A stretch of 64,000 nt of DNA from Fistulifera solaris (Eukaryota), in contig AP026124.1 in NCBI GenBank assembly GCA_030295235.1, positions 1,736,001 through 1,800,000 on the forward strand, written 5' to 3'. The notes under the pieces are model-generated. The model made no database searches. It was not told the DNA's origin and worked only from the letters and a program-made list of their open reading frames with translations. The position numbers were made by a program, and so were the translations under genes. Positions 1-64,000 of this stretch are shown in pieces (positions within the stretch are counted from its first letter, which is position 1; the number at the start of each line of letters is the position of its first letter).

Positions 1-114
1 AATCTAGCGGTCATGTACACACACGGAGATGACGGAGTCGATCCAGATCCCGAAAAAGCGGAGCAATACAAGAAAATGACGCAGGACAAGATCAATATGT
101 TTGGCGGGTTTTGA
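1..114 (+). CDS. 3' end of a Sel1-like repeat protein (COA7-like), partial
   Basis: Frame 1 reads NLAVMYTHGDDGVDPDPEKAEQYKKMTQDKINMFGGF*, matching the Sel1-repeat pattern NL..MY..G.GV..D..KA. The gene starts upstream of the window. Confidence 0.55.
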   Translation, partial: NLAVMYTHGDDGVDPDPEKAEQYKKMTQDKINMFGGF

Positions 115-494
115 AAACATTTTGAAGAAAGAATCATCTTTGAGCGTAAGACCAATCGTGTCGACCGCAAACTTGTAGAAAACAGTTTGACGTGATAAAG
201 TAGAGCACAAGTAATCATGTTCGTTGACCTAGTTCGTATTTCATCTGTGTTACTTGTAGTTTAGAACATCGTATTGTTGTTTTGAATGCCTTACCAGGGT
301 ATAGAAAAAAGCTCATAACCTCATGTTCGTAGCCAAGTATTGGACAGAAGGTCAGATGCTGAAGAAAAAAGCTGCATTGCAAATCCCAACTTCTTAAAAA
401 GAAAAAACGAAACTGAGCAACAACAACAACATCATCTATTTTGAACGAAAATCACAAACGCCTTTCCCAACATACTACAAGTCTATTGTAAATA

Positions 495-1482
495 ATGGTA
501 GTTTTTACGTGCGATGGTTGCGGGGACATTCTGAAGAAAAATCAGGTGGACAATCACGCCAACCGATGTCGTCGATGCGATTCCGTCAGTTGTGTCGATT
601 GTGCTGTTTCATTCTACGGAGGTAGGTTTTAATTGTCTGTAACGGAATGATGCGTTTCTTTTTTCCAAGTGATGGAGATTCTGTTCGAGCTCGAATGGCA
701 TCTCTGCCGTGGGAGTTTCAAAATGTTTTAATTAAACTCTGATGGACAATCAAGCGGGTAGTGTTGGATTGATTGTCCGAAGAAACGTTTCTTCTCAGTT
801 CATCAATTTCTTCTTTGATTAGACGACTATCGAAAGCATACATCATGCTTAACAGAAGTCGAGCGGTACGAGAAAAGGACTCCTTCGTCCAAGCCAGCGA
901 AAACCAATCCTCAGGATCAGTGGATGGAACTGATACGCGATTCGATCGCGACAGCACCGGGGCATTTGAAGCATTACTTGGAAACCATGGCGGCCTTGGA
1001 TAATGTTCCTCGCAAAGAAAAGCAATTTCGTAATTTTACCACAAACTCACTGAATTTGAGTAAAAATAAGGCAGCAGAGAATATTGTGTCGGGTATATGG
1101 AGCCATTTAAAAGGATTAAGAGAGAAACAATTATCCGAACGAGCTGGAAGCACAGGCTAAACTAAAGAAGGAAGAAGATTTAGTCGACACAAAAAACGTG
1201 AAAGACGACCCGATAGAAGAGAAAGAGACCTCGGACGATGGCAAAAACAACAAGGGGAAACTGGATGCGAAAACGGTCAAGAAAGCAATGAAAAAAGTGT
1301 TGAAGAAATCAAAAGATAGATCTTTGACCGAGAAACTTCTTCGAAAAGCCGTCCAAGAGTATCTTGGGCTGTCGAAAGATTCGAAATCAGATATCAAAGC
1401 ACTCGTGAAGACCACTGTGGCTAGCTCGAAGGATGCTGTTTACGAGATGAACGGGAAAACCATCTCGCTAAAATTAGATTGA
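495..1482 (+). CDS. LYAR: LYAR-type zinc-finger nucleolar protein (cell growth-regulating nucleolar protein)
   Basis: Exon 1 (495-621) reads MVVFTCDGCGDILKKNQVDNHANRCRRCDSVSCVDCAVSFYG. GT-AG intron 622-822. Exon 2 reads DDYRKHTSCLTEVERYE...NVPRKEKQFRNF and ends in a Lys-rich C-terminus. One frameshift near 1120-1145. Confidence 0.85.
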
Positions 1483-2361
1483 GTGGAGATAGATAGCTGA
1501 ATATCATATAAATCATTGTAGTACCAGCCGAATGGTACAAAGACATGGAAGAAATTCCACTGATAAATACGACGATGACGATGAGCAAGCATTGCGGTGC
1601 GCGATGCGATGTGTCAAGCATGAATTTAAATTTAGCAAGCCCTTTAAGATTCCGATGATTCATGAGTCAACGATGAGTACTTGTACCGGTACTGTACCGG
1701 TATCTGGTACAAAGTATGTACCGTAAGATTATCTAGGTTGCCCCTACATCAATAAATTTCCTACGGCGGCCACATGAAAACGGCGTAGACGTTCCAACTT
1801 TCCAATATATTTCATCATGCTTTGTGCTCGAAAAACGTCGCTCATTGTTAATCACTAAACAAGTAAATTCCTGGGTACATTGATCAAAGTAATAGTGATA
1901 TTGGTGTTCTGCAGACCGGATTTTTGCTGTAGTCGAATTATACAACATCCGGGGTGCCCTCGGCGGCCAGGAAAAAACTGCGTAAGGTTTCCAAGCGCTG
2001 CAACTTTCAATTAGATGATTCTTTGAGCTCTCTAGAAAGTTAGCCAGAGGCTTGTTTAGGTAGCAAAACATAATGAAGGTCTTGGCTAATCTTTGTAAAT
2101 GATAAGCAAAGTGTTAAACGTGTGTCAACGTCTTCCGGGACTGAATCCTAATTTTAAATCACCATCAAGTCAAGGCTACACTTGTCAAGATAGTGACAAC
2201 AACTGTGTGCTCATGACCTAATTATTCATTTCGTGGTTGTGCCGCCAAAAGTGCCGCTGCCCATAAAATCTGTTTTTGACTGAATGTAGACGACTCTTCA
2301 AAAGCCAAATTGCCTCTCATTCTTCCATATAGACAACAAATAAGCACATCAAAATGACAAG

Positions 2362-3900
2362 ATGACTTCACGGGAGGATCAGACTATTTTGTTGGAAAAT
2401 AGCCGCTCCGTCGCATTCCGAGACTTACCCCCTATCCCCAAAGGCGCGGACGACGGTACTTTTGGTACCATTCTCTTGATGTATCAATATGTCGAACCAT
2501 CTTGGAGTAAAAAGGAACACAAAAAAGCTTTGAAGAAGATTATTGAACTGGGACAGAAGCTGAGTATCACGGGACGGGGTCGTGTAGCCCCGGAAGGAGT
2601 TAATTTTACATTGAGTGGAATGCCGAAGGATGTACGAACGTTTTGCACAGCTCTGAGAGAATGGAATCCCTTATTTAATGAGACGGATTTCAAGTTAACT
2701 GACTGGTTACCCAAAGACAAGCTTTTTAAGAGTCTATCGATACGCAAGACGGAAGAACTTGTTGCATACGGCCTAGCTGGAGACGACAAGGCCCCTTCGC
2801 TCAAAAAGTTTGCCGGCACCCATCTCGAAGCAGACGAATATCACAAGGCCATGACCGACAAAGATACAGTCATCGTAGATGTTCGGAACGCTTACGAATC
2901 AGCGATAGGGAGTTTTCGGCCACCCGAGGGCGGAGCGGAACTGATTGACCCCAAAATGAGAAACTCGATCGAATTTCCCAAGTGGCTGAATGATCCAGCG
3001 ACTCAAGAGAAACTCAATGGCAAGAAAGTTTTGATGTACTGCACCGGTGGGATTCGGTGTGAACGCGCTACCGCTTTACTGAATCAAATGTCAGCGGTCA
3101 ATCCCAATCTCAAACCGAAAGGAGTATACCACATGCGTGGAGGGATAGATCGATACGTTAAAACGTTTCCCGATGGTGGATTTTGGAAAGGCAAAAACTA
3201 TTTGTTTGACAGAAGAATGGAACAGATTCCTGTGACAAAGAATCCGACGGAAGTGGAAGAGGAAGTTGATTCGAAGTGTTGTCTATGTCGCCAGAAATGG
3301 GCGTCCTATCGTGGCAAATTCAAGTGCTCGCAGTCTTTGTGTGGGGTTCCCGTCATAGTGTGCACCAGTTGTGATGATCGAGCGTTGCGAGAACCGGAGC
3401 GTCTGACTTGCGAATTATGTAAGGAAGGCTACAGAGTTCCAGACGTTGAACCGGATCTGGTTTCGTTGAAACGAAAAGCGGAATGTCTTATGGAAGGTTT
3501 AACCTATGATGAAGCTGAAACCGACAGGAACACCAGTACTATAAAGTGGAAAACGAAAGAAGCAAAAGAAGCGCTTAGAAAATGTCATTCGGACCGCTTG
3601 TTTCTTTCTAGGTTACCATTGACCGCCACCAAGGCGAAAATAGAAGAATCACTCGGAGTCATCGCAAAAGTGAAACTCGTGCACTGGCTCACAGATCGCA
3701 ACTCGGGCGCTTTTTATGGATCCTGTCTGATACAGCTTGAGTCAACAGATGACCAAGCCGAAGTTCTGAAAAAGGCTGCCGAAACTGGAATAACTATCGA
3801 CAAGAAGAAGGTCAAGATTTCTCCCGTGTGGGTGCGAAAAGAAGATCAGTGGCCTCCGATGGACTACGTAAATCGTCAATATCCACCTGTTGGACTTTGA
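2362..3900 (+). CDS. TrhO/TSTD2-family rhodanese-domain protein with C-terminal RRM domain
   Basis: Motifs GRGRVAPEGVNFTLSG, DVRNAYESAIGSF, LMYCTGGIRCERA, GGIDRY and KGKNYLFDRR, then a Cys-rich segment. C-terminal RRM-like LFLSRLP...GAFYGSCLIQL. Confidence 0.85.
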   Translation: MTSREDQTILLENSRSVAFRDLPPIPKGADDGTFGTILLMYQYVEPSWSKKEHKKALKKIIELGQKLSITGRGRVAPEGVNFTLSGMPKDVRTFCTALREWNPLFNETDFKLTDWLPKDKLFKSLSIRKTEELVAYGLAGDDKAPSLKKFAGTHLEADEYHKAMTDKDTVIVDVRNAYESAIGSFRPPEGGAELIDPKMRNSIEFPKWLNDPATQEKLNGKKVLMYCTGGIRCERATALLNQMSAVNPNLKPKGVYHMRGGIDRYVKTFPDGGFWKGKNYLFDRRMEQIPVTKNPTEVEEEVDSKCCLCRQKWASYRGKFKCSQSLCGVPVIVCTSCDDRALREPERLTCELCKEGYRVPDVEPDLVSLKRKAECLMEGLTYDEAETDRNTSTIKWKTKEAKEALRKCHSDRLFLSRLPLTATKAKIEESLGVIAKVKLVHWLTDRNSGAFYGSCLIQLESTDDQAEVLKKAAETGITIDKKKVKISPVWVRKEDQWPPMDYVNRQYPPVGL

Positions 3901-4403
3901 CAAGTCTTGTGGTGAGTATTGTCTTGTCATTTGAAACTTATTGTATCAATTAGAATGATGATACTTGAGCTTCAGCTCACACTCCATTTAAGCCGGAGGT
4001 GGCTGTGATTAACGAGGCGCTTGTGGGGATGGTCGGAGTCAAATACTGTCCACACTTGTCATACTATTGCCTTTGAAGACTAGCTCAACATCTGACTCAT
4101 CCATTATCATCCCGCAATGTTTTTTTCTTCTATCGATATCTCATCTTGCTATTTTGAATGATTCACAGGTAGCATTGTTAAAGCGAAGCTCTGCATTCAA
4201 CTCCTCTTGTTGAGAAGTATCAATTACGCCAAGACACACGACTGTACAGCAATTTTTAGTTTTATTAAGCACTGCCACTATCATTTTAAGAAGATTGTGT
4301 GTAATAATAAAGGCTTTTTCAAAAGTCCATCAGGCGCTTCGTTTCAAAAAGGCAAAGCTCTACCCACCTTGTTTGTTCTCAAGCAACATGACAAAGAGTT
4401 TCG

Positions 4404-4988
4404 CTAGTCATCTTCGTCGGAGCTATACCCTTTTAATAAACATCCAAGTCCAACATTCTCGTCTTTTGAAGCTTCTTCGACCTGCTTCGAGCTCTTGTGT
4501 GTCTGCCCACTTTCAGGTGTGTCTTGCTTTCGCTTCTTAACCATAATCTTTGGTTTTAAATTACTAGATCGAACTTCTCTTTTCTTCGCAATCAACGTCG
4601 CTCGTTTCGGAGGGAATTGATTTGACGGTTCTAAATCATCGGGCATAGAACTACTCGCACGATCCGCTTGGGCCGCTTTGAAAGCCGCAATTTCTTCGTT
4701 AGCCTCTCGCTGCCGCTCTGTTTCTTCCTGAAGCTTTTGCTTGCGGAGAGCCTCCAAATGGGCACAATCATCCGCGTCCAAAGCCAGCGTCCCTCTCATC
4801 ATCGCTATTTGTTGCTCGGCTCGTTCGGCTTCCTCTTGTTCCTTATTGGCGCGCAGCTGCTCGAAGAGTGGCTTGTGCGATTCTTTGTACGAGGACGAAC
4901 CCACATCAGAACCCTCGACCGGTGTTTCATCGTAAGTTCCGTCATCTCGAGACGTCTGAATAGTTTTAGATACAAAAGAGAGGCTCAT
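4404..4988 (-). CDS. FAM192A/PSME3IP1 (NIP30/Fyv6)-like protein
   Basis: N-terminal FVS motif, KPLFEQLRANKEQEE and LDADDCAHL, a basic tail, and C-terminal LLKGYSSDEDD. Confidence 0.7.
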   Translation of the reverse strand: MSLSFVSKTIQTSRDDGTYDETPVEGSDVGSSSYKESHKPLFEQLRANKEQEEAERAEQQIAMMRGTLALDADDCAHLEALRKQKLQEETERQREANEEIAAFKAAQADRASSSMPDDLEPSNQFPPKRATLIAKKREVRSSNLKPKIMVKKRKQDTPESGQTHKSSKQVEEASKDENVGLGCLLKGYSSDEDD

Positions 4989-5570
4989 CCTTTATTAATG
5001 AGTTGCACAAGTTAGTTATGCACTTCGCAATCAAAATTGCTTTACTGGTACTATGTACTCTCTCACGCATCACGCATCACGCATCTCGTCGTCCATGTCC
5101 TATTCGCGGCATCGTGACTGAAATCCAGTCGTGGAGGACTACAGCCTACATCAACTCTATATAGTAAACCAAAAAATGAATAGCACCCAAACAGCCGATT
5201 TTCGACATCCGCGCAGTCAAAGAACAAAAAGTGTGTTTTGAAATAACGCAAATAGTCACCATCGATTTGAAACTTGCAACGGTAGCTTTCCCTGTTAGAG
5301 AGATTTCTACATTCGAGTGCGAAAGCCGATATATTACCCCTTCCGGCTGAAGTGGTTGATGATGGATCTTCAGTTGCCCAGATGAAGAGCCAGTAACATT
5401 TATTTTTTTATTCTAGTTGCTTGAAAAGGGATGGCGGCGAGAGACATGAAGATCATACCTCGTGACTAAATTCTAATCATGGGGAATCGTATAACATTTT
5501 AAAAGCAATTTACGACACTCTCACGACGCAACGATTATAGAACCCAAAATTTTATTCATACATTAGTGTA

Positions 5571-6263
5571 TTATCCTCTAAACACTTGGCACAGATAAAG
5601 ACTGCCGTCGGCGCCTCTGGAAGTCGCCATGCCCATGTGCGTAAATCGTCTGTCCAGTATGTTGTTACGATTCGCTGTATTCTGTAGCATTTTGGCGTGA
5701 ATGCTATGAATATCAGTACCTTTCGCTACGTTTTCTCCTAGTCTCCGACAGGGTCGGTGAAATTGATCTTGAATAGTGGACGGCGACGAATGAAAGACAT
5801 CTTCTTCGGCCGCCATTTTTTCAGCGTGTTGGCGGGCAATCTCATCGAGCTCGGTCAACCGGTGCAAGGGAGCAATAAGCTTCACACTGCGAGCCTTATT
5901 TACCATGATGTGGTTCGACGCAAAATACGATGTGCTCGGGAGATGCCTTGACTGAGCTAGGATTCGACCAAGTTCTTCGGCAGCATCAGCAATACTTCGC
6001 GGATTTTCCGGGTCTGAAACTAGCAGAGGAACATTATTATTGTGGTCATGGGAGTCTGAAGGCCTCCAGTTTGACGGTGATTCGATTTCAAATGAACTTT
6101 GCGATGATAATGATTCGTAGCCTGTCGTTGCAACTGACTTTGTGCTGACAAAGACCCCGCCCAAGATGTCTTCTTGCTTCACAAGCAGGGCTTTATTCTG
6201 TTGTTGAGCACGTTTACGATTTCTTCGATTTAATCTATGTCGAAGAGAAGGAAAAATGACCAT
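5571..6263 (-). CDS. CAP/SCP-domain protein
   Basis: VNKAR...PLHRLTELDEIARQHAEKMA...GENVAKG...NILDRRFTHMGMA...LYLCQVF is the CAP superfamily signature. Start chosen at MVIFPSLRH; an upstream ATG at 6464 is in frame. Confidence 0.8.
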   Translation of the reverse strand: MVIFPSLRHRLNRRNRKRAQQQNKALLVKQEDILGGVFVSTKSVATTGYESLSSQSSFEIESPSNWRPSDSHDHNNNVPLLVSDPENPRSIADAAEELGRILAQSRHLPSTSYFASNHIMVNKARSVKLIAPLHRLTELDEIARQHAEKMAAEEDVFHSSPSTIQDQFHRPCRRLGENVAKGTDIHSIHAKMLQNTANRNNILDRRFTHMGMATSRGADGSLYLCQVFRG

Positions 6264-6692
6264 TGATATCGTTCTATTTGTTGTTCGGAGTGAATTTGGA
6301 TTTTTGTGACCATGAAAGCGACGATCGCCAATTTGCCTGTTGTTCGAGGAGGTTCCGAGTGGACGAACTTCCGAGAAAAATGGACATGCACGAATCAGGG
6401 GTGAATCAATGAAATAGTACAAAGATCGTTGCTGGTGCGACAAGACGTGTTCAACGCTCGCCATTTTTCTTCTTATGGAAAACGTGCTCAGACGTTGATT
6501 GTTGACTCTTCGAAATTGGACATGACAAACTGCAGATCCGATGGTAACTTGGGGTGAGCCATCAAACGACGAAAGTAGTCTGTCTATCCCTAGCCAACGA
6601 TACGAAAGACGGCTCAGCAGTAGCTTTTGATAGTGACGATCGCTTCATCTATGCGAGTTCCTCATTTCACAAGATATAGTCTTGCTTTCCTT

Positions 6693-7130
6693 ATGTCGAC
6701 TTACTCAGAAATTGATTTGTTTTGGGACGAGGCTGCTCGGACTGTTGCGGCAGGAGATTTTAGCGCATACTCAGCCCTATATCATCCCGATGCCGTAGTA
6801 GTAGATACTGTCACCGTACCAAATGGAACTAAATCGATCGCCGAAGCTTTACGTCAGTGGAAAGCTAGCTTTGATGAGACCGCCTCAAATATTCGCAAAA
6901 CCTCAATCGCATTCCGATTTTCAAGACGACTGCACAACTTAGAAACAGCACATGAGTCAGGAATTTTCCGATATATTTTCAGTGGCAACACGGAACCTGA
7001 AAAGACAATATATGTGAAGTTTGAGTCTCTTATGGTAAAAAAGGATACAAAATGGATGTGGTTGATGGAATACCAGCGAGAAATGGCAAGCAAAGACGAA
7101 TGGGAATCTCTTCCGAGTTTTCGAAACTAG
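6693..7130 (+). CDS. NTF2/SnoaL-like fold protein (DUF4440-like)
   Basis: Intronless. Motifs GDFSAYSALYHPDAVVV, FRFSRRLHNLETAHESGIFRY and FESLMVKKDTKWMWLMEYQ are typical of bacterial NTF2-family proteins. Confidence 0.75.
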   Translation: MSTYSEIDLFWDEAARTVAAGDFSAYSALYHPDAVVVDTVTVPNGTKSIAEALRQWKASFDETASNIRKTSIAFRFSRRLHNLETAHESGIFRYIFSGNTEPEKTIYVKFESLMVKKDTKWMWLMEYQREMASKDEWESLPSFRN

Positions 7131-7326
7131 CTTGCTTTTAGAGGTCGAACCCCCAGTGTTACATGAGCCATAGCCATCTAGGCTTAGTGGTAAAGAGGAA
7201 TCTCTTCGTTTATCAAATTATATACAATCAAATTACACCGGTAAATAGAAGAATCATGTTCAATGAAAAAATACATATTTCGTTTCAAGGTGTTACAATC
7301 TAATCAAAACTCATTCATGCAGCATC

Positions 7327-8301
7327 TTAGAGCTCAATGGTCCTTTCTTCCTCGGCACCAGATGTGGAGAAGGCATGTTGCCATGCAAACACCGGGTTCA
7401 TCATAAATGATTGCACACCAAGTTGCTGACCTGCTGAGGTTGTTGCAGCTTGTTGCATAGCCATTGCCGTCATTGCGTCGGTGTAGGCTTGTTGGGCGTT
7501 CGCTCCGACAGGAGTCACCGCAAGCTGGCTCATATTCAAACCAGGTATAGCATGACTAATTCCTTGCATGGCAGCTTCCATCGCCGCAGTTGCCGCTTGT
7601 TGAAAACTTGCCATTGCTTGCATCGTCGCGCCAGTTTGCACATCTGGTAAAGCTGAATCTACATTTCCAGTTTTCGAACCGGTCCCTTTCATGGTCTGGG
7701 CGACTTCTCTAGCAGCTGCTGCAGAGAATCCTTGGCTTTCGTAGAGAGCTTGAGTAGCAACAGCTTCTGCCTCGGCTTGTTCCATCAAGTCTTTCATGCC
7801 GTTACTAGCTATCGGGCCATGCACGTGTGCGCTGGGTTTCTTTTCTCCATCTGAAGAAATCATTGATTGGGCTTGAATGAGCAGATGCATCAGTTCGTCA
7901 TTGTGTTGCTTGAGAGCACCATTCGCGCGAGAGAAAAAGATAACCTTTTGGACGTCGCGCGTGAGAAGTTGGGGAACAGAAGGGTGGCTTTCTTAATATA
8001 AAAACAAGATGGCACTTACGCTGCGCTGAAGTTCCTCAATCATTATCTTCTTTCGACGCCTGGATTCCTTTGCAGCCTTCCGGTTCTGTTCTAAACGAAG
8101 CTTTCGTGTGATCATAGCTTTCTCTTTCTCAATTTCTTTGGTAAGTCCATCACTGCTTGCAAGCTGTTCAGATTGAGGTGCGCCGCTTTTCATTACCTTT
8201 GTTGGCGGTTCTTCATCTACAGCATCTTCTAGTTCGCGTTTGATCAAAAGGTTCGCTCCTCCGGCGGTGTCCGCACATGTGGAAACTGTTTCAACGGTCA
8301 T
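7327..8301 (-). CDS. bZIP transcription factor (copy 1)
   Basis: Basic region RKLRLEQNRKAAKESRRRKK. GT-AG intron 7945-8019 joins IEELQRS to VIFFSRANGALKQHNDEL (zipper). Q/A/M-rich C-terminus. Confidence 0.9.
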
Positions 8302-8371
8302 GGTCGCTATAATATCAAAAAGTGAGGCTAAGCAATGATAGCTTCTTTGCACATCAAAAGAAAACTATGCG

Positions 8372-8800
8372 TGACGGCTTCGTGACGTTGATCGTGATGT
8401 AACCCTTTCCTGCTCTCGAAAGATCTCGGTGCATTTCTACGTCAGACTTGTACCAGTACTGGCGAAGACGCAACCGTTACTCCGCTCTTGATTTCTCGGG
8501 AAAGAACCGCGTGCTTTGTCGCGTCACGTGTCACGTTGTTTCATCAAATTTCCACAGTCTCCACTGCGATCCTTTGTTTAGTACTTGTTCTACAAAGCTA
8601 CGTCTGTCGAGCTGCCGTGTTGATTGCTACTGTTAGTCTTCTTTTGAGCAAGTATGTGAAATTGAGGAAACTACTCTACACCATACGGGAGAGTGAGAAA
8701 CCAACATACTTCATGCTCCGTAATTATTTACAATTCGGATTGAGAACACATGGCGAGAACCTCCGATGACGTCTCAATGACGTAACCTAATAGACGTCTC
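8372..8800. promoter_or_regulatory. Cluster of TGACGT/ACGTCA/TGACGC (CRE/CCRE-like) sites upstream of bZIP copy 1
   Basis: TGACGT at 8383, 8767 and 8778; ACGTCA at 8439; GCGTCA at 8521. Confidence 0.55.
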
Positions 8801-9010
8801 GGTCTCAAATTACGTATTTTTACTCCTAAGGACTTGGTTAGAGCGCGTTGATGGTTTAGTTTTCTTGTTCGGATTACTGACTAGCAAATGATCAAGCCTA
8901 GTTCTTTTCTATAGAAGAAATCGGTCTACTAATTATAGACACCATTTAAGCTCTACAAGCATCAGCCTCATTGAAAATTTCACTTTACATTGAAAGGATG
9001 GGCTCTATTA

Positions 9011-9724
9011 TTACACACTTTCATCAATATCCGTGGTTTGCTTCGGATCTTCAAACTTTCCACTGCGATCGTGACCTTGTTCGCTTGTGTCCGTGATTTT
9101 AATTGGGCACGGTTCCCTCGAGGCCGCCAATGTGACACTAATTCCTTCATCTGTTACTCTGCCAATGTGGTGAGCATTGATACTGGCAAGGCCCTTCATA
9201 GCTGACTGCATCGCAGCAGAAGCAGCCTCCTGAAAGCTTGCCATGGCCTTCATTGTTGCTCCAATTCTCATAGACGGTGATTTACCAGGCGACTCAGGCA
9301 CCTGGTGTGAGCTATGGCCTTTATCTCTTCCGTTTTCCGATGCCTCTAGTCTGGCGAACTCGTGAGCAGTTACGATTCTCTGAGCCTCGCTTATACGAGT
9401 GAGCAAATCGCTGTTTTGTTGTCTGAGTAGTGCATTGGCTCGGGTGAAGAAGATGACACTGCGCTGCAGTTCGTCAACCATCAACTTTTTCCGACGTCGA
9501 GATTCACGCGCTGCTTTCCTGTTTTGTTCAAGTCGATTCTTACGAGACAATTCTTTCCGTTCTAATTCGTGATCACCAAATCCATTTGCAGCTAATATCG
9601 CATTATGGTAAAGCGAGATTGATGGCGACCGGTTTTTGGGGGGCATTTGAAAAACCATTTCGAATGAACTAGTTTCGGCTTTGTTCGCGATCGAAGAAGA
9701 TCCATCACACGCTTCTGTGCTCAT
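9011..9724 (-). CDS. bZIP transcription factor (copy 2, tandem paralog, intronless)
   Basis: RKNRLEQNRKAARESRRRKKLMVDELQRSVIFFTRANALLRQQNSDL. Shares GATMxAMASFQxAAxAAM with copy 1. Confidence 0.9.
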   Translation of the reverse strand: MSTEACDGSSSIANKAETSSFEMVFQMPPKNRSPSISLYHNAILAANGFGDHELERKELSRKNRLEQNRKAARESRRRKKLMVDELQRSVIFFTRANALLRQQNSDLLTRISEAQRIVTAHEFARLEASENGRDKGHSSHQVPESPGKSPSMRIGATMKAMASFQEAASAAMQSAMKGLASINAHHIGRVTDEGISVTLAASREPCPIKITDTSEQGHDRSGKFEDPKQTTDIDESV

Positions 9725-9885
9725 TGTGTAGTGAGGAGTTATTTTTGATTGCTTGTACCATGGGAATCCATCCTCAAACCTCAGAATTGTTTACATGTCA
9801 TGCCGATGCATTCCATCGTGGTTTGAAGTATTTGTGAACGCGATCAAAATCTTTGGAAGGGAGCTGCGATCTATGATGTAGTCTT

Positions 9886-10005
9886 ACGTCACAGCTTGGT
9901 GGTTTGACCAAGGCGCGAACGCTTCGGTTTCAGAACTATCTTTTACAATGTAGCCCGTGACGTTGCTCCTCTGGTGCCACGTCATAGTGATGACGTAACT
10001 ACGTC
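9886..10005. promoter_or_regulatory. Cluster of TGACGT/ACGTCA sites upstream of bZIP copy 2
   Basis: ACGTCA at 9886 and 9979; TGACGT at 9958 and 9991. Four sites in about 110 bp. Confidence 0.6.
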
Positions 10006-10374
10006 TTGTCCCACTCTCTTTTCTAAGTTTCACTCGGGATTAGTCAAGTCCCTAGTATGCATTCGTCGTCATGAGGAGGGAGGAGTCGGTCATTTCGCCG
10101 CCATTCGACTTTTGTGAAAACATCACAACTACTGGTACCCCCGAAGTCTGTAAGATGAGCAACGGAGACGGATATTAATTCCTCGATTCCGCGTCGGATC
10201 TCGTTTCTGCCGCCCTTTCCCCTCACTTAAGGAGACCTAGGGCTAACAACAGTTGTCATTGTAAGTATATAGGTAATCCTCAGAAGGGACCGTTTTTATT
10301 GACCAAGGAAACTCTAGAGCATCAAGAAACAGGGAAATCGGACAAAGGAAAAATTCCCTTCGTAGTGTGACATC

Positions 10375-11643
10375 ATGGCCGACGAATCGCCAAATGAGGG
10401 AATTTCATATTCTGATTACAGTGATGACGACGCGTCTTTTGACTCTGAAGTTAGTTCGGACGACAGTTTTAGTGAGAATGCGGGCGAAGGCACGGCAGGC
10501 TCTGATTTACTGCGGGCGTTTCTATCACAAATACCTCCCGACCATGCCGAGCATGTTCCTGTCGAAGCTCGGACCCCAAAGGAGCTTTGGAATGACTTTA
10601 TTGAGGAAGTCAGCACCTCTCAAACGAAAGTACTCAAAATCACAGATAGCTGCGCTGAAAAATACGCTTTAGAAGCGCCTGGGCAAAGCGAGATGATGAA
10701 CCGTCAACTTTCAGCTGCCATAGCCTCTGCGAGAGGAATCACTCACGTCATTCTCGGCAATTCGGTTCTAAAGCTTTTCAAGGAAACTGGTCAGCAAAAA
10801 AATCTTCTGTCCTCCATTGTCAGACACCATCAGGGATCGTTGACTTACATTAAATTGGGATCGGATAACATAACAGACTCTTCTCTGTTTGGTCTCGTCG
10901 CTTCAGCCATTCTGGATCCGCTGAACGAGTACCGAGATAGTCTGAGATTAAATGAAATTGAAATCAGAGGTGTGGAGATCTTGAGTCAAGAGGATGTCAA
11001 GTTCATCTCCGAGATTCTTTTGGGAGGAAAAGATTCTATTCGTCAACTCAACTTACTGGGTATTGATACGGATAAAGCAGGTCAAGTCTCGTTTGATCTT
11101 CTAATGGATGCTGCCCGCCAATCCATTTGCTTAGATGAACTTCGCATCGAGAGGATTGGATGCTTTACTCGAGACAACCTTGTCAGTGCAGAGGGCTTGA
11201 ATAATTTGCTATTCGAAAAAAAGAAATGGTGGAGACTAGCGCTTTGTGGCTTGGGACTAACGGACTCTCATTGTCGCATTATGGCAAACCTTTTCTCAAG
11301 AGACAGCACATGCAAAGTAGGAGATCTTTTGTCCTTGAAAAATAATCCTTCAGTAAGCGAGGCAGGATATGCTGACATTTTCAGACTTTTCTTCAACAAG
11401 CAGCGGATGGGTCTGATAAAAGTTGACAATATGGAGTGGGAAAGGAAGTTTGATCTGGTTCGGTCCATGAATAATCTTCACGGACGGCTTCAGTTTGTCG
11501 AGGACGGGGCCCTCAAGAATCGTGTAAAATGGGTTGAGTGGCTGGCAAAGCTGGGCAACCTCGGCTGGGAAGATGATAAGCACAAAATTAACTATCTGTG
11601 GTTTACGATCCTAGAGAAGCCGGAATTTGTCAGGGGCACATAA
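10375..11643 (+). CDS. Hypothetical protein, RNI/LRR-like
   Basis: 422-aa intact ORF with an acidic N-terminus and degenerate leucine-rich repeats (LALCGLGLTDSHCRIMA, LLSLKNNPSVSEAGY). Confidence 0.7.
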   Translation: MADESPNEGISYSDYSDDDASFDSEVSSDDSFSENAGEGTAGSDLLRAFLSQIPPDHAEHVPVEARTPKELWNDFIEEVSTSQTKVLKITDSCAEKYALEAPGQSEMMNRQLSAAIASARGITHVILGNSVLKLFKETGQQKNLLSSIVRHHQGSLTYIKLGSDNITDSSLFGLVASAILDPLNEYRDSLRLNEIEIRGVEILSQEDVKFISEILLGGKDSIRQLNLLGIDTDKAGQVSFDLLMDAARQSICLDELRIERIGCFTRDNLVSAEGLNNLLFEKKKWWRLALCGLGLTDSHCRIMANLFSRDSTCKVGDLLSLKNNPSVSEAGYADIFRLFFNKQRMGLIKVDNMEWERKFDLVRSMNNLHGRLQFVEDGALKNRVKWVEWLAKLGNLGWEDDKHKINYLWFTILEKPEFVRGT

Positions 11644-11653
11644 GATTATATTT

Positions 11654-12282
11654 TTAAGGGAATAGTGTTTCCAAGAACGTCATCGACGCATTCTTTGTTC
11701 TAGCTTCAGCTATGTCCTCGTACCGGATCGTATTTCGACCACGGAGCTTTGCGCTGTGAAAACTTTCCTTTGCTAATCGTTTCAAGAATAGCTCTGCCGC
11801 AATGGTTGTCATTATTGCCGCTTCATTTTGTACGATAGGCGTATCGGGGTCAAGTTTCATCGCCTTTTGACAGTTCGAAAAGGGATCGTTAGTCCTGCAA
11901 CAGAAGGTGTTCGTCCCCTCCGACCTGATTTGCTAGCTGAAACGGTCGATGATTTCTTGTGCTTCTTATGGCTGTCGCCACCTTCCGATGTCGCTGGAGT
12001 TCCGGTCGAGGCTCCGTCTCCCTCAGATGATTCAACGGTGTCCATTTCATCTCCATCTTCAGCTTCCGCCATAACGCTGTTGACGTCGTCGTTGTCTTCA
12101 TCGTCATGAGTTTCGGAATCTTCAACATTGGCACTTTCTTTCGTATCTTCATCTTGCAGGGTTTGATCTCCGTTATCGTCGACCTCTTCGTTGTTATCTT
12201 CGTCCTCGCTGTAAGCTTCTACGTTGCGGTCGTGACGGTCAACACCGCTTTCGGGCTCATCATCGTCAAGATTATTCGTCAT
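11654..12282 (-). CDS. Histone-fold (CBFD/NF-YC/CHRAC/DPB3-like) protein with acidic N-terminus
   Basis: IPFRTVK[K]AMKLDPDTPIVQNEAAIMTTIAAELFLKRLAKES...NTIRYEDIA...FLE. One missing A in an A-run near 11865 joins the two ORFs. Confidence 0.85.
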
Positions 12283-13019
12283 GTTAAGTCTTCGAGGGGA
12301 TACTATTAGCCGCTTGCTGAGTTAAAGCTAGATGACGGAGAAGAATGCATCAAAATCAATCGCATTCTTACTTGATGTATCGGTAACTTGTACTTACCTT
12401 ACCAGTAGTATGCGGTCGACGTTTTTGATGCTGTGGTGAATGATTGTACAGGGAGAGACTCCGTACTACGAATGCTACAGGCTACTTTGTACAGTAGAAA
12501 GAACAATCAGTCCCGTGCTAGTCCCCTGTCACGAGCGATTGGAAGGTTTAGCTTTCAGCTCACGAAAACGTCAATTTTGTGTCCTTACTTTGTTGCGTCT
12601 TAAGCATCGTTTCATCTATGAACTATCCAAGGTGATAGGTGATAGCGATAGCCCGTTTGCTAGATACTGTGCAGTTGTTTGAGCATTGTACATCAACATC
12701 GTCATCGCCAATACTATGATCTTCCCTTTTCATAAATAATGCTGGTATCAAGCATGCTTGTAATAAGAGAATAGGGCGTATCATGAAACATGCGCATTTC
12801 TTGAGATCATTACAATGTAAAAATTGGAGTAATCTATATCGAGACGATTCTATTCTTAATTATAGCGTTAACCTACGAAATGAGCTAATAATCGCGCCTC
12901 TATAACACATACTCCTGCAAATCAATAGTTCCGAGGAACAAACTCTAAGATTAAGCTTATGATAAAAGACGAAAGCCTAAGTCGAAACTAAGCCAGAACA
13001 ATACTGCGGCCCTTGACAG

Positions 13020-13729
13020 TTAGCATTCTTCTTGGCTTTTTCGAACGACTTGTCGCACTTTCTTTTGAAAGCCGCCCGATCATTGCGCCACATGACCGCA
13101 GCATCCAAATTAGCCGGACTCTCGTCATTGGGGTCGGATAGCATGGAAATCACCGAAACGAGAATCTGCTCAACGCCCAGAATCGGTCGCCAGCGCTCTT
13201 CCGCAGATTCTTGCTGATTGAACTCATCCTCACCGGGGGGATGCAAAATAGAGATGCAAACCTTTCCGTCCGTATATACATTGGGATGCCACATTTCCGA
13301 CGTGAAAGTCATGGTTGGGGGCATGTTGGGAAAGTCCGGGGGAAACACGAGCTTTGCTTTGAAAAATCCTCCTTCATACAACGTCCCATCCGGTCCCATG
13401 ATAAGAATTTCCCATTCGTACACGTTGCTATCATCTACGAGGCCGACAGACACCAAATCGATCGGGTTTTTTGCCAGGTCTTTGTGTACGCAGAAGGCGA
13501 GGTGAGTCTGATGTCTAAAGCTGAGCGAGCAACACTCTCATCAACACATCCATCCGTGGCGGCGATTGATGATATCAACTAATAATTTTATAAGAATCAA
13601 ATGATACTGACGGTATAATGCTCGAGAAAAACAATAGCCGCGACAAAAACATCATTCACGATAATTGAAAATGACGCTCTACCTACCTGTGAGTTGCCGC
13701 CGCAACAGTTCCGTCCCATAATCCGACAT
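13020..13729 (-). CDS. UBC7: Ubiquitin-conjugating enzyme E2, UBC7/UBE2G1 type
   Basis: Exon 1 reads MSDYGTELLRRQLT. Intron 13480-13686. Active site HPNVYTDGKVCISILHPPGED with the acidic-loop insertion of this subfamily. Restoring one A near 13065 gives the typical ending FKKKVRQVVRKSQEEC*. Confidence 0.9.
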
Positions 13730-14570
13730 AATGCCTCGATGATCGATGAGCTCACTGAAAAATTAAACAGGCAAGCACCGATTTATCGACTCGCCAAGTA
13801 TTGATGTCTTTATTGTCGTAGACCTTCGACTTTTGCCGCGTTTGTTGTGGTTGTTTAAAGTGACTGCTTCTACGTCGTATCGAAGGCCGCCTTGTCTTGC
13901 CCCTTGCCTGGCATTTTTTCTAGCTCCTTCCACCTTTAAAATAAAACCGCTGTGTCGATTATTCGTTTTTCATATAGAAGATCATCCGTAATAGTGTGGA
14001 GTTGGGGAAAGTAAAGATTACATTGCAAGTTACAGTGGTGCTTAAATGACTCGTGACTCATTGTATTGGCAATACAGTTCTGTACATTAATTGGTCACGT
14101 CTGATAGACAGTCTTGACAAAAGTGTACCAGTGACCACGACCACGGATTTTGAAAGCATGAGCGGACGAAAAACAAACGTGAGGAGGCCAGCAAACCAAA
14201 ACGTTAATTTCAACAAACAGCACACCCTGTCGAAACGAATCTTTACCATTTGAATATTACTAATTCGCTGTTAGCATAATCACAAGCTTTTGTGTCAGTC
14301 TTTTGAATACAGTTTTCAAGAAATCTCTGCAATCATTACGGTCCCCGTGATAACTACCCATCTTGACACTTCAGCAGCTCCCTGTCGCTGCTCGCAATTA
14401 GCCGAATCATCATCTATATCGATACCGCTTCTCAGCACTTGTTATCCGGCGCAAGAGTGTCGGATTACAACATCTTCAAAACGATTTCTTTCACGAATAC
14501 TCGAGAGATTTGGCTACTTGCCAAAGGTTTATATTTTATACGATAAGCGGTGACAAAACATACTTGAAAA

Positions 14571-15846
14571 ATGGTAGTCCGCGGAGGTACCATCATTAAT
14601 ATTGCTGGAACTACACCAGTGGATGATCCTGCGTACCGTTACAAGATGCCGGCCGTTTTCGGAAAGATTGAAGGTTCCGGAAATGGTATCAAAACGGTGC
14701 TTGTAAACGTGCTGGATGTTGCGAATTCACTTCATCGCGAGCCGGGCGAGGTAAGCAAGTTCTTCGGTACGGAAATGGGCGCCCAGTCTCGCTACAATGC
14801 GGATACGGATCGTGCCATTGTCAACGGAGCACATACGGATGCTACTCTTCAAGATCTCATGCATCGGTACATTGAGAAATTTGTTCTGTGCCCCACTTGC
14901 CGGTTGCCCGAAACCAAGTACAAGATCAAGAGCGACACCATCTACCACTCCTGCGCGGCGTGCGGTGCGAAGGATATGGTCGACATGAGTCACAAGCTGT
15001 GCAACTACATATTGGCGGAAAACAAAAAGGCCAAGAAGGATAAAGGCAAGGACAAAAAGTCGAAGAAGGAGAAAGATGACGATTCGGATGGCAAGAAGAA
15101 GAAAGACAAGAAAGCCAAAAAGGATAAGAAGGAGAAGAAAAAGGACAAGAAAGACAAAGGTAAGGTTCATTTTTGCATGTTACCAGTTGTTGGGTCTTGT
15201 TCTACGGACTAAGCGATACCTTACCTGATATTTAGAAAACGGAGACAAGAACTATATCAAGGATGCTCTTTCTGGCAAGAAAGATGATGAATTTGATGAA
15301 GATGACGATGAAGATGATAGCTCTGACGCCACCGAAGTTGTCGACGATGAGAGTGCTTTCCAGCTTGCTGTTGACGCCACGAAGACGTTCATTAAGGAGA
15401 ACGCTAATGCCACAGACGACCAGCTCATCGAGTATGTCACTAATCAGCAGATGGCTTCGGCTCTCAAGTCTCATGACAAGATTCGAATCCTCATTCTGGC
15501 TGCTTTTACACCCGACTTTTACAAGAACAAGGAGGTTGAAAAGTATGCTTCTGTCATCGCGCGCATCGCCAACTCGAATCGAATCATGGAACGTCATATC
15601 ATTTCCGCGTTGGAAGCATTTTGCGTCGAGAAAACGAAGAACTTTCCTGTTTTACTTAAGCAGCTGTATGACGAAGATGCTTTGGACGAAGAGACGATTT
15701 TGGAGTGGGCCGATCAGGGCCGCAGTGAGTTCACTCTACCGTCAGTCGACGAAGACTCGCGTGCGATCCTTCGCGGCGAAGCTGAACCCGTTGTCGTTTG
15801 GCTCCAGGAAGCTGAGAGTGAAGATGAAAGCTCTGATGAGGAATAG
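14571..15846 (+). CDS. eIF5: Eukaryotic translation initiation factor 5
   Basis: DDPAYRYKMP...IEGSGNGIKT, zinc ribbon CPTC...CAAC, Lys-rich linker, intron 15160-15235, and W2 domain LYDEDALDEETILEW...WLQEAESEDES. Confidence 0.95.
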
Positions 15847-16341
15847 CTTGCTTATTTTTACATGGGGACCAGACCGATGAGCGTATTTTGAGAAACAAGG
15901 GATCGTCTGGCTATTGCCCCTATTTACAGTATTGGTTATAATGCAAAGAAAGTTTATGTGAAACGATGCTTTTTTACGTTAGTAGTGCAGTTTACCAGCG
16001 GCGTCCACAGTTCTACGATGTCTAAAGAAGTCTTTGGATGCAAATTTTGTGTGATGGGAGGAGCAAAACGTGTCGAGGGTCAAAATAGTGCACGCAATGG
16101 TAACGAAGCCTTAAACAGAAATTCGAATAGCTTCGACGTATTTCCTAAGATATTTCACCAATATGACCCACGGCGGATGGTACCGATTAAAAGCTTGAAA
16201 GAATGTTCAAGATAAATCATTTTACTGTTAAGAGCATATAGTATCGTCTGGTTTACTGATGTCCACCAGGTCAAGTCGGAAGATAACCGACGCGGCAATC
16301 TATGTGTATGAGGAATTCGTAAATCAGTGCGCTCGTTGTCC

Positions 16342-17138
16342 TTAGAAAACATCCGGTGGAAGATTGTTTAGGAAATCGTTTCCGTTATTTGAGTGATGCT
16401 GTGCTTGCAGATGATAGCGGAGTGATAAAACCAGATGTTCCAACTTCCTCATTTTTTCTTCCGCATCATCGCGATATTTATGTGCAGCTTTGAGCTCACT
16501 TTCAGCATGGTTCTGTCGCTCCTGTTGAATATTTACCGCCTTTCTCAAGATTTGGTTTTCTTTGGTCACTCTGTCGTGCTCACTTTGTAAAGACTGAAGA
16601 GACGATTCCAAAACTGATTTATCTTTCTTCAACGATTCGATGATACTTGCCTGTTCATCGACGACGCGCGAAAGCTCTTTTGGCTGTTGCAGGTTGTATT
16701 TTCAGGTCTGGACCGCCGTAAACCTAAGAACGTGTTCGCAAAAGTTAGTTATCAGCAATAAATGTTTTTAAGACTCAACTGAAAGATGCAAATCAACAAG
16801 AAGAACAGAACTTATTCCGGGTAGGTCCGCTGAACGGAGGATGACCAGACTACGCCGTGGAAATCAGTACTGCGTCTACTACGGTTGCAACAAAATCGTT
16901 TCTTACCTGGCGAAGCAGTGAATATGCTCTTGTTGCTGTGAAACGAAGGCCCGAAATGTGATACTCTAGGAGAGATATTGTCTGTTACTACCTCATGAAA
17001 ACGACGGCGCTTGAAACGCGGCTCATCGCCAATCTCCATCTCATGACTGCCCGATTCGATCAGTTGCGGGGAACACGAAAGGGGACGCTTTGTGCCGCCT
17101 GTTGGGTCAGCGAATGCTAAAGGCGAGGCTACTTCCAT
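16342..17138 (-). CDS. Coiled-coil protein resembling the C-terminus of plant CUE-domain family proteins
   Basis: Exon 1 starts MEVASPL. Intron about 16724-16906. C-terminus ENQILRKAVNIQQERQ...LRYHLQAQ...PDVF*. One likely homopolymer deletion near 16680. Confidence 0.6.
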
Positions 17139-17633
17139 CTTTGCTGAAAAAGCGTATCAAACTTGGTCGATTATATCTTCTGCCTGATTGCTTTTATTGC
17201 ATCTCCTTTTGTGAAACGAAAGCGTGGGGAACGATTTGCTGCACTGTTCTTTCGATGGGTCTGTCGCGTTCGTCGCATTCATGTTCGTCGTTGAAAGGGA
17301 GGAACTGTACACTGTAATGGAGACTGATTAAACGTGACTCGAAAGATGGACCGCAATTACAGGGTGAATTACGCCGATGGAGCATCTTGACACTCTTATC
17401 TATAGTTCAATTTTTTAACCTGAACTCACACTCATCCTGATACCGGGTCCGGCACTATGGCGGTCTTATTTATTCGTACGTCGTGTTGCTCAACTCTCAC
17501 CTCTGAGGCTAAGGCGACATCGGACAAAAGGCGTTCATAGTAAATTGAAGCGGCGCTCTAACACAGCTGAATAGTCTCTCATTGACTAAAATGTTTATAG
17601 AGTTTATGAAAAGTTTTTAATTTTTGGTTACGT

Positions 17634-20600
17634 CTATTTGCTTGTTGAGGGTTTTCTTTGTGCCTTCTTCCCTGAAAAGGCGGCCCCGATTCCTTTACCT
17701 GCATTTTTAACTCCTGAGAAGAGGCCCTGCCCGACTGAAAGCACGCCATCTGCTGTTCCACTTACAACTGACTCCACGCCGCGACCAACGCCGTTTCCTA
17801 TCGATGACAGCCCACTTGTGATTCCTGATGCGGCCGCTTTTCCATCTCCCTTTAGGACCCCCCTGGCCAATACCTTTTCCAATAAGCATGGCACCTCCAG
17901 AAACTAGTCGCCTGTCAGTTCACGCCTAATGATATTCTTGCTTATGAGAACAGATTTGTTACTTACCTCCACCAAAAACGTGACCGACGCTTTGTCCTGC
18001 GCCCTTCAACACAGAACCCGCTCCTTTTCCGACTAATGGTAGGTGTACGATTGAAGAAATGAGTACACGTTTGACAAGCGTTATGAAGTTCATACGGACT
18101 CACCTCCCGTTAATGTCTCTGAGACACCTGAACCAACCCCGGAAATAACACTGTTGGCTCCGGCTCCAAGAGATCTCGCGCCGACTGCACCAGCTACGTT
18201 CTCAATCCCTGCACCTAGCTTCTCTGTCGCAAAGCTCACACCCTTCCCCAGACCACGTCCAGCTTTTGCGAAAACTAAATTTGCTGTGTTTCCGGCAATA
18301 TTTCCTGTCACACGAAGAATGTCTCCCTCCATATAAGCATCGTCACCGCCATCACGATCGGCTAGGCGTTTCCAGTCCTCGAAACTAGCCGCTGTCATGA
18401 TGTTGAATATTTTCAACTTCATCCTCGACAAGTAAACTGTTGAGATCAATTCAAGAAGTCGATCCGGCGGTCCTTTAACATTTTGAACTTCGTAACGGGA
18501 GAATTTTAGCTCAGCCCTGTCGATTTTAAACTTCAAATGCTGAGTGAAGTAATTCATCAGATTGGCTCCGCGAACCCCGCGGAGAACAGCATAGCGAGAC
18601 GCTTGAGGAGCCCGATTGAAGCTAAGCAATACCTTGAATGGCGATACTCGCGCTCGCTTTACATCGTACAACATTGCACTTTGCGGTGGTGTGTAGACGC
18701 TTCTGCTTGCGTCACGCAATGTTGACTTGTCAAGGACTACAACTTTGTATTCGCCATGTTTTTCGTCCCAGTGCAGCTCTATTTCCAACCCAGCAAACTC
18801 TCCGGCTGCGGCCACAATGCGATCAGCAAGATCCAGAAACTTCCAAGCGAATTCCTCGCTTGTGTTCACGATGATTTTCTCCGATGCGCCGTTCGCATGG
18901 GCAAGGTTAAGATCGAACAAGTCAATCGTTGTCAAGTCGGCGCCGAGTGGACCTCGAAGGCGAATACAAAGGTCGAAAAAGTTTGCTTGGTTAGTTGAAT
19001 CCAAGACAACAGGATAAGGCGAATTTGGTGTATCATCTTTGATTTGAATCGCGTTGATTATAATAGACAGCTGAGCGCGTTCTGCAGACCGATAAGCAAG
19101 TTGTTCTGGAGTAACTTCGTCCTTAAAGACGCGCTGCCAGTCCACAGTGAATCGATGAAAAATTACTGTACATACCGGTCCTGACATCCCTTCAGACTTC
19201 TGGTCGAAGCGAGCTTGTCGGGTAGACATCCAGGACTTCGCCGATCGCGTATCGTTCTGTTCATATCCTGCGCGCCTGACCCTATCCATGGCAGACTCTA
19301 GATACAGATTTTTGGTATCCTCTACTGGACGAGCTTCGTAGAGGGACATCCTAAGCTCAGTCCATTGAACGCGTAAGCGAAGGTGATCACTCTGAAGTAT
19401 TGATCCCGTCAATAGGCTGTGTTCCGCGCCTTCCAAATGGCTTCTTTTCAACTCTCCGACTTTCACTACTAAGCGAGAATCATATGCCCCTGTCGTAGTT
19501 TGCAAGGCAAGGCTCCCAAGTGGTTCCCCGTCTAACGACCGAACAACAGCAATACGAAGACCAAGGCCCTCGACATTAAGGGCGGCGGTATGTCCTCGGC
19601 TGTTTAAACACTCGACTGAAATAATGGCACCCTGTTTAGACGCAGTGCGCAAAGGTGCGATTGAACCAGGACCGATAACAACCTCCAGCCCACCGGGTTG
19701 TTTGACGCAGATTCGTTCATGAGAACTTCCGTTAAATACAATATACTCTGGAACCACGTGAATTTCCGACTGATAAGGGCTTATGAGTCGCCGGTAAGCG
19801 TAAAATTCTGAATCAGATCCATCTTCCCATTTAACAGCTGTGGACTCGACTCCGCCTGAGGATATCATAATATCCTGAAGGCAGAAGGGTGATGACCTGA
19901 CAATGCCTTCATCACCTTCCATTGTTAGATGCAACAGCCTAATTGGTTTGCTAGAGAGTGGTAGAGGCGTTAGCCGGCCGACATGCTGTTGAGTGGAATA
20001 TGCAGCCAACGTGACACCTCCACGATCAGTAACAAAGTGCTCCGATAATCCCGACATGCTTTGACGGAAAGATTTTCGACTCGACTGCTCAACTTCCTCA
20101 AAAGGACTTCGCCTGTATGATCAACAGCGAAATTGCATGAAGTTATAGAGAAAACAATGTGGTTAGCAAATGAGCCGTTGGTCAACTCGATTTCCTGATC
20201 AGAAGGGATGCTTCCTTCAAAAGAATCTTCGGATAAATTCAGGTCACCTTGGACAATAAACATTTCGATGCCACGGATAGAAGATCCGATCATTACACCA
20301 TGCCTTGCAAATGGCAAGACAAATCGCAATGGTTCCGTGAGCATAAAATCGGGGTTCAAGGGAAGATCAATCCATTCTCCTTCAATCCAACCTGTTTCTG
20401 TTCCGCACACGGGCTTGTCGGTACATTTTATTGCTAGTGCAATTGAAGGGCCTGGGGTAAATAATTCCAGCCGAGAGAGGTGATCTAGAATAAACGTATC
20501 GTTGCCTTCACCTTCGATTTTGACCTCTTTGAATATATACGGCATTGGGGATCGAATAGTCATCGTGATAGGCAAGGCATTCTCAAGGACCGCGCGTGGC

Positions 20601-23600
20601 TCCAAAAAGATATCTAAAGCAGGTAAATGGCCATCGACTTCCTCAGCTGAGAGAGCGTATTTCAACACAAATGGTGGGTTGCATCCAGAACATTCGTCGC
20701 GACAAGACACATCTACGCGTCGCCGAATTCGTGAGCTGATGTCTGTTTCGTCCAAAGCAATGTCTATAAAACCAGCTGGCATTGATTCAGATGACAGGCC
20801 GTCAATAAGGGGCGCGACCTGGAAACGGAGCGTCGCTTTACCATGCAATGACCAGCCCGTTCTAAAGTTCCGTAGTAGTTCTGCCGGAACGCTAAAACGA
20901 GTTGAACTCTTCTGGGCCTTTCCCTCCCTAAATTTTTTTCTTGGACGCGTTGCATGCAGTGTCCCCTTCACATATCCCTAAATGGATTATCTTATCTTCA
21001 TCCACAAGGCCGAGCATGAAAGGAATACTCGTGGTGTTAAAAATTTCAACACCACTCGTTAAAAGAATTACCTTTTTGAACGAAAAGTTTAGAAATATTC
21101 CCAGATAAGCAATGAAATCCACCATCATTCACTTACAACGGTATTTCCTTCTTTCCTTACATCAACTACAATAACTGAGCCGTTTAAGAGGGCATGGGAG
21201 CGTCGTCCCGTCCCAATAGCAGCATCAACGTTTCCCACCATTATCTCAGAGCCACCTATGAGAATGGTTATTGTTTTTCCTGCTTTAACGTCTTGGCCAT
21301 AAACACGGAGGCCAGCTGAGCCAGACCTCGTTGGCGGTTTGAACATGAAATAATCAACTGAACCGCTTTCACAATTCCGTGGCTTTGTTGTCTCGTTGTC
21401 AATCACATATTCTACCATTAGCCCTGTTTGATTTTCGACTGCATATGGTAGAGAAGCCACAAACTTTCTTGCCGCGCTTGCTGCAAGGCTTCTCCTGAGA
21501 GTTTTCGACACGTTTGCGTCTATGTTGACTGAATCAGTTGCAGCGCAGTACACGTTCCACATCCGGTTCGCTGATGCGAGCCCCATTAGAAATTGCTCCG
21601 AAAATGACAGGAAACAAACTTGGCATTCAAAATCAATCGCAGTACTTGGTCGCGGACCTTCATATCGGTCAGTGGGCCCCCTTGACCCTTTCGAGGAGAT
21701 TTCCCAGTTCCTTAACAAAAGCTGTTTCCATATATTGCTTGTAACATCGAAAAAATCAGCCCCAATCGACATGGTAGTGTGAAAGTCGAATCCGTCGTAA
21801 GCATTGCATCGATCTTTCAATGATACCCCGTGTCGCACTTTTCCGTTAAAAACAGAGTTGTGCAATGATATCCTGAATAGAGGCTCGTCAAGGCCTTGAA
21901 AGTCATTGATTAAGGTAAAACGAACTTGCGGTAAAGTGAACTGCATTGCTGTAATCGCTGTCGATGCACCATCACCTTCATAATGCTCCTCCGTCGAAGA
22001 TAAAGCCTTCGAAAGGCTATCAACTCGCTGACTTTGAAAGCTAGAGTCTGTACGATCAGCAGCGAGATCCATGGCTAGCTTCTCAATTCGTTTCGTTTCG
22101 TCGTCATCTAAAACTCCAAGGGATGATGAGTCACCATCTCCTAGAAGGTTCGAAGATAAGCTTGCCAGTATAGCATTCATGAGGGCAATGTTTCTCATTG
22201 AGAGAATCACTTCTAGATGCTCCATGGCAGCGCCTCTAATGTCAACAACTTTGCCGTCAAAATCGTCTTTCATGTTCAAGTATAAAGACAATTTCGTCGG
22301 TTCAATCAGCTGCATTGCACTTTCTACGGTTTTTCTAAATGCAGTGTAGCTTTCGAGCTCCTCGCCATGAACATAACCTTGAAAACTTCTTGTCTTTCCA
22401 GTGGAAGTATCGCCTGTCAACGTAAGAAGCGCCTCGAATTTGCCTTCGAATGCGATCGTTTCAGTGTCCGAAGCGATAGTAGACGAGGCACGAGAGGATC
22501 CGTTTCCCCGCGGTGCCTCCGTCCCGAGATCTACGAGAATAATACTGCATCTTGAAGTTTTTAATCGGAACTCAAAAGCGGAGAGATTTTCTTCGCTAAT
22601 TCGTGAATCAGGGAAGGACATCGTACCAAGTTCTGTTTCGATCATAACAAGGGGATCAGCTTTAAGGTGCAAGTCGATGTCGTCGTCAAAACTTTGCGAG
22701 TTGTCATTTTTGAGGTAGTCCAGTATTTCCGCTAACGCATCTGGGATCAGAACAAGACGCGGAGATCCAATGACAACGCTCACGGAAGTGCTTAAATTTC
22801 CCGTTGTTTCGTACGATAGCGTGAAAAGGTCTTGTGCTTCAATAGTGGTGGGCTGGTACACCAACGAACGGTATTGCCGCGTTAATGATCGAAGGCGGAG
22901 ATCGTCGCAATTTAGATTTTTCATTTTTATTTCAGCAGTGGTCCTCACTGTATCTGGGTACATGTTGTAGAATATAACGGTATTCGAAGCTGAAAGGCGA
23001 ACAATGGGATCTTCTTTATCTTCCCCATCTAACTCCAGTGACATTTCAAGAATCGTCAAACTTATAAAAATCCTCCTTTGGGAGTCCACAAAACGATTTC
23101 CTGCGTGCGTTATGTTTGTGACTTCAGAGGTCAACACGGAAGCCCCCGACTGAAGTGGACCTTTATAAAGCTCATTTTCTCTCAAGTATAAATCTGCGTC
23201 GCCAAGGTTCTGTGCTAAAGTAAAAAGAAGCTGTGAATAATTCTTTTTGGAACCACAAGCCCGGCCTTTGGTATGTCGATCGAGACTCGTATGGCCTGAT
23301 CATCACTGGTATGCATTCCATCTGGTGGAACAAGAACTTGTATCTTCATCTCAAAAGGACTATCTTGCAACGCCACTTCATTGGAATCAAAAGTTCAGTT
23401 TTCGTAAGAGCAACATTCGCAACACAGCTTCCGTTCATTTTCGCCGTATAATCCAAGCACAATGTCCCGGCGTACAGATTAAAAAATGTCATTTTATATG
23501 CTGCTTGGGGGAGCACGATTTCGATTCCGGTGGCATTGACCCTAAATAGTTTCGAAGATCCCGCAGGCGTCGATAAATCGACGGCGGCTGCTACTGCCGA

Positions 23601-26600
23601 CGATGCAGCTTGAGCAGCGAGCGCCCCAAGGATCCCCCTCAGTTGCATATTCCGCGATAGCAAGAATTTGTGAGTGGATGTAGACTATACGAACAGAAGA
23701 GAGTTCAATGAGACCACATGCTTCTACATCGTCAGAAACATTGAATGGCAAAGCCGCCATTGTCTCACGATTCTCAGTGTATCTCACTTTAAGCAAAGTT
23801 TGCGTTTTTCCAGGGATGAGTCCTAGTATAGTCCTGTACGACGACTCGGTCCTGCCCAAATAAGGTGTAGAAATGGTTAAATCACCAAGAAGTACAGAAA
23901 TGTCACTTTCATTCATTCCACACGAAATATACGACACCGATGTGTCTTTCATCATGAGAAGGAAAAGCGGAAAGTCATCCTTAGCTGAATTCAAAACGAG
24001 TTGAAAATTGTCAACCAGAATCGCAACTTCGATAGTTTCTGAGACATATTCATTGTCTATTTTGTCAACTCCGTTTTCTTGGACAGAAGGCGCGAGGATT
24101 TCTCCCGACTTGATATGCACTTGAACTGATGCGAGTAAGCTTGAAAGCTTTATAGTAAGCTCTTTCATCACTAAAGGATTCCAGTTCACTGTCATCCCAG
24201 AAAATTCAGCTTTGATCTCTGTTCGAGCCACAGGTCCATTATCTTTCGAGCCAGAATTTACAAAACGTTTTCGAAATGATACATCGGCAAGACAACGATC
24301 AGAAATCTCAGAACTTGAACCTTTCATTTTCGAGGAGTCGCCAAACTGGTGAAGTTTTTGAATCACATCATCTGTAGAGTCAAATCTTGTGACCGACTGA
24401 GGAAGCGGGGAGTGCACCAAAAGCCAATTTTCTCGCGGGATAGCGCTCTCAATGTTTTCAAGCACCCAAAAGTGACCCATTGACAATTGAGACTGTAAGG
24501 ATTTATCTGAAAACATCGTAAGTGCCGTCCCTGCAGATACCAAATGAGCTTCAATTATGCTCGCTGGACTAAAATCATTCTTCACGAAAACGGAAAATCG
24601 TCCGAGCTTTGCACTAGCATAAATTTTGGGTAAAGGAGAAACTTCGTCGGATACTTTTTCAGCATTCTCGTTGTGTGACCCAGCCAACCGAGAAAGCTCG
24701 GTTGAAACCATTGGAGTGCCATGACCAAGCTCCTTCGCAGGCACTATATCTTCGAATACATTCTTCCATGTAACTGACATAGCAGCAATTCGCGATAGTT
24801 TGTCCTTCGAAAAAGCAAGCGCGATTGAGGGCATGTCGGCGAAACAGCAAAAGCGAGGGACCAAGTCACTGGAGCAACTTTCAACACCGAAGCAAACGGA
24901 AAGAGTAACTGGTTCTAGGACAGCGTAATCACCGGCCACACCCTCAGAAGATGATCGATTTCGGGTACATGAGTCTGCTCGGACAAGAGAGAAACTCATA
25001 TGATTGATCTCAACGGTACCGAAATCCAGAATAGTAATCGTAGATTCAGCAGCATCTCGCGGATTGTTGCCAAACCAATGCGAAACATCTTGGCTACCAT
25101 CAGAGAGTCCATACTGCAAGCGAAAATGACCGAGATCAAACATAAGAACGCTGGAAAAAGGGTCAACACAGGTCTCCGGAATAAGTACAATAGGAGCATG
25201 AAGGTCCAAATCAACTGTCAGGTCTGACTTGTCTTTCGTCTTTTCCTTCCATGCGTCAACGAGCGCGGACGAGAAGTCCGCGCCTCCGAACTCAAAATGT
25301 TTGGAGCAGCCTCCTTTTCAATGGCCTTCTCCCCTTCGCTAGTATCGTAAAACAAATCGACAGATCCAGATAACGACTGCGCGAGGAGTGGATTGAGTTT
25401 GAACTTCTTCGAACTAGTGCGTAAGGGAGGTGCCATGAAGTGAGCGGTTTCTGTAAGAAGGACCGGTGAAGCGACTGCCTCGAAGGTGTGTAATTTTACT
25501 TTTAAATTTTGATCTCCACGTGCAGTTTTGTGAAAATGTACAGAAAATGCTTCTCCAATGTCTTCGGTCCCTCGATTATGTAGGACGATTGGAAACAGAC
25601 TGTTGACGGTAATCTTATCCCGAATTTCAAGACTTCTCAATTGAAAATCAAAACTGTAAGACCCGTCAGAGTTCGCTTCAAATGAAGATGTTACTTTTCC
25701 CATTTCTAAGCCTGCCAGCTGTCTCAAATTATAGGAAGTGAGGTGAACTCGCATAGACCCCATGGTAAAGCTTATTTGGCACAACTTTGAATTGGAATCA
25801 AGGTCGTCACTTGTAGCTTGCGTCATAAATGCGGATTCTAACTCCTTCATCTCTTCAACGGACAACTGAATTGGCGGGTCATCGCGATCTGAGGAAATAG
25901 GACTGGACTTCACCGAAGATCCAAATAAAGATGTGAACAAACTGGTTTTTGTTTGAGCCCGTTTGGCATCGTCCTTTTCACGCTCCTTGTCAAGCTGCGC
26001 GTCTGCCACATTCCGCCAGATCATCAAACCATCCACCGCGATCGAACGATCACCTTCAATTTTTAGCAATTCAGATAATTCCTCTATACTCAGCGGCTGC
26101 AACCACGAGCAAGATTCATGATTCGCGTGTCGTTTGTACAACCCTATATACATCTTGCGCTTTTGGTAAGCTCGGAAGAACTCCCACCACAACGACCTGC
26201 CGCTGAGACGTCGAATACATCGATATGCATATTTCCACCAACTGAGCGCCGTTTGTCTCGTAACACGGGACAGGGGGCGATATTCGGGGAATAAAGGTCT
26301 TGAGATGTCAATGGCTGGGCGAATCCTATCTGCAATTTCCCATCCCATCTCAAGTTGGGCCCGAGAAACGATGATAGAGAGAGCACTAAGCTCACTTTCT
26401 AGCAAATACTTCGGAAAGTCTGTACAGTGACCGGAGTCTGCTTGTCGGAGCTTCGCTGTAAATGAGAGAGGCGAGAGAATGTAATTGCGTTCTGGCTGAC
26501 CTTCTTCCCTGATAGACGGCATTCCCCGTCCCGCATTCTCATCCAAATAGACACCCAATCCATTAATCTGTAGCCCCTTGTAAAGGAAATTTTGGTCTCC

Positions 26601-27272
26601 TTTAGTGCGGTCAACAAAAGCTCGCTGGCCATCTTGGTCCGTGGTTACGAGCTGAAAGGATTCGAGTTCCACACCGGCAGCGGCAGTTTCACTCTTCAGC
26701 GATATGTGCACATCTGATATCTCCACTTGTATGTTTTCAATGATCCGGCGAACCAACCTGGAACTAAAAGTGGACGAAGGCGCATTTTTCTTCGAAGACG
26801 TATTGTCGATATCTTGTTCCGCAATCTTCTTTAATGCGTTTGAACGGATTCGAAACGTGTCTTCCTGTTTTATTGCTGCCATGCGAGCTTCTTGTAGCTG
26901 TTGTGCTCGTATTAATTCGTTTTCAGCTACCGCATAAAGATGGTCCATGGATTCCGTCCGATCGTACGGTTCTACCGTGATCTCCAAACCTTGCGCTGTC
27001 AAAACTACCGAGCGGCTCATCAAATTCGCCCACGGCACATCGACCTGAAAACTTTGAAATTGACCCGACGTGAATCGAAACGGAATCGCTAGATTCGGAG
27101 TCAAGGCCGCCTGTCGATCTAGTTCCGCATTGACAGCGTCAATGTCGAGTTCCAAGCCATGAAGCTCGATCTTTCCACTCCACACCGCAAGATTCAGTGA
27201 ATTGGCGTCTAAATTGCGAACATATTTCCCAATGGTCTGCTCGAGAACATCTAATAGTGCTTGTTTTGCCAT
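17634..27272 (-). CDS. VPS13: Vacuolar protein sorting-associated protein 13 (lipid transfer protein)
   Basis: Chorein_N start (LLDVLEQTIGKYVRNLDANSLNLAVWSGKIELHGLEL), IIENIQVEISDVHI, WWKYAY and LDLHAPIVLIPE motifs, and a Gly-rich amphipathic C-terminus. Introns near 21072-21136, 18031-18103 and 17913-17965, plus several homopolymer frameshifts. Confidence 0.9.
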
Positions 27273-27760
27273 CTTCTAAGTCTTCTAAAGAAACATAATT
27301 GTTTCTCGAAACTTATCCGGAATGCAGCAACTCCTCTCCACAACATTGCCTTCGCCACTTGTGGATTTCTTTCGTGCGGGTGGAAGGAGATTTTGACGCT
27401 CGAGGATGCTCCACACTCCACAGACGTCGTGTCTCGTGTCACAGCGAAGCCGGTCCGACCCCCTTCACACTAGCAATTATTGTAGACAAAACAGACTACT
27501 TTCTACTATCAAGAATCTTTACCTGCTCCTAATATCCATCCCTTTCGGAATCTCAACCTATGTACAAAACGCCGTATCTGGTATTCACAAGGATTTCCAA
27601 CACTGGACGGTATCCAGCGCTGCTTTTACATAGAAAACTCAACGCATTCAGCGATAATTGACAGCGACGGTGCCAGCGAAATTTCGATCGGCATCAATTG
27701 AAAAAGTTGGAGGAAGAATATTCAAACGATCCTTCAAGCAACGATTTTTAAGATAAGACG

Positions 27761-28361
27761 ATGGAAACGTACGCGGACGATAGGAATGACTTCGCCATAG
27801 AGGATAGAGATGATCATACTGACCACTACTGCCGACCGTACCGGACGCTGCGATACTCCTTTTCGAAAGCTTGAGCGACATCTCAGAGCGTATTCTTGGC
27901 CCGTCCGACGTCTTCTGTGATCCAAGGATCAAAGCGGAAATAAAAGTGCTTCAGAGAAGCCGCGTCTTCTCGAAGAAATTCCCCCAGCCCGCGTACCATC
28001 CGTCCCATCCACTCCTGAAACGGCTAAATCCGAAGTCCCTATTGTCGTCACAACATCGAAGCGAGAGCTTGCGGAAGTGTTAGGGAAAGTAGTCGATGTC
28101 GTTGTCGCAGCAGAACGCCGGGGCTCAAGCACTTACGATTATTCCGATTTGAACACGCTTTTCTTGAAAGGCAAAGCCAGGGAGCATTGTGACGATTCCG
28201 AAGAAGTTGCTCTGACGTATCAAGAGCTACAAAAAATTGTAACGCAAATTGTTCTGAGCTCCAGAGAATCTGTCAAAGAGAGAATCGGTATACCAGGAGG
28301 TATTGTTATCTCGAATCTTGGTCCCAACAAGACAACTGTTGATCTTAGTTGGGCATGCTAA
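27761..28361 (+). CDS. Hypothetical protein (frameshifted)
   Basis: Segments METYADDRNDFAIEDRDDH..., EEIPPARVPSVPSTPE... and ...TTVDLSWAC* can only be joined by assuming indels. No recognisable domain. Confidence 0.3.
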
Positions 28362-28454
28362 TAAAGCTGTAGCATTTTCTAGCTGCTATTGTTACACAAC
28401 ATAGAAGTTTAATACTCACTACCCGTTGCAAAGGAAAAAATGCATCCAATACAA

Positions 28455-29399
28455 CTATCTCTCAAACTTAGATTTTGTTCCCACCAAAAAGCCAACCGAC
28501 AGGCCTACCATTAGAGGAAGTATCCCCTGCCACAACAACACAGAAGGTTTACCACCTTCTTCCTCACTCTCAGATCCGGAAATCCAAGAACCGGGCATCA
28601 AGGAAAATGGGAATTTTGACGTCAAGTCACTCCCGAAGAAAGAAGATTTTCGCAGTGTAGACGGCCGCTTCTTCAAAACGGCCTTGCTCGCAAAATCATC
28701 CGAATTTTGAATCTCTTCGAGCCACCGGACAGCCTCCTCCGCTGTCTCGACAAAATGAATCACTTCGTCTGGCTTTTGTTCCAATAATCGGTCTTCATAC
28801 GCACGTTGCATCATTTCCAGAAAAGGCTGATAAAAATGATCCACGTTGACACAAACGATTGGTAAAGAGTTGTGCAATCCTAGTTTCCGAGCACACGCCA
28901 TCTCCCAAAGTTCATCCCACGTTCCAGGACCTCCTGGTAACACCACAAGCGCATGTGCGCCTTCTACCAGAAGGCGTTTCCGCTCCTGTAAATCCGGACC
29001 ATCCGCAATCAACATTTCTCGAATCGGTCCTTCCGATGGGTTGTTGGATTTCTCAAACACCGAATGAGCGCCGCCGTCACGCAATGTCTTGCCCGTCGGT
29101 GTCGACGCCCAATCCCCTTGATCGACAAGCCACATTTTGTGTATGACACCCACAATGTGACCATTTCCTTCCACGGCACCATCGTTCATGGCGGCCATGC
29201 AACCAAAGCTCCCCGCTCCATTGACACAAGTGTGTCCTCGTTTCGCTAAAATGTAACCCAAATTTCGGGCTTCTTTCAAATACTTTTCGGGAGTTTTAGA
29301 TGAAGAAGATCCGTAGCAAGTGACCCGCAACGATCGCGAGGCTGGCTGTTGAATGAAATCAGATTGGAGGACTTGGTCGTCGATGGTAATGCTGGTCAT
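28455..29399 (-). CDS. LOG (Lonely Guy)/lysine decarboxylase-like phosphoribohydrolase with C-terminal membrane anchor
   Basis: VTCYGSS, NGAGSFGCM, ERKRLL and the LOG signature LPGGPGTWDELWE. C-terminal hydrophobic LLWQGILPLMVGLSVGFLVG followed by TKSKFER. Confidence 0.85.
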   Translation of the reverse strand: MTSITIDDQVLQSDFIQQPASRSLRVTCYGSSSSKTPEKYLKEARNLGYILAKRGHTCVNGAGSFGCMAAMNDGAVEGNGHIVGVIHKMWLVDQGDWASTPTGKTLRDGGAHSVFEKSNNPSEGPIREMLIADGPDLQERKRLLVEGAHALVVLPGGPGTWDELWEMACARKLGLHNSLPIVCVNVDHFYQPFLEMMQRAYEDRLLEQKPDEVIHFVETAEEAVRWLEEIQNSDDFASKAVLKKRPSTLRKSSFFGSDLTSKFPFSLMPGSWISGSESEEEGGKPSVLLWQGILPLMVGLSVGFLVGTKSKFER

Positions 29400-30406
29400 T
29401 TTTGAGAACTCAGTCCTAGTAACAATGCGATACTAACTTGGCAGCAACTGTTGCATTCCGGTCAGCTATTGCAATCGTTTCAGTTTTTCGTCTTTTGGTC
29501 TATTGCAAGACCGATTTCCAACTCCGTATTATTTGTTCTCTTCTTGTGGTTGTTGGCTGGTTGTTGGCAAAGCCCGTAGAAAAACCGCGAGCAGCAGAAT
29601 TTCCGACTGTCGTCCTATCCGTGACTGCTAGTTCACGGATCGAGCAGATGATCTCTGTCAGGCTAGGAGACAGTTTTGATCCAAGTTCGGCAAGAATAAT
29701 CTTAATCGGCCTAAGAATGACGCATTTCAAAAGGATTGATTGCGTACATCGCCAGTATTTAGTTGATTGGTTGTTGTGGACTTACTTTTCATCCAGTTTT
29801 CCGTCTGCGACATCAACCTAAAACGCCCAGAAATAGTCGTGAACGCGTAGTCGTCAATAACAGAAAATAATTTGATTTTCTCTTCATGGACTCTTAATGG
29901 CTTGTCGGGAGTTGGCTCGCAATCGAAGCATGGTCATTTGATTTGATTCGAGTTGTGTCCCATTATGTCACATGTGCATTTTTGCCTTATAGTGTACATA
30001 TTTCGGAAATCACAAACGACGGCTTTTCTAGTCTATCCAATATCCAATCCAACAACATCAATAACAGCAACTGCACTAATGAACTCATAACATTCTCTTT
30101 ATAACCTGTCGAGACTTGGGCAAAAATCGTAGCATTGCCATTACAAGTGAATGACGTGGGCCACTTTTCCGGGGACGGGAAAAGAGTTGAGTCACGGTAA
30201 GTCACCCTTTCACCTTTTTTGATTAATAAGGATACTGGTACCGTACCCAGCAACGGCATTTTCACAGGTAAGCTTGGCTCCTATCCCCTCCTATCCGACC
30301 ATGTTGCTTTGAACGAAAGAAGGTATCGCACCGTGTCACATGCCGTCGGAAATCGCAATGCTCCACGTCACATCCACTCACACTTTACGCTGGACTCTAA
30401 AGTTTT

Positions 30407-31069
30407 TTTTTTGCAAAACATTTTATTCCTAATTTTTTAATCGTCAGAATCTAATCTTGACATTCGACTGAATTTTCCACTTTTCATTCACATATATTTC
30501 AGTCTGATACTTCCCTGAGTAAGCTTTGGTTCTAACTCTCCAGCCTTAGTGCGCTAGTAGAGGGCCAGTCCCGAGCCCGTTTCCCAATGAGGGGGATTCC
30601 GTTTTGGCATTCCTTCTCTTGGATTTCGCAGAAGCATACTAACTGACCTGACCAGGGAAAGACTCATGCGCGCCCGGATGAAGCCACAGATCTCGGAGTA
30701 TGGCTTGTTCCACTTCCGCTGAAGTTTTCTTGCAAGCTGTCTCGATGCTGAAATAGCCTGTTGTCCCATCATTCCGTCAATGGAAAAGACCAGGGGAGTA
30801 GTCTATGAAAAAGTGTGCAAAAGAAGTGTCGGAAGTCGGAGTTGTAAATCGACCCAGCCGCCACGTCATACTACTAGTAAGTCATGCAAGGTTGCCACGT
30901 AGGATGACGTGAACCGTCCTACCAGTCTACATCTACATTGTGGCAAACATTCGCAAACAACAGCTTGAACTATTTGTGAGAAAATAAAAATAGACAACGT
31001 AAAAATCAGTCCGAATGTCAAAATTTATTCTGACTTAAAGAAATTAGGGAATAAAATTATTTGAAAAAG
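30407..31069. repeat. Pair of ~65-70 bp imperfect inverted repeats (30407-30477 and 31001-31069)
   Basis: Reverse complement of the left arm (aaaattcagtcgaatgtcaagattagattctgacgattaaaaaattaggaataaaatgttttgcaaaa) aligns with the right arm (aaaaatcagtccgaatgtcaaaatttattctgacttaaagaaattagggaataaaattatttgaaaaa). Confidence 0.75.
30554..30800 (-). mobile_element. 5'-truncated remnant of a non-LTR retrotransposon (CRE-like, restriction-like endonuclease C-terminus)
   Basis: Reads TPLVFSIDGMMGQQAISASRQLARKLQRKWNKPYSEICGFIRARMSLSLVRS...LLRNPR, the recognisable C-terminal block of CRE-like element ORFs. No reverse transcriptase is present. Confidence 0.7.
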
Positions 31070-31440
31070 TCTCATCCTTTTATTTGGACAAAATGCGAGG
31101 TCCGAGGTCGAGATGCGAGAGAAAAGAGATAACGGTCAGAATTCAGAATCCGAACCAAAGTGCCACGTCCACGTCGAGTGAGAACTTATGAAAGAAAATG
31201 TAACAATAGAAGTATGGCTACTACGTGGACTTGCAGTTGCAGAAGGCAATGAAAAAAGTATGGCCACAGTCAAACTGACACTCAACTACCACGAAAAGTG
31301 ACGTAATCATGTCGTCATGAACGATGACGTAACCACGTCGTCAACTTTTTATTCAACTGTCGGCAAGATTGCCACGTAGGATGACGTGACCGCTCGTACC
31401 AGTCTACGTAGCGGGTGGCGGCAAACACTCGCAAACAACA
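30886..31440 (+). repeat. ~77 bp direct repeat in the ABCC promoter (30886-30962 and 31363-31440)
   Basis: Both copies read gcaagRttgccacgtaggatgacgtga...taccagtctac...ggcaaacaYtcgcaaacaaca. Confidence 0.85.
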
Positions 31441-31578
31441 TTCTCACCCTTTTTCATTATTTATTCGACCACTCTCACAATTCTTTCGAGACGTCGATTT
31501 CATTCGACACAATCTCGAGCTCTCTAATCAACCTCGTTTCTATTGAGAGTATCAACAGTTGATTATCAAGCAATCATT

Positions 31579-34500
31579 ATGCCCGGTCCTTTTGCCCCGA
31601 TTACTGGAGGACGCGTCTCCGAGGTGGTCAACCAGGAGGCCGCCTTGTGCAAGTCCTCCTCCTGCCTTCCGACGTCGAACAAAGAGAACAAGGTCGACAA
31701 GTTCTGCAAGGACTACGAAGACTTTATCAATGTCTCAGATGCACACAAGATTTTCATCAGCAACTGGGAACAGGAAAAGAAGAAGACCGAGCAGCCAGAC
31801 GAGAAACCGTACAAGATGCTCTTGCGCTGTTTGTGGACCTCCTTCCGTTACGATTTCTTCAAGGCATTCTTCTCCAAGCTCACGTGGTCGATTCTTGTCA
31901 TCTTCTCAATCTACTACTTTGTTTTCGATATCCTTGACTTCATCAACAAGCGCGACAAGGAAATCCCCATCAACAAGGGCGAGTACTACGAGTTCTACCT
32001 CTGTGGAGGTTTCTTCGCTGCCATGTTCGTGCTGTCGATTGGTATCCAGCAAATGGGTATCTACTCGTCAATTTTGGGCTCCAAAGTCAAGGCAGCGCTC
32101 ACGACCGAGATCTACAAAAGATGATTGTCCGCGACCCTTACGGTTCCAAGGCGGATGTCGTCGCACTCGTTGCCAAGGATGTCGAGAAGCTCGCTGAAGC
32201 CTGTTTGAGCTTACAGTACTTGTGGTCTGGTATCTTCGAGACACTCGCTGCGTTGGCAGTCACGCTTATCTTGTTGGGTGCCACGATCCTTCCCGGCGTT
32301 GCTCTCATGGCAATCTTCATGCCGCTTCAGTACTACATGGGCATGGTCGTCGCCTACCGCAAGAAGGATTTGGCCAAAGTCTCGGACAAGCGCATCTCCC
32401 TCATGGAAGAAATCATGCGCAGTATCAAGCTCATTAAGATCTACGGTTGGGAAGCGTCCTTCTTCAAAAACCTCAACGAAATTCGCGCCGAAGAGAGTCG
32501 CTTGGTTGACGGAATCAACAACTACAAGTCGACTATCCTCGGTCTGATCTTCTGCTTGCCTCCTATGTTGTGCGTTGTCATTTTCGGGACAAAGGAAGCG
32601 ATGGATGAGATCGAGTCGGTTGTCGTCTTTACCGCCATGTCATTCTTCAATACACTACGTGTGCCGTTCTCCAAGTTGCCCAAGAGTCTCCGCGATGTGC
32701 TCGATGCCTTGTCCAGCATGGAACGTATCCAAGCCTTCTTGCTCGAGCCAGAACTGAGTGTCGCCGAGAAAAAGAACGACGCGCCTTCCAACCACAAAGG
32801 CATCACCTTCCGCAATGCTTGCTTGTCGTACGGCATGGACGGAGCCATCTTGTTGAACGATGTGAACTTGAACATCCCACAAGGCGCGCTCATGATGGTC
32901 GCTGGATCGGTGGCTTCCGGAAAGTCCAACTTGCTGAAATCTATCCTCGGTGACATGACCATGCGCAGCGGCCAGTGTCTCACGCCGGCATCGAAAGCCT
33001 ACGTTCCCCAGACCCCTTGGACGGCATTAGGGACCGTGCGAGACAACATTGTGTTCGGCTTGCCCTTCGATGAAACCTTCTACCGCAAGGTCATCTTCGC
33101 CTGCGCTTTGGAACCTGATTTGAAGATGATGCCCCTTGGAGACCAGACATGGATCGGAGAACGTGGAGGCAACTTGTCCGGAGGGCAGAAGCAACGTATA
33201 GCTCTCGCCCGCGCCGCATACAGTCGCGCCAAACTCTACGTATTGGACTCTCCCTTGTCAGCCGTCGACATGTACACGTGCCAGCACATCTTCAAGCTCT
33301 GCATCAAGGACATCATGATTGCTGGTGGCGGAACGGTCGTCCTGGCTACCCACCAGACAGAATTATTCCACATGTCGGACCATTTGGTTGTGATGAAGGA
33401 GAACAACGTCGTGTACAACGACAAGTACTCCTTCAAGGGTATCAAGCACCTCTTCCCCAACTTTTGCGGTGACGAAGTCGCTGAGAGCACCCAAGCCGGT
33501 TCTTCCCAAAAAATCGAACATCCTGCACCCTCGGAACCACACACCGAACCGCAAGATATTTTGGAACACCCCGAACATGGCGTCAAGGTAACACACGATG
33601 CCCTCGTTCCCCTCAAGCGTCATCCCCCATGACTCCGTCGCCGTCGACAAAGAAAATCATTACCAAGCCGCACGAAGAAAGCGAAGGAAGCATTTATTGG
33701 TGGTACATCCAAAAGATCGGCGTTTGCTTGTTTTCAACTGCGACTCTGATCTTTATTGTTGGTCAGATCTTCCGCGTGTACAGTGACAACTGGGTTTCGG
33801 TCTGGACCAAGCGCAAGTACGAACCGGAACGCACCGCCGATGCATTCTATGCCGGTCTCTACGGATTGTTGGTCTTTGTCTTTTGTGCATGTCCTTCTTG
33901 CGCGCCTTCTTCTACTACCGTACGGGCAAAGTTGGCGCCATGAATATTCACGATGCGGCATTCGGTGCCACCCTCAAGGCCCCCATGCACTTCTTCCATG
34001 TCACGCCCGTCGGTAAATTGTTGGCCTTTTTCTCTAAGGATGTCGAAATCATTGATGATCAGTTGGTCGACAACATCCTCATGTTCCAAATCATGTTCTG
34101 GATCTTCGTCATGGCCTGCGGTGTCGTTGCCTATAACTTGGTCTTCTTTTTGGTCATTGTCGCTGGATTGGCAGTTGTGTACATTTACACCGTGTACAAC
34201 TACATCCAAGCCTCCGTGCCTCTCATGCGCGCCGCGGAAGAGTCGGGTAGTCATGTCGTCGCTCACACGGCCGAGACGTTGAGTGGTCTGGCGGTGGTTC
34301 GTGCTTTCCGCATGGAAGACCGATTTGTGAACGAAAACGTGGGATTGCAAGCCAAGTCCGCCGTCGCTACCTTTTCCATCGCCAACCTCTCCTTGTGGTT
34401 GGCCTACCGCGTCGACTTGATTGGTGCCCTTTTGGTGTTGGGTTGCTGCCTCTTGGCCGTTGTCGACACCTCCATGGACGCTCCTATTGCCGGGTTGATT

Positions 34501-35448
34501 GTCAGTAATTCGTTCCAGATTCTTTTGTTCTTCAGTATCATGTCTCGCTTAATGGGTGACTTCCACGACAACATGAAGTCCGTCAACATGGCCCGCGAGC
34601 TCTGCGACTTGGAAGCTGAGCAAGAACCCGAACGTGAAGTCGAACCCCCGGCTCAGTGGCCGTCCAAGGGAGAAATCCGTTTCGAAGGTGTTGTCATGCC
34701 GTACCTACCCGGTCAACCGCCCACGCTCAAGGGTATCAATTTCAGCATCAGGGAAGGTGAAAAGATTGGTGTCGTTGGACGTACGGGTGCCGGCAAGAGT
34801 TCTTTGATTGTCGCTTTGTACCGCTTGGCTGAAATCTCCGAAGGAAGCATCCATGTCGACAACATTGATTGCGCGAACGTCAACCTGCACAAGCTTCGCA
34901 GCAGCATGGCCATCATCCCCCAAGAACCTGTCATGTTCTCTGGTACGCTCCGTTACAACTTGGATCCCTTCAACCAACACACCGACGAGGCACTGTGGGA
35001 TGTTTTGAAAAAGTGCTTGTTGGGTCCCGTCATCGAAAGCAACAGGGACGGCTTGAATACCAAAGTCGAACTCATGGGCTCCAACTTCTCGCTCGGCACC
35101 CAGCAACTAATTTGCTTGGCCCGTGCCATGTTGAATCCTTCCCGCATCTTGTTGTTGGACGAAGCGACCGCGGCCCTCGACTCCGATACGAACGCGGCCG
35201 TGCAACAGGTCTTGCATAAGCACTTCTCGCACCGAACTATTTTTACCATTGCGCACCGATTGGATACTATCATTGATTCCGATCGCATCTTGGTAATGAA
35301 TGCTGGTGTGGTTGCCGAGTTTGACACACCGCACAATTTGTTGGAAGACCACGATTCGATCTTCCATGAGTTGTGTATGAACACCGGTAAGGCACAGTTC
35401 GAAGTTCTCGCCGCCAGAGCCCGTGCGCTCGCCAATGAGAGGAAGTAA
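31579..35448 (+). CDS. ABCC/MRP-type full ABC transporter, HLA3-like (candidate bicarbonate transporter)
   Basis: TMD1-NBD1-TMD2-NBD2 layout. NBD1: GSVASGKS, LSGGQKQR, YVLDSPLSAVD. NBD2: GRTGAGKS, FSLGTQQ, LLLDEATAALD, IAHRL. No introns. Three single-base deletions (near 32118, 33627, 33882) join four ORFs into about 1290 aa. Confidence 0.9.
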
Positions 35449-36123
35449 AAGAAAGAAGCGAACAAGCTTCTAAGTTGATTGTATGAAGAGAGTCAATTAT
35501 TCTCGTCCGACGATAGAATAAAAGTAGTAGTGAATTGCGGCTTATATGTAGCACTTAATCTTTTTTTGCAGTAAAAGCATCTGAGGAGTTGGTTGCCGAT
35601 TGTCAATTTGTAGAATCACGACGAATACAGGGACCCATGGATTCGTAACCATGGGAACTCCACTCGCATGTCTCGGAATGTCAACAACAAGAAGCACGTA
35701 GTTCGAGCGCTTATGCAATCAATAGTTCCCCAAAGTGAGCATTGAAATCGTTTTCGTTATCCTTGAATTTCGATCAAAGGGAGGAAAGGTTATAATGAGA
35801 ATTTTCAAATGGAGAATGGTGTCTGTGGCAGCAATAAATCGTTTTTTTGTCGGCGGAAGCATGACTGGAACATATTATTCGATCACGAAACTTCCATCTA
35901 TAATACAAACCACCTTTTGAGGCTAGGTCGCTTATCGTTCTCATTATCTCAGACCAACTGCATGAAGTCCGCTGCGCTCTAGACGCACTGTCGAACTGCG
36001 GTGTTTTCCAATGAGCTCTTCTTTTATTATTTTTTTAATTTTTAAATTTGTGTCTTTTATAGAAGATTTATGTTTATCTTGTGGATACTTGTCTACTCGA
36101 TCTGTTTGATCACTTCTTGTACT

Positions 36124-38266
36124 TCAAATGAAATACCGTTTTACTCGCATTTTATCTAGTCCGCAAGTCAGAGCAGAAAGTGTTGTCTTCAATTCCTCGG
36201 CTATATCTTGTAAGCGTACCATCCCTTGGTCCTCTTCTTCATCCGCGGGTCCCCATAAAATAGCCGTGTCTCCTACGCGAACGGAAGCACCAACCTTGTC
36301 TTCTTTGTCTCCGACCGGGCCAAGGTCTACCATCATCATGTCCATACAAATATTACCAGCAACGGGGAACACTTTCCCGCGTATTTGGACTTTGCCGACC
36401 CCGTTCCCGAGTGCCCGAGGGTACCCATCCGCAAAACCAATCGTCAATGTAGCTATCCTGACATCATGCGGAGCAACGTAGGCGCGGTCGTAACCGACGC
36501 TGTCGCCAGTCTTTAGGATTGCAACATGCCGTATAGATGCACAAAGAGTTGATACCGCTTTTAGTTGCGGAAAAGCAGGACGTTGTCCAAAGATGGCACC
36601 TCCAACCCGGACAAAGCCTCTCGTGGTAGAGCCGTCTTGGCTAAGAATTTTCTCCGCATCGAAATGTGTAAGAGACGTCGTAAGTAATGCTGCCGAGTTA
36701 TCCGTGCTCACAGTAGGAACATTGATCCCAGCAGCTCTAACACGATTTAAAAGAAAGATGAACTTCTCCATCTGCGAATGAGAATATGTTGACGTTGCGT
36801 TGGCTTCGGCCATGTGTGTGCACATGCCGAAAAATTCAATCGGGGCATTGAAGAGAATCTCTGCGTCCACCAACTCTTTCAATATCTCAATTGTATCGCG
36901 TCGTTGTTCATTTTTATCGGGCTTGTCGACCTTAAAACCAAGTCTTCCCATTCCTGTATCAACGGAAGCGTGCCATCGCAGCCTTTTTCGTACTGCCATA
37001 GAGAGAGCGGCCGAACACGCTGTTGTGCTTCCGCCATCCATTTCACCGAAAGTTCCAATATTATGATTGCTGTTCATCTTTGCTAATTCGCGAGCCCTAG
37101 CGTTGCGTGCTTCCGCGTCAATGCCCGCAAAAACGGAACACGTTTTGCGAGTTTGGGAATCCGAGTTCGGCGCCGACACAAATACTTGTCTTTCTGTATC
37201 ATGGGATTCTGTCGAAGAATTATCAGTCGACACTGGATTTGATGCAAGGGCTTTTCCCTGGCGCTCCTCGAGTTGATTTACCGCTTCTTTGGCGGCTTTT
37301 TGACCCAAAAGGAGCGCCCTGACTTCCTTTGCCAGATCCTGACCTTGAACATTGCCAAGCGTATTTGGCGGATGAATGAGTGATTGTCGATTGATGGGGT
37401 GACCATCCTCCGTCCCAGAATCTTGGGGATTCCAAAGTGAATTATGTGTAAGGTTGTCCTTCAAAACGTTTGGTAAGTCCAGATTTACAGGTACTTTGAA
37501 GTTGTTGTTTTGAGCTTGGTCGGCATCCCTTGGAACAAGCGGTGCGAACAGAGCCTTCGCCTTAGCTTCATTCGCCGCCTGTTCCACTTCGATGCACTTT
37601 TCTCTCCTTTGAGTTTCTCACCCATGCCAGTAACTGCTCCGCTACTTCGGGACCTGACACCATCAGTTCGATTCCATGATACAAGTAGTCATCAAAGCAC
37701 CGTGGAAAATTTACCGGTGGTCCCAAAACGATGATACGTATCCGAGAAGGTCTCATACTCGGATTTCTTAAGGACACCGGTTCCACGTCATCATTATGGG
37801 TTGAAGACGTTACATTCGCCCAAAAAGAGGGATGACTACTATCCAGCGCTACGTGAAAATGCGAGGCAAGCTGTTTCGACCAACGTCCCGGAGGATTATT
37901 TTCAAACGCCCGACGCAGCTGGATGGCTTCTTCAAGGGTCGCGACTGCAAAGGCATCTGCCCCGCAGCAATCAGCGAGATGCAAGGCGGTCGCAATGGCG
38001 CCGTGGCCGTAACCATCGGCTTTGACGACGGTAATAACCGAGCAACTCTGTTCATTCGCGGCTGCTTCGACGCACGCGTAGTTGTGTTCCAGTGCCGACA
38101 AGCAGATACGATGCACAACTCTCTGTTCTTCCTCCTTTGATTTTATAGTTTGTCTGAGTTGAGTTTGATCATCGACGGTAACACCTTTCGTTCGACCCTC
38201 CGCCTCGGGCGTCGGTGAATTCGACGTACTGCAATGATAGCTTGAAAATGTCCTGGGGCGCGTCAT
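36124..38266 (-). CDS. alr: Alanine racemase (PLP-dependent) with long insertions
   Basis: PLP-Lys motif VVKADGYGHGA, AVATLEEAIQLR, VDTGMGRLG, CTHMA, catalytic-Tyr motif GDSVGYDRAY, IGFADGYPR and AGNICMD. One frameshift near 37598. Confidence 0.9.
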
Positions 38267-38775
38267 ATTTCCCGCAGATGGGCGCCCGCTGAACTGCTAT
38301 GTCAAGGGAGGATAGAGAGCAAAGACAAATGTGCATTTTTGTATCAGAAAGTTGCATTTCGAGGTCAATCAAAAGGTCACGTGTCACATCTTTCCAACGA
38401 AATCCATGTCCTGGCGGATTTTGCAGAAAAATGGACCTTGATCACTAAAAACCAGAGCGTTTCTGCCACGTTTTTTTCTTAGCAAGAGTGTTTCCCGGGA
38501 TAGTTTCCTTTCATTCACGAGCTTACCGAGTCCAGTCTGTCCGTGCGTCCTCATGAGCTGCACGTCACTCCAACCCCAGAGGTGACAACTAACTAACTTC
38601 AGCATTGTTCTGGACTAGGAGGCCTACATTGTCATGTTTGACAAAATTCTTTGACATTTTGTCTACTCTTTGCGGATGGATGGCGGTCGAATGATCGACA
38701 GTAGCATCACTCTAACATGTAACCTAACCTACAACTATGTGATTTTAGTCATTTGACATATAAAGCTATTACATT

Positions 38776-40376
38776 TTACTCAGTTGCCACATCCCAACTT
38801 TTTACTTTCTTATAGTGAGGACCTTGATCTGAATATTTCTCCAATTGCCTTACAAGCTCGTCGGACAAGAGACCTTTGAGGGGACTCGAAAGTATGGCTT
38901 GAATGATCGCATACTTCGCTTCACGACCCTCTTTCGTCTGTTCCATATCGCGCGACAACATCATGGGAAAGAATTCACCATGATTCCAAAGTACTTGTCC
39001 AGCTGTAGGCATTTTTGCCACAGCCCGCAACAGCTCATACACACCGAGACGGACTTCAGGATTGGGGGACCTCACCATTGATAAAAGAAGTTCCATTGTA
39101 TCACCCCGGAAGCTACTTGAATTCGCTTCACCGATACACGCGAATAACTTCATAGTCATAGCGTCGGATGGTGGTTTGGGCGTCCAGCTGTCTGTATTCT
39201 CCACAATAATCATGCTTGGATCCAACACGTGTGCAATGGATATTAGAATCGCCGCCTTCAATTTCGACTGTGCCACCGACTGAAACGATAGCCAAGCGTA
39301 CCGAGTAACTGGATCGCTGATAATCAACTCCATCGCTTCATCCGAGGCCGAGGCAAACGCGGAGATGGCATCAATCATGGTAAAACGATCGACTTCGGAG
39401 CCACTGGTTTGTTCATCCCAATGATGCAAAGCTTTATGAAAGGACGTTAGCAAAAGTGACTGTCGTGTTCGGCCGTCGCACGTGTTGTGTCCCAATGCAA
39501 AAGCTTACAGAGTCTGGCCACGACACGAAGTGCGGATCCTCCCAAGAGGGCATCTGGTACTTTGGAAGATGAATCGGCTGATACACCCGCCATGCTTAGA
39601 ATTGTCCGCAAAGGAAAGCCTTCTTGCGACGTCAAAAGCCATTGAGTCCGCGAGGGATGAAATGGTTGTGTCGACGCAAGGCGCTCGAACAAATCCAAGG
39701 CCGATATTTGTAACAGAGGGTCAGAATCGTATGTCAACGTAGTAACAATGCTATTGAAGGCAGCTGTAGAGAGTGCTACACGCATGAAGGTATCTTCCAT
39801 CAAGACCAATTCGACCATCGCAGTACCGCACCGTACACAGGTAGTACTCGCATTGACCGCAGTCGGACCGGAAGATGAAATGAGTTGTTGCCAACTTTCC
39901 TTCCATAGATTTTGTAGCACTGGTATGACTTGTTCGACAAAAACCGAACCTAATCGACGGGCTGTGCAGACGAGAACGGTCGTGGCATTGTCGGCTACTT
40001 GAACATCTTCCCCGCGTAATTGAGAAACGATTACCAGCAGCAATTCCGAAGATACACAGAGAGGATCGGTCGTGCTTTGACTCAAACGAGTCACTTCTTC
40101 CAGTACGGCTTGCGATGTCGGTTTGAGAAACACTGTTGGTTCCGATGCTACCAAAGCGCCCATCAGAGACAAAGCTTCACTGCTGGATATTATATTGTTC
40201 TCATGGACGTCTCGAAACAAGAATGGAACCAAAACGCTCATTGTATTTGCTGGAGAGGAATTATTCTTCAATTCCTTCATCATCTGCGGATCCAGCGATT
40301 GGGATGTCGCCAGTCCCTGACATAATTGCTGTAACCGAGATAAAACTTTCTCATTCGCTGAAGTATCAACCGGCAT
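38776..40376 (-). CDS. PSMD5: 26S proteasome assembly chaperone PSMD5/S5b/Hsm3-like ARM protein
   Basis: DSDPLLQISALDL, SPNPEVRLGVYELL and a C-terminus TKEGREAKYAIIQAI...LEKYSDQGPHY resembling PSMD5. One frameshift near 39500. Confidence 0.7.
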
Positions 40377-41390
40377 TTTCGTTATTTTTATTCTATACAT
40401 TCACAATCAACTGTTTTATTGCATGCTAATTGCTTTTATGCGTTTGAATTTTGAGAGTTTGATTTTCGTCCGTGTTCGAGAAAGATCTCTTCTTGAGTGT
40501 CGCCTCGAGACTCAATGACTATTCATTCCTCAAAATGCAGGCGCCCTTTTCTCGACTAACATTATTTCAGTCCCGTAACTTTATTCACACCACTTATTTC
40601 AATGAAACACACACCGCAAACAATATACTTGTAATCGTTAAATTTCAGCGTAGACGATAAGGGAACACGTAACTCACTCAGTCTTTGACAACCTGTGGGA
40701 GAGTCGTTATGACGTAGTGTAGAAAAAAGCGCTTCTATGCCATTTCCTAAAATTGCATCTATTTTTACTATCATGCAAATTGTAAAAATGACACTTCCGA
40801 CTCAACCAGTTTTCAGTCCCGAATACATTCCTCGCAATAAAGTAGCACTCATTCGTCAGACACTAATAAATGATAAACTAATAAAGGTTTTAGAAGTATC
40901 CAAGCTCATCTATGAAAGCTCCCGCGGCATTTTAATGATTATGTTCCCAGAACATATTACGTCAATTGCTTTCATTTGTTTCTTTTGAAAAAGTTTACTA
41001 ACTATAATAGTCCTTAACCCTAATATGAAACTAGCAGGTTGATTGGTGTAACAGTTTTCCGAGTTCCGAGGCGCTGACTCCGTTTCAATAAATTTCTGAC
41101 TTTTTTCGTCCATTATCCATTATAGCGAATCATGGTGATGTTTCGACACTAAAAAGAGCTCACAAATGTAAGACTTTTCGAAAGCGGCAGAGAGATATCC
41201 TTTGAGAGCGTTTTCAGTGTCTTTCCTCACACCGCAGTGCAGTGAAAGGTTAAACACGCATTCAACCATTCGTTTCCTTCATTTCATCATTGTCGGGTGG
41301 GTCCTTCTTCACCAGTTCCTCCCATCGGTCCGGGGATTCGTGCAGTACAAGAGACATTCTTTCAGTGCCACCGCTTCTACTTTGCTCAAC

Positions 41391-43257
41391 ATGCACGACG
41401 TTAGTATCCACTGGTATCGAAACGGTCTCCGTTTCCATGACAATCCGACTCTGCTAGATGCCTGCCAGCAATCCAAGACAATGCTGCCACTCTATGTAAT
41501 CGATCCAGACGCTCCCTTTGCACAAACACAAGGCCTCCGACCCGCATGTATTCGAGCTAATTTCGTAATGGAATCTATTCAAGAGGTCGACAAAAAGTTG
41601 CGAAACATGAACAGTCAAATGATTGTCATCTTGGGGAAACCAAAGCAAGTGATTCCGGAAGTTGTGGCGCTTCTCGGTGCTTCGGCATTGTTCTACGAGC
41701 AGGAAGCGGCAGCCCCGATTCGAAAAGCTGACGCAGAAATCTTGCAGGAGCTCAAAAGCAAGGTGGGAACGGATTGCGATTGCAAAGGTTACCCCACACA
41801 TTCGTTGCATCCGATGGAACTGTATCTATCCAAATGCAAAGGTAATGTCGCGCCATCCTCATATGGAGCGTTCACGAAAATCTTTAACAGTCTCAAAGTG
41901 CCGAAAGAAGTGGAGGAAGTGACGCAAGTGCCTCCATTACCGGAGGATGCATTGCGCAAGCTGAAGGACAAATTTGGGGAGCAATTGCGGTTGCCGTCGT
42001 TAGAAGATTTGGGTTACGAGAATACCAAAGAGAAGCTAAAGAATCGTGCGAAAGGTGGGATTGATTTTATTGGAGGAGAAGACGCTGGTTTGGCATTGCT
42101 TCGATACATGATGAGTCGCAAACAGTGGGTCGCAACCTTTGAGAAACCGAACACGAGCCCGAATGCTCTTAAGGTCGATACAACTGGATTGAGTCCTTGT
42201 AAGTGCTTGTTTTGAAACGTGTTTGAAAGGTATGTAGTGTGACTAACATGACGTATAGATGTGAAGCACGGATGTGTATCTCCTAGGACATTCTACCACC
42301 AACTGTCAAAAGTCTACGCCCAGTTCAACTCGAAGGAAATATCTAAGCCACCCGTATCCTTGCATGGACAGTTGATGTGGCGGGAATACAATTATTTAAT
42401 GGGATACAGCACTCCAAACTTTCATCAAATGGCGGATAATCCTGTGATGCGACAAATCCCCTGGGACGACGATCCTCAGCTCTTGAGTGTATGGGAAAAC
42501 TCGCAGACGGGGTATCCCTTTATCGACGCACTCATGACCCAATTTCGTGAAACAGGATTTCTTCATCATCTTGGACGACACGCAGTAGCTTGTTTCTTGA
42601 CACGAGGCGACCTCTGGCAGAGTTGGGAGAAAGGTGCCGAAGTATTCGAGTATTATTTGGTTGACGCCGATTGGTCGATCAACAATTTCAACTGGCAATG
42701 TAAGTTAGCTGTTTCAGAAAGCATTATTCTTTACCTAAAATGCTCCTTTCTCTAACTTGTGTTGGTATTTACAGGGTTGTCTTGCTCGGCGCACTTTTAC
42801 CAGTATTTTCGATGCTATAGTCCGGTGGCGTTCGGTACGTGTGTTGCTTTTGTTGTCACTATGACTGCCGGCGCATGTGGACCTTGCTAACACAGTCGTA
42901 TCATTGCAATAGGCAAGAAGACTGATCCTGATGGTACTTATATCAGAAAGTGGCTTCCCATGTTCAAAGATATGCCGTCGAAATTTATTTACGAGCCATG
43001 GGAGGCTCCCTTGGCGGTTCAGGGAGAAATGTGGTGTCATCATTGGAAAAGATTACCCCTATCCGATCGTTGATCATAAGATCGTTAGCAAAGATAACAT
43101 GAGTAGAATGAAGGAAGCGTACGATTCTCAGAAAAACGGTTTGCCCATGCCGGAATCACAACCTGTGGAAACGAATGAAAAGCGTATCACTTTCGCCGAT
43201 TCTTCCAACTCGGAGGATGCGTCACAAGAACCGGACAGCAAGCGGAGAAAGAAATGA
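41391..43257 (+). CDS. CPF1: Cryptochrome/(6-4) photolyase family protein 1
   Basis: IHWYRNGLRFHDNPTL, TTGLSPYVKHGCVS, LHGQLMWRE, TGYPFIDALM, HHLGRHAVACFLTRGDLWQSWE, DADWSINNFNWQWLS, YEPWEAP and C-terminal NLS-like KRRKK. Introns 42199-42258, 42700-42774 and 42835-42912. One extra G near 43022. Confidence 0.93.
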
Positions 43258-43403
43258 AAAATAATTTGTTTGTTCCGCTTAAGCCCGAGATATAACAATA
43301 CTTATATAAATAATTTCATTAGCAATTGGCTTGTCAGTCTGGCCTGTCAATATCCTAGTCTCCTTCCTTGTTAACTAACTTTCGTTGTAATACAACAGAC
43401 AGC

Positions 43404-43823
43404 TTACCAGCCGTCATCTGCATCTTCTAACGCCTTTCTCTTGGCTTCTTCTGATACCTCAAACGATTCTCCGGTTTTACCCGTTTGCCTCAAAGCATTC
43501 TCCAGTTGTGCGGTAAGAGAACCTAGATCGTCGACGGAAGACACTTCGACATCTTCCAACAGCCCTCCGGCAATTCGAGTACTCATGGACTCCGAAAGAC
43601 CTCCTCCGCGTTCCTTCGCACGTTCACCTTGTTGCTCCGTGAATGCAACCAAGCCGATCCCAAATGCCAATCCCCCAACACCGACCGCCGCTCCGAGAAG
43701 GACGTTTTGGTCGACCATTTGCAGAGAAGTGGTCGATCTTGGCGACAGGGACGGAAGAACGGCGTAACCAGACGCACCGGAAACAAAGGCGCAAATTGTG
43801 ATAAATTTTCCCATGAAAGTCAT
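43404..43823 (-). CDS. Small plastid-targeted single-TM hypothetical protein
   Basis: Signal peptide ...AFVSGASG|YAVLP, Ser/Thr-rich transit peptide ending STTSLQM, one TM helix (LLGAAVGVGGLAFGIGLVAF) and an acidic tail ending DDGW. Confidence 0.75.
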   Translation of the reverse strand: MTFMGKFITICAFVSGASGYAVLPSLSPRSTTSLQMVDQNVLLGAAVGVGGLAFGIGLVAFTEQQGERAKERGGGLSESMSTRIAGGLLEDVEVSSVDDLGSLTAQLENALRQTGKTGESFEVSEEAKRKALEDADDGW

Positions 43824-44291
43824 GATTGGGTGTTTCTTGCTCTACGATTTTAAAACACAACTTTTGTTTTAAAAGAAAGGGCGGGTCGACTTTTGTTATG
43901 TGACATGTGACGTTACTGGTATGCGATTTTGCGGCCAAGTCGATTTTACATACGTGTTTCACTCTCTTATAGAGTGCGAGTGAGTCAGTCACCAAAATGA
44001 GAGGTGGTGCCTATACGACAAAGCTAAGGAATTAGAGACGTTCGTAAAATTTGGCGGTCCAGTCTGTCTTTGGTCTTGAGCCTAGAGAGCACTCTTCTTA
44101 GTTCAATTTTTCTTCACCCATAAAAGTGGGATTCAACCTCAACTGCCAAGCATGATTTTACAAGCTCCCAGTGCACAAGTTCGACGACCTAAGAATCAAG
44201 CCGCGACGATAAGGTTTTCGAAACAGCTAATATCACTATGTTTATATTAAACAATAGAAGGACAAAGCTAAGCATGTGGGAAAAATGAAAT

Positions 44292-45159
44292 TTACTCGAC
44301 GTACATAATCTTCCCTGCGTTCAAGGTGATTGTTTGACTGATCTGATCTCGCCTCCATCGTTCCGGTTTGTGACTCACAGTCGCGACGAGCGCTCCCGTT
44401 GCTTGTACTAGTGTCCATAAACCTTGCTGGACAGCTTGTATAACTGTTGAAGTCTCGGTATCCATCCACTCGTCAAGCAAAAAAAATCGGTGCTGGGAGA
44501 AGCACTTTATCATCCTCAGTCCGTCGAATGTCACTCGAACAGCTACTCTGGAGACAGGCTAAAAGCAGTGTGAACCGGTACGTTTCCGAAGGCGAAAACT
44601 GCGAGGGCTTTTTGTGAAGCCAATCGTCATTTTGACCTCTTTGCAAACCCAAATAGTCGGCGAAGAGCGAGGTGATTTCCTCACGAGTAGTCTTATCAAG
44701 TATGTCTTCATTTCCAGACCATTGCTGATCAAGAACTTCTTTTATTCGTAGACGAGCTTCGTACGGAGGCTTTTGATCGAGATAGATGGGTATGGCAGGT
44801 TCACAATCAGGTGTTGCTACTAGTGTAACGGTACCCGTAACGGTTCCACCAGTCGTCGTTGATTGTTGTGTTTGATTCCAGATAGCCTTGAGTAACGTCG
44901 ATTTACCACTGGAAGATGACCCTCGAATAAAACAGAAATCCCTTAAAGATACATTAATGTTGTCGAGCGCTTTTTCACGGTATGGAACCGACGAAAGAAA
45001 TCGGCGTTGCCATGTGAGCGGGAACGATAGGGTGAAATTCTCGATCTCGACAGGAGAAGGCTGAAATTGGACGCGGGCGCGTGCAGTGGAAAGCGCCTTG
45101 GAGAGAGGCACTAAGGTAAAGAGATAGATGCTTGCACGCAAAATGAAGATCCTCTGCAT
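44292..45159 (-). CDS. Stand-alone ABC ATPase-like protein with signal peptide
   Basis: Signal-like MQRIFILRASIYLFTLVPLSKA, Walker A GSSSSGKST, degenerate signature FSPSE, Walker B FLLDE (after removing one extra T near 44480) and H-loop VSH. Confidence 0.7.
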
Positions 45160-46098
45160 CCCATGAATCCTTGCTGATGTTAACGAATTATGCCCCTCTT
45201 TTTCAGTTTTTGAAAGTGCGGCCATTTTACCACAGTTCCTGGTACAGTACAAGTACAAAGTAAAAGCCTGAATTGTCAGGTCTACGATACCACGACTGCA
45301 TTGCAGTCACGAGTCAATAACTTCTACTTTTAAACTTTCATGTGTTTTCCTCTCGTGGTAAATGCATAGTCGTCATGATGATGATGCAACTACCACTACA
45401 TCGAAAAACGATGCGGATTTTCTTCTTCCATATTTACAAGTACTATAGCTATAGTCCGAAGGTAGGCGACCTTTCATCGCGATTGCATTTCAGTCATGAG
45501 TCATGCATAAAAAACCCTAACGTTCATTCGTTATCCTGTCGCTGTAAGCTACATATGTCGTAATCACAAAGCAACTATCATCAGCAGTTTTTTCAATGCA
45601 CGCCTTGACTCCTTACGGCGGAAAACTGTGCGGACGGATTGTTTTCTTCCATTATAAACTATAGGGACAGATAGTGAAGTCCCGTAAACTTGTACTCGCC
45701 GACGAATGACGAAGTGACATTGACGTCATGATCGACCGTTGATTTTGAGGAGGAATAAAGACGACGATGAATGGAACAGAATGATGACTATAAAATCTCG
45801 TCATCATTTGTTCAGCTCATCACAACCGGATGGGAGGTTTGTAAAAGTGGCAGCAATTACATAACTTAACTTGTGATTATTGCTTCTCCGTTTCCAAGTT
45901 CTAGGACGACACAAAAGAATGAAAAGCGACGAGGAAATTCTCTTGTTTGGTCTGTTCTCGTTGTCCACACATCGAGATCATCACATCATAGATGCGCCGA
46001 CGTACTTTCATTATGAGGCAGAGATTGCAGCTATATCAATCTTTTTCTTTCGATCAACTGTTGTTCACTCACGGGAAAATCGATTTATAAGCTATTTG

Positions 46099-48704
46099 AT
46101 GGCCATCTTTTGGCCTGCCTGGCTTACTCAAAAAAGCCTTACAACATTATTCTGGCAGCCGAGACTTTTTTCTTACGCAGCCTCGTGGCTGCTACTGTAT
46201 AAGCCCAAATGGCTGCAAAACAAAAACATGATGTTCAAGTTGATAGCTCTCGTTGCGAGTGCGGGGCTATCGTGGTTTCTTTCACATGTCGTATTGGATT
46301 CCATGTCCCTGCCCGATGTTCCAGCAAAGGAGACAAATGATGGAATTATCATAAATTTGATTAATTCGTGGTTCCCTGCAGACGAACTGCGAGCGGCCTA
46401 TAATATCATGCTCGCCTTTGCACATCCCAGAGTTCTGCAGTCGCAGCTAGCACACCTATTCTTTGTGACCTTTCATATCCAAGTCGGAATGGGGTTTCTC
46501 GGTATCGGTTTCTTGCTCGAGGAACAATCAAGACGAAACATGTTGATTCGTTTGGATGTAGAGCCATCTACGAAAAGCGATGTCGTAAAAAGCGAAGAGT
46601 CAAAGACGGAAAATGGTTCACCCGACGGCAAAGTCGACACAGCCAAAATGGCACGGGCGCGCCGCTATCAGAAAGGAGCTGGGCCCTTTATTCTGTTCAT
46701 TGCGCTCCCCTATATGTTTCAAATCATTGTATATGGGAATATTAACCGATTTGCATTCACTTGCTTGGAACAAGATCTGCATCGTACTGTGCGTCTCAAC
46801 GATTTGTTTGACAATGATAGCAACTTGGCAGCCATGGCTCAGGCTGACAACGCCGTTTCTCCAGAGAGTAAGCAGGGTAGCAGTTTTGTGATCGGCTCAG
46901 CAACACTGCGCTAACACTTTGCCTTTTTCAATCGACAGCTTTCGCAAACTCCATGACATCGGTCGTTGATAAGGCTTACGATATTATCAACCGCAAGCTT
47001 TTTAGTCTACCAAAAGTATTGCTCTTGCCGGGTGTTATGACTAGACAGCCAATGTTGATGGTACAAGTTTTCCCCTTCATTTTCCTTTCTGACTGGATCA
47101 AAGCGTCATTGGTTTCGTACATGACTTCCTCAATTGAATCGCTAAGGAAGGAAACGATGGAAATTCGAGCAGTACGAACCAAAGTTGAATCATTTGATCT
47201 AAAAAATGCTGAATTACTTCAACGATCTGGACCAGGCGCATCAGCTTTCACACAGAGTCGCTGGGAAGAGCTTACCGTAAGAATCCAGAAACGCGATAAT
47301 GTCGCTGATCTGATTAGCCGCTCGAAAGCCTTCTTCGCGTTCATGCAGCGCAACTTCGTTTTTACTGTACTAATCGACTGCGCTTTGGCATCACTAATGG
47401 CGGTAGGAAAAATTGTTTCGGCAGAAATATTCGTGTTCTCTCGTGCTATTGAAGATGCTGTTGACATGGTACTTATTCGAAGCCGCAGCGAAGCAGAACT
47501 GGCTCAAATGTCAACCGACACCGATAAACTAAAAGAGTTGGCAGATCTTTGGTCGAAACACAGTCATGAAAAAACTCTTTTACCTTGCTCACTTCCCACC
47601 GCATCCGAAGAAAAGAAGCTAATTCTTCGTAACGTGCACTACACTCGCGGAACTGCGTCTGTTCGGGCCGATCACGTGGAATTGGGTCCAGGAGTTTATG
47701 CGTGTAAGTACTTTCAAGTGCTCTTCCCTCGTCCTCATACTTCTCCAACTCATTTGTTATTTCCCTATCCAGTGACTGGTTCGAATGGCAGTGGGAAATC
47801 GACTCTCTTTCGTGTGCTAATGAGTTGTCGTTCGAACGATCAGCCAATTGAACTCCCTAAGAGCATCAATTTACTCACCCCGATGGAACCCCTTTTGGAA
47901 GAAGACGACGTAATGCGGGAAATTAGCTGCACCGAGGCTGACCACGACACTGATGTGAATGCCACAATTACCGATTCCACCGGCGAGCCTGAATGTGAAT
48001 ACGTCATCAATGCGGCTACTGGAGAGGTGTCCGAAGATACAAAAACATGTCGCCACCTTTCCGAAACCCGATTAAACTCTGAGATTCATCCCCACCCTCG
48101 ACTTTCGATTACCATGCCATCCTCGCATGTCGCTGAAATCAGTCAGACATTCTACTGGCCTTTGTACGCGAAGCCAATTGAATGGATTTTCCACAAGTCA
48201 TTTACTGCTGTAGAGAAGGATACATTGGAAGAGAAAACACGACTTGTGGCAGAGCATCTCCACTCTCTCGACTTCTTCCAGCCAGTTACGCCGGAGGACT
48301 TGAAAGACGGTCAAGAGCCTTCCCAAGAAGCGATAACGGAGGCAACTATTCGGCATATTCAAAATGAACTTCAGGAAGAAAAAGAAGATTGGTTCAGCGA
48401 TCTCTCTGGAGGACAGAAAAGTAAAGTAGAGCTGGTGAGGAAGGTATTCCTCCAACAGAGTTGTCCCGATTTGCTGTTGATCGACGAAACAATGGCTCCC
48501 CTGGATCCATCATCCAAAGCGCACGTAATGGCAAAGCTAAAAGACTTTTGTAGGAGCAGCGTGGTTTTGGTCATTTACCACACGGACGTTGGACGTGAAG
48601 TTGGAGAAGCTGGAAATTCAGTCGAATGTGTTCCATCAAACAATTTCTTCGATTACAATATTCATCTTGACAAAGGAATTATTCAGATCAAATCCACATG
48701 CTGA
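46099..48704 (+). CDS. ABC half-transporter-like protein (membrane domain plus NBD)
   Basis: Multiple hydrophobic segments, Walker A GSNGSGKST, LSGGQKSK, LLIDETMAPLD and VIYH. Introns 46868-46938 and 47704-47772. Confidence 0.8.
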
Positions 48705-49227
48705 TCTGAGAAGCTAATTGCTTGAAACACGTTGATAAGTATAAACTTGATTTAGCTAATTTTATTTTCTTATTGAGACCTTAGAGACCTAGCTAAACTG
48801 GTCGTTTACGAGGTATCTTCATCGAAGGTTTCCTATTGTAATGCTGGCAGTCTAAGTAGTTGTGTCGTGTTTTAGCGTGAGTGAGTCGTACTCCGACTAA
48901 CGCTCAATTGACACTGTACAAAAACTCAATCGTGTCTGCGCCCGAAGATTCTTTCAAATCTATTGCCGATGATGACTATAGCTTTTGGTGTTCAATGGTC
49001 ATTTCCGTTGCGTTTCACATTCCGTATGTCTTTGGTGTAGTATTATTAATTGTGTAGGCTGCAGCTGACCGTTAGGGAGGGCAAAGGATTTCTTATGACT
49101 TCTTGTCTCCTTGTCTTTTGTCTCGATCGCGCGGAGCAAAATCTTGAGCTCGACGCGATCCCATTGACTCTCAACCTTACAATAATTACTGTGGCGAAGC
49201 TCATTAAACAAACTAACGCCGAAGAGA

Positions 49228-51197
49228 ATGGCGAGTCATATTGATGAAGATGCTGTTGCAGCCGCAGATAAAGAGATGGAGGAGCGTGCCAATCGCGCAA
49301 AAGAGCTGCTTTCACAGCGTTACGAAGGGCTGAAAAAGAAGCAGGTACGTTTGTCAGCTGAGATTCCAATGACTTTCTTGTAATCGAACCCGGTAATTTA
49401 ACGTATCTGTTTATGAAGGATCAAAAAAAGCACCGCAAGATGCTGCTGGAGCGTGAAATGGTCGGACTCCCGGAAAACCAAAAGCATGAGTTGCGCAGTG
49501 CTTTGGAGCAGGAGGAAGTATTAATCGACAAAGAATCCCGGAAGAAGATGTCGGTAGCAGATTTTGAATCACTCGCAGTCATTGGGAGAGGGGCCTTTGG
49601 TGAAGTTCGCTTGGTTCGCCGTAGGGGCAAAATAGATGATCCACAATTTGGTGAAATTTTCGCGCTAAAGAGCATGAAGAAAGAGATGATGGTCATGAAG
49701 AATCAAGTTCATCACGTGAAAGCGGAACGAGATGTTTTATCCAAAGCAGACACATCTAATCGCTGGCTGACTGTTCTACATTCAAGCTTCTTTGATGAGA
49801 CGCACATTTACATGGCTATGGAGTTTATGCCGGGCGGTGATCTGATGAGTTTGTTGATCAAAGAAGATACTTTTTCCGAAGAGGTAACTCGATTCTTCAT
49901 GGCAGAAGCCGCATCAGCAATTAGCAGTGTTCATGCTCTTGGGTACATCCATCGCGACATCAAACCGGGTACGTAACGATTCTATCGGTTTGTCTCTTTT
50001 CGTTAATGATTCCATTTCTCATGCAATTCACGTCACTTCACGCTCTTTAGACAATATGCTATTGGATGGTAAGTACTGGCAGTAGTCTGTGGAATAGTGA
50101 GCTACCTTGTCTAAGTCATTTGTTTCACAACTTCAGCTCGTGGGCACTTGAAACTGACAGATTTAGGACTGTGTAAGAAGGTAGGAGAAGTCAGCCCCTC
50201 CGAATCACCGGAGAAAGTCTTAGACAGTTTACGAAAAGAGTTGCACGGCGGAGGAGGAATGATTTCCATGGGAGATGTACCAGAGGGTGGAACAGGTCCG
50301 AAGAAACATCGATCGCAAGGCGATGTGATGGCCATGTCAATCGACGATGGCGATGGAACTCGTCCTGAACCGAGAGACCCAAAATTACGACGAGAGGTAA
50401 GTAATATGGATCTTTTGCGAAACGTAGAAGGTAATTTTCTCATGTCTTCATGGTGGGGCTTTACAGCTTGCATATTCGACTGTTGGAACGCCTGATTACA
50501 TTGCACCCGAGGTTCTTGCCGCCCAGAATGGTGCATCGGGATACTCTTACACGAGCGCTGTCGATTGGTGGTCTTTAGGAGTCATTATGTTCGAATGCTT
50601 GGTGGGATACACCCCGTTCTACGCCGACGACCCAGTGTCGACCTGCCGAAAGATTCTTCGATGGCGAAAGAGCTTAGAGATGCCAGCAGAGACGAAGGCA
50701 CAGCTATCACCCGAGTGCATTGATTTCTTATCTTGCTTGTTGACAGGGCCGGAATCACGAATTGGTGCCTCGAGAGATGGCACTGAATTTGAGAATGGTT
50801 TCAAGCGTGTGGTACAGCATCCCTGGTTCCGATCATTCGATTGGGACAATATGCATGAGCGGGAAGGTCCGTTGCTCCCTAGCGGAACCCGAGAGTTTCC
50901 CGAATTGTTGGAGTATCTCAAGTAAGTGGACCTCTTAGCTCATGAAACTTTACATCACGCCATTACACGATTCTCACATGTCATTCACTCTATTGTAGAA
51001 CTTGCCCAAAGTCTGATCCCCGGTTCAAGCCCCTAGTTGATCGAGCGACGCAAAACTTTGATACATTTGAGGACTTTGGTTCGGCGATGGATGAGTCAAA
51101 ATCGTGGCGTGTTTTCAAGCACACGCAGTTGGATCAATTCTATAACTACGAGTTTAGACGTGTGCGAAAGCCTCGACTCCCATTGCCTGAAATCTGA
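49228..51197 (+). CDS. NDR/LATS-family AGC Ser/Thr kinase (STK38-like)
   Basis: [53 protein letters not shown] and [16 protein letters not shown]. Introns 49345-49418, 49969-50050, 50069-50136, 50397-50466 and 50922-50998. Confidence 0.92.
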
Positions 51198-51438
51198 TGT
51201 GAAACGTATGCTACGTATCGTGAATTTCGATTGACCAAGTCTAATTGCTAACTATTTTCACTTAGATTATTACCGTATCCTGCATTGCCAGAATTTTTAG
51301 GTAGATTGTCATTTCGATATCTAACCATTATACTTGGCCTTCACACCGAAGATTCATGATTAAGTAACACGCTACGGTCTCTGTGATTAGAAACTTAACG
51401 CGTCCAACACGGACTCGTAGCACTACGATTTTCGAGGA

Positions 51439-52146
51439 CTAGAAGCGTTTTTCTGGGGGACCTTCTGGCGTAGGATAAACGAGCATTTCATCCGCAAGTG
51501 GGTTGGCGTGCACGGTAACGCTTTGCAACACAGGAGGGTCGATCGGTCGGTGTGCATTTTTGGGTTTCGGAGCTTTGTCTCCAAGAACGGGAAGCTGCTC
51601 AAACTTATCTAGCGTATCCCAGCCATCCAGTACCTTTCCAAAGACTGTGTGCAGATTGTTAAGATGAGGCTGTCGTTCGTAACATATGAAGAACTGCGAT
51701 CGGTTTGTGTTGGGTCCTTTGTTGGCCATACTCAAGACACCGCGCTTGTCGTGTAGATTCGTCGGATGAAACTCGTCTGGAAAGGCAACAGGACTGGGCA
51801 TCTTTCGTTATGAGCATCACTGGCGCAAAGACGAAAGGATTGTAGTACAAAAGATTGGTACGTACCCCCAAATAGATTCCCCTCCCTTTGAACCCGTTTT
51901 TTCCGCCGTATCTCCGCCTTGAACCATAAATCCCTATACACGGCAGGCTTTGTGAGGAGAGTTTCACATCGAAGAGCATATAATAGCTGCTTTTCGGAAA
52001 CGAACCTTAATATTCCGATGGAAAATAGTTCCATCGTAAGCGCCACTGGTGCACAATGCCAAGAAGTTGAAGGCAGTTCTTGGCGCTGTATCGCAATAGA
52101 TCTCGAGCTTAATATCGCCGATGGATGTGTGCAAAGTCACTGACAT
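51439..52146 (-). CDS. PPIL3: Peptidyl-prolyl cis-trans isomerase-like 3 (cyclophilin)
   Basis: [32 protein letters not shown]...[19 protein letters not shown]...[23 protein letters not shown]...VTVHANPLA. Introns about 51934-52005 and 51802-51865. Confidence 0.9.
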
Positions 52147-52291
52147 GCTCTGGTGTTTCTCTCTTTGTCGACAGCAGCAATGGTAAAGTAATGAAGTTCA
52201 ATACGGAGTAATAATATGGAGATAGAATGCTGAGGTGCATGATGCACGCCTGGATCAAGAATCAAGAACCAAAGCAAGACGTTCACGTGGA

Positions 52292-52445
52292 CAGAAATTT
52301 GGGCGTGTGGTGTTTTCAAGTACACAGAAAATCTGAATATGTGGCGTCTTAATATCCCCAGAAAATCTGGGAGTGTAATGTTGTCACGACCCCAGAAAAT
52401 CTGGAAATGTGGTGTTTTCACTTGCTTCAGAAAATCTGGGATCTG
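52292..52445. repeat. Degenerate tandem repeat, ~34 bp unit, ~4.5 copies, core CAGAAAATCTG
   Basis: Unit starts at 52292, 52325, 52359, 52393 and 52428. Consensus CAGAAAATCTGG..TGTGGTGTTTTCA. Confidence 0.8.
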
Positions 52446-52563
52446 GGGGTACCCGGTACTGGTACTTGTATGCGGTGTCTGCACTGAACATCAACAAAAC
52501 GACAGCGCTGTGTTGTATCTGCGTTAAATCGTTGTTTAGCACCTCTTCCTTGATTATTGCATA

Positions 52564-53122
52564 ATGCCCAAGCCACTTGACGTTCAAAAACCTCTCAAAG
52601 AGACTCTCACGCAACAGAAGAAAAAAAGAAGTAAACGTGAATAGGAAACGCGCTCGACCGACAAAACAACCCTTAGCGGGGAAAGTCATTGCTGTTTCGA
52701 CTCTCACACAAGGAGACTCTTCTGTAGAGAGTTCCGGTACCATCATTGAGCTTTGTAAAGCCGCGGGTGCCCAATACACGGCTCAAGTTCACCGAAAGGT
52801 CTACTGTCTGGTAGCATCGTCCAGTGCGGTGAGAGGGGCCACACAACGAGTCCGAAAGGCTTGGAGAAGAAGGATACCTATCGTAACGATAGATTGGGTC
52901 AAGCAATGTGTCGAAACTGGGAAATTACTGGATATGGATGAATTTCGTTTGGAAGAGAAACCAGAAAGTAAGGGATGTGATAAAGCTATTGCTTCGGACA
53001 GCAGCGTTGCGGACGTTGTAATAGAGGAGCGAACGGTTGAATTGGGTTGCTGTTGTGTCTGCCATGAATCGGATGATGTAAATAATTGCGAATGGTGTGC
53101 CGATTGTGTAGTGAATAGCTAA
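52564..53122 (+). CDS. BRCT-domain protein with Cys-rich C-terminus
   Basis: PLAGKVIAVS...CKAAGAQY...VYCLVA...IPIVTIDWVKQC is BRCT-like. C-terminal CCCVCHE...CEWCADC. ATG at 52564 needs one indel correction near 52588. Confidence 0.75.
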
Positions 53123-53265
53123 ATTTTTGTTAGGTTGCACAGCACACAAACGTCATTTATTTTCTTTTTCTTTGTAGTCTTTTGTTCCCCACACATAAAT
53201 TCACGAGCAAATCCAAAGGACTCTGGCCAGCAGAACACTCCACACAATTACACAAGTCAGATTCG

Positions 53266-54087
53266 TTAGTCATCGTGCGGAAGAAGATCGTTGTTCGTTT
53301 CCGACAAAGATTCAGCCGCGGCCGATAGCTGTTCTTGCGCAGCTCGCTGCTGCATTATCCATTTTGATACTGAATAAAATAAGCCGATAACATGGCTAAT
53401 GGACGTTCCCAGTGGTGACTTCCGTTCTTCCTCGGTTAGCACAGGAAAAGGAACCGAAGCACCGGTAGAAGCAATGGAAGAAAAATATTCCCCGACGTTC
53501 TGAGTAGTAGAGCTTTCGGAGCACCCGTTCGATTCGTTCTGATCTTCGTACATGGCGGCGTAAGATAGAAAGGAAGCCATTTCACCACCCAGAAAACTTC
53601 CATTTCCCATCATGCTCATGATCACCGCTGGAGATGCCAAGTTAGTGCTTTCACCGTTGCTGGCTGCTCCAACCGTCAGCGCCTTTTGCATCCAGGCGTC
53701 GAATTCTGCAAAGAACTCCTGCTTTGATTTCTCTTTGTTATTCCTGTACTTTTGAAGGTGGCTTTTGACACGCTCGCTCGTGATCGAATCATCCATCATG
53801 CTCATATGCTCCATAATGACAGCCGGAGAGGCGTTCTTGACCCCAATATCATAAATTGCTTCAACAAACGACCGATGTATGGATTCGGACCACGGTCGAT
53901 CATGCTTTGCCTGCTTGCCGTTACCCTGAGAGCTGCTAGCATTCTCTTGAGTTCTCCTCCGCTTGCGCTTGGCCGCCGCATCTTCCACCACTGCTTCGTT
54001 GCGGGTATTCACCATTATGCCATTCTTTACGAACAAATCTGCCTCCTCTCGTCCCTGAAAGTTGTGGTACGGAAAGTTCGAATCCAT
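53266..54087 (-). CDS. GARP/SHAQKYF-class Myb-like transcription factor
   Basis: WSESIHRSFVEAIYDIGVKNASPAVIMEHM...ITSERVKSHLQKYR. Confidence 0.9.
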   Translation of the reverse strand: MDSNFPYHNFQGREEADLFVKNGIMVNTRNEAVVEDAAAKRKRRRTQENASSSQGNGKQAKHDRPWSESIHRSFVEAIYDIGVKNASPAVIMEHMSMMDDSITSERVKSHLQKYRNNKEKSKQEFFAEFDAWMQKALTVGAASNGESTNLASPAVIMSMMGNGSFLGGEMASFLSYAAMYEDQNESNGCSESSTTQNVGEYFSSIASTGASVPFPVLTEEERKSPLGTSISHVIGLFYSVSKWIMQQRAAQEQLSAAAESLSETNNDLLPHDD

Positions 54088-54599
54088 CTTTATTACACTG
54101 TAGAAACAATTCGCAGAAATTAGCTATTGTTATTGTTCAAAAGGAAGGACTGAATGGTAAAGCGGACTGCTGCCTGGTACTGTTATTGAGTCGGAGGTCG
54201 TGTTGCGTTGAACGAAACGCGCGGAGCAGGTGGTGGTGGTGACATCCAATGGTCAATCCGTGCTGACAAACAAAAGGTGCCCTACTGGTACTCGCATGAC
54301 ACTTCTTTAATATGTCGAACAAGTTTTCTTCATAACAGGCACTGCGCGAATTGCGGAGGAGGCGGCGGTAACAACATCAGTCAATCTAAATGGCGAAAGC
54401 CCATGTAGATGATCCATGGCAACAAAACGATAATAAAGAAAGCATTTATCTGGTATAGCAGACTTTTACTGCAAGTAAATATCATTCAAGTGCCAACTAC
54501 AACTTCTTGATCTTTGATTGAAGATTTAGCTTTCTGCTAGTTTATCGACGCCACATTTCAACGGAATGCGGAATTGAGCCAGCAGTTAAAACGCCTTCC

Positions 54600-56464
54600 A
54601 TGAGACTAATAGGACTTCACCCCATCCTTTTGCTTGCCAATTCGTCAACTTATTCTCAAACCTGGAGACAAATTCTATGCAAAATGTCAACCCAAAGGTC
54701 TTCAACATTATCGAAATGGATACCAGGAGACCCTGATCAGGGAAGGGAAGCGAAGGAAAAGTTAGAGGTTTGGCCTTTAGACGAGTACAATGCTGCTCTG
54801 TTGAATGAGGTTCATCCCTACAATTATATTCAATCTACAGATACACCGCATGAGATATACGATCTAATTGCAATCGGCTCCGGTGCTGGTGGATTGGTTT
54901 CGTCAAAGCAATCGGCTCGACGTGGAGCGAAAAGGTAAGAATTACTTCTTCTTTCCTTTTCATTTGTCGAATTTTGGAAGAGCGATGCCATCTTACGTTT
55001 ATGTACTATTCGTCTCATCTATCAGTGCCCTGATCAGCGCTCACCTGGCGGGTGGAGATTGTTTGAATGTTGGATGTGTCCCGTCGAAGGGGCTGTTGAG
55101 TGTTGCCAAGGCAGTTTCGCAAATCCGTCGCGCTTCGGACTATGGAATCGATATACCCGGAGGATATCAAGTAGATTTTCAAAAAGTGATGGAACGAATG
55201 CGTCGTTTGCGTACAAAGATTTCCCCCCGCCGATGGTCATGTTGGTACGTGATAGCTTTTAGAAGACCAATACATTTTGTGCTTTCGTTCATTCTCATGT
55301 CCGCTGTAAAAAAATACCAGGAACGTCACAGACAGGCGCTCACGTTTATCAGGGTTTTGGAAAATTTACGGGCCCGGATACCATCGAAGTGCATCATAGC
55401 AATGGTGCTAAGACAACACTCAAATTTCGAAAGCTGTTATCGCCACTGGCGGGCGTCCGAGCATTCCACCGTTACCTGGGCTATCGGAGGCACCATATAC
55501 AACAAATGAAATTTTATTTAATTTGGAGGTTTTGCCTCCGAGAATGGTTGTTTTGGGATCTGGTGTGATTGCCCTGGAAATGGCGCAGTCATTTGCGCTG
55601 TTGGGGTCTGACGTAGCTGTTATTGTACGCAATGAGCATTTTCTCAAATCCAAACATGGCGATGACGAAGCAGCGCATCTTTTACGAGCCGCTTTGGAAG
55701 AAAGCGGCGTGGCCTTTGTTACGGGAAGTGCCAAGCGAGTGACAACAATTCGTCAAAGATTTGATGATCCAAAAGCGCTACCGCTGATGACAGTCACTGT
55801 AGGATCAGATTCAGCAGATGATGTCAACTTGGAGTGTGAATGTCTCCTTGTAGCCACCGGAAGAGAAGCAAACGTTGAAAATTTAGGTTTGGAAGAAGCG
55901 GGTGTTCAGTACAAAGCAAAGGAAGGTATTCAGGTCAATGACTTGGCACAAACAATAGGCAATGCGAACATCTATGCTGTCGGTGACTGTGTAGCTGGTG
56001 TTCCGAGATTGACACACATGAGTGGTGAAATGGCGAAGCTGGTGGTACAAAATAGTCTGTTCGATGACAGTTGGAAGATCAGCAGTCTAGTTGTACCAGC
56101 AGTTATGTACACAGAGCCAGAGTACGCCACGGTCGGACTCCATTCTGCCAGTGCGGCTGAGAAAGAATGCGTCGAAGTTGACACATACAGGGCTGGCTTA
56201 GAGCACAACGATCGAGCAATCCTAGAAGGCACTGACGTGGGTTTTTGCAAGATCTTTTGCCGCAAAGGGACGGACGAAATTGTAGGAGCAACGATTGTCG
56301 CAGAAAGAGCAGGCGAAATGATAAACGAAATATCATTAGCAATGAAGAATAGTATCGGCCTGCGAGCGATTGGACGAAACATTCATGCATACCCAACAAC
56401 GGGCGAGGCCGTTATGGGATGCGGTATCCAGTACATCAACTCGAAATGGAAGCGCCTGGACTGA
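54600..56464 (+). CDS. Class I pyridine nucleotide-disulfide oxidoreductase (mercuric reductase-like)
   Basis: IGSGAGG FAD motif, GGDCLNVGCVPSK redox pair, ATGGRP, LGSGVIALE, YAVGD and HAYPT. Introns 54935-55025 and 55245-55320. Two homopolymer indels. Confidence 0.88.
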
Positions 56465-56564
56465 TGCTTGATGAGTAACTCAATAAACATTACATAGAAC
56501 GAATAACTTCTAACATATCTTGAGGCCTCGAATTCTTCAATGCGAAAGGAAGGCAAATGAGTTA

Positions 56565-57716
56565 TCATCTTGCTGTAAGACGGACCACTTTACCCGAACT
56601 GGCAGACCTCTGTGCTGCATCTACAATACTTTGTACATACAGACATTGGTCAAGGGAGACGGGCCAGGGCTCATCCAACAACACCGTATCTACTAAAGCA
56701 TCAAGCTCGTTGGCGAAGGCGTGCTCAAATCGTTGAGGAAAGGAATGCTGCCAGAGGGCTCCATGAGAACCTATCTTGTTGTGAATGGTTGTCGAATGTT
56801 CCGGAATGTTTCCTATAGACACAAGTCCCTCGGTACCAAATAGTTCGCATCGTTGATCATAACCATACACCGAAGAGCGACTTAGGAACAAGGATGCCAC
56901 GGCGCCTGCAAATGCATTCAAAACATTGATAAGGTCTATTGCCGTTTCGATATGTGCCTTGAATGACTTACCTCCTTCAAACTGAAGCAAGACGGTCGCA
57001 TGGTCTTGTACTCCCGCTCCTGCCAGTTGGGGTGACGATGCAGATGCTACGGCAAACACAGATTCGACTCGATACTCCTTCCACACATGAGTTATGTAGT
57101 CCACATCATGGGCTGCCAGGTCCATAAATATGTCCCCACCAGTCAGCAAGAATTCGATCGGCGGAACGGGATGATCCCCGAAGAAAATCCGAGCCGTGAT
57201 GGGCTTTCCAACAGCCGCGCTAGTCATTGCGGCTTGATACGAAGGATCAAATCTTCGTTGAAAGCCGCAACACAAAGCAACAGGCCGTGATCGAGTGGAG
57301 TGTGTATATTGTGATATCCTTTTATAGAGATCTTCAATGGCGCTTGCCGATTCAGCAACCGGTTTTTCCACAAATGTGTCCAAGCCGTAGCTGGCGGCAA
57401 GCAGAATAACCTCGGAGTGAGAATGCGTCGGAGTGCAGACGACTACCGCATCAAGGATCCGTGCTTGCCTTTCACAAGCCTCCTTTAGAGACTGATACTC
57501 TGGAATCCGGTACATGCTTGCAAGATCACCTCCCTTCCCTGCTGTATCCACGACACCGCAAAGATCCACGCGTGGATTCGAATGTAATATTTTGGCGCGA
57601 ATTTGGCCCATGCGGCCGGCGCCTACCAGTAAGATTTGTGCACGAGGCTCGTTCTGCGCCGAGTATCGTTCGAAAGAATGCGTCCATCTATTTCTTAATG
57701 AGGCTAGTTTCATCAT
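56565..57716 (-). CDS. Gfo/Idh/MocA oxidoreductase, myo-inositol 2-dehydrogenase-like
   Basis: LVGAGRMG, CTPTHSH, FVEKP, GFQRRFDP, GDIFMDLAAHDVD and YGYDQRCELFG. Probable intron 56906-56971. Confidence 0.88.
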   Translation of the reverse strand: MMKLASLRNRWTHSFERYSAQNEPRAQILLVGAGRMGQIRAKILHSNPRVDLCGVVDTAGKGGDLASMYRIPEYQSLKEACERQARILDAVVVCTPTHSHSEVILLAASYGLDTFVEKPVAESASAIEDLYKRISQYTHSTRSRPVALCCGFQRRFDPSYQAAMTSAAVGKPITARIFFGDHPVPPIEFLLTGGDIFMDLAAHDVDYITHVWKEYRVESVFAVASASSPQLAGAGVQDHATVLLQFEGGKSFKAHIETAIDLINVLNAFAGAVASLFLSRSSVYGYDQRCELFGTEGLVSIGNIPEHSTTIHNKIGSHGALWQHSFPQRFEHAFANELDALVDTVLLDEPWPVSLDQCLYVQSIVDAAQRSASSGKVVRLTAR

Positions 57717-58563
57717 AATATAACTGTCAATCAAGATTTTGCATTTTTGCATTTGCATCATGATGTTGTGTGTTGTGTCGCGTGAAAAGTTCATTGACAC
57801 GTTTCATGACTCAAATGCAGTAGTGTCGAAAACAGCCAACAGTTTGTACATATAGTAAATACAGAAAGCAACAATTCACAAGTTTTATCGACATTACGAA
57901 TCGAAACATGTGATGGAGATGCTACCTCAATTATCAACGTTAGGAAAATCAGAGAATCTCGACAACTTAGCGGAACGGATAAAGGCCAGGTGGCAGTCTG
58001 GCTCGGAGGCTTGAGGATTCATGACTGAAATGCAGTCGTGGTACAGTGATCAAAACCAACGACAAAGATCTAAACCAATTTTCGACGTTTAGAAGCGATG
58101 TAAGCATTTCAGATGCTACTTAGGGTAATCGCATCGTAATTCAAACAAATGCAGCTTGCCATACTATCATAAATACATGCTTATGTAGCAGTCTGTCTCG
58201 AAAACTTCTGTCTCATTATTATTTGATGATGATTCGCGAGTGAACACCGTTTCGCAGTCACTACCAGTACTGTACCAGTAGCGACATTGGAGGAGGGAGC
58301 TTTCACAGATTAGCATGCCGGCGTGCAAGCGCGCACGTCCGCGAAGATTTCCCTCCGCGGCGATCGCCTCGCATTTCTGGCAGCAAAATGCATTGCTTCC
58401 GGTCAAAAACGAGCAACTGCGTTTCTTTTCAAAGTCCCTAAAGAAGATAATTGAACGATTCTTGAACGAATAAGGAACTTGAATTCTTCCAAAAAGAAGG
58501 TATTGAAGAAGTGGAATAAGCGTTTCGTTTACTGGAATAGAGCTGGCATTTCTTTTCGCGAAC

Positions 58564-61500
58564 ATGTCGACTCGACGCTCATCTCGATCGCGTCGTCAAG
58601 CGCACACTATCTACGACGATGCGAGAGCGCACCTCGAGAACTCTTCTGCTCGGTAAGTAAGCCTCTGATAACTGTAAGCGTTTCGCGTAATAGAGCAGCG
58701 TCTAATGAAGTCTGTATTTCTCCTTTGTAGGAAGAAGCAACGAACCATGGACGACGACTCGGAAATGGAAAGTCAACACGATGATCAGAGCCAGCGGGAA
58801 CCCGAGCTATCTGAAGATGAGCAGCAAAATGACGAATCGAAAGAAGGGGACACATCGGATACTGACGAGCCCTTTGAAAAGCCCACACGGAAGTCCCCCG
58901 CAAAAGCTCGAAATTCGACAACACGGCCGGTCCGAGTCACTCCCGCCAAACCATCCAAGCAAGGCAAGTCCAAGAAAGGAACTGTGCCTTCCCGCCGAAC
59001 CGTGCTTAACACAATGGCTGCAACGCGACGAAAAATTCTAAAAGAGAACGAAACGGCCGAAAACTCGATCCTAGCAGGACTCCTTGAAGCACAAGCATCA
59101 CCCTCCAAAGTGGCCCGACGTGTTGCACAGGAGTTTGCCGCGGATTCCTCGAAAGCAGTCGACGAACTCGCGCAGTTGATATTCCGATCGGTTGGTGGCG
59201 GCACAGAGATTCCTTTTACCGATTGGGAGCATTGTTCGGAAGACGACCTATCGCAACTACTCAGCGATGTCGTGAAAGGGATGGAAGCAACCCCTCCCGA
59301 TCAGGTCTTGTTGCATTTGACTTCGGCCGATACCAACAGTCGTGCGGCAGCGGTCAGTAAAGAATATCGAAAGCTCTATGAAGAGTTTTGGCGCCAATTG
59401 GCTTCTCTGGTTGTCATTGAAGGTCTCGGCGCCGATGACGGAGAAGAACCCAGCGGCGCCGAAGGCGTCAAAATTATAATGGAGCGATTGATGAACTTGG
59501 CCCATGTCGGTGTCACGGATATTCGTGCAGCTGCGACGTTGGCTCTCTATCAAATGGGTTTCGCGCTGGTCGAGCGATCGGTCGATCTCGGCAATAAATT
59601 GACAACGGCCCGGAGGCAGCTCGAAGCAGCCAGCAATCAAGCTCGGAAGAAAGCGGCCTTGACGACGCAAATCGAGTCGTACGAGCAAGAAAAGGAGCTT
59701 CTCGATGAGATGATTCAAGGCAATGTGATCAGTGCGGTCTTCATGAAGCGATACAAAGACATCAATCCTCATATCAGAGCCACTTCCATTGAACTACTTT
59801 CACAGTTCATGATCCTCAGTCCAAAAGTTTTTTTGAAGAATATTTTTCTCAAGTACATTGGTTGGTTGTTGAGCGATAAGAATGCCACTGTCCGTGACTG
59901 CGCTGTCCAATGCTTCAAAGCGCCCATTGTCTCTGATCTCGACAGCGACGACGTGAAACAGGCCATGGAAGGCGCTGTAACGAAGTTCTTGCCCCGTCTA
60001 TGCGACTGTGTTCTCGATGTGGACAGCAAAGTCCAGGAATCTACCATGGAGCTGTTCGTTATTCTGATGAAGAAAGGCTATCTCGACAGTCTCGACGACG
60101 ATGCAAAATGGGATCAGCTTAACCTCCGCGCGTTGGCCGCCGATGCTAGTCCCAAGGTACGATACCATGCCCTCATGTTCGTCATCGAGCAACTAGAACC
60201 CTTCGATAAGGCCAATTCACGCGATTCAGACCGTAGTGCTGTCGAGAAGATTAAAGCTTTGGTGCAATGGTAAGAATTCTCGTGCGCTGTTCTTATTATT
60301 GCCGTAATGGCTTTCTGATTAAATAGTCTCGTTTGACAGGATTGTTCATATGCTAGGTGATGGAGACATTCCTTTGAAACTCATTCGCTATGAGCTGGTA
60401 GACTTTTGTGTGATATCTTTGAGATCGTCCCCCGACTACAAGAGTTTGTTATGCAACTGGTCAGCGATGCTGAAAGTGTTAGAGACGGAGACAACGCGGG
60501 TGTTGCAAAGTTCTGAAGACATCGACGAACAGAGCGATCGACGTGAAGACTCGATAACGCAGCGAGTAATCCTACGCATGTTGGCGACGGCTATTGAAAT
60601 GGAAGTCTCATCCTATTCTTCTTCGGCCGGCAAACTCCTCGAAGGAACTATCGATGGGGATCTAGCCGCGGCTCGAAAAGCTTTACAGACAGACATCAAA
60701 GCGCCGACAAAAAAGAAGAACAATGACGAGTCCTCTTCGCACGAAGAACTGACATCGGAACTGCTTTTGGCTCTTCCAGAGCTGCTGATTGCTTACAAAG
60801 CAGATTCGAGTGTCGTTTCTGGGCTAGTCGCCTTGCCACAGTACTTTGGTAGGTTTCCTCGTTTGTTTATTTATTTCATTTTCCTTGGCTCACATTACTG
60901 CAGACCACGGTGCTTTCAATCTTTCCAGTCGTCGCAAACACTTTTTGAAGCTTGTCGATGTCATATCAGACATATTTTTGGAATCCACCGATACTTCTGT
61001 CCTGAGCAGCTGTGTCCTTACTCTAACAAGTCTTTGTTCCCAAGTACACTCCCGTTCTGAAGATGTTAGACTTCGCCTGAAGAGAGTCGCAAGATCTCTT
61101 CAAGATCGCTTGTTAGAGTTGCTTTTATTGAAAAGTAGTCTTGCGGGCAAGACTAAGAATAGGGACAAAAGGTCCACGGAATCGGCGGCAGACATTGAGC
61201 AATCTATCTGTCTTTGTCTTCGTCGGTTACAGACCTTGTCACAGCGATTATCTATAGTCGATCTTTTGGTTGACGAGAAGGGCGACCCGGAAGAGATGGA
61301 CAAGATAGCAGAAGATTTGTTCACACATGTTTCTGAATACGTCGCGAAAGAACTTCAATCGCGAAAGATAATTCCTGTAGAAAACGATGAAGGTGACGGA
61401 GTCAGCGAGGTGCCAAAGATCTGGGAGGAAGTAGACGACCACATACATCAAACAATCGCAAATAGTATCAGAGAAGCCATAACGTGTCTGCTGACTATTT

Positions 61501-63032
61501 TGGCATGGCGTCTTCAGAAGGAAATAGCTGCCAATGAAAATCAAGATGCCAGTCAGGATGACTACAGAGAACATATTGTGGTTCGGATGCGGGACCGTCT
61601 TCTAAAACTGCTTTCACTTTGTTTCGAGCAGTATCTCGACGCCGAGGAGAGCAATTACTCTAATGTTCACATTGAATTCTCCATTAAAGTTCAAACGGTT
61701 GCATGTCGCTTAGCCGGAGATGTTCGAGCACTTCTTCCCAAAGCATGGCAACGCACCTCGTCGCCTTTTCTTGCCGCTTGTGCCTTGATTGAAGACGACT
61801 CTTTGATTGGTGGTACAGTTCGATTCCTGCAGTCGCAAGAAGCCAAGGTAAGTCTCAATGTACGTCGTCTTTTTCCTTACACAAATTAACACGTTTGAAA
61901 AACACAGTCGCCCGATTCCACCAAGGGTTGCGATGTCCCGCATGACATTCTACTGTCTATGGCACGAGGATTGGCGGTAAACTGGAAGACGTGCAACCGT
62001 AGAGAAGCTGGTATGGTTTTCGCGCACTTGAACGACGAAAACAACGAGACGAAAAGTATCATATCCTCGTTGTCGTCCGTAGCAAAGACGGTGAGTTGAT
62101 TTATGAAAGTTAACTTTGTGGCGCAAACATATCCTTATCGATTTGTTTTCTTGTTTTAGATCGATCCTTATCGTTTGCTGGAAGCTCACTTGGCTTGTCT
62201 CACGCAATCGTTTGACGGCTGGCTCAGCGCGGAACCTGAAGAGCCTGAAAGCGATCGACCCTCGGAGGAAGAGATGGAATCATACGACGAGGCATGTGCG
62301 AGTCATCGAACAATGTTCAAGAATCTCGATGAATTATCGAGGCGTCTATCTGCATCGCTAGGCAAAGCAAAACTTAGCAAAACAATGATTTTAGCTTTAC
62401 GTGGTTTTTTCCGCGCGGGAGTCGAATACGCTTTCTTAGCCGAAGATCCTTTCAATGAGGGCGAAGAGGTCGTTGGAATGCGTCTTGCGTTTCTTCGAAT
62501 CATTGCAAAGTAAGTTTTGCATCTTGGATGTTCTCTCCTCCTTCTTTCTTGGCTCTCATCCTTTTTATATGCATCTTTCAGATATCTGAGCCACATCAAG
62601 GGTGACAGCGACGGGAAAAAGAGATTGCTCCATGACTTGAATGCTCGCGAGGAAGAACTACGTCAGCACCCTGACTTTGACCAGATATTGGACGAGGATC
62701 GCGAAGCGCTCTCCGCATTTCGAAAAGCAGCCGGATTCAAGTCCATTCGACTTGACACTCAGGATACTAAAGATGGAGAAAGTGACAGCGAACGTGACAC
62801 AATGGACGATCGCAGCGAAGAGAAGGAATTAGATTCACATGGTGCATCTCTTAGGAAGAGCGGCCAGGCTGCTGCGGACAGCCCCTTGTCGAAGCAATCC
62901 TTCCATAGTCAGTCATCTCGCTCTTATTCCATGCACGAAGAAGAGAGTGTAACTCAGCATGAGGAGTCGCTGACACCTCGTGGACTTCGACAAAGAGCCG
63001 CCACCGACGATTCGATGAGCGATTCACTTTAG
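58564..63032 (+). CDS. SCC3: Cohesin subunit SCC3/STAG (stromalin)
   Basis: DIRAAATL, VFMKRYKDINPHIRATSIE and LKYIGWLLSDKNATVR (stromalin conserved domain). Multi-exon: first intron 58653-58730, further introns near 60270, 60849, 61848, 62091 and 62510. Confidence 0.9.
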
Positions 63033-63100
63033 GCCCCAGCTTATGTCGATAGAAAGTCTTATTTTGGTATTGGAGTAGTTATCTGAACATTTTTATTAAT

Positions 63101-64000
63101 TTATTTCACGTAAACGTCCCAGCGACATACCGGTCCGTCCAAACCGTACATAGGATTTGGAAGTGCATAGGAATGAGCGGATGATGATTCTCGTCCAAGT
63201 TCAGGAGCATTCTTGGGACGTTTGACCACTACTCGCTGTCGAGTAGCTTCCAACGACAACAGCAGTAGCTCATGTTCCTGTTTCAAGCGCTCACCTAGTT
63301 CTACATCTTGACACCCCAGCAGCTTATGCAGTATTTGCATATTTTTCTTCACCGATGCGCTCTTCTTTCTTTAAAACCATTCCGAATGAGAGTACATCAC
63401 CCTTGCTGGAACATGACATTTCCGTTCACTTACCTCTCAGGAAACATTGGGTCGAGATATATTATCTCAGGACGGCTTTCGATATCAGCTGTCAACACTG
63501 CCTTGGCTACGTTGAGTCCATCATCGTGTATCAAGTGCAGCCTATTCGCCAAATCAAACGCTTCCCTACGAATTGAATCACGGATGCAACTTGCTTCCGA
63601 TAAAAGAACAAGGCGACGCAGAGCATCTTTCAATAAGCAGGCCACAATTGGATTGCGTTCCACCATATAGACTTGCCTTGCTCCGATTTTCGCCATCAAA
63701 AGAGAATCTTGTCCGAATCCGGCCGTCAAGTCATAAATCGTCACGTCTGACATACATCGATTCGGCAAACCAACGGCCTTGATCAGTAAGTCGCGCCCCG
63801 ATTCCCCCGAGGCTCGTTTCCCCAATCGACTTTTCACCGGGGGAAACAAATCGACAAAGAATGGATTCATGTTTATTTTTGGCTTGTTATTCTTTCCGTT
63901 ACGATCCAAGGTCGCGATAGCGAGAGCATAGTCTTGAAAGTGGTCGTACTGATACGGCACCCACGTCAAGAAGTGAGTGTAGACGCACTCATTTTGCGAC
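63101..64000 (-). CDS. rsmJ: RsmJ-like 16S rRNA m2G1516 methyltransferase (5' partial)
   Basis: DLLIKAVG, IYDLTAGFGQDS, VERNPIVACLLKDALRR, IYLDPMFPER|KKSASVKKNMQ (intron about 63369-63433), RVVVKRPKNAP and RWDVY. Confidence 0.85.

Follow-up and report, generated by a model that had tools for sequence, protein, structure and literature searches.

An apparently intact short ABCC transporter gene of Fistulifera solaris belongs to a diatom-centred subfamily distantly related to green-algal HLA3

Results

An intron-less ABCC gene in the window

The window, i.e. the whole 64-kb stretch of F. solaris DNA analysed here, contains a gene for a short ABCC transporter on the forward strand, with its ATG at 31579 and its stop codon at 35446-35448. 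Its translation corresponds to the deposited Fistulifera solaris protein FisN_12Hh325 (P0006, 1290 aa), with 100% identity outside three joints, and this protein maps exactly to the window as four collinear segments.

31579..35448, + strand: whole ABCC coding region, 1290 codons followed by the stop, intron-less
31579-32118, + strand: FisN_12Hh325 aa 1-180, exact mapping of the deposited protein
32118-33629, + strand: FisN_12Hh325 aa 181-684, exact mapping
33629-33883, + strand: FisN_12Hh325 aa 685-769, exact mapping
33883-35445, + strand: FisN_12Hh325 aa 770-1290, exact mapping

Adjacent segments overlap by one base, indicating that a single base is missing from the window at each of the three joints; the mapping revealed no further stop or indel beyond them. 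The collinear mapping needs no intron. A GT...AG stretch of 30 nt (33588-33617) does not qualify as an intron: besides being too short, it spans a multiple of three nucleotides, and the deposited protein continues through it. The homoeologous F. solaris copy (P0007; FisN_22Lh092), which is 90% identical to FisN_12Hh325, is continuous across all three joints.

The three frame breaks lie in homopolymers

All three frame breaks of the ABCC gene are one-base shortfalls within homopolymers (A, C and T runs). They were compared with contigs of four public runs, which come from the same organism and from one study and whose library type is uncertain.

32116..32119, + strand: frame break 1, AAAA; an additional A behind 32115 in the contigs of all four runs
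33624..33628, + strand: frame break 2, CCCCC; an additional C behind 33623 in run X1, the sole run covering the site
33881..33884, + strand: frame break 3, TTTT; an additional T behind 33880 in run X1

At frame break 3, a second contig of run X1 shows an additional C behind 33882. The public-run contigs thus carry an extra base at each frame break, which indicates that the gene is intact. Across the ABCC gene, no joints were seen in the contigs of the four F. solaris runs.

Three frame changes within 3.9 kb of the window sequence would also be expected if the breaks were genuine and the ABCC locus were a recently inactivated pseudogene. We consider this exceedingly improbable, because every break is a shortfall of a single base in a homopolymer that is longer in the contigs of the four public runs, evidence that is not fully independent in that the runs may include source data of the deposited record. 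Moreover, the deposited protein reads through with no other lesion. Pyrosequencing and nanopore sequencing are prone to homopolymer errors, and both published F. solaris assemblies used methods of this kind, which also argues against inactivation. Both techniques are named in the available text on the F. solaris assemblies (10.1101/2021.11.10.468027).

The three frame breaks reflect homopolymer errors made during sequencing or assembly, and other genes of the window probably contain similar homopolymer breaks. When the three frameshifts were corrected, as the initial annotation had proposed, the result was FisN_12Hh325, and the P0007 copy likewise reads through.

Domain layout and motifs of FisN_12Hh325

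Pfam identified ABC_membrane and ABC_tran domains, two copies each, in the order of a forward TMD-NBD-TMD-NBD full transporter.

31579..31758, + strand: family-specific N-terminus (about aa 1-60), in the position where the L0/lasso motif begins in other ABCCs
31840..32717, + strand: TMD1 (about aa 88-380), from Pfam ABC_membrane and alignment; spans frame break 1
32853..33257, + strand: NBD1, from Pfam ABC_tran; Walker A GSVASGKS, signature LSGGQ
33258..33682, + strand: linker between NBD1 and TMD2, weakly conserved in the alignment; contains frame break 2
33683..34536, + strand: TMD2 (about aa 703-987), from Pfam ABC_membrane and alignment; contains frame break 3
34726..35172, + strand: NBD2, from Pfam ABC_tran; canonical Walker A GRTGAGKS and Walker B LLLDE with catalytic Glu
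35083..35106, + strand: NBD2 signature NFSLGTQQ, from alignment; Thr replaces the usual Gln

Walker B of NBD1 is followed by Ser (LDS) and not by the catalytic Glu, whereas NBD2 has LDE, so that the two ATP sites are asymmetric. The lack of this Glu in NBD1, together with its presence in NBD2, is a defining feature of ABCC proteins. All 60 PDB matches listed for FisN_12Hh325 are ABCC members; its best solved relatives are ABCC2, ABCC3, MRP1, Arabidopsis ABCC2, Ycf1 and ABCC4 (E 1e-181 to 1e-191). ESM Atlas returned generic ABCC clusters only, with a score of 1.00. The alignment to human ABCC4 starts at query residue 62 and chain residue 63, and that to Ycf1 starts at query residue 61 and chain residues 261-285, demonstrating that FisN_12Hh325 has no TMD0. 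Pfam, the structure alignments and the match to FisN_12Hh325 therefore agree with the initial description of the gene as an ABCC of about 1290 aa with a TMD-NBD-TMD-NBD layout, without TMD0 and without introns.

A diatom-centred family of 51 rows shares these motif states. The NBD1 'DS' is found in 51/51 rows and the NBD2 signature Thr (for Gln) in 43/51, while Ile occupies the TM17 pocket position in FisN_12Hh325 and in 47/51 family rows, as opposed to the Trp of ABCC4, HLA3 and CrMRP2. The N-terminal 130 aa of FisN_12Hh325 match 9 of 35 candidates, all from this family. The diatom-centred family can now be recognised by three simple sequence marks, namely its N-terminus, the signature Thr and the Ile at the TM17 position.

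Synonymous codon bias

The preference for C/G-ending codons (TTC, ATC, GTC, AAG, GCC) that had been noticed relative to the neighbouring genes was borne out. GC3 of the ABCC gene is 0.695, compared with a mean of 0.470 (sd 0.041, maximum 0.584; z = 5.6) in 28 other stop-to-stop ORFs of at least 200 aa, an unverified set from this one 64-kb window. The shares in the ABCC gene versus the 28 ORFs are 0.80 vs 0.40 for TTC, 0.66 vs 0.31 for ATC, 0.55 vs 0.26 for GTC, 0.77 vs 0.45 for AAG and 0.50 vs 0.23 for GCC; GAG is not enriched (0.34 vs 0.36). At codon positions 1 and 2, GC is 0.46, the same as in the comparison ORFs, showing that the bias is synonymous. The C-ending codon bias suggests that the gene may be strongly expressed. 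Neither the FisN_12Hh325 nor the FisN_22Lh092 locus tag occurs in the supplementary expression tables published with the study of F. solaris homoeologues (PMC5935921), which use identifiers of the form fso:g....

FisN_12Hh325 groups apart from HLA3

HLA3 of Chlamydomonas reinhardtii, also named MRP1 or CrABCC1, corresponds to Cre02.g097800 (1325 aa), and its paralogue CrMRP2, also named CrABCC10, to Cre17.g734612 (1416 aa). The available text of the respective reports describes HLA3 as induced by low CO2, located in the plasma membrane and involved in HCO3- uptake (PMC5102585), and CrMRP2 as conferring cadmium tolerance, with a predicted vacuolar location (PMC9605142). FisN_12Hh325 is 36% identical to HLA3 over 1283 aligned positions (687 bits), 35% identical to CrMRP2 (741 bits) and 32% identical to a vertebrate ABCC4 (Bombina; 597 bits). 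A reciprocal best match with HLA3 was not obtained: among 365 collected proteins of at least 900 aa, a gathered set rather than full proteomes, HLA3 ranked 104th for FisN_12Hh325, and FisN_12Hh325 ranked 93rd for HLA3.

The motifs that had been described as HLA3-like are not those of HLA3. The BLAST alignment to HLA3 begins only at residue 54, and HLA3 has an N-terminus of the usual ABCC lasso type, unlike the diatom family, whose N-terminus is particular to it. Similarly, the NBD2 signature NFSLG does not link the two proteins, as HLA3 has AWSLGQMQ where the diatom protein has NFSLGTQQ; NFSLGQ is present in CrMRP2, Cyanophora and Andalucia.

In the tree, a broad protist short-ABCC clade comprises 60 of the 66 rows (SH-aLRT 100) and includes both HLA3 and FisN_12Hh325, leaving out animal MRP1, vertebrate ABCC4 and two fungal MRP4-like proteins. 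Heterotrophs are also found in it (Andalucia, Salpingoeca, Capsaspora, Balamuthia, Paraphysoderma and Polytomella). Within the broad clade, the HLA3 and CrMRP2 groups together form one green-algal clade with a support of 100. FisN_12Hh325 lies in a separate clade of 25 rows, consisting of the diatom-centred family and environmental relatives and likewise supported at 100. Forcing the diatom clade together with the HLA3 group gave a tree 142 lnL units worse, which was rejected by the AU test (p-AU 0.00023). In a first FastTree of 222 proteins, the CrMRP2 orthologue of Volvox had come out beside the diatom-containing clade (support 0.94); with the HLA3 group and further green algae included, this placement gave way to the closed green clade.

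The proposal that the diatom protein resembles HLA3 more than it does generic MRPs stands in part. Membership of a common protist short-ABCC clade and the slightly higher score against HLA3 than against ABCC4 bear it out, whereas a specific kinship with HLA3 is contradicted by the closed green clade, the rejected constraint and the missing motifs. On the sequence data, FisN_12Hh325 is a distant cousin of HLA3 and not its orthologue.

Distribution of the family and the question of lateral transfer

Among the best 120 matches listed for FisN_12Hh325, the diatom entries are F. solaris, twice, and one MMETSP transcriptome (Gedaniella sp. CCMP2646); no named protein from another annotated diatom genome is among them. 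The nearest relatives of the diatom-centred family are environmental eukaryote sequences. A sequencing-run search found small shares in a wetland metagenome, a sediment metagenome and an 'organism B' run.

This short list of diatoms and a GC3 far above that of the neighbouring ORFs are what one would expect if the gene were foreign to diatoms and had come from a green alga or some other donor; lateral acquisition was a possibility raised in the initial annotation. We find such an origin hardly credible. The odd composition is confined to synonymous positions, both subgenomes of F. solaris carry a copy of the gene (P0006 and P0007), as does Gedaniella sp. CCMP2646, and its closest relatives are the environmental eukaryotes. 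Moreover, the family is not nested in green algae, whose clade is closed at 100 without it. There is no sign of a transfer from that source.

Discussion

Taken together, our data most likely describe a nuclear gene, intact and free of introns, whose product is a short ABCC (MRP-type) transporter of a diatom-centred subfamily within a protist clade, in which HLA3 and CrMRP2 represent another branch. Judged by sequence, this subfamily is one more short ABCC and belongs to the known MRP-type transporters.

The protein consists of an L0-like N-terminus, TMD1, NBD1, a linker, TMD2 and NBD2, without TMD0. By the motif states observed, ATP site 1 is degenerate, combining the Ser after the NBD1 Walker B with the NBD2 signature FSLGT. 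ATP site 2 is catalytic, with the Glu after the NBD2 Walker B and the NBD1 signature LSGGQ. By analogy with the family, site 2 probably binds and hydrolyses ATP to drive the switch from the inward- to the outward-facing state, and an anionic substrate is probably carried out of the cytosol. This substrate could be an organic anion, a thiol conjugate or a metal-thiol complex, and the destination may be the cell exterior or an endomembrane compartment. The Ile at the TM17 position sets the protein apart from typical organic-anion ABCCs, and the N-terminus and the signature Thr are likewise derived, suggesting that its substrate may not be a classical MRP substrate. In the available literature on Fistulifera solaris ABC transporters and on diatom ABCCs and the vacuole, we found no characterisation of the diatom-centred ABCC family, be it of transport, localisation or expression. 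Editing with Cas9 RNPs is reported for F. solaris (PMC13276009).

A different function would follow if FisN_12Hh325 worked like HLA3, that is, as an ATP-dependent importer of bicarbonate at the plasma membrane, serving a CO2-concentrating mechanism beside or instead of SLC4 proteins. We regard this as quite unlikely. The protein does share the 60-row short-ABCC clade with HLA3 and scores somewhat higher against it than against vertebrate ABCC4. Its codon bias is compatible with high expression, its derived substrate pocket and N-terminus leave the range of substrates wide, and its N-terminus, judged by eye, has no visible hydrophobic signal peptide. However, FisN_12Hh325 does not come out as the sister of HLA3, its score is higher against CrMRP2, which is described as conferring cadmium tolerance, and the reciprocal best match with HLA3 fails, as do the proposed motifs. 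The many heterotrophs with members of the broad clade also argue against such a role, and no carbon-concentration gene is found among the neighbours in the window. Furthermore, the diatom literature, in its available text, refers to SLC4 transporters and to external carbonic anhydrases but to no ABC transporter (PMC5853789). No diatom HLA3 homologue is claimed in the accessible parts of the literature on HLA3 in diatoms, including Phaeodactylum, and on Fistulifera bicarbonate transporters.

Even inside the green clade, function is not transferable from one group to the other, given that CrMRP2, the nearest paralogue of HLA3, is associated with cadmium tolerance. Because the HLA3 and CrMRP2 groups are sister paralogue groups that are confined to green algae in the present tree, 'HLA3-like' BLAST matches elsewhere say little about bicarbonate transport. 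A true HLA3 orthologue would have meant ATP-driven inorganic-carbon uptake beside SLC4 in diatoms, which is relevant to marine carbon fixation. As one more short ABCC, FisN_12Hh325 does not qualify as a carbon-concentration candidate by its sequence alone. A role in inorganic-carbon transport is nevertheless conceivable, since HLA3, a member of the same broad clade, can serve inorganic-carbon uptake. We see it as a faint prospect that the diatom-centred family transports anions at high flux in a lineage-specific role. It might conceivably even offer bicarbonate an ATP-dependent or CFTR-like path in benthic pennate diatoms, and would have arisen in parallel to HLA3 from the same ancient short-ABCC stock.

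The reading that we prefer, a short ABCC of a diatom-centred subfamily, can be set against three known systems. FisN_12Hh325 and HLA3 are both short ABCCs that lack TMD0, are of comparable length, have a degenerate NBD1 and fall in the common protist short-ABCC clade. HLA3, however, is sister to the CrMRP2 group, a pair outside which the diatom protein falls, and it differs in its own N-terminus, in the signature AWSLGQMQ and in having kept the TM17 Trp. CrMRP2 shares with FisN_12Hh325 an equal architecture, the broad clade, the NFSLG of the NBD2 signature and a score slightly above that of HLA3, but it belongs with HLA3 in the green-algal clade, has a longer linker and inserts, and retains both the signature Gln and the TM17 Trp. 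Animal ABCC4/MRP4 (e.g. 8bjf) has the same short layout, is colinear over query residues 62-1284 and chain residues 63-1290, and also combines a degenerate signature in site 1 with a canonical NBD2. It differs in its low identity (the 32% of Bombina ABCC4), in its position outside the protist clade that contains the diatom protein, and in its canonical lasso N-terminus, its signature NFSVGQRQ and its TM17 Trp.

An intact ABCC gene with three missing bases

The ABCC gene lies in four long open stretches at window positions 31528-35448 (+), between which the reading frame changes. A protein search with the last piece showed that the gene is already deposited, as P0006 (FisN_12Hh325, an F. solaris "hypothetical protein" of 1290 aa, 100% identical to this piece), and revealed a second copy, P0007 (FisN_22Lh092, 1286 aa, 93% identical). 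Because published titles and abstracts describe F. solaris as allodiploid or allopolyploid, we take P0007 as the homoeologue. P0006 maps exactly to four collinear window segments (residues 1-180, 181-684, 685-769 and 770-1290), and each adjacent pair has one base in common. The window is therefore exactly one base short at three places, and an intron is unnecessary. The segment joints fall in homopolymers as follows.

32116-32119 (+), AAAA: frame break 1
33624-33628 (+), CCCCC: frame break 2
33881-33884 (+), TTTT: frame break 3

One 2015 sequencing study of the same organism contained 78% of the sampled gene words. Contigs from four of its runs, whose independence from the P0006 record is uncertain, were aligned to window 31400-35600. 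An extra A behind 32115 was present in 4 of 4 runs, and contigs of the public run X1 carried an extra C behind 33623 and an extra T behind 33880, or, in another X1 contig, a C behind 33882. No joints were seen in the contigs of the four runs across 31400-35600. About one third of the aligned contigs were only 90-95% alike to the window, which fits the homoeologue; in two of these, likeness drops immediately beyond the start and the stop codon, with loose ends at 31579 and 35469. Pyrosequencing and nanopore sequencing both miscount homopolymers. Both published F. solaris assemblies are described as built from pyrosequencing or nanopore reads (10.1101/2021.11.10.468027). Given the homopolymer context, the extra bases in run contigs and these assembly methods, we conclude that the gene is intact and regard the frame breaks as errors. 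One added base at each homopolymer corrects the frameshifts of the initial annotation, with P0006 collinear throughout.

Upstream of the gene, contigs of X1 and X2, a further public run, show one T more than the window behind 31449; this T run lies about 130 bases before the start codon and makes a fourth homopolymer shortfall. Elsewhere, long ORFs overlap in different frames at 36127-37617 (-) and 37571-38296 (-), with alanine racemase N and C domains, and at 23545-25317 (-) and 25221-27275 (-), matching the VPS13 N-terminal region; a third overlapping pair, 18093-20120 (-) and 19973-20977 (-), gave no Pfam call in the single ORF scanned. These three pairs have the appearance of additional one-base frame breaks such as those in the ABCC gene, or of short introns, and the window's gene models should be used with caution. 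A second, unrelated ABC ATPase ORF (46881-48701 (+), 607 aa) matches ABC_tran in Pfam but gave no ABC_membrane match.

Domain organization and ATP sites

Of the four pieces, the second and the fourth each match both ABC_membrane and ABC_tran in Pfam, and ABCC proteins made up 60 of the 60 best solved relatives among the matches listed. Human ABCC4 is colinear with residues 62-1284 of the diatom protein from chain residue 63, and the Ycf1 alignment starts at chain residue 261-285; the diatom protein therefore lacks a TMD0. The exact P0006 mapping, both domain pairs and these alignments uphold the original description of a four-domain, intron-less ABCC without TMD0.

NBD1 has the Walker A GSVASGKS, the signature LSGGQ and, after Walker B, Ser at the catalytic-Glu position. 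NBD2 has a canonical Walker A, LLLDE and the signature NFSLGTQQ. ABCC proteins usually pair one degenerate with one catalytic ATP site, and the motifs of the diatom protein show this asymmetry plus an extra departure, Thr for Gln.

The diatom protein does not group with HLA3

Matches to the last piece across a full set of 1.84 billion representatives comprised a small close family (816-856 bits), with the nearest full-length relative at 696 bits, and an ABCC continuum (390-550 bits). In a first FastTree of 222 proteins of 1000-1800 aa (from 266, after dropping shorter, longer and stop-containing entries), the family clade took 51 of the best 120 matches listed, and a Volvox carteri ABC transporter was the representative adjoining the diatom-containing clade. 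This Volvox protein as query led to two chlorophycean groups, whose Chlamydomonas members by cluster look-up are CHLRE_17g734612 (P0362, 1416 aa) and CHLRE_02g097800 (P0368, 1325 aa). Cre02.g097800 is HLA3, a plasma-membrane protein of 1325 aa (PMC5102585), and Cre17.g734612 is CrABCC10, formerly CrMRP2 (PMC9605142 supplement), to which cadmium tolerance and a predicted vacuolar location are ascribed (PMC9605142).

Pairwise likeness of the diatom protein
HLA3: 36% identity, 687 bits
CrMRP2: 35% identity, 741 bits
Bombina ABCC4: 32% identity, 597 bits

Reciprocal comparison with HLA3 yielded no reciprocal best match: among 365 collected proteins of at least 900 aa, HLA3 ranked 104 and CrMRP2 90 for the diatom query, behind Cyanophora (rank 68) and several further sequences, and the diatom protein ranked 93 for HLA3.

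The ABCC tree comprised 66 rows hand-picked from about 410 proteins (IQ-TREE, LG+C20+F+G4 by PMSF, quick search, SH-aLRT support alone). Sixty rows formed a clade of short protist ABCCs (SH-aLRT 100), outside which lay two fish MRP1, Acytostelium, Bombina ABCC4 and two fungal proteins. Within it were a closed green-algal clade (100), in which 7 rows form the CrMRP2 group (100) and 11 the HLA3 group (100), and a separate 25-row clade (100) that combines 13 rows from the diatom-centred family with 12 environmental relatives. These two clades come together solely in groupings of weak support (81-91) that also take in Cyanophora, Paraphysoderma and an environmental group. A near-neighbour relationship of the diatom clade to the green clade as a whole, within the short protist ABCCs, finds neither support nor rejection. 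When the HLA3 group was constrained to join the diatom-containing clade, the best tree was 142 lnL units worse (p-AU 0.00023); this hypothesis came from the initial annotation, and its exact row sets were chosen after the tree was known.

P0138, a short ABCC of the blastocladialean fungus Paraphysoderma sedebokerense, lies apart from the two other fungal proteins and adjoins the green HLA3 and CrMRP2 clade (SH-aLRT 91). This fungus parasitizes the green alga Haematococcus, and the placement may reflect host-to-parasite gene transfer or else a long-branch effect. The HLA3 group itself is locally expanded in Volvocales: in Edaphochlamys debaryana, at least 10 of its gene models stand in tandem on one 2.84-Mb contig (HYH03_001286 to 001319), and adjacent copies also occur in Gonium and Chlamydomonas incerta.

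Distribution of the family

Organism-bearing family matches among those listed were F. solaris, twice, and the MMETSP transcriptome of Gedaniella sp. CCMP2646, another pennate diatom, once; the remaining matches listed came from metagenomes or Logan. Among the matches listed in the last-piece and first-130-residue word-based searches, none was a named protein from a different annotated diatom genome. This is consistent with a patchy distribution, though not proof of one. Two environmental members on one 16.4-kb contig, P0030 and P0036, are 80-120 aa longer and have an added HSP20 (PF00011) match, probably a gene model fused with a neighbouring small heat-shock gene.

Codon bias

GC content reaches 0.526 in window 32001-34000 vs 0.415-0.493 in every other 2-kb bin. 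In frame, the gene has a GC3 of 0.695, vs a mean of 0.470 (sd 0.041, maximum 0.584; z = 5.6) for 28 other unverified stop-to-stop ORFs of at least 200 aa from this window alone, and codon positions 1 and 2 have ordinary GC. C-ending codons and AAG are favoured (TTC 0.80, TAC 0.93, AAC 0.78, ATC 0.66, AAG 0.77). The heavy preference for C/G-ending codons noted initially is thus borne out relative to window ORFs, with GAG outside it (0.34 vs 0.36). Such a synonymous, C-directed bias fits translational selection better than foreign origin, from which we infer that the gene may be highly expressed. An eIF5/eIF2-beta domain ORF (14568-15209 (+)) has the second-highest GC3 of the window (0.584), which would fit GC3 tracking expression level in this genome.

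Bicarbonate transport is improbable

In ABCC pumps, the NBD dimer closes when ATP binds and the transmembrane cavity then opens on the side facing away from the cytosol; hydrolysis at the single catalytic site resets the pump. With its domain order, ATP-site motif states and family placement established, the diatom protein would by this cycle move an anionic substrate out of the cytosol. The sole ground for the initial proposal of an HLA3-like bicarbonate pump is that this protein and HLA3 fall in one very broad clade; orthology fails in every test run (tree, AU test and ranks), and the window neighbours of the gene are unrelated to carbon concentration. Moreover, the wider clade includes many heterotrophs (Andalucia, Salpingoeca, Capsaspora, Balamuthia, Acrasis, Paraphysoderma and the colourless alga Polytomella) and therefore, as a whole, is not devoted to photosynthetic carbon uptake. 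We thus regard bicarbonate transport by the diatom protein as very unlikely.

Diatoms are described as using SLC4 transporters and external carbonic anhydrases, HLA3 and LCI1 being a green-algal solution (PMC5853789, PMC12758531). PMC3499364 reports no HLA3 orthologue in the Nannochloropsis oceanica genome; ABC transporters induced in this alga at low CO2 are mentioned as possible bicarbonate transporters (PMC6599299), and putative HLA3 proteins are reported from Ulva (10.64898/2026.07.16.738900). In the literature searched, bioRxiv supplements excepted, we found no paper on the diatom-centred family.

Family marks and comparison with known transporters

The diatom protein is a short ABCC from a diatom-centred subfamily that bears a few recognisable marks. 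Residues were counted in a 222-row alignment (51 family rows, 20 nearest environmental rows and 151 others). Of the 51 family rows, 43 have Thr at the NBD2 signature position, 2 have Ser and 6 a gap; Gln stands there in 17 of 20 environmental rows and 126 of 151 others. At the TM17 position, 47 of the 51 family rows have Ile, and 76 of 151 others have Trp; after Walker B of NBD1, "DS" occurs in all 51 family rows and "DD" in 131 of 151 others. The first 130 residues as query matched 9 of 35 candidates, all nine from the diatom-centred family and none green-algal, in a shared-word search that distant likeness could escape. The derived pocket position and N-terminus would caution against assuming a classical glutathione-conjugate profile.

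Neither motif proposed as HLA3-like held up. BLAST alignments to HLA3, CrMRP2 and ABCC4 begin at residues 54-63 of the diatom protein (HLA3 from residue 54 on), and in a 19-sequence alignment the diatom-centred family shares its own N-terminus, whereas HLA3, CrMRP2, Cyanophora, Andalucia and ABCC4 have the usual ABCC start. NFSLG is likewise no mark of HLA3, which reads AWSLGQMQ where the diatom protein reads NFSLGTQQ; NFSLGQ is found in Cyanophora, Andalucia and CrMRP2, the last differing from the diatom NFSLGT by Gln for Thr. At TM17, HLA3, CrMRP2 and ABCC4 all have Trp, in contrast to Ile in the diatom protein.
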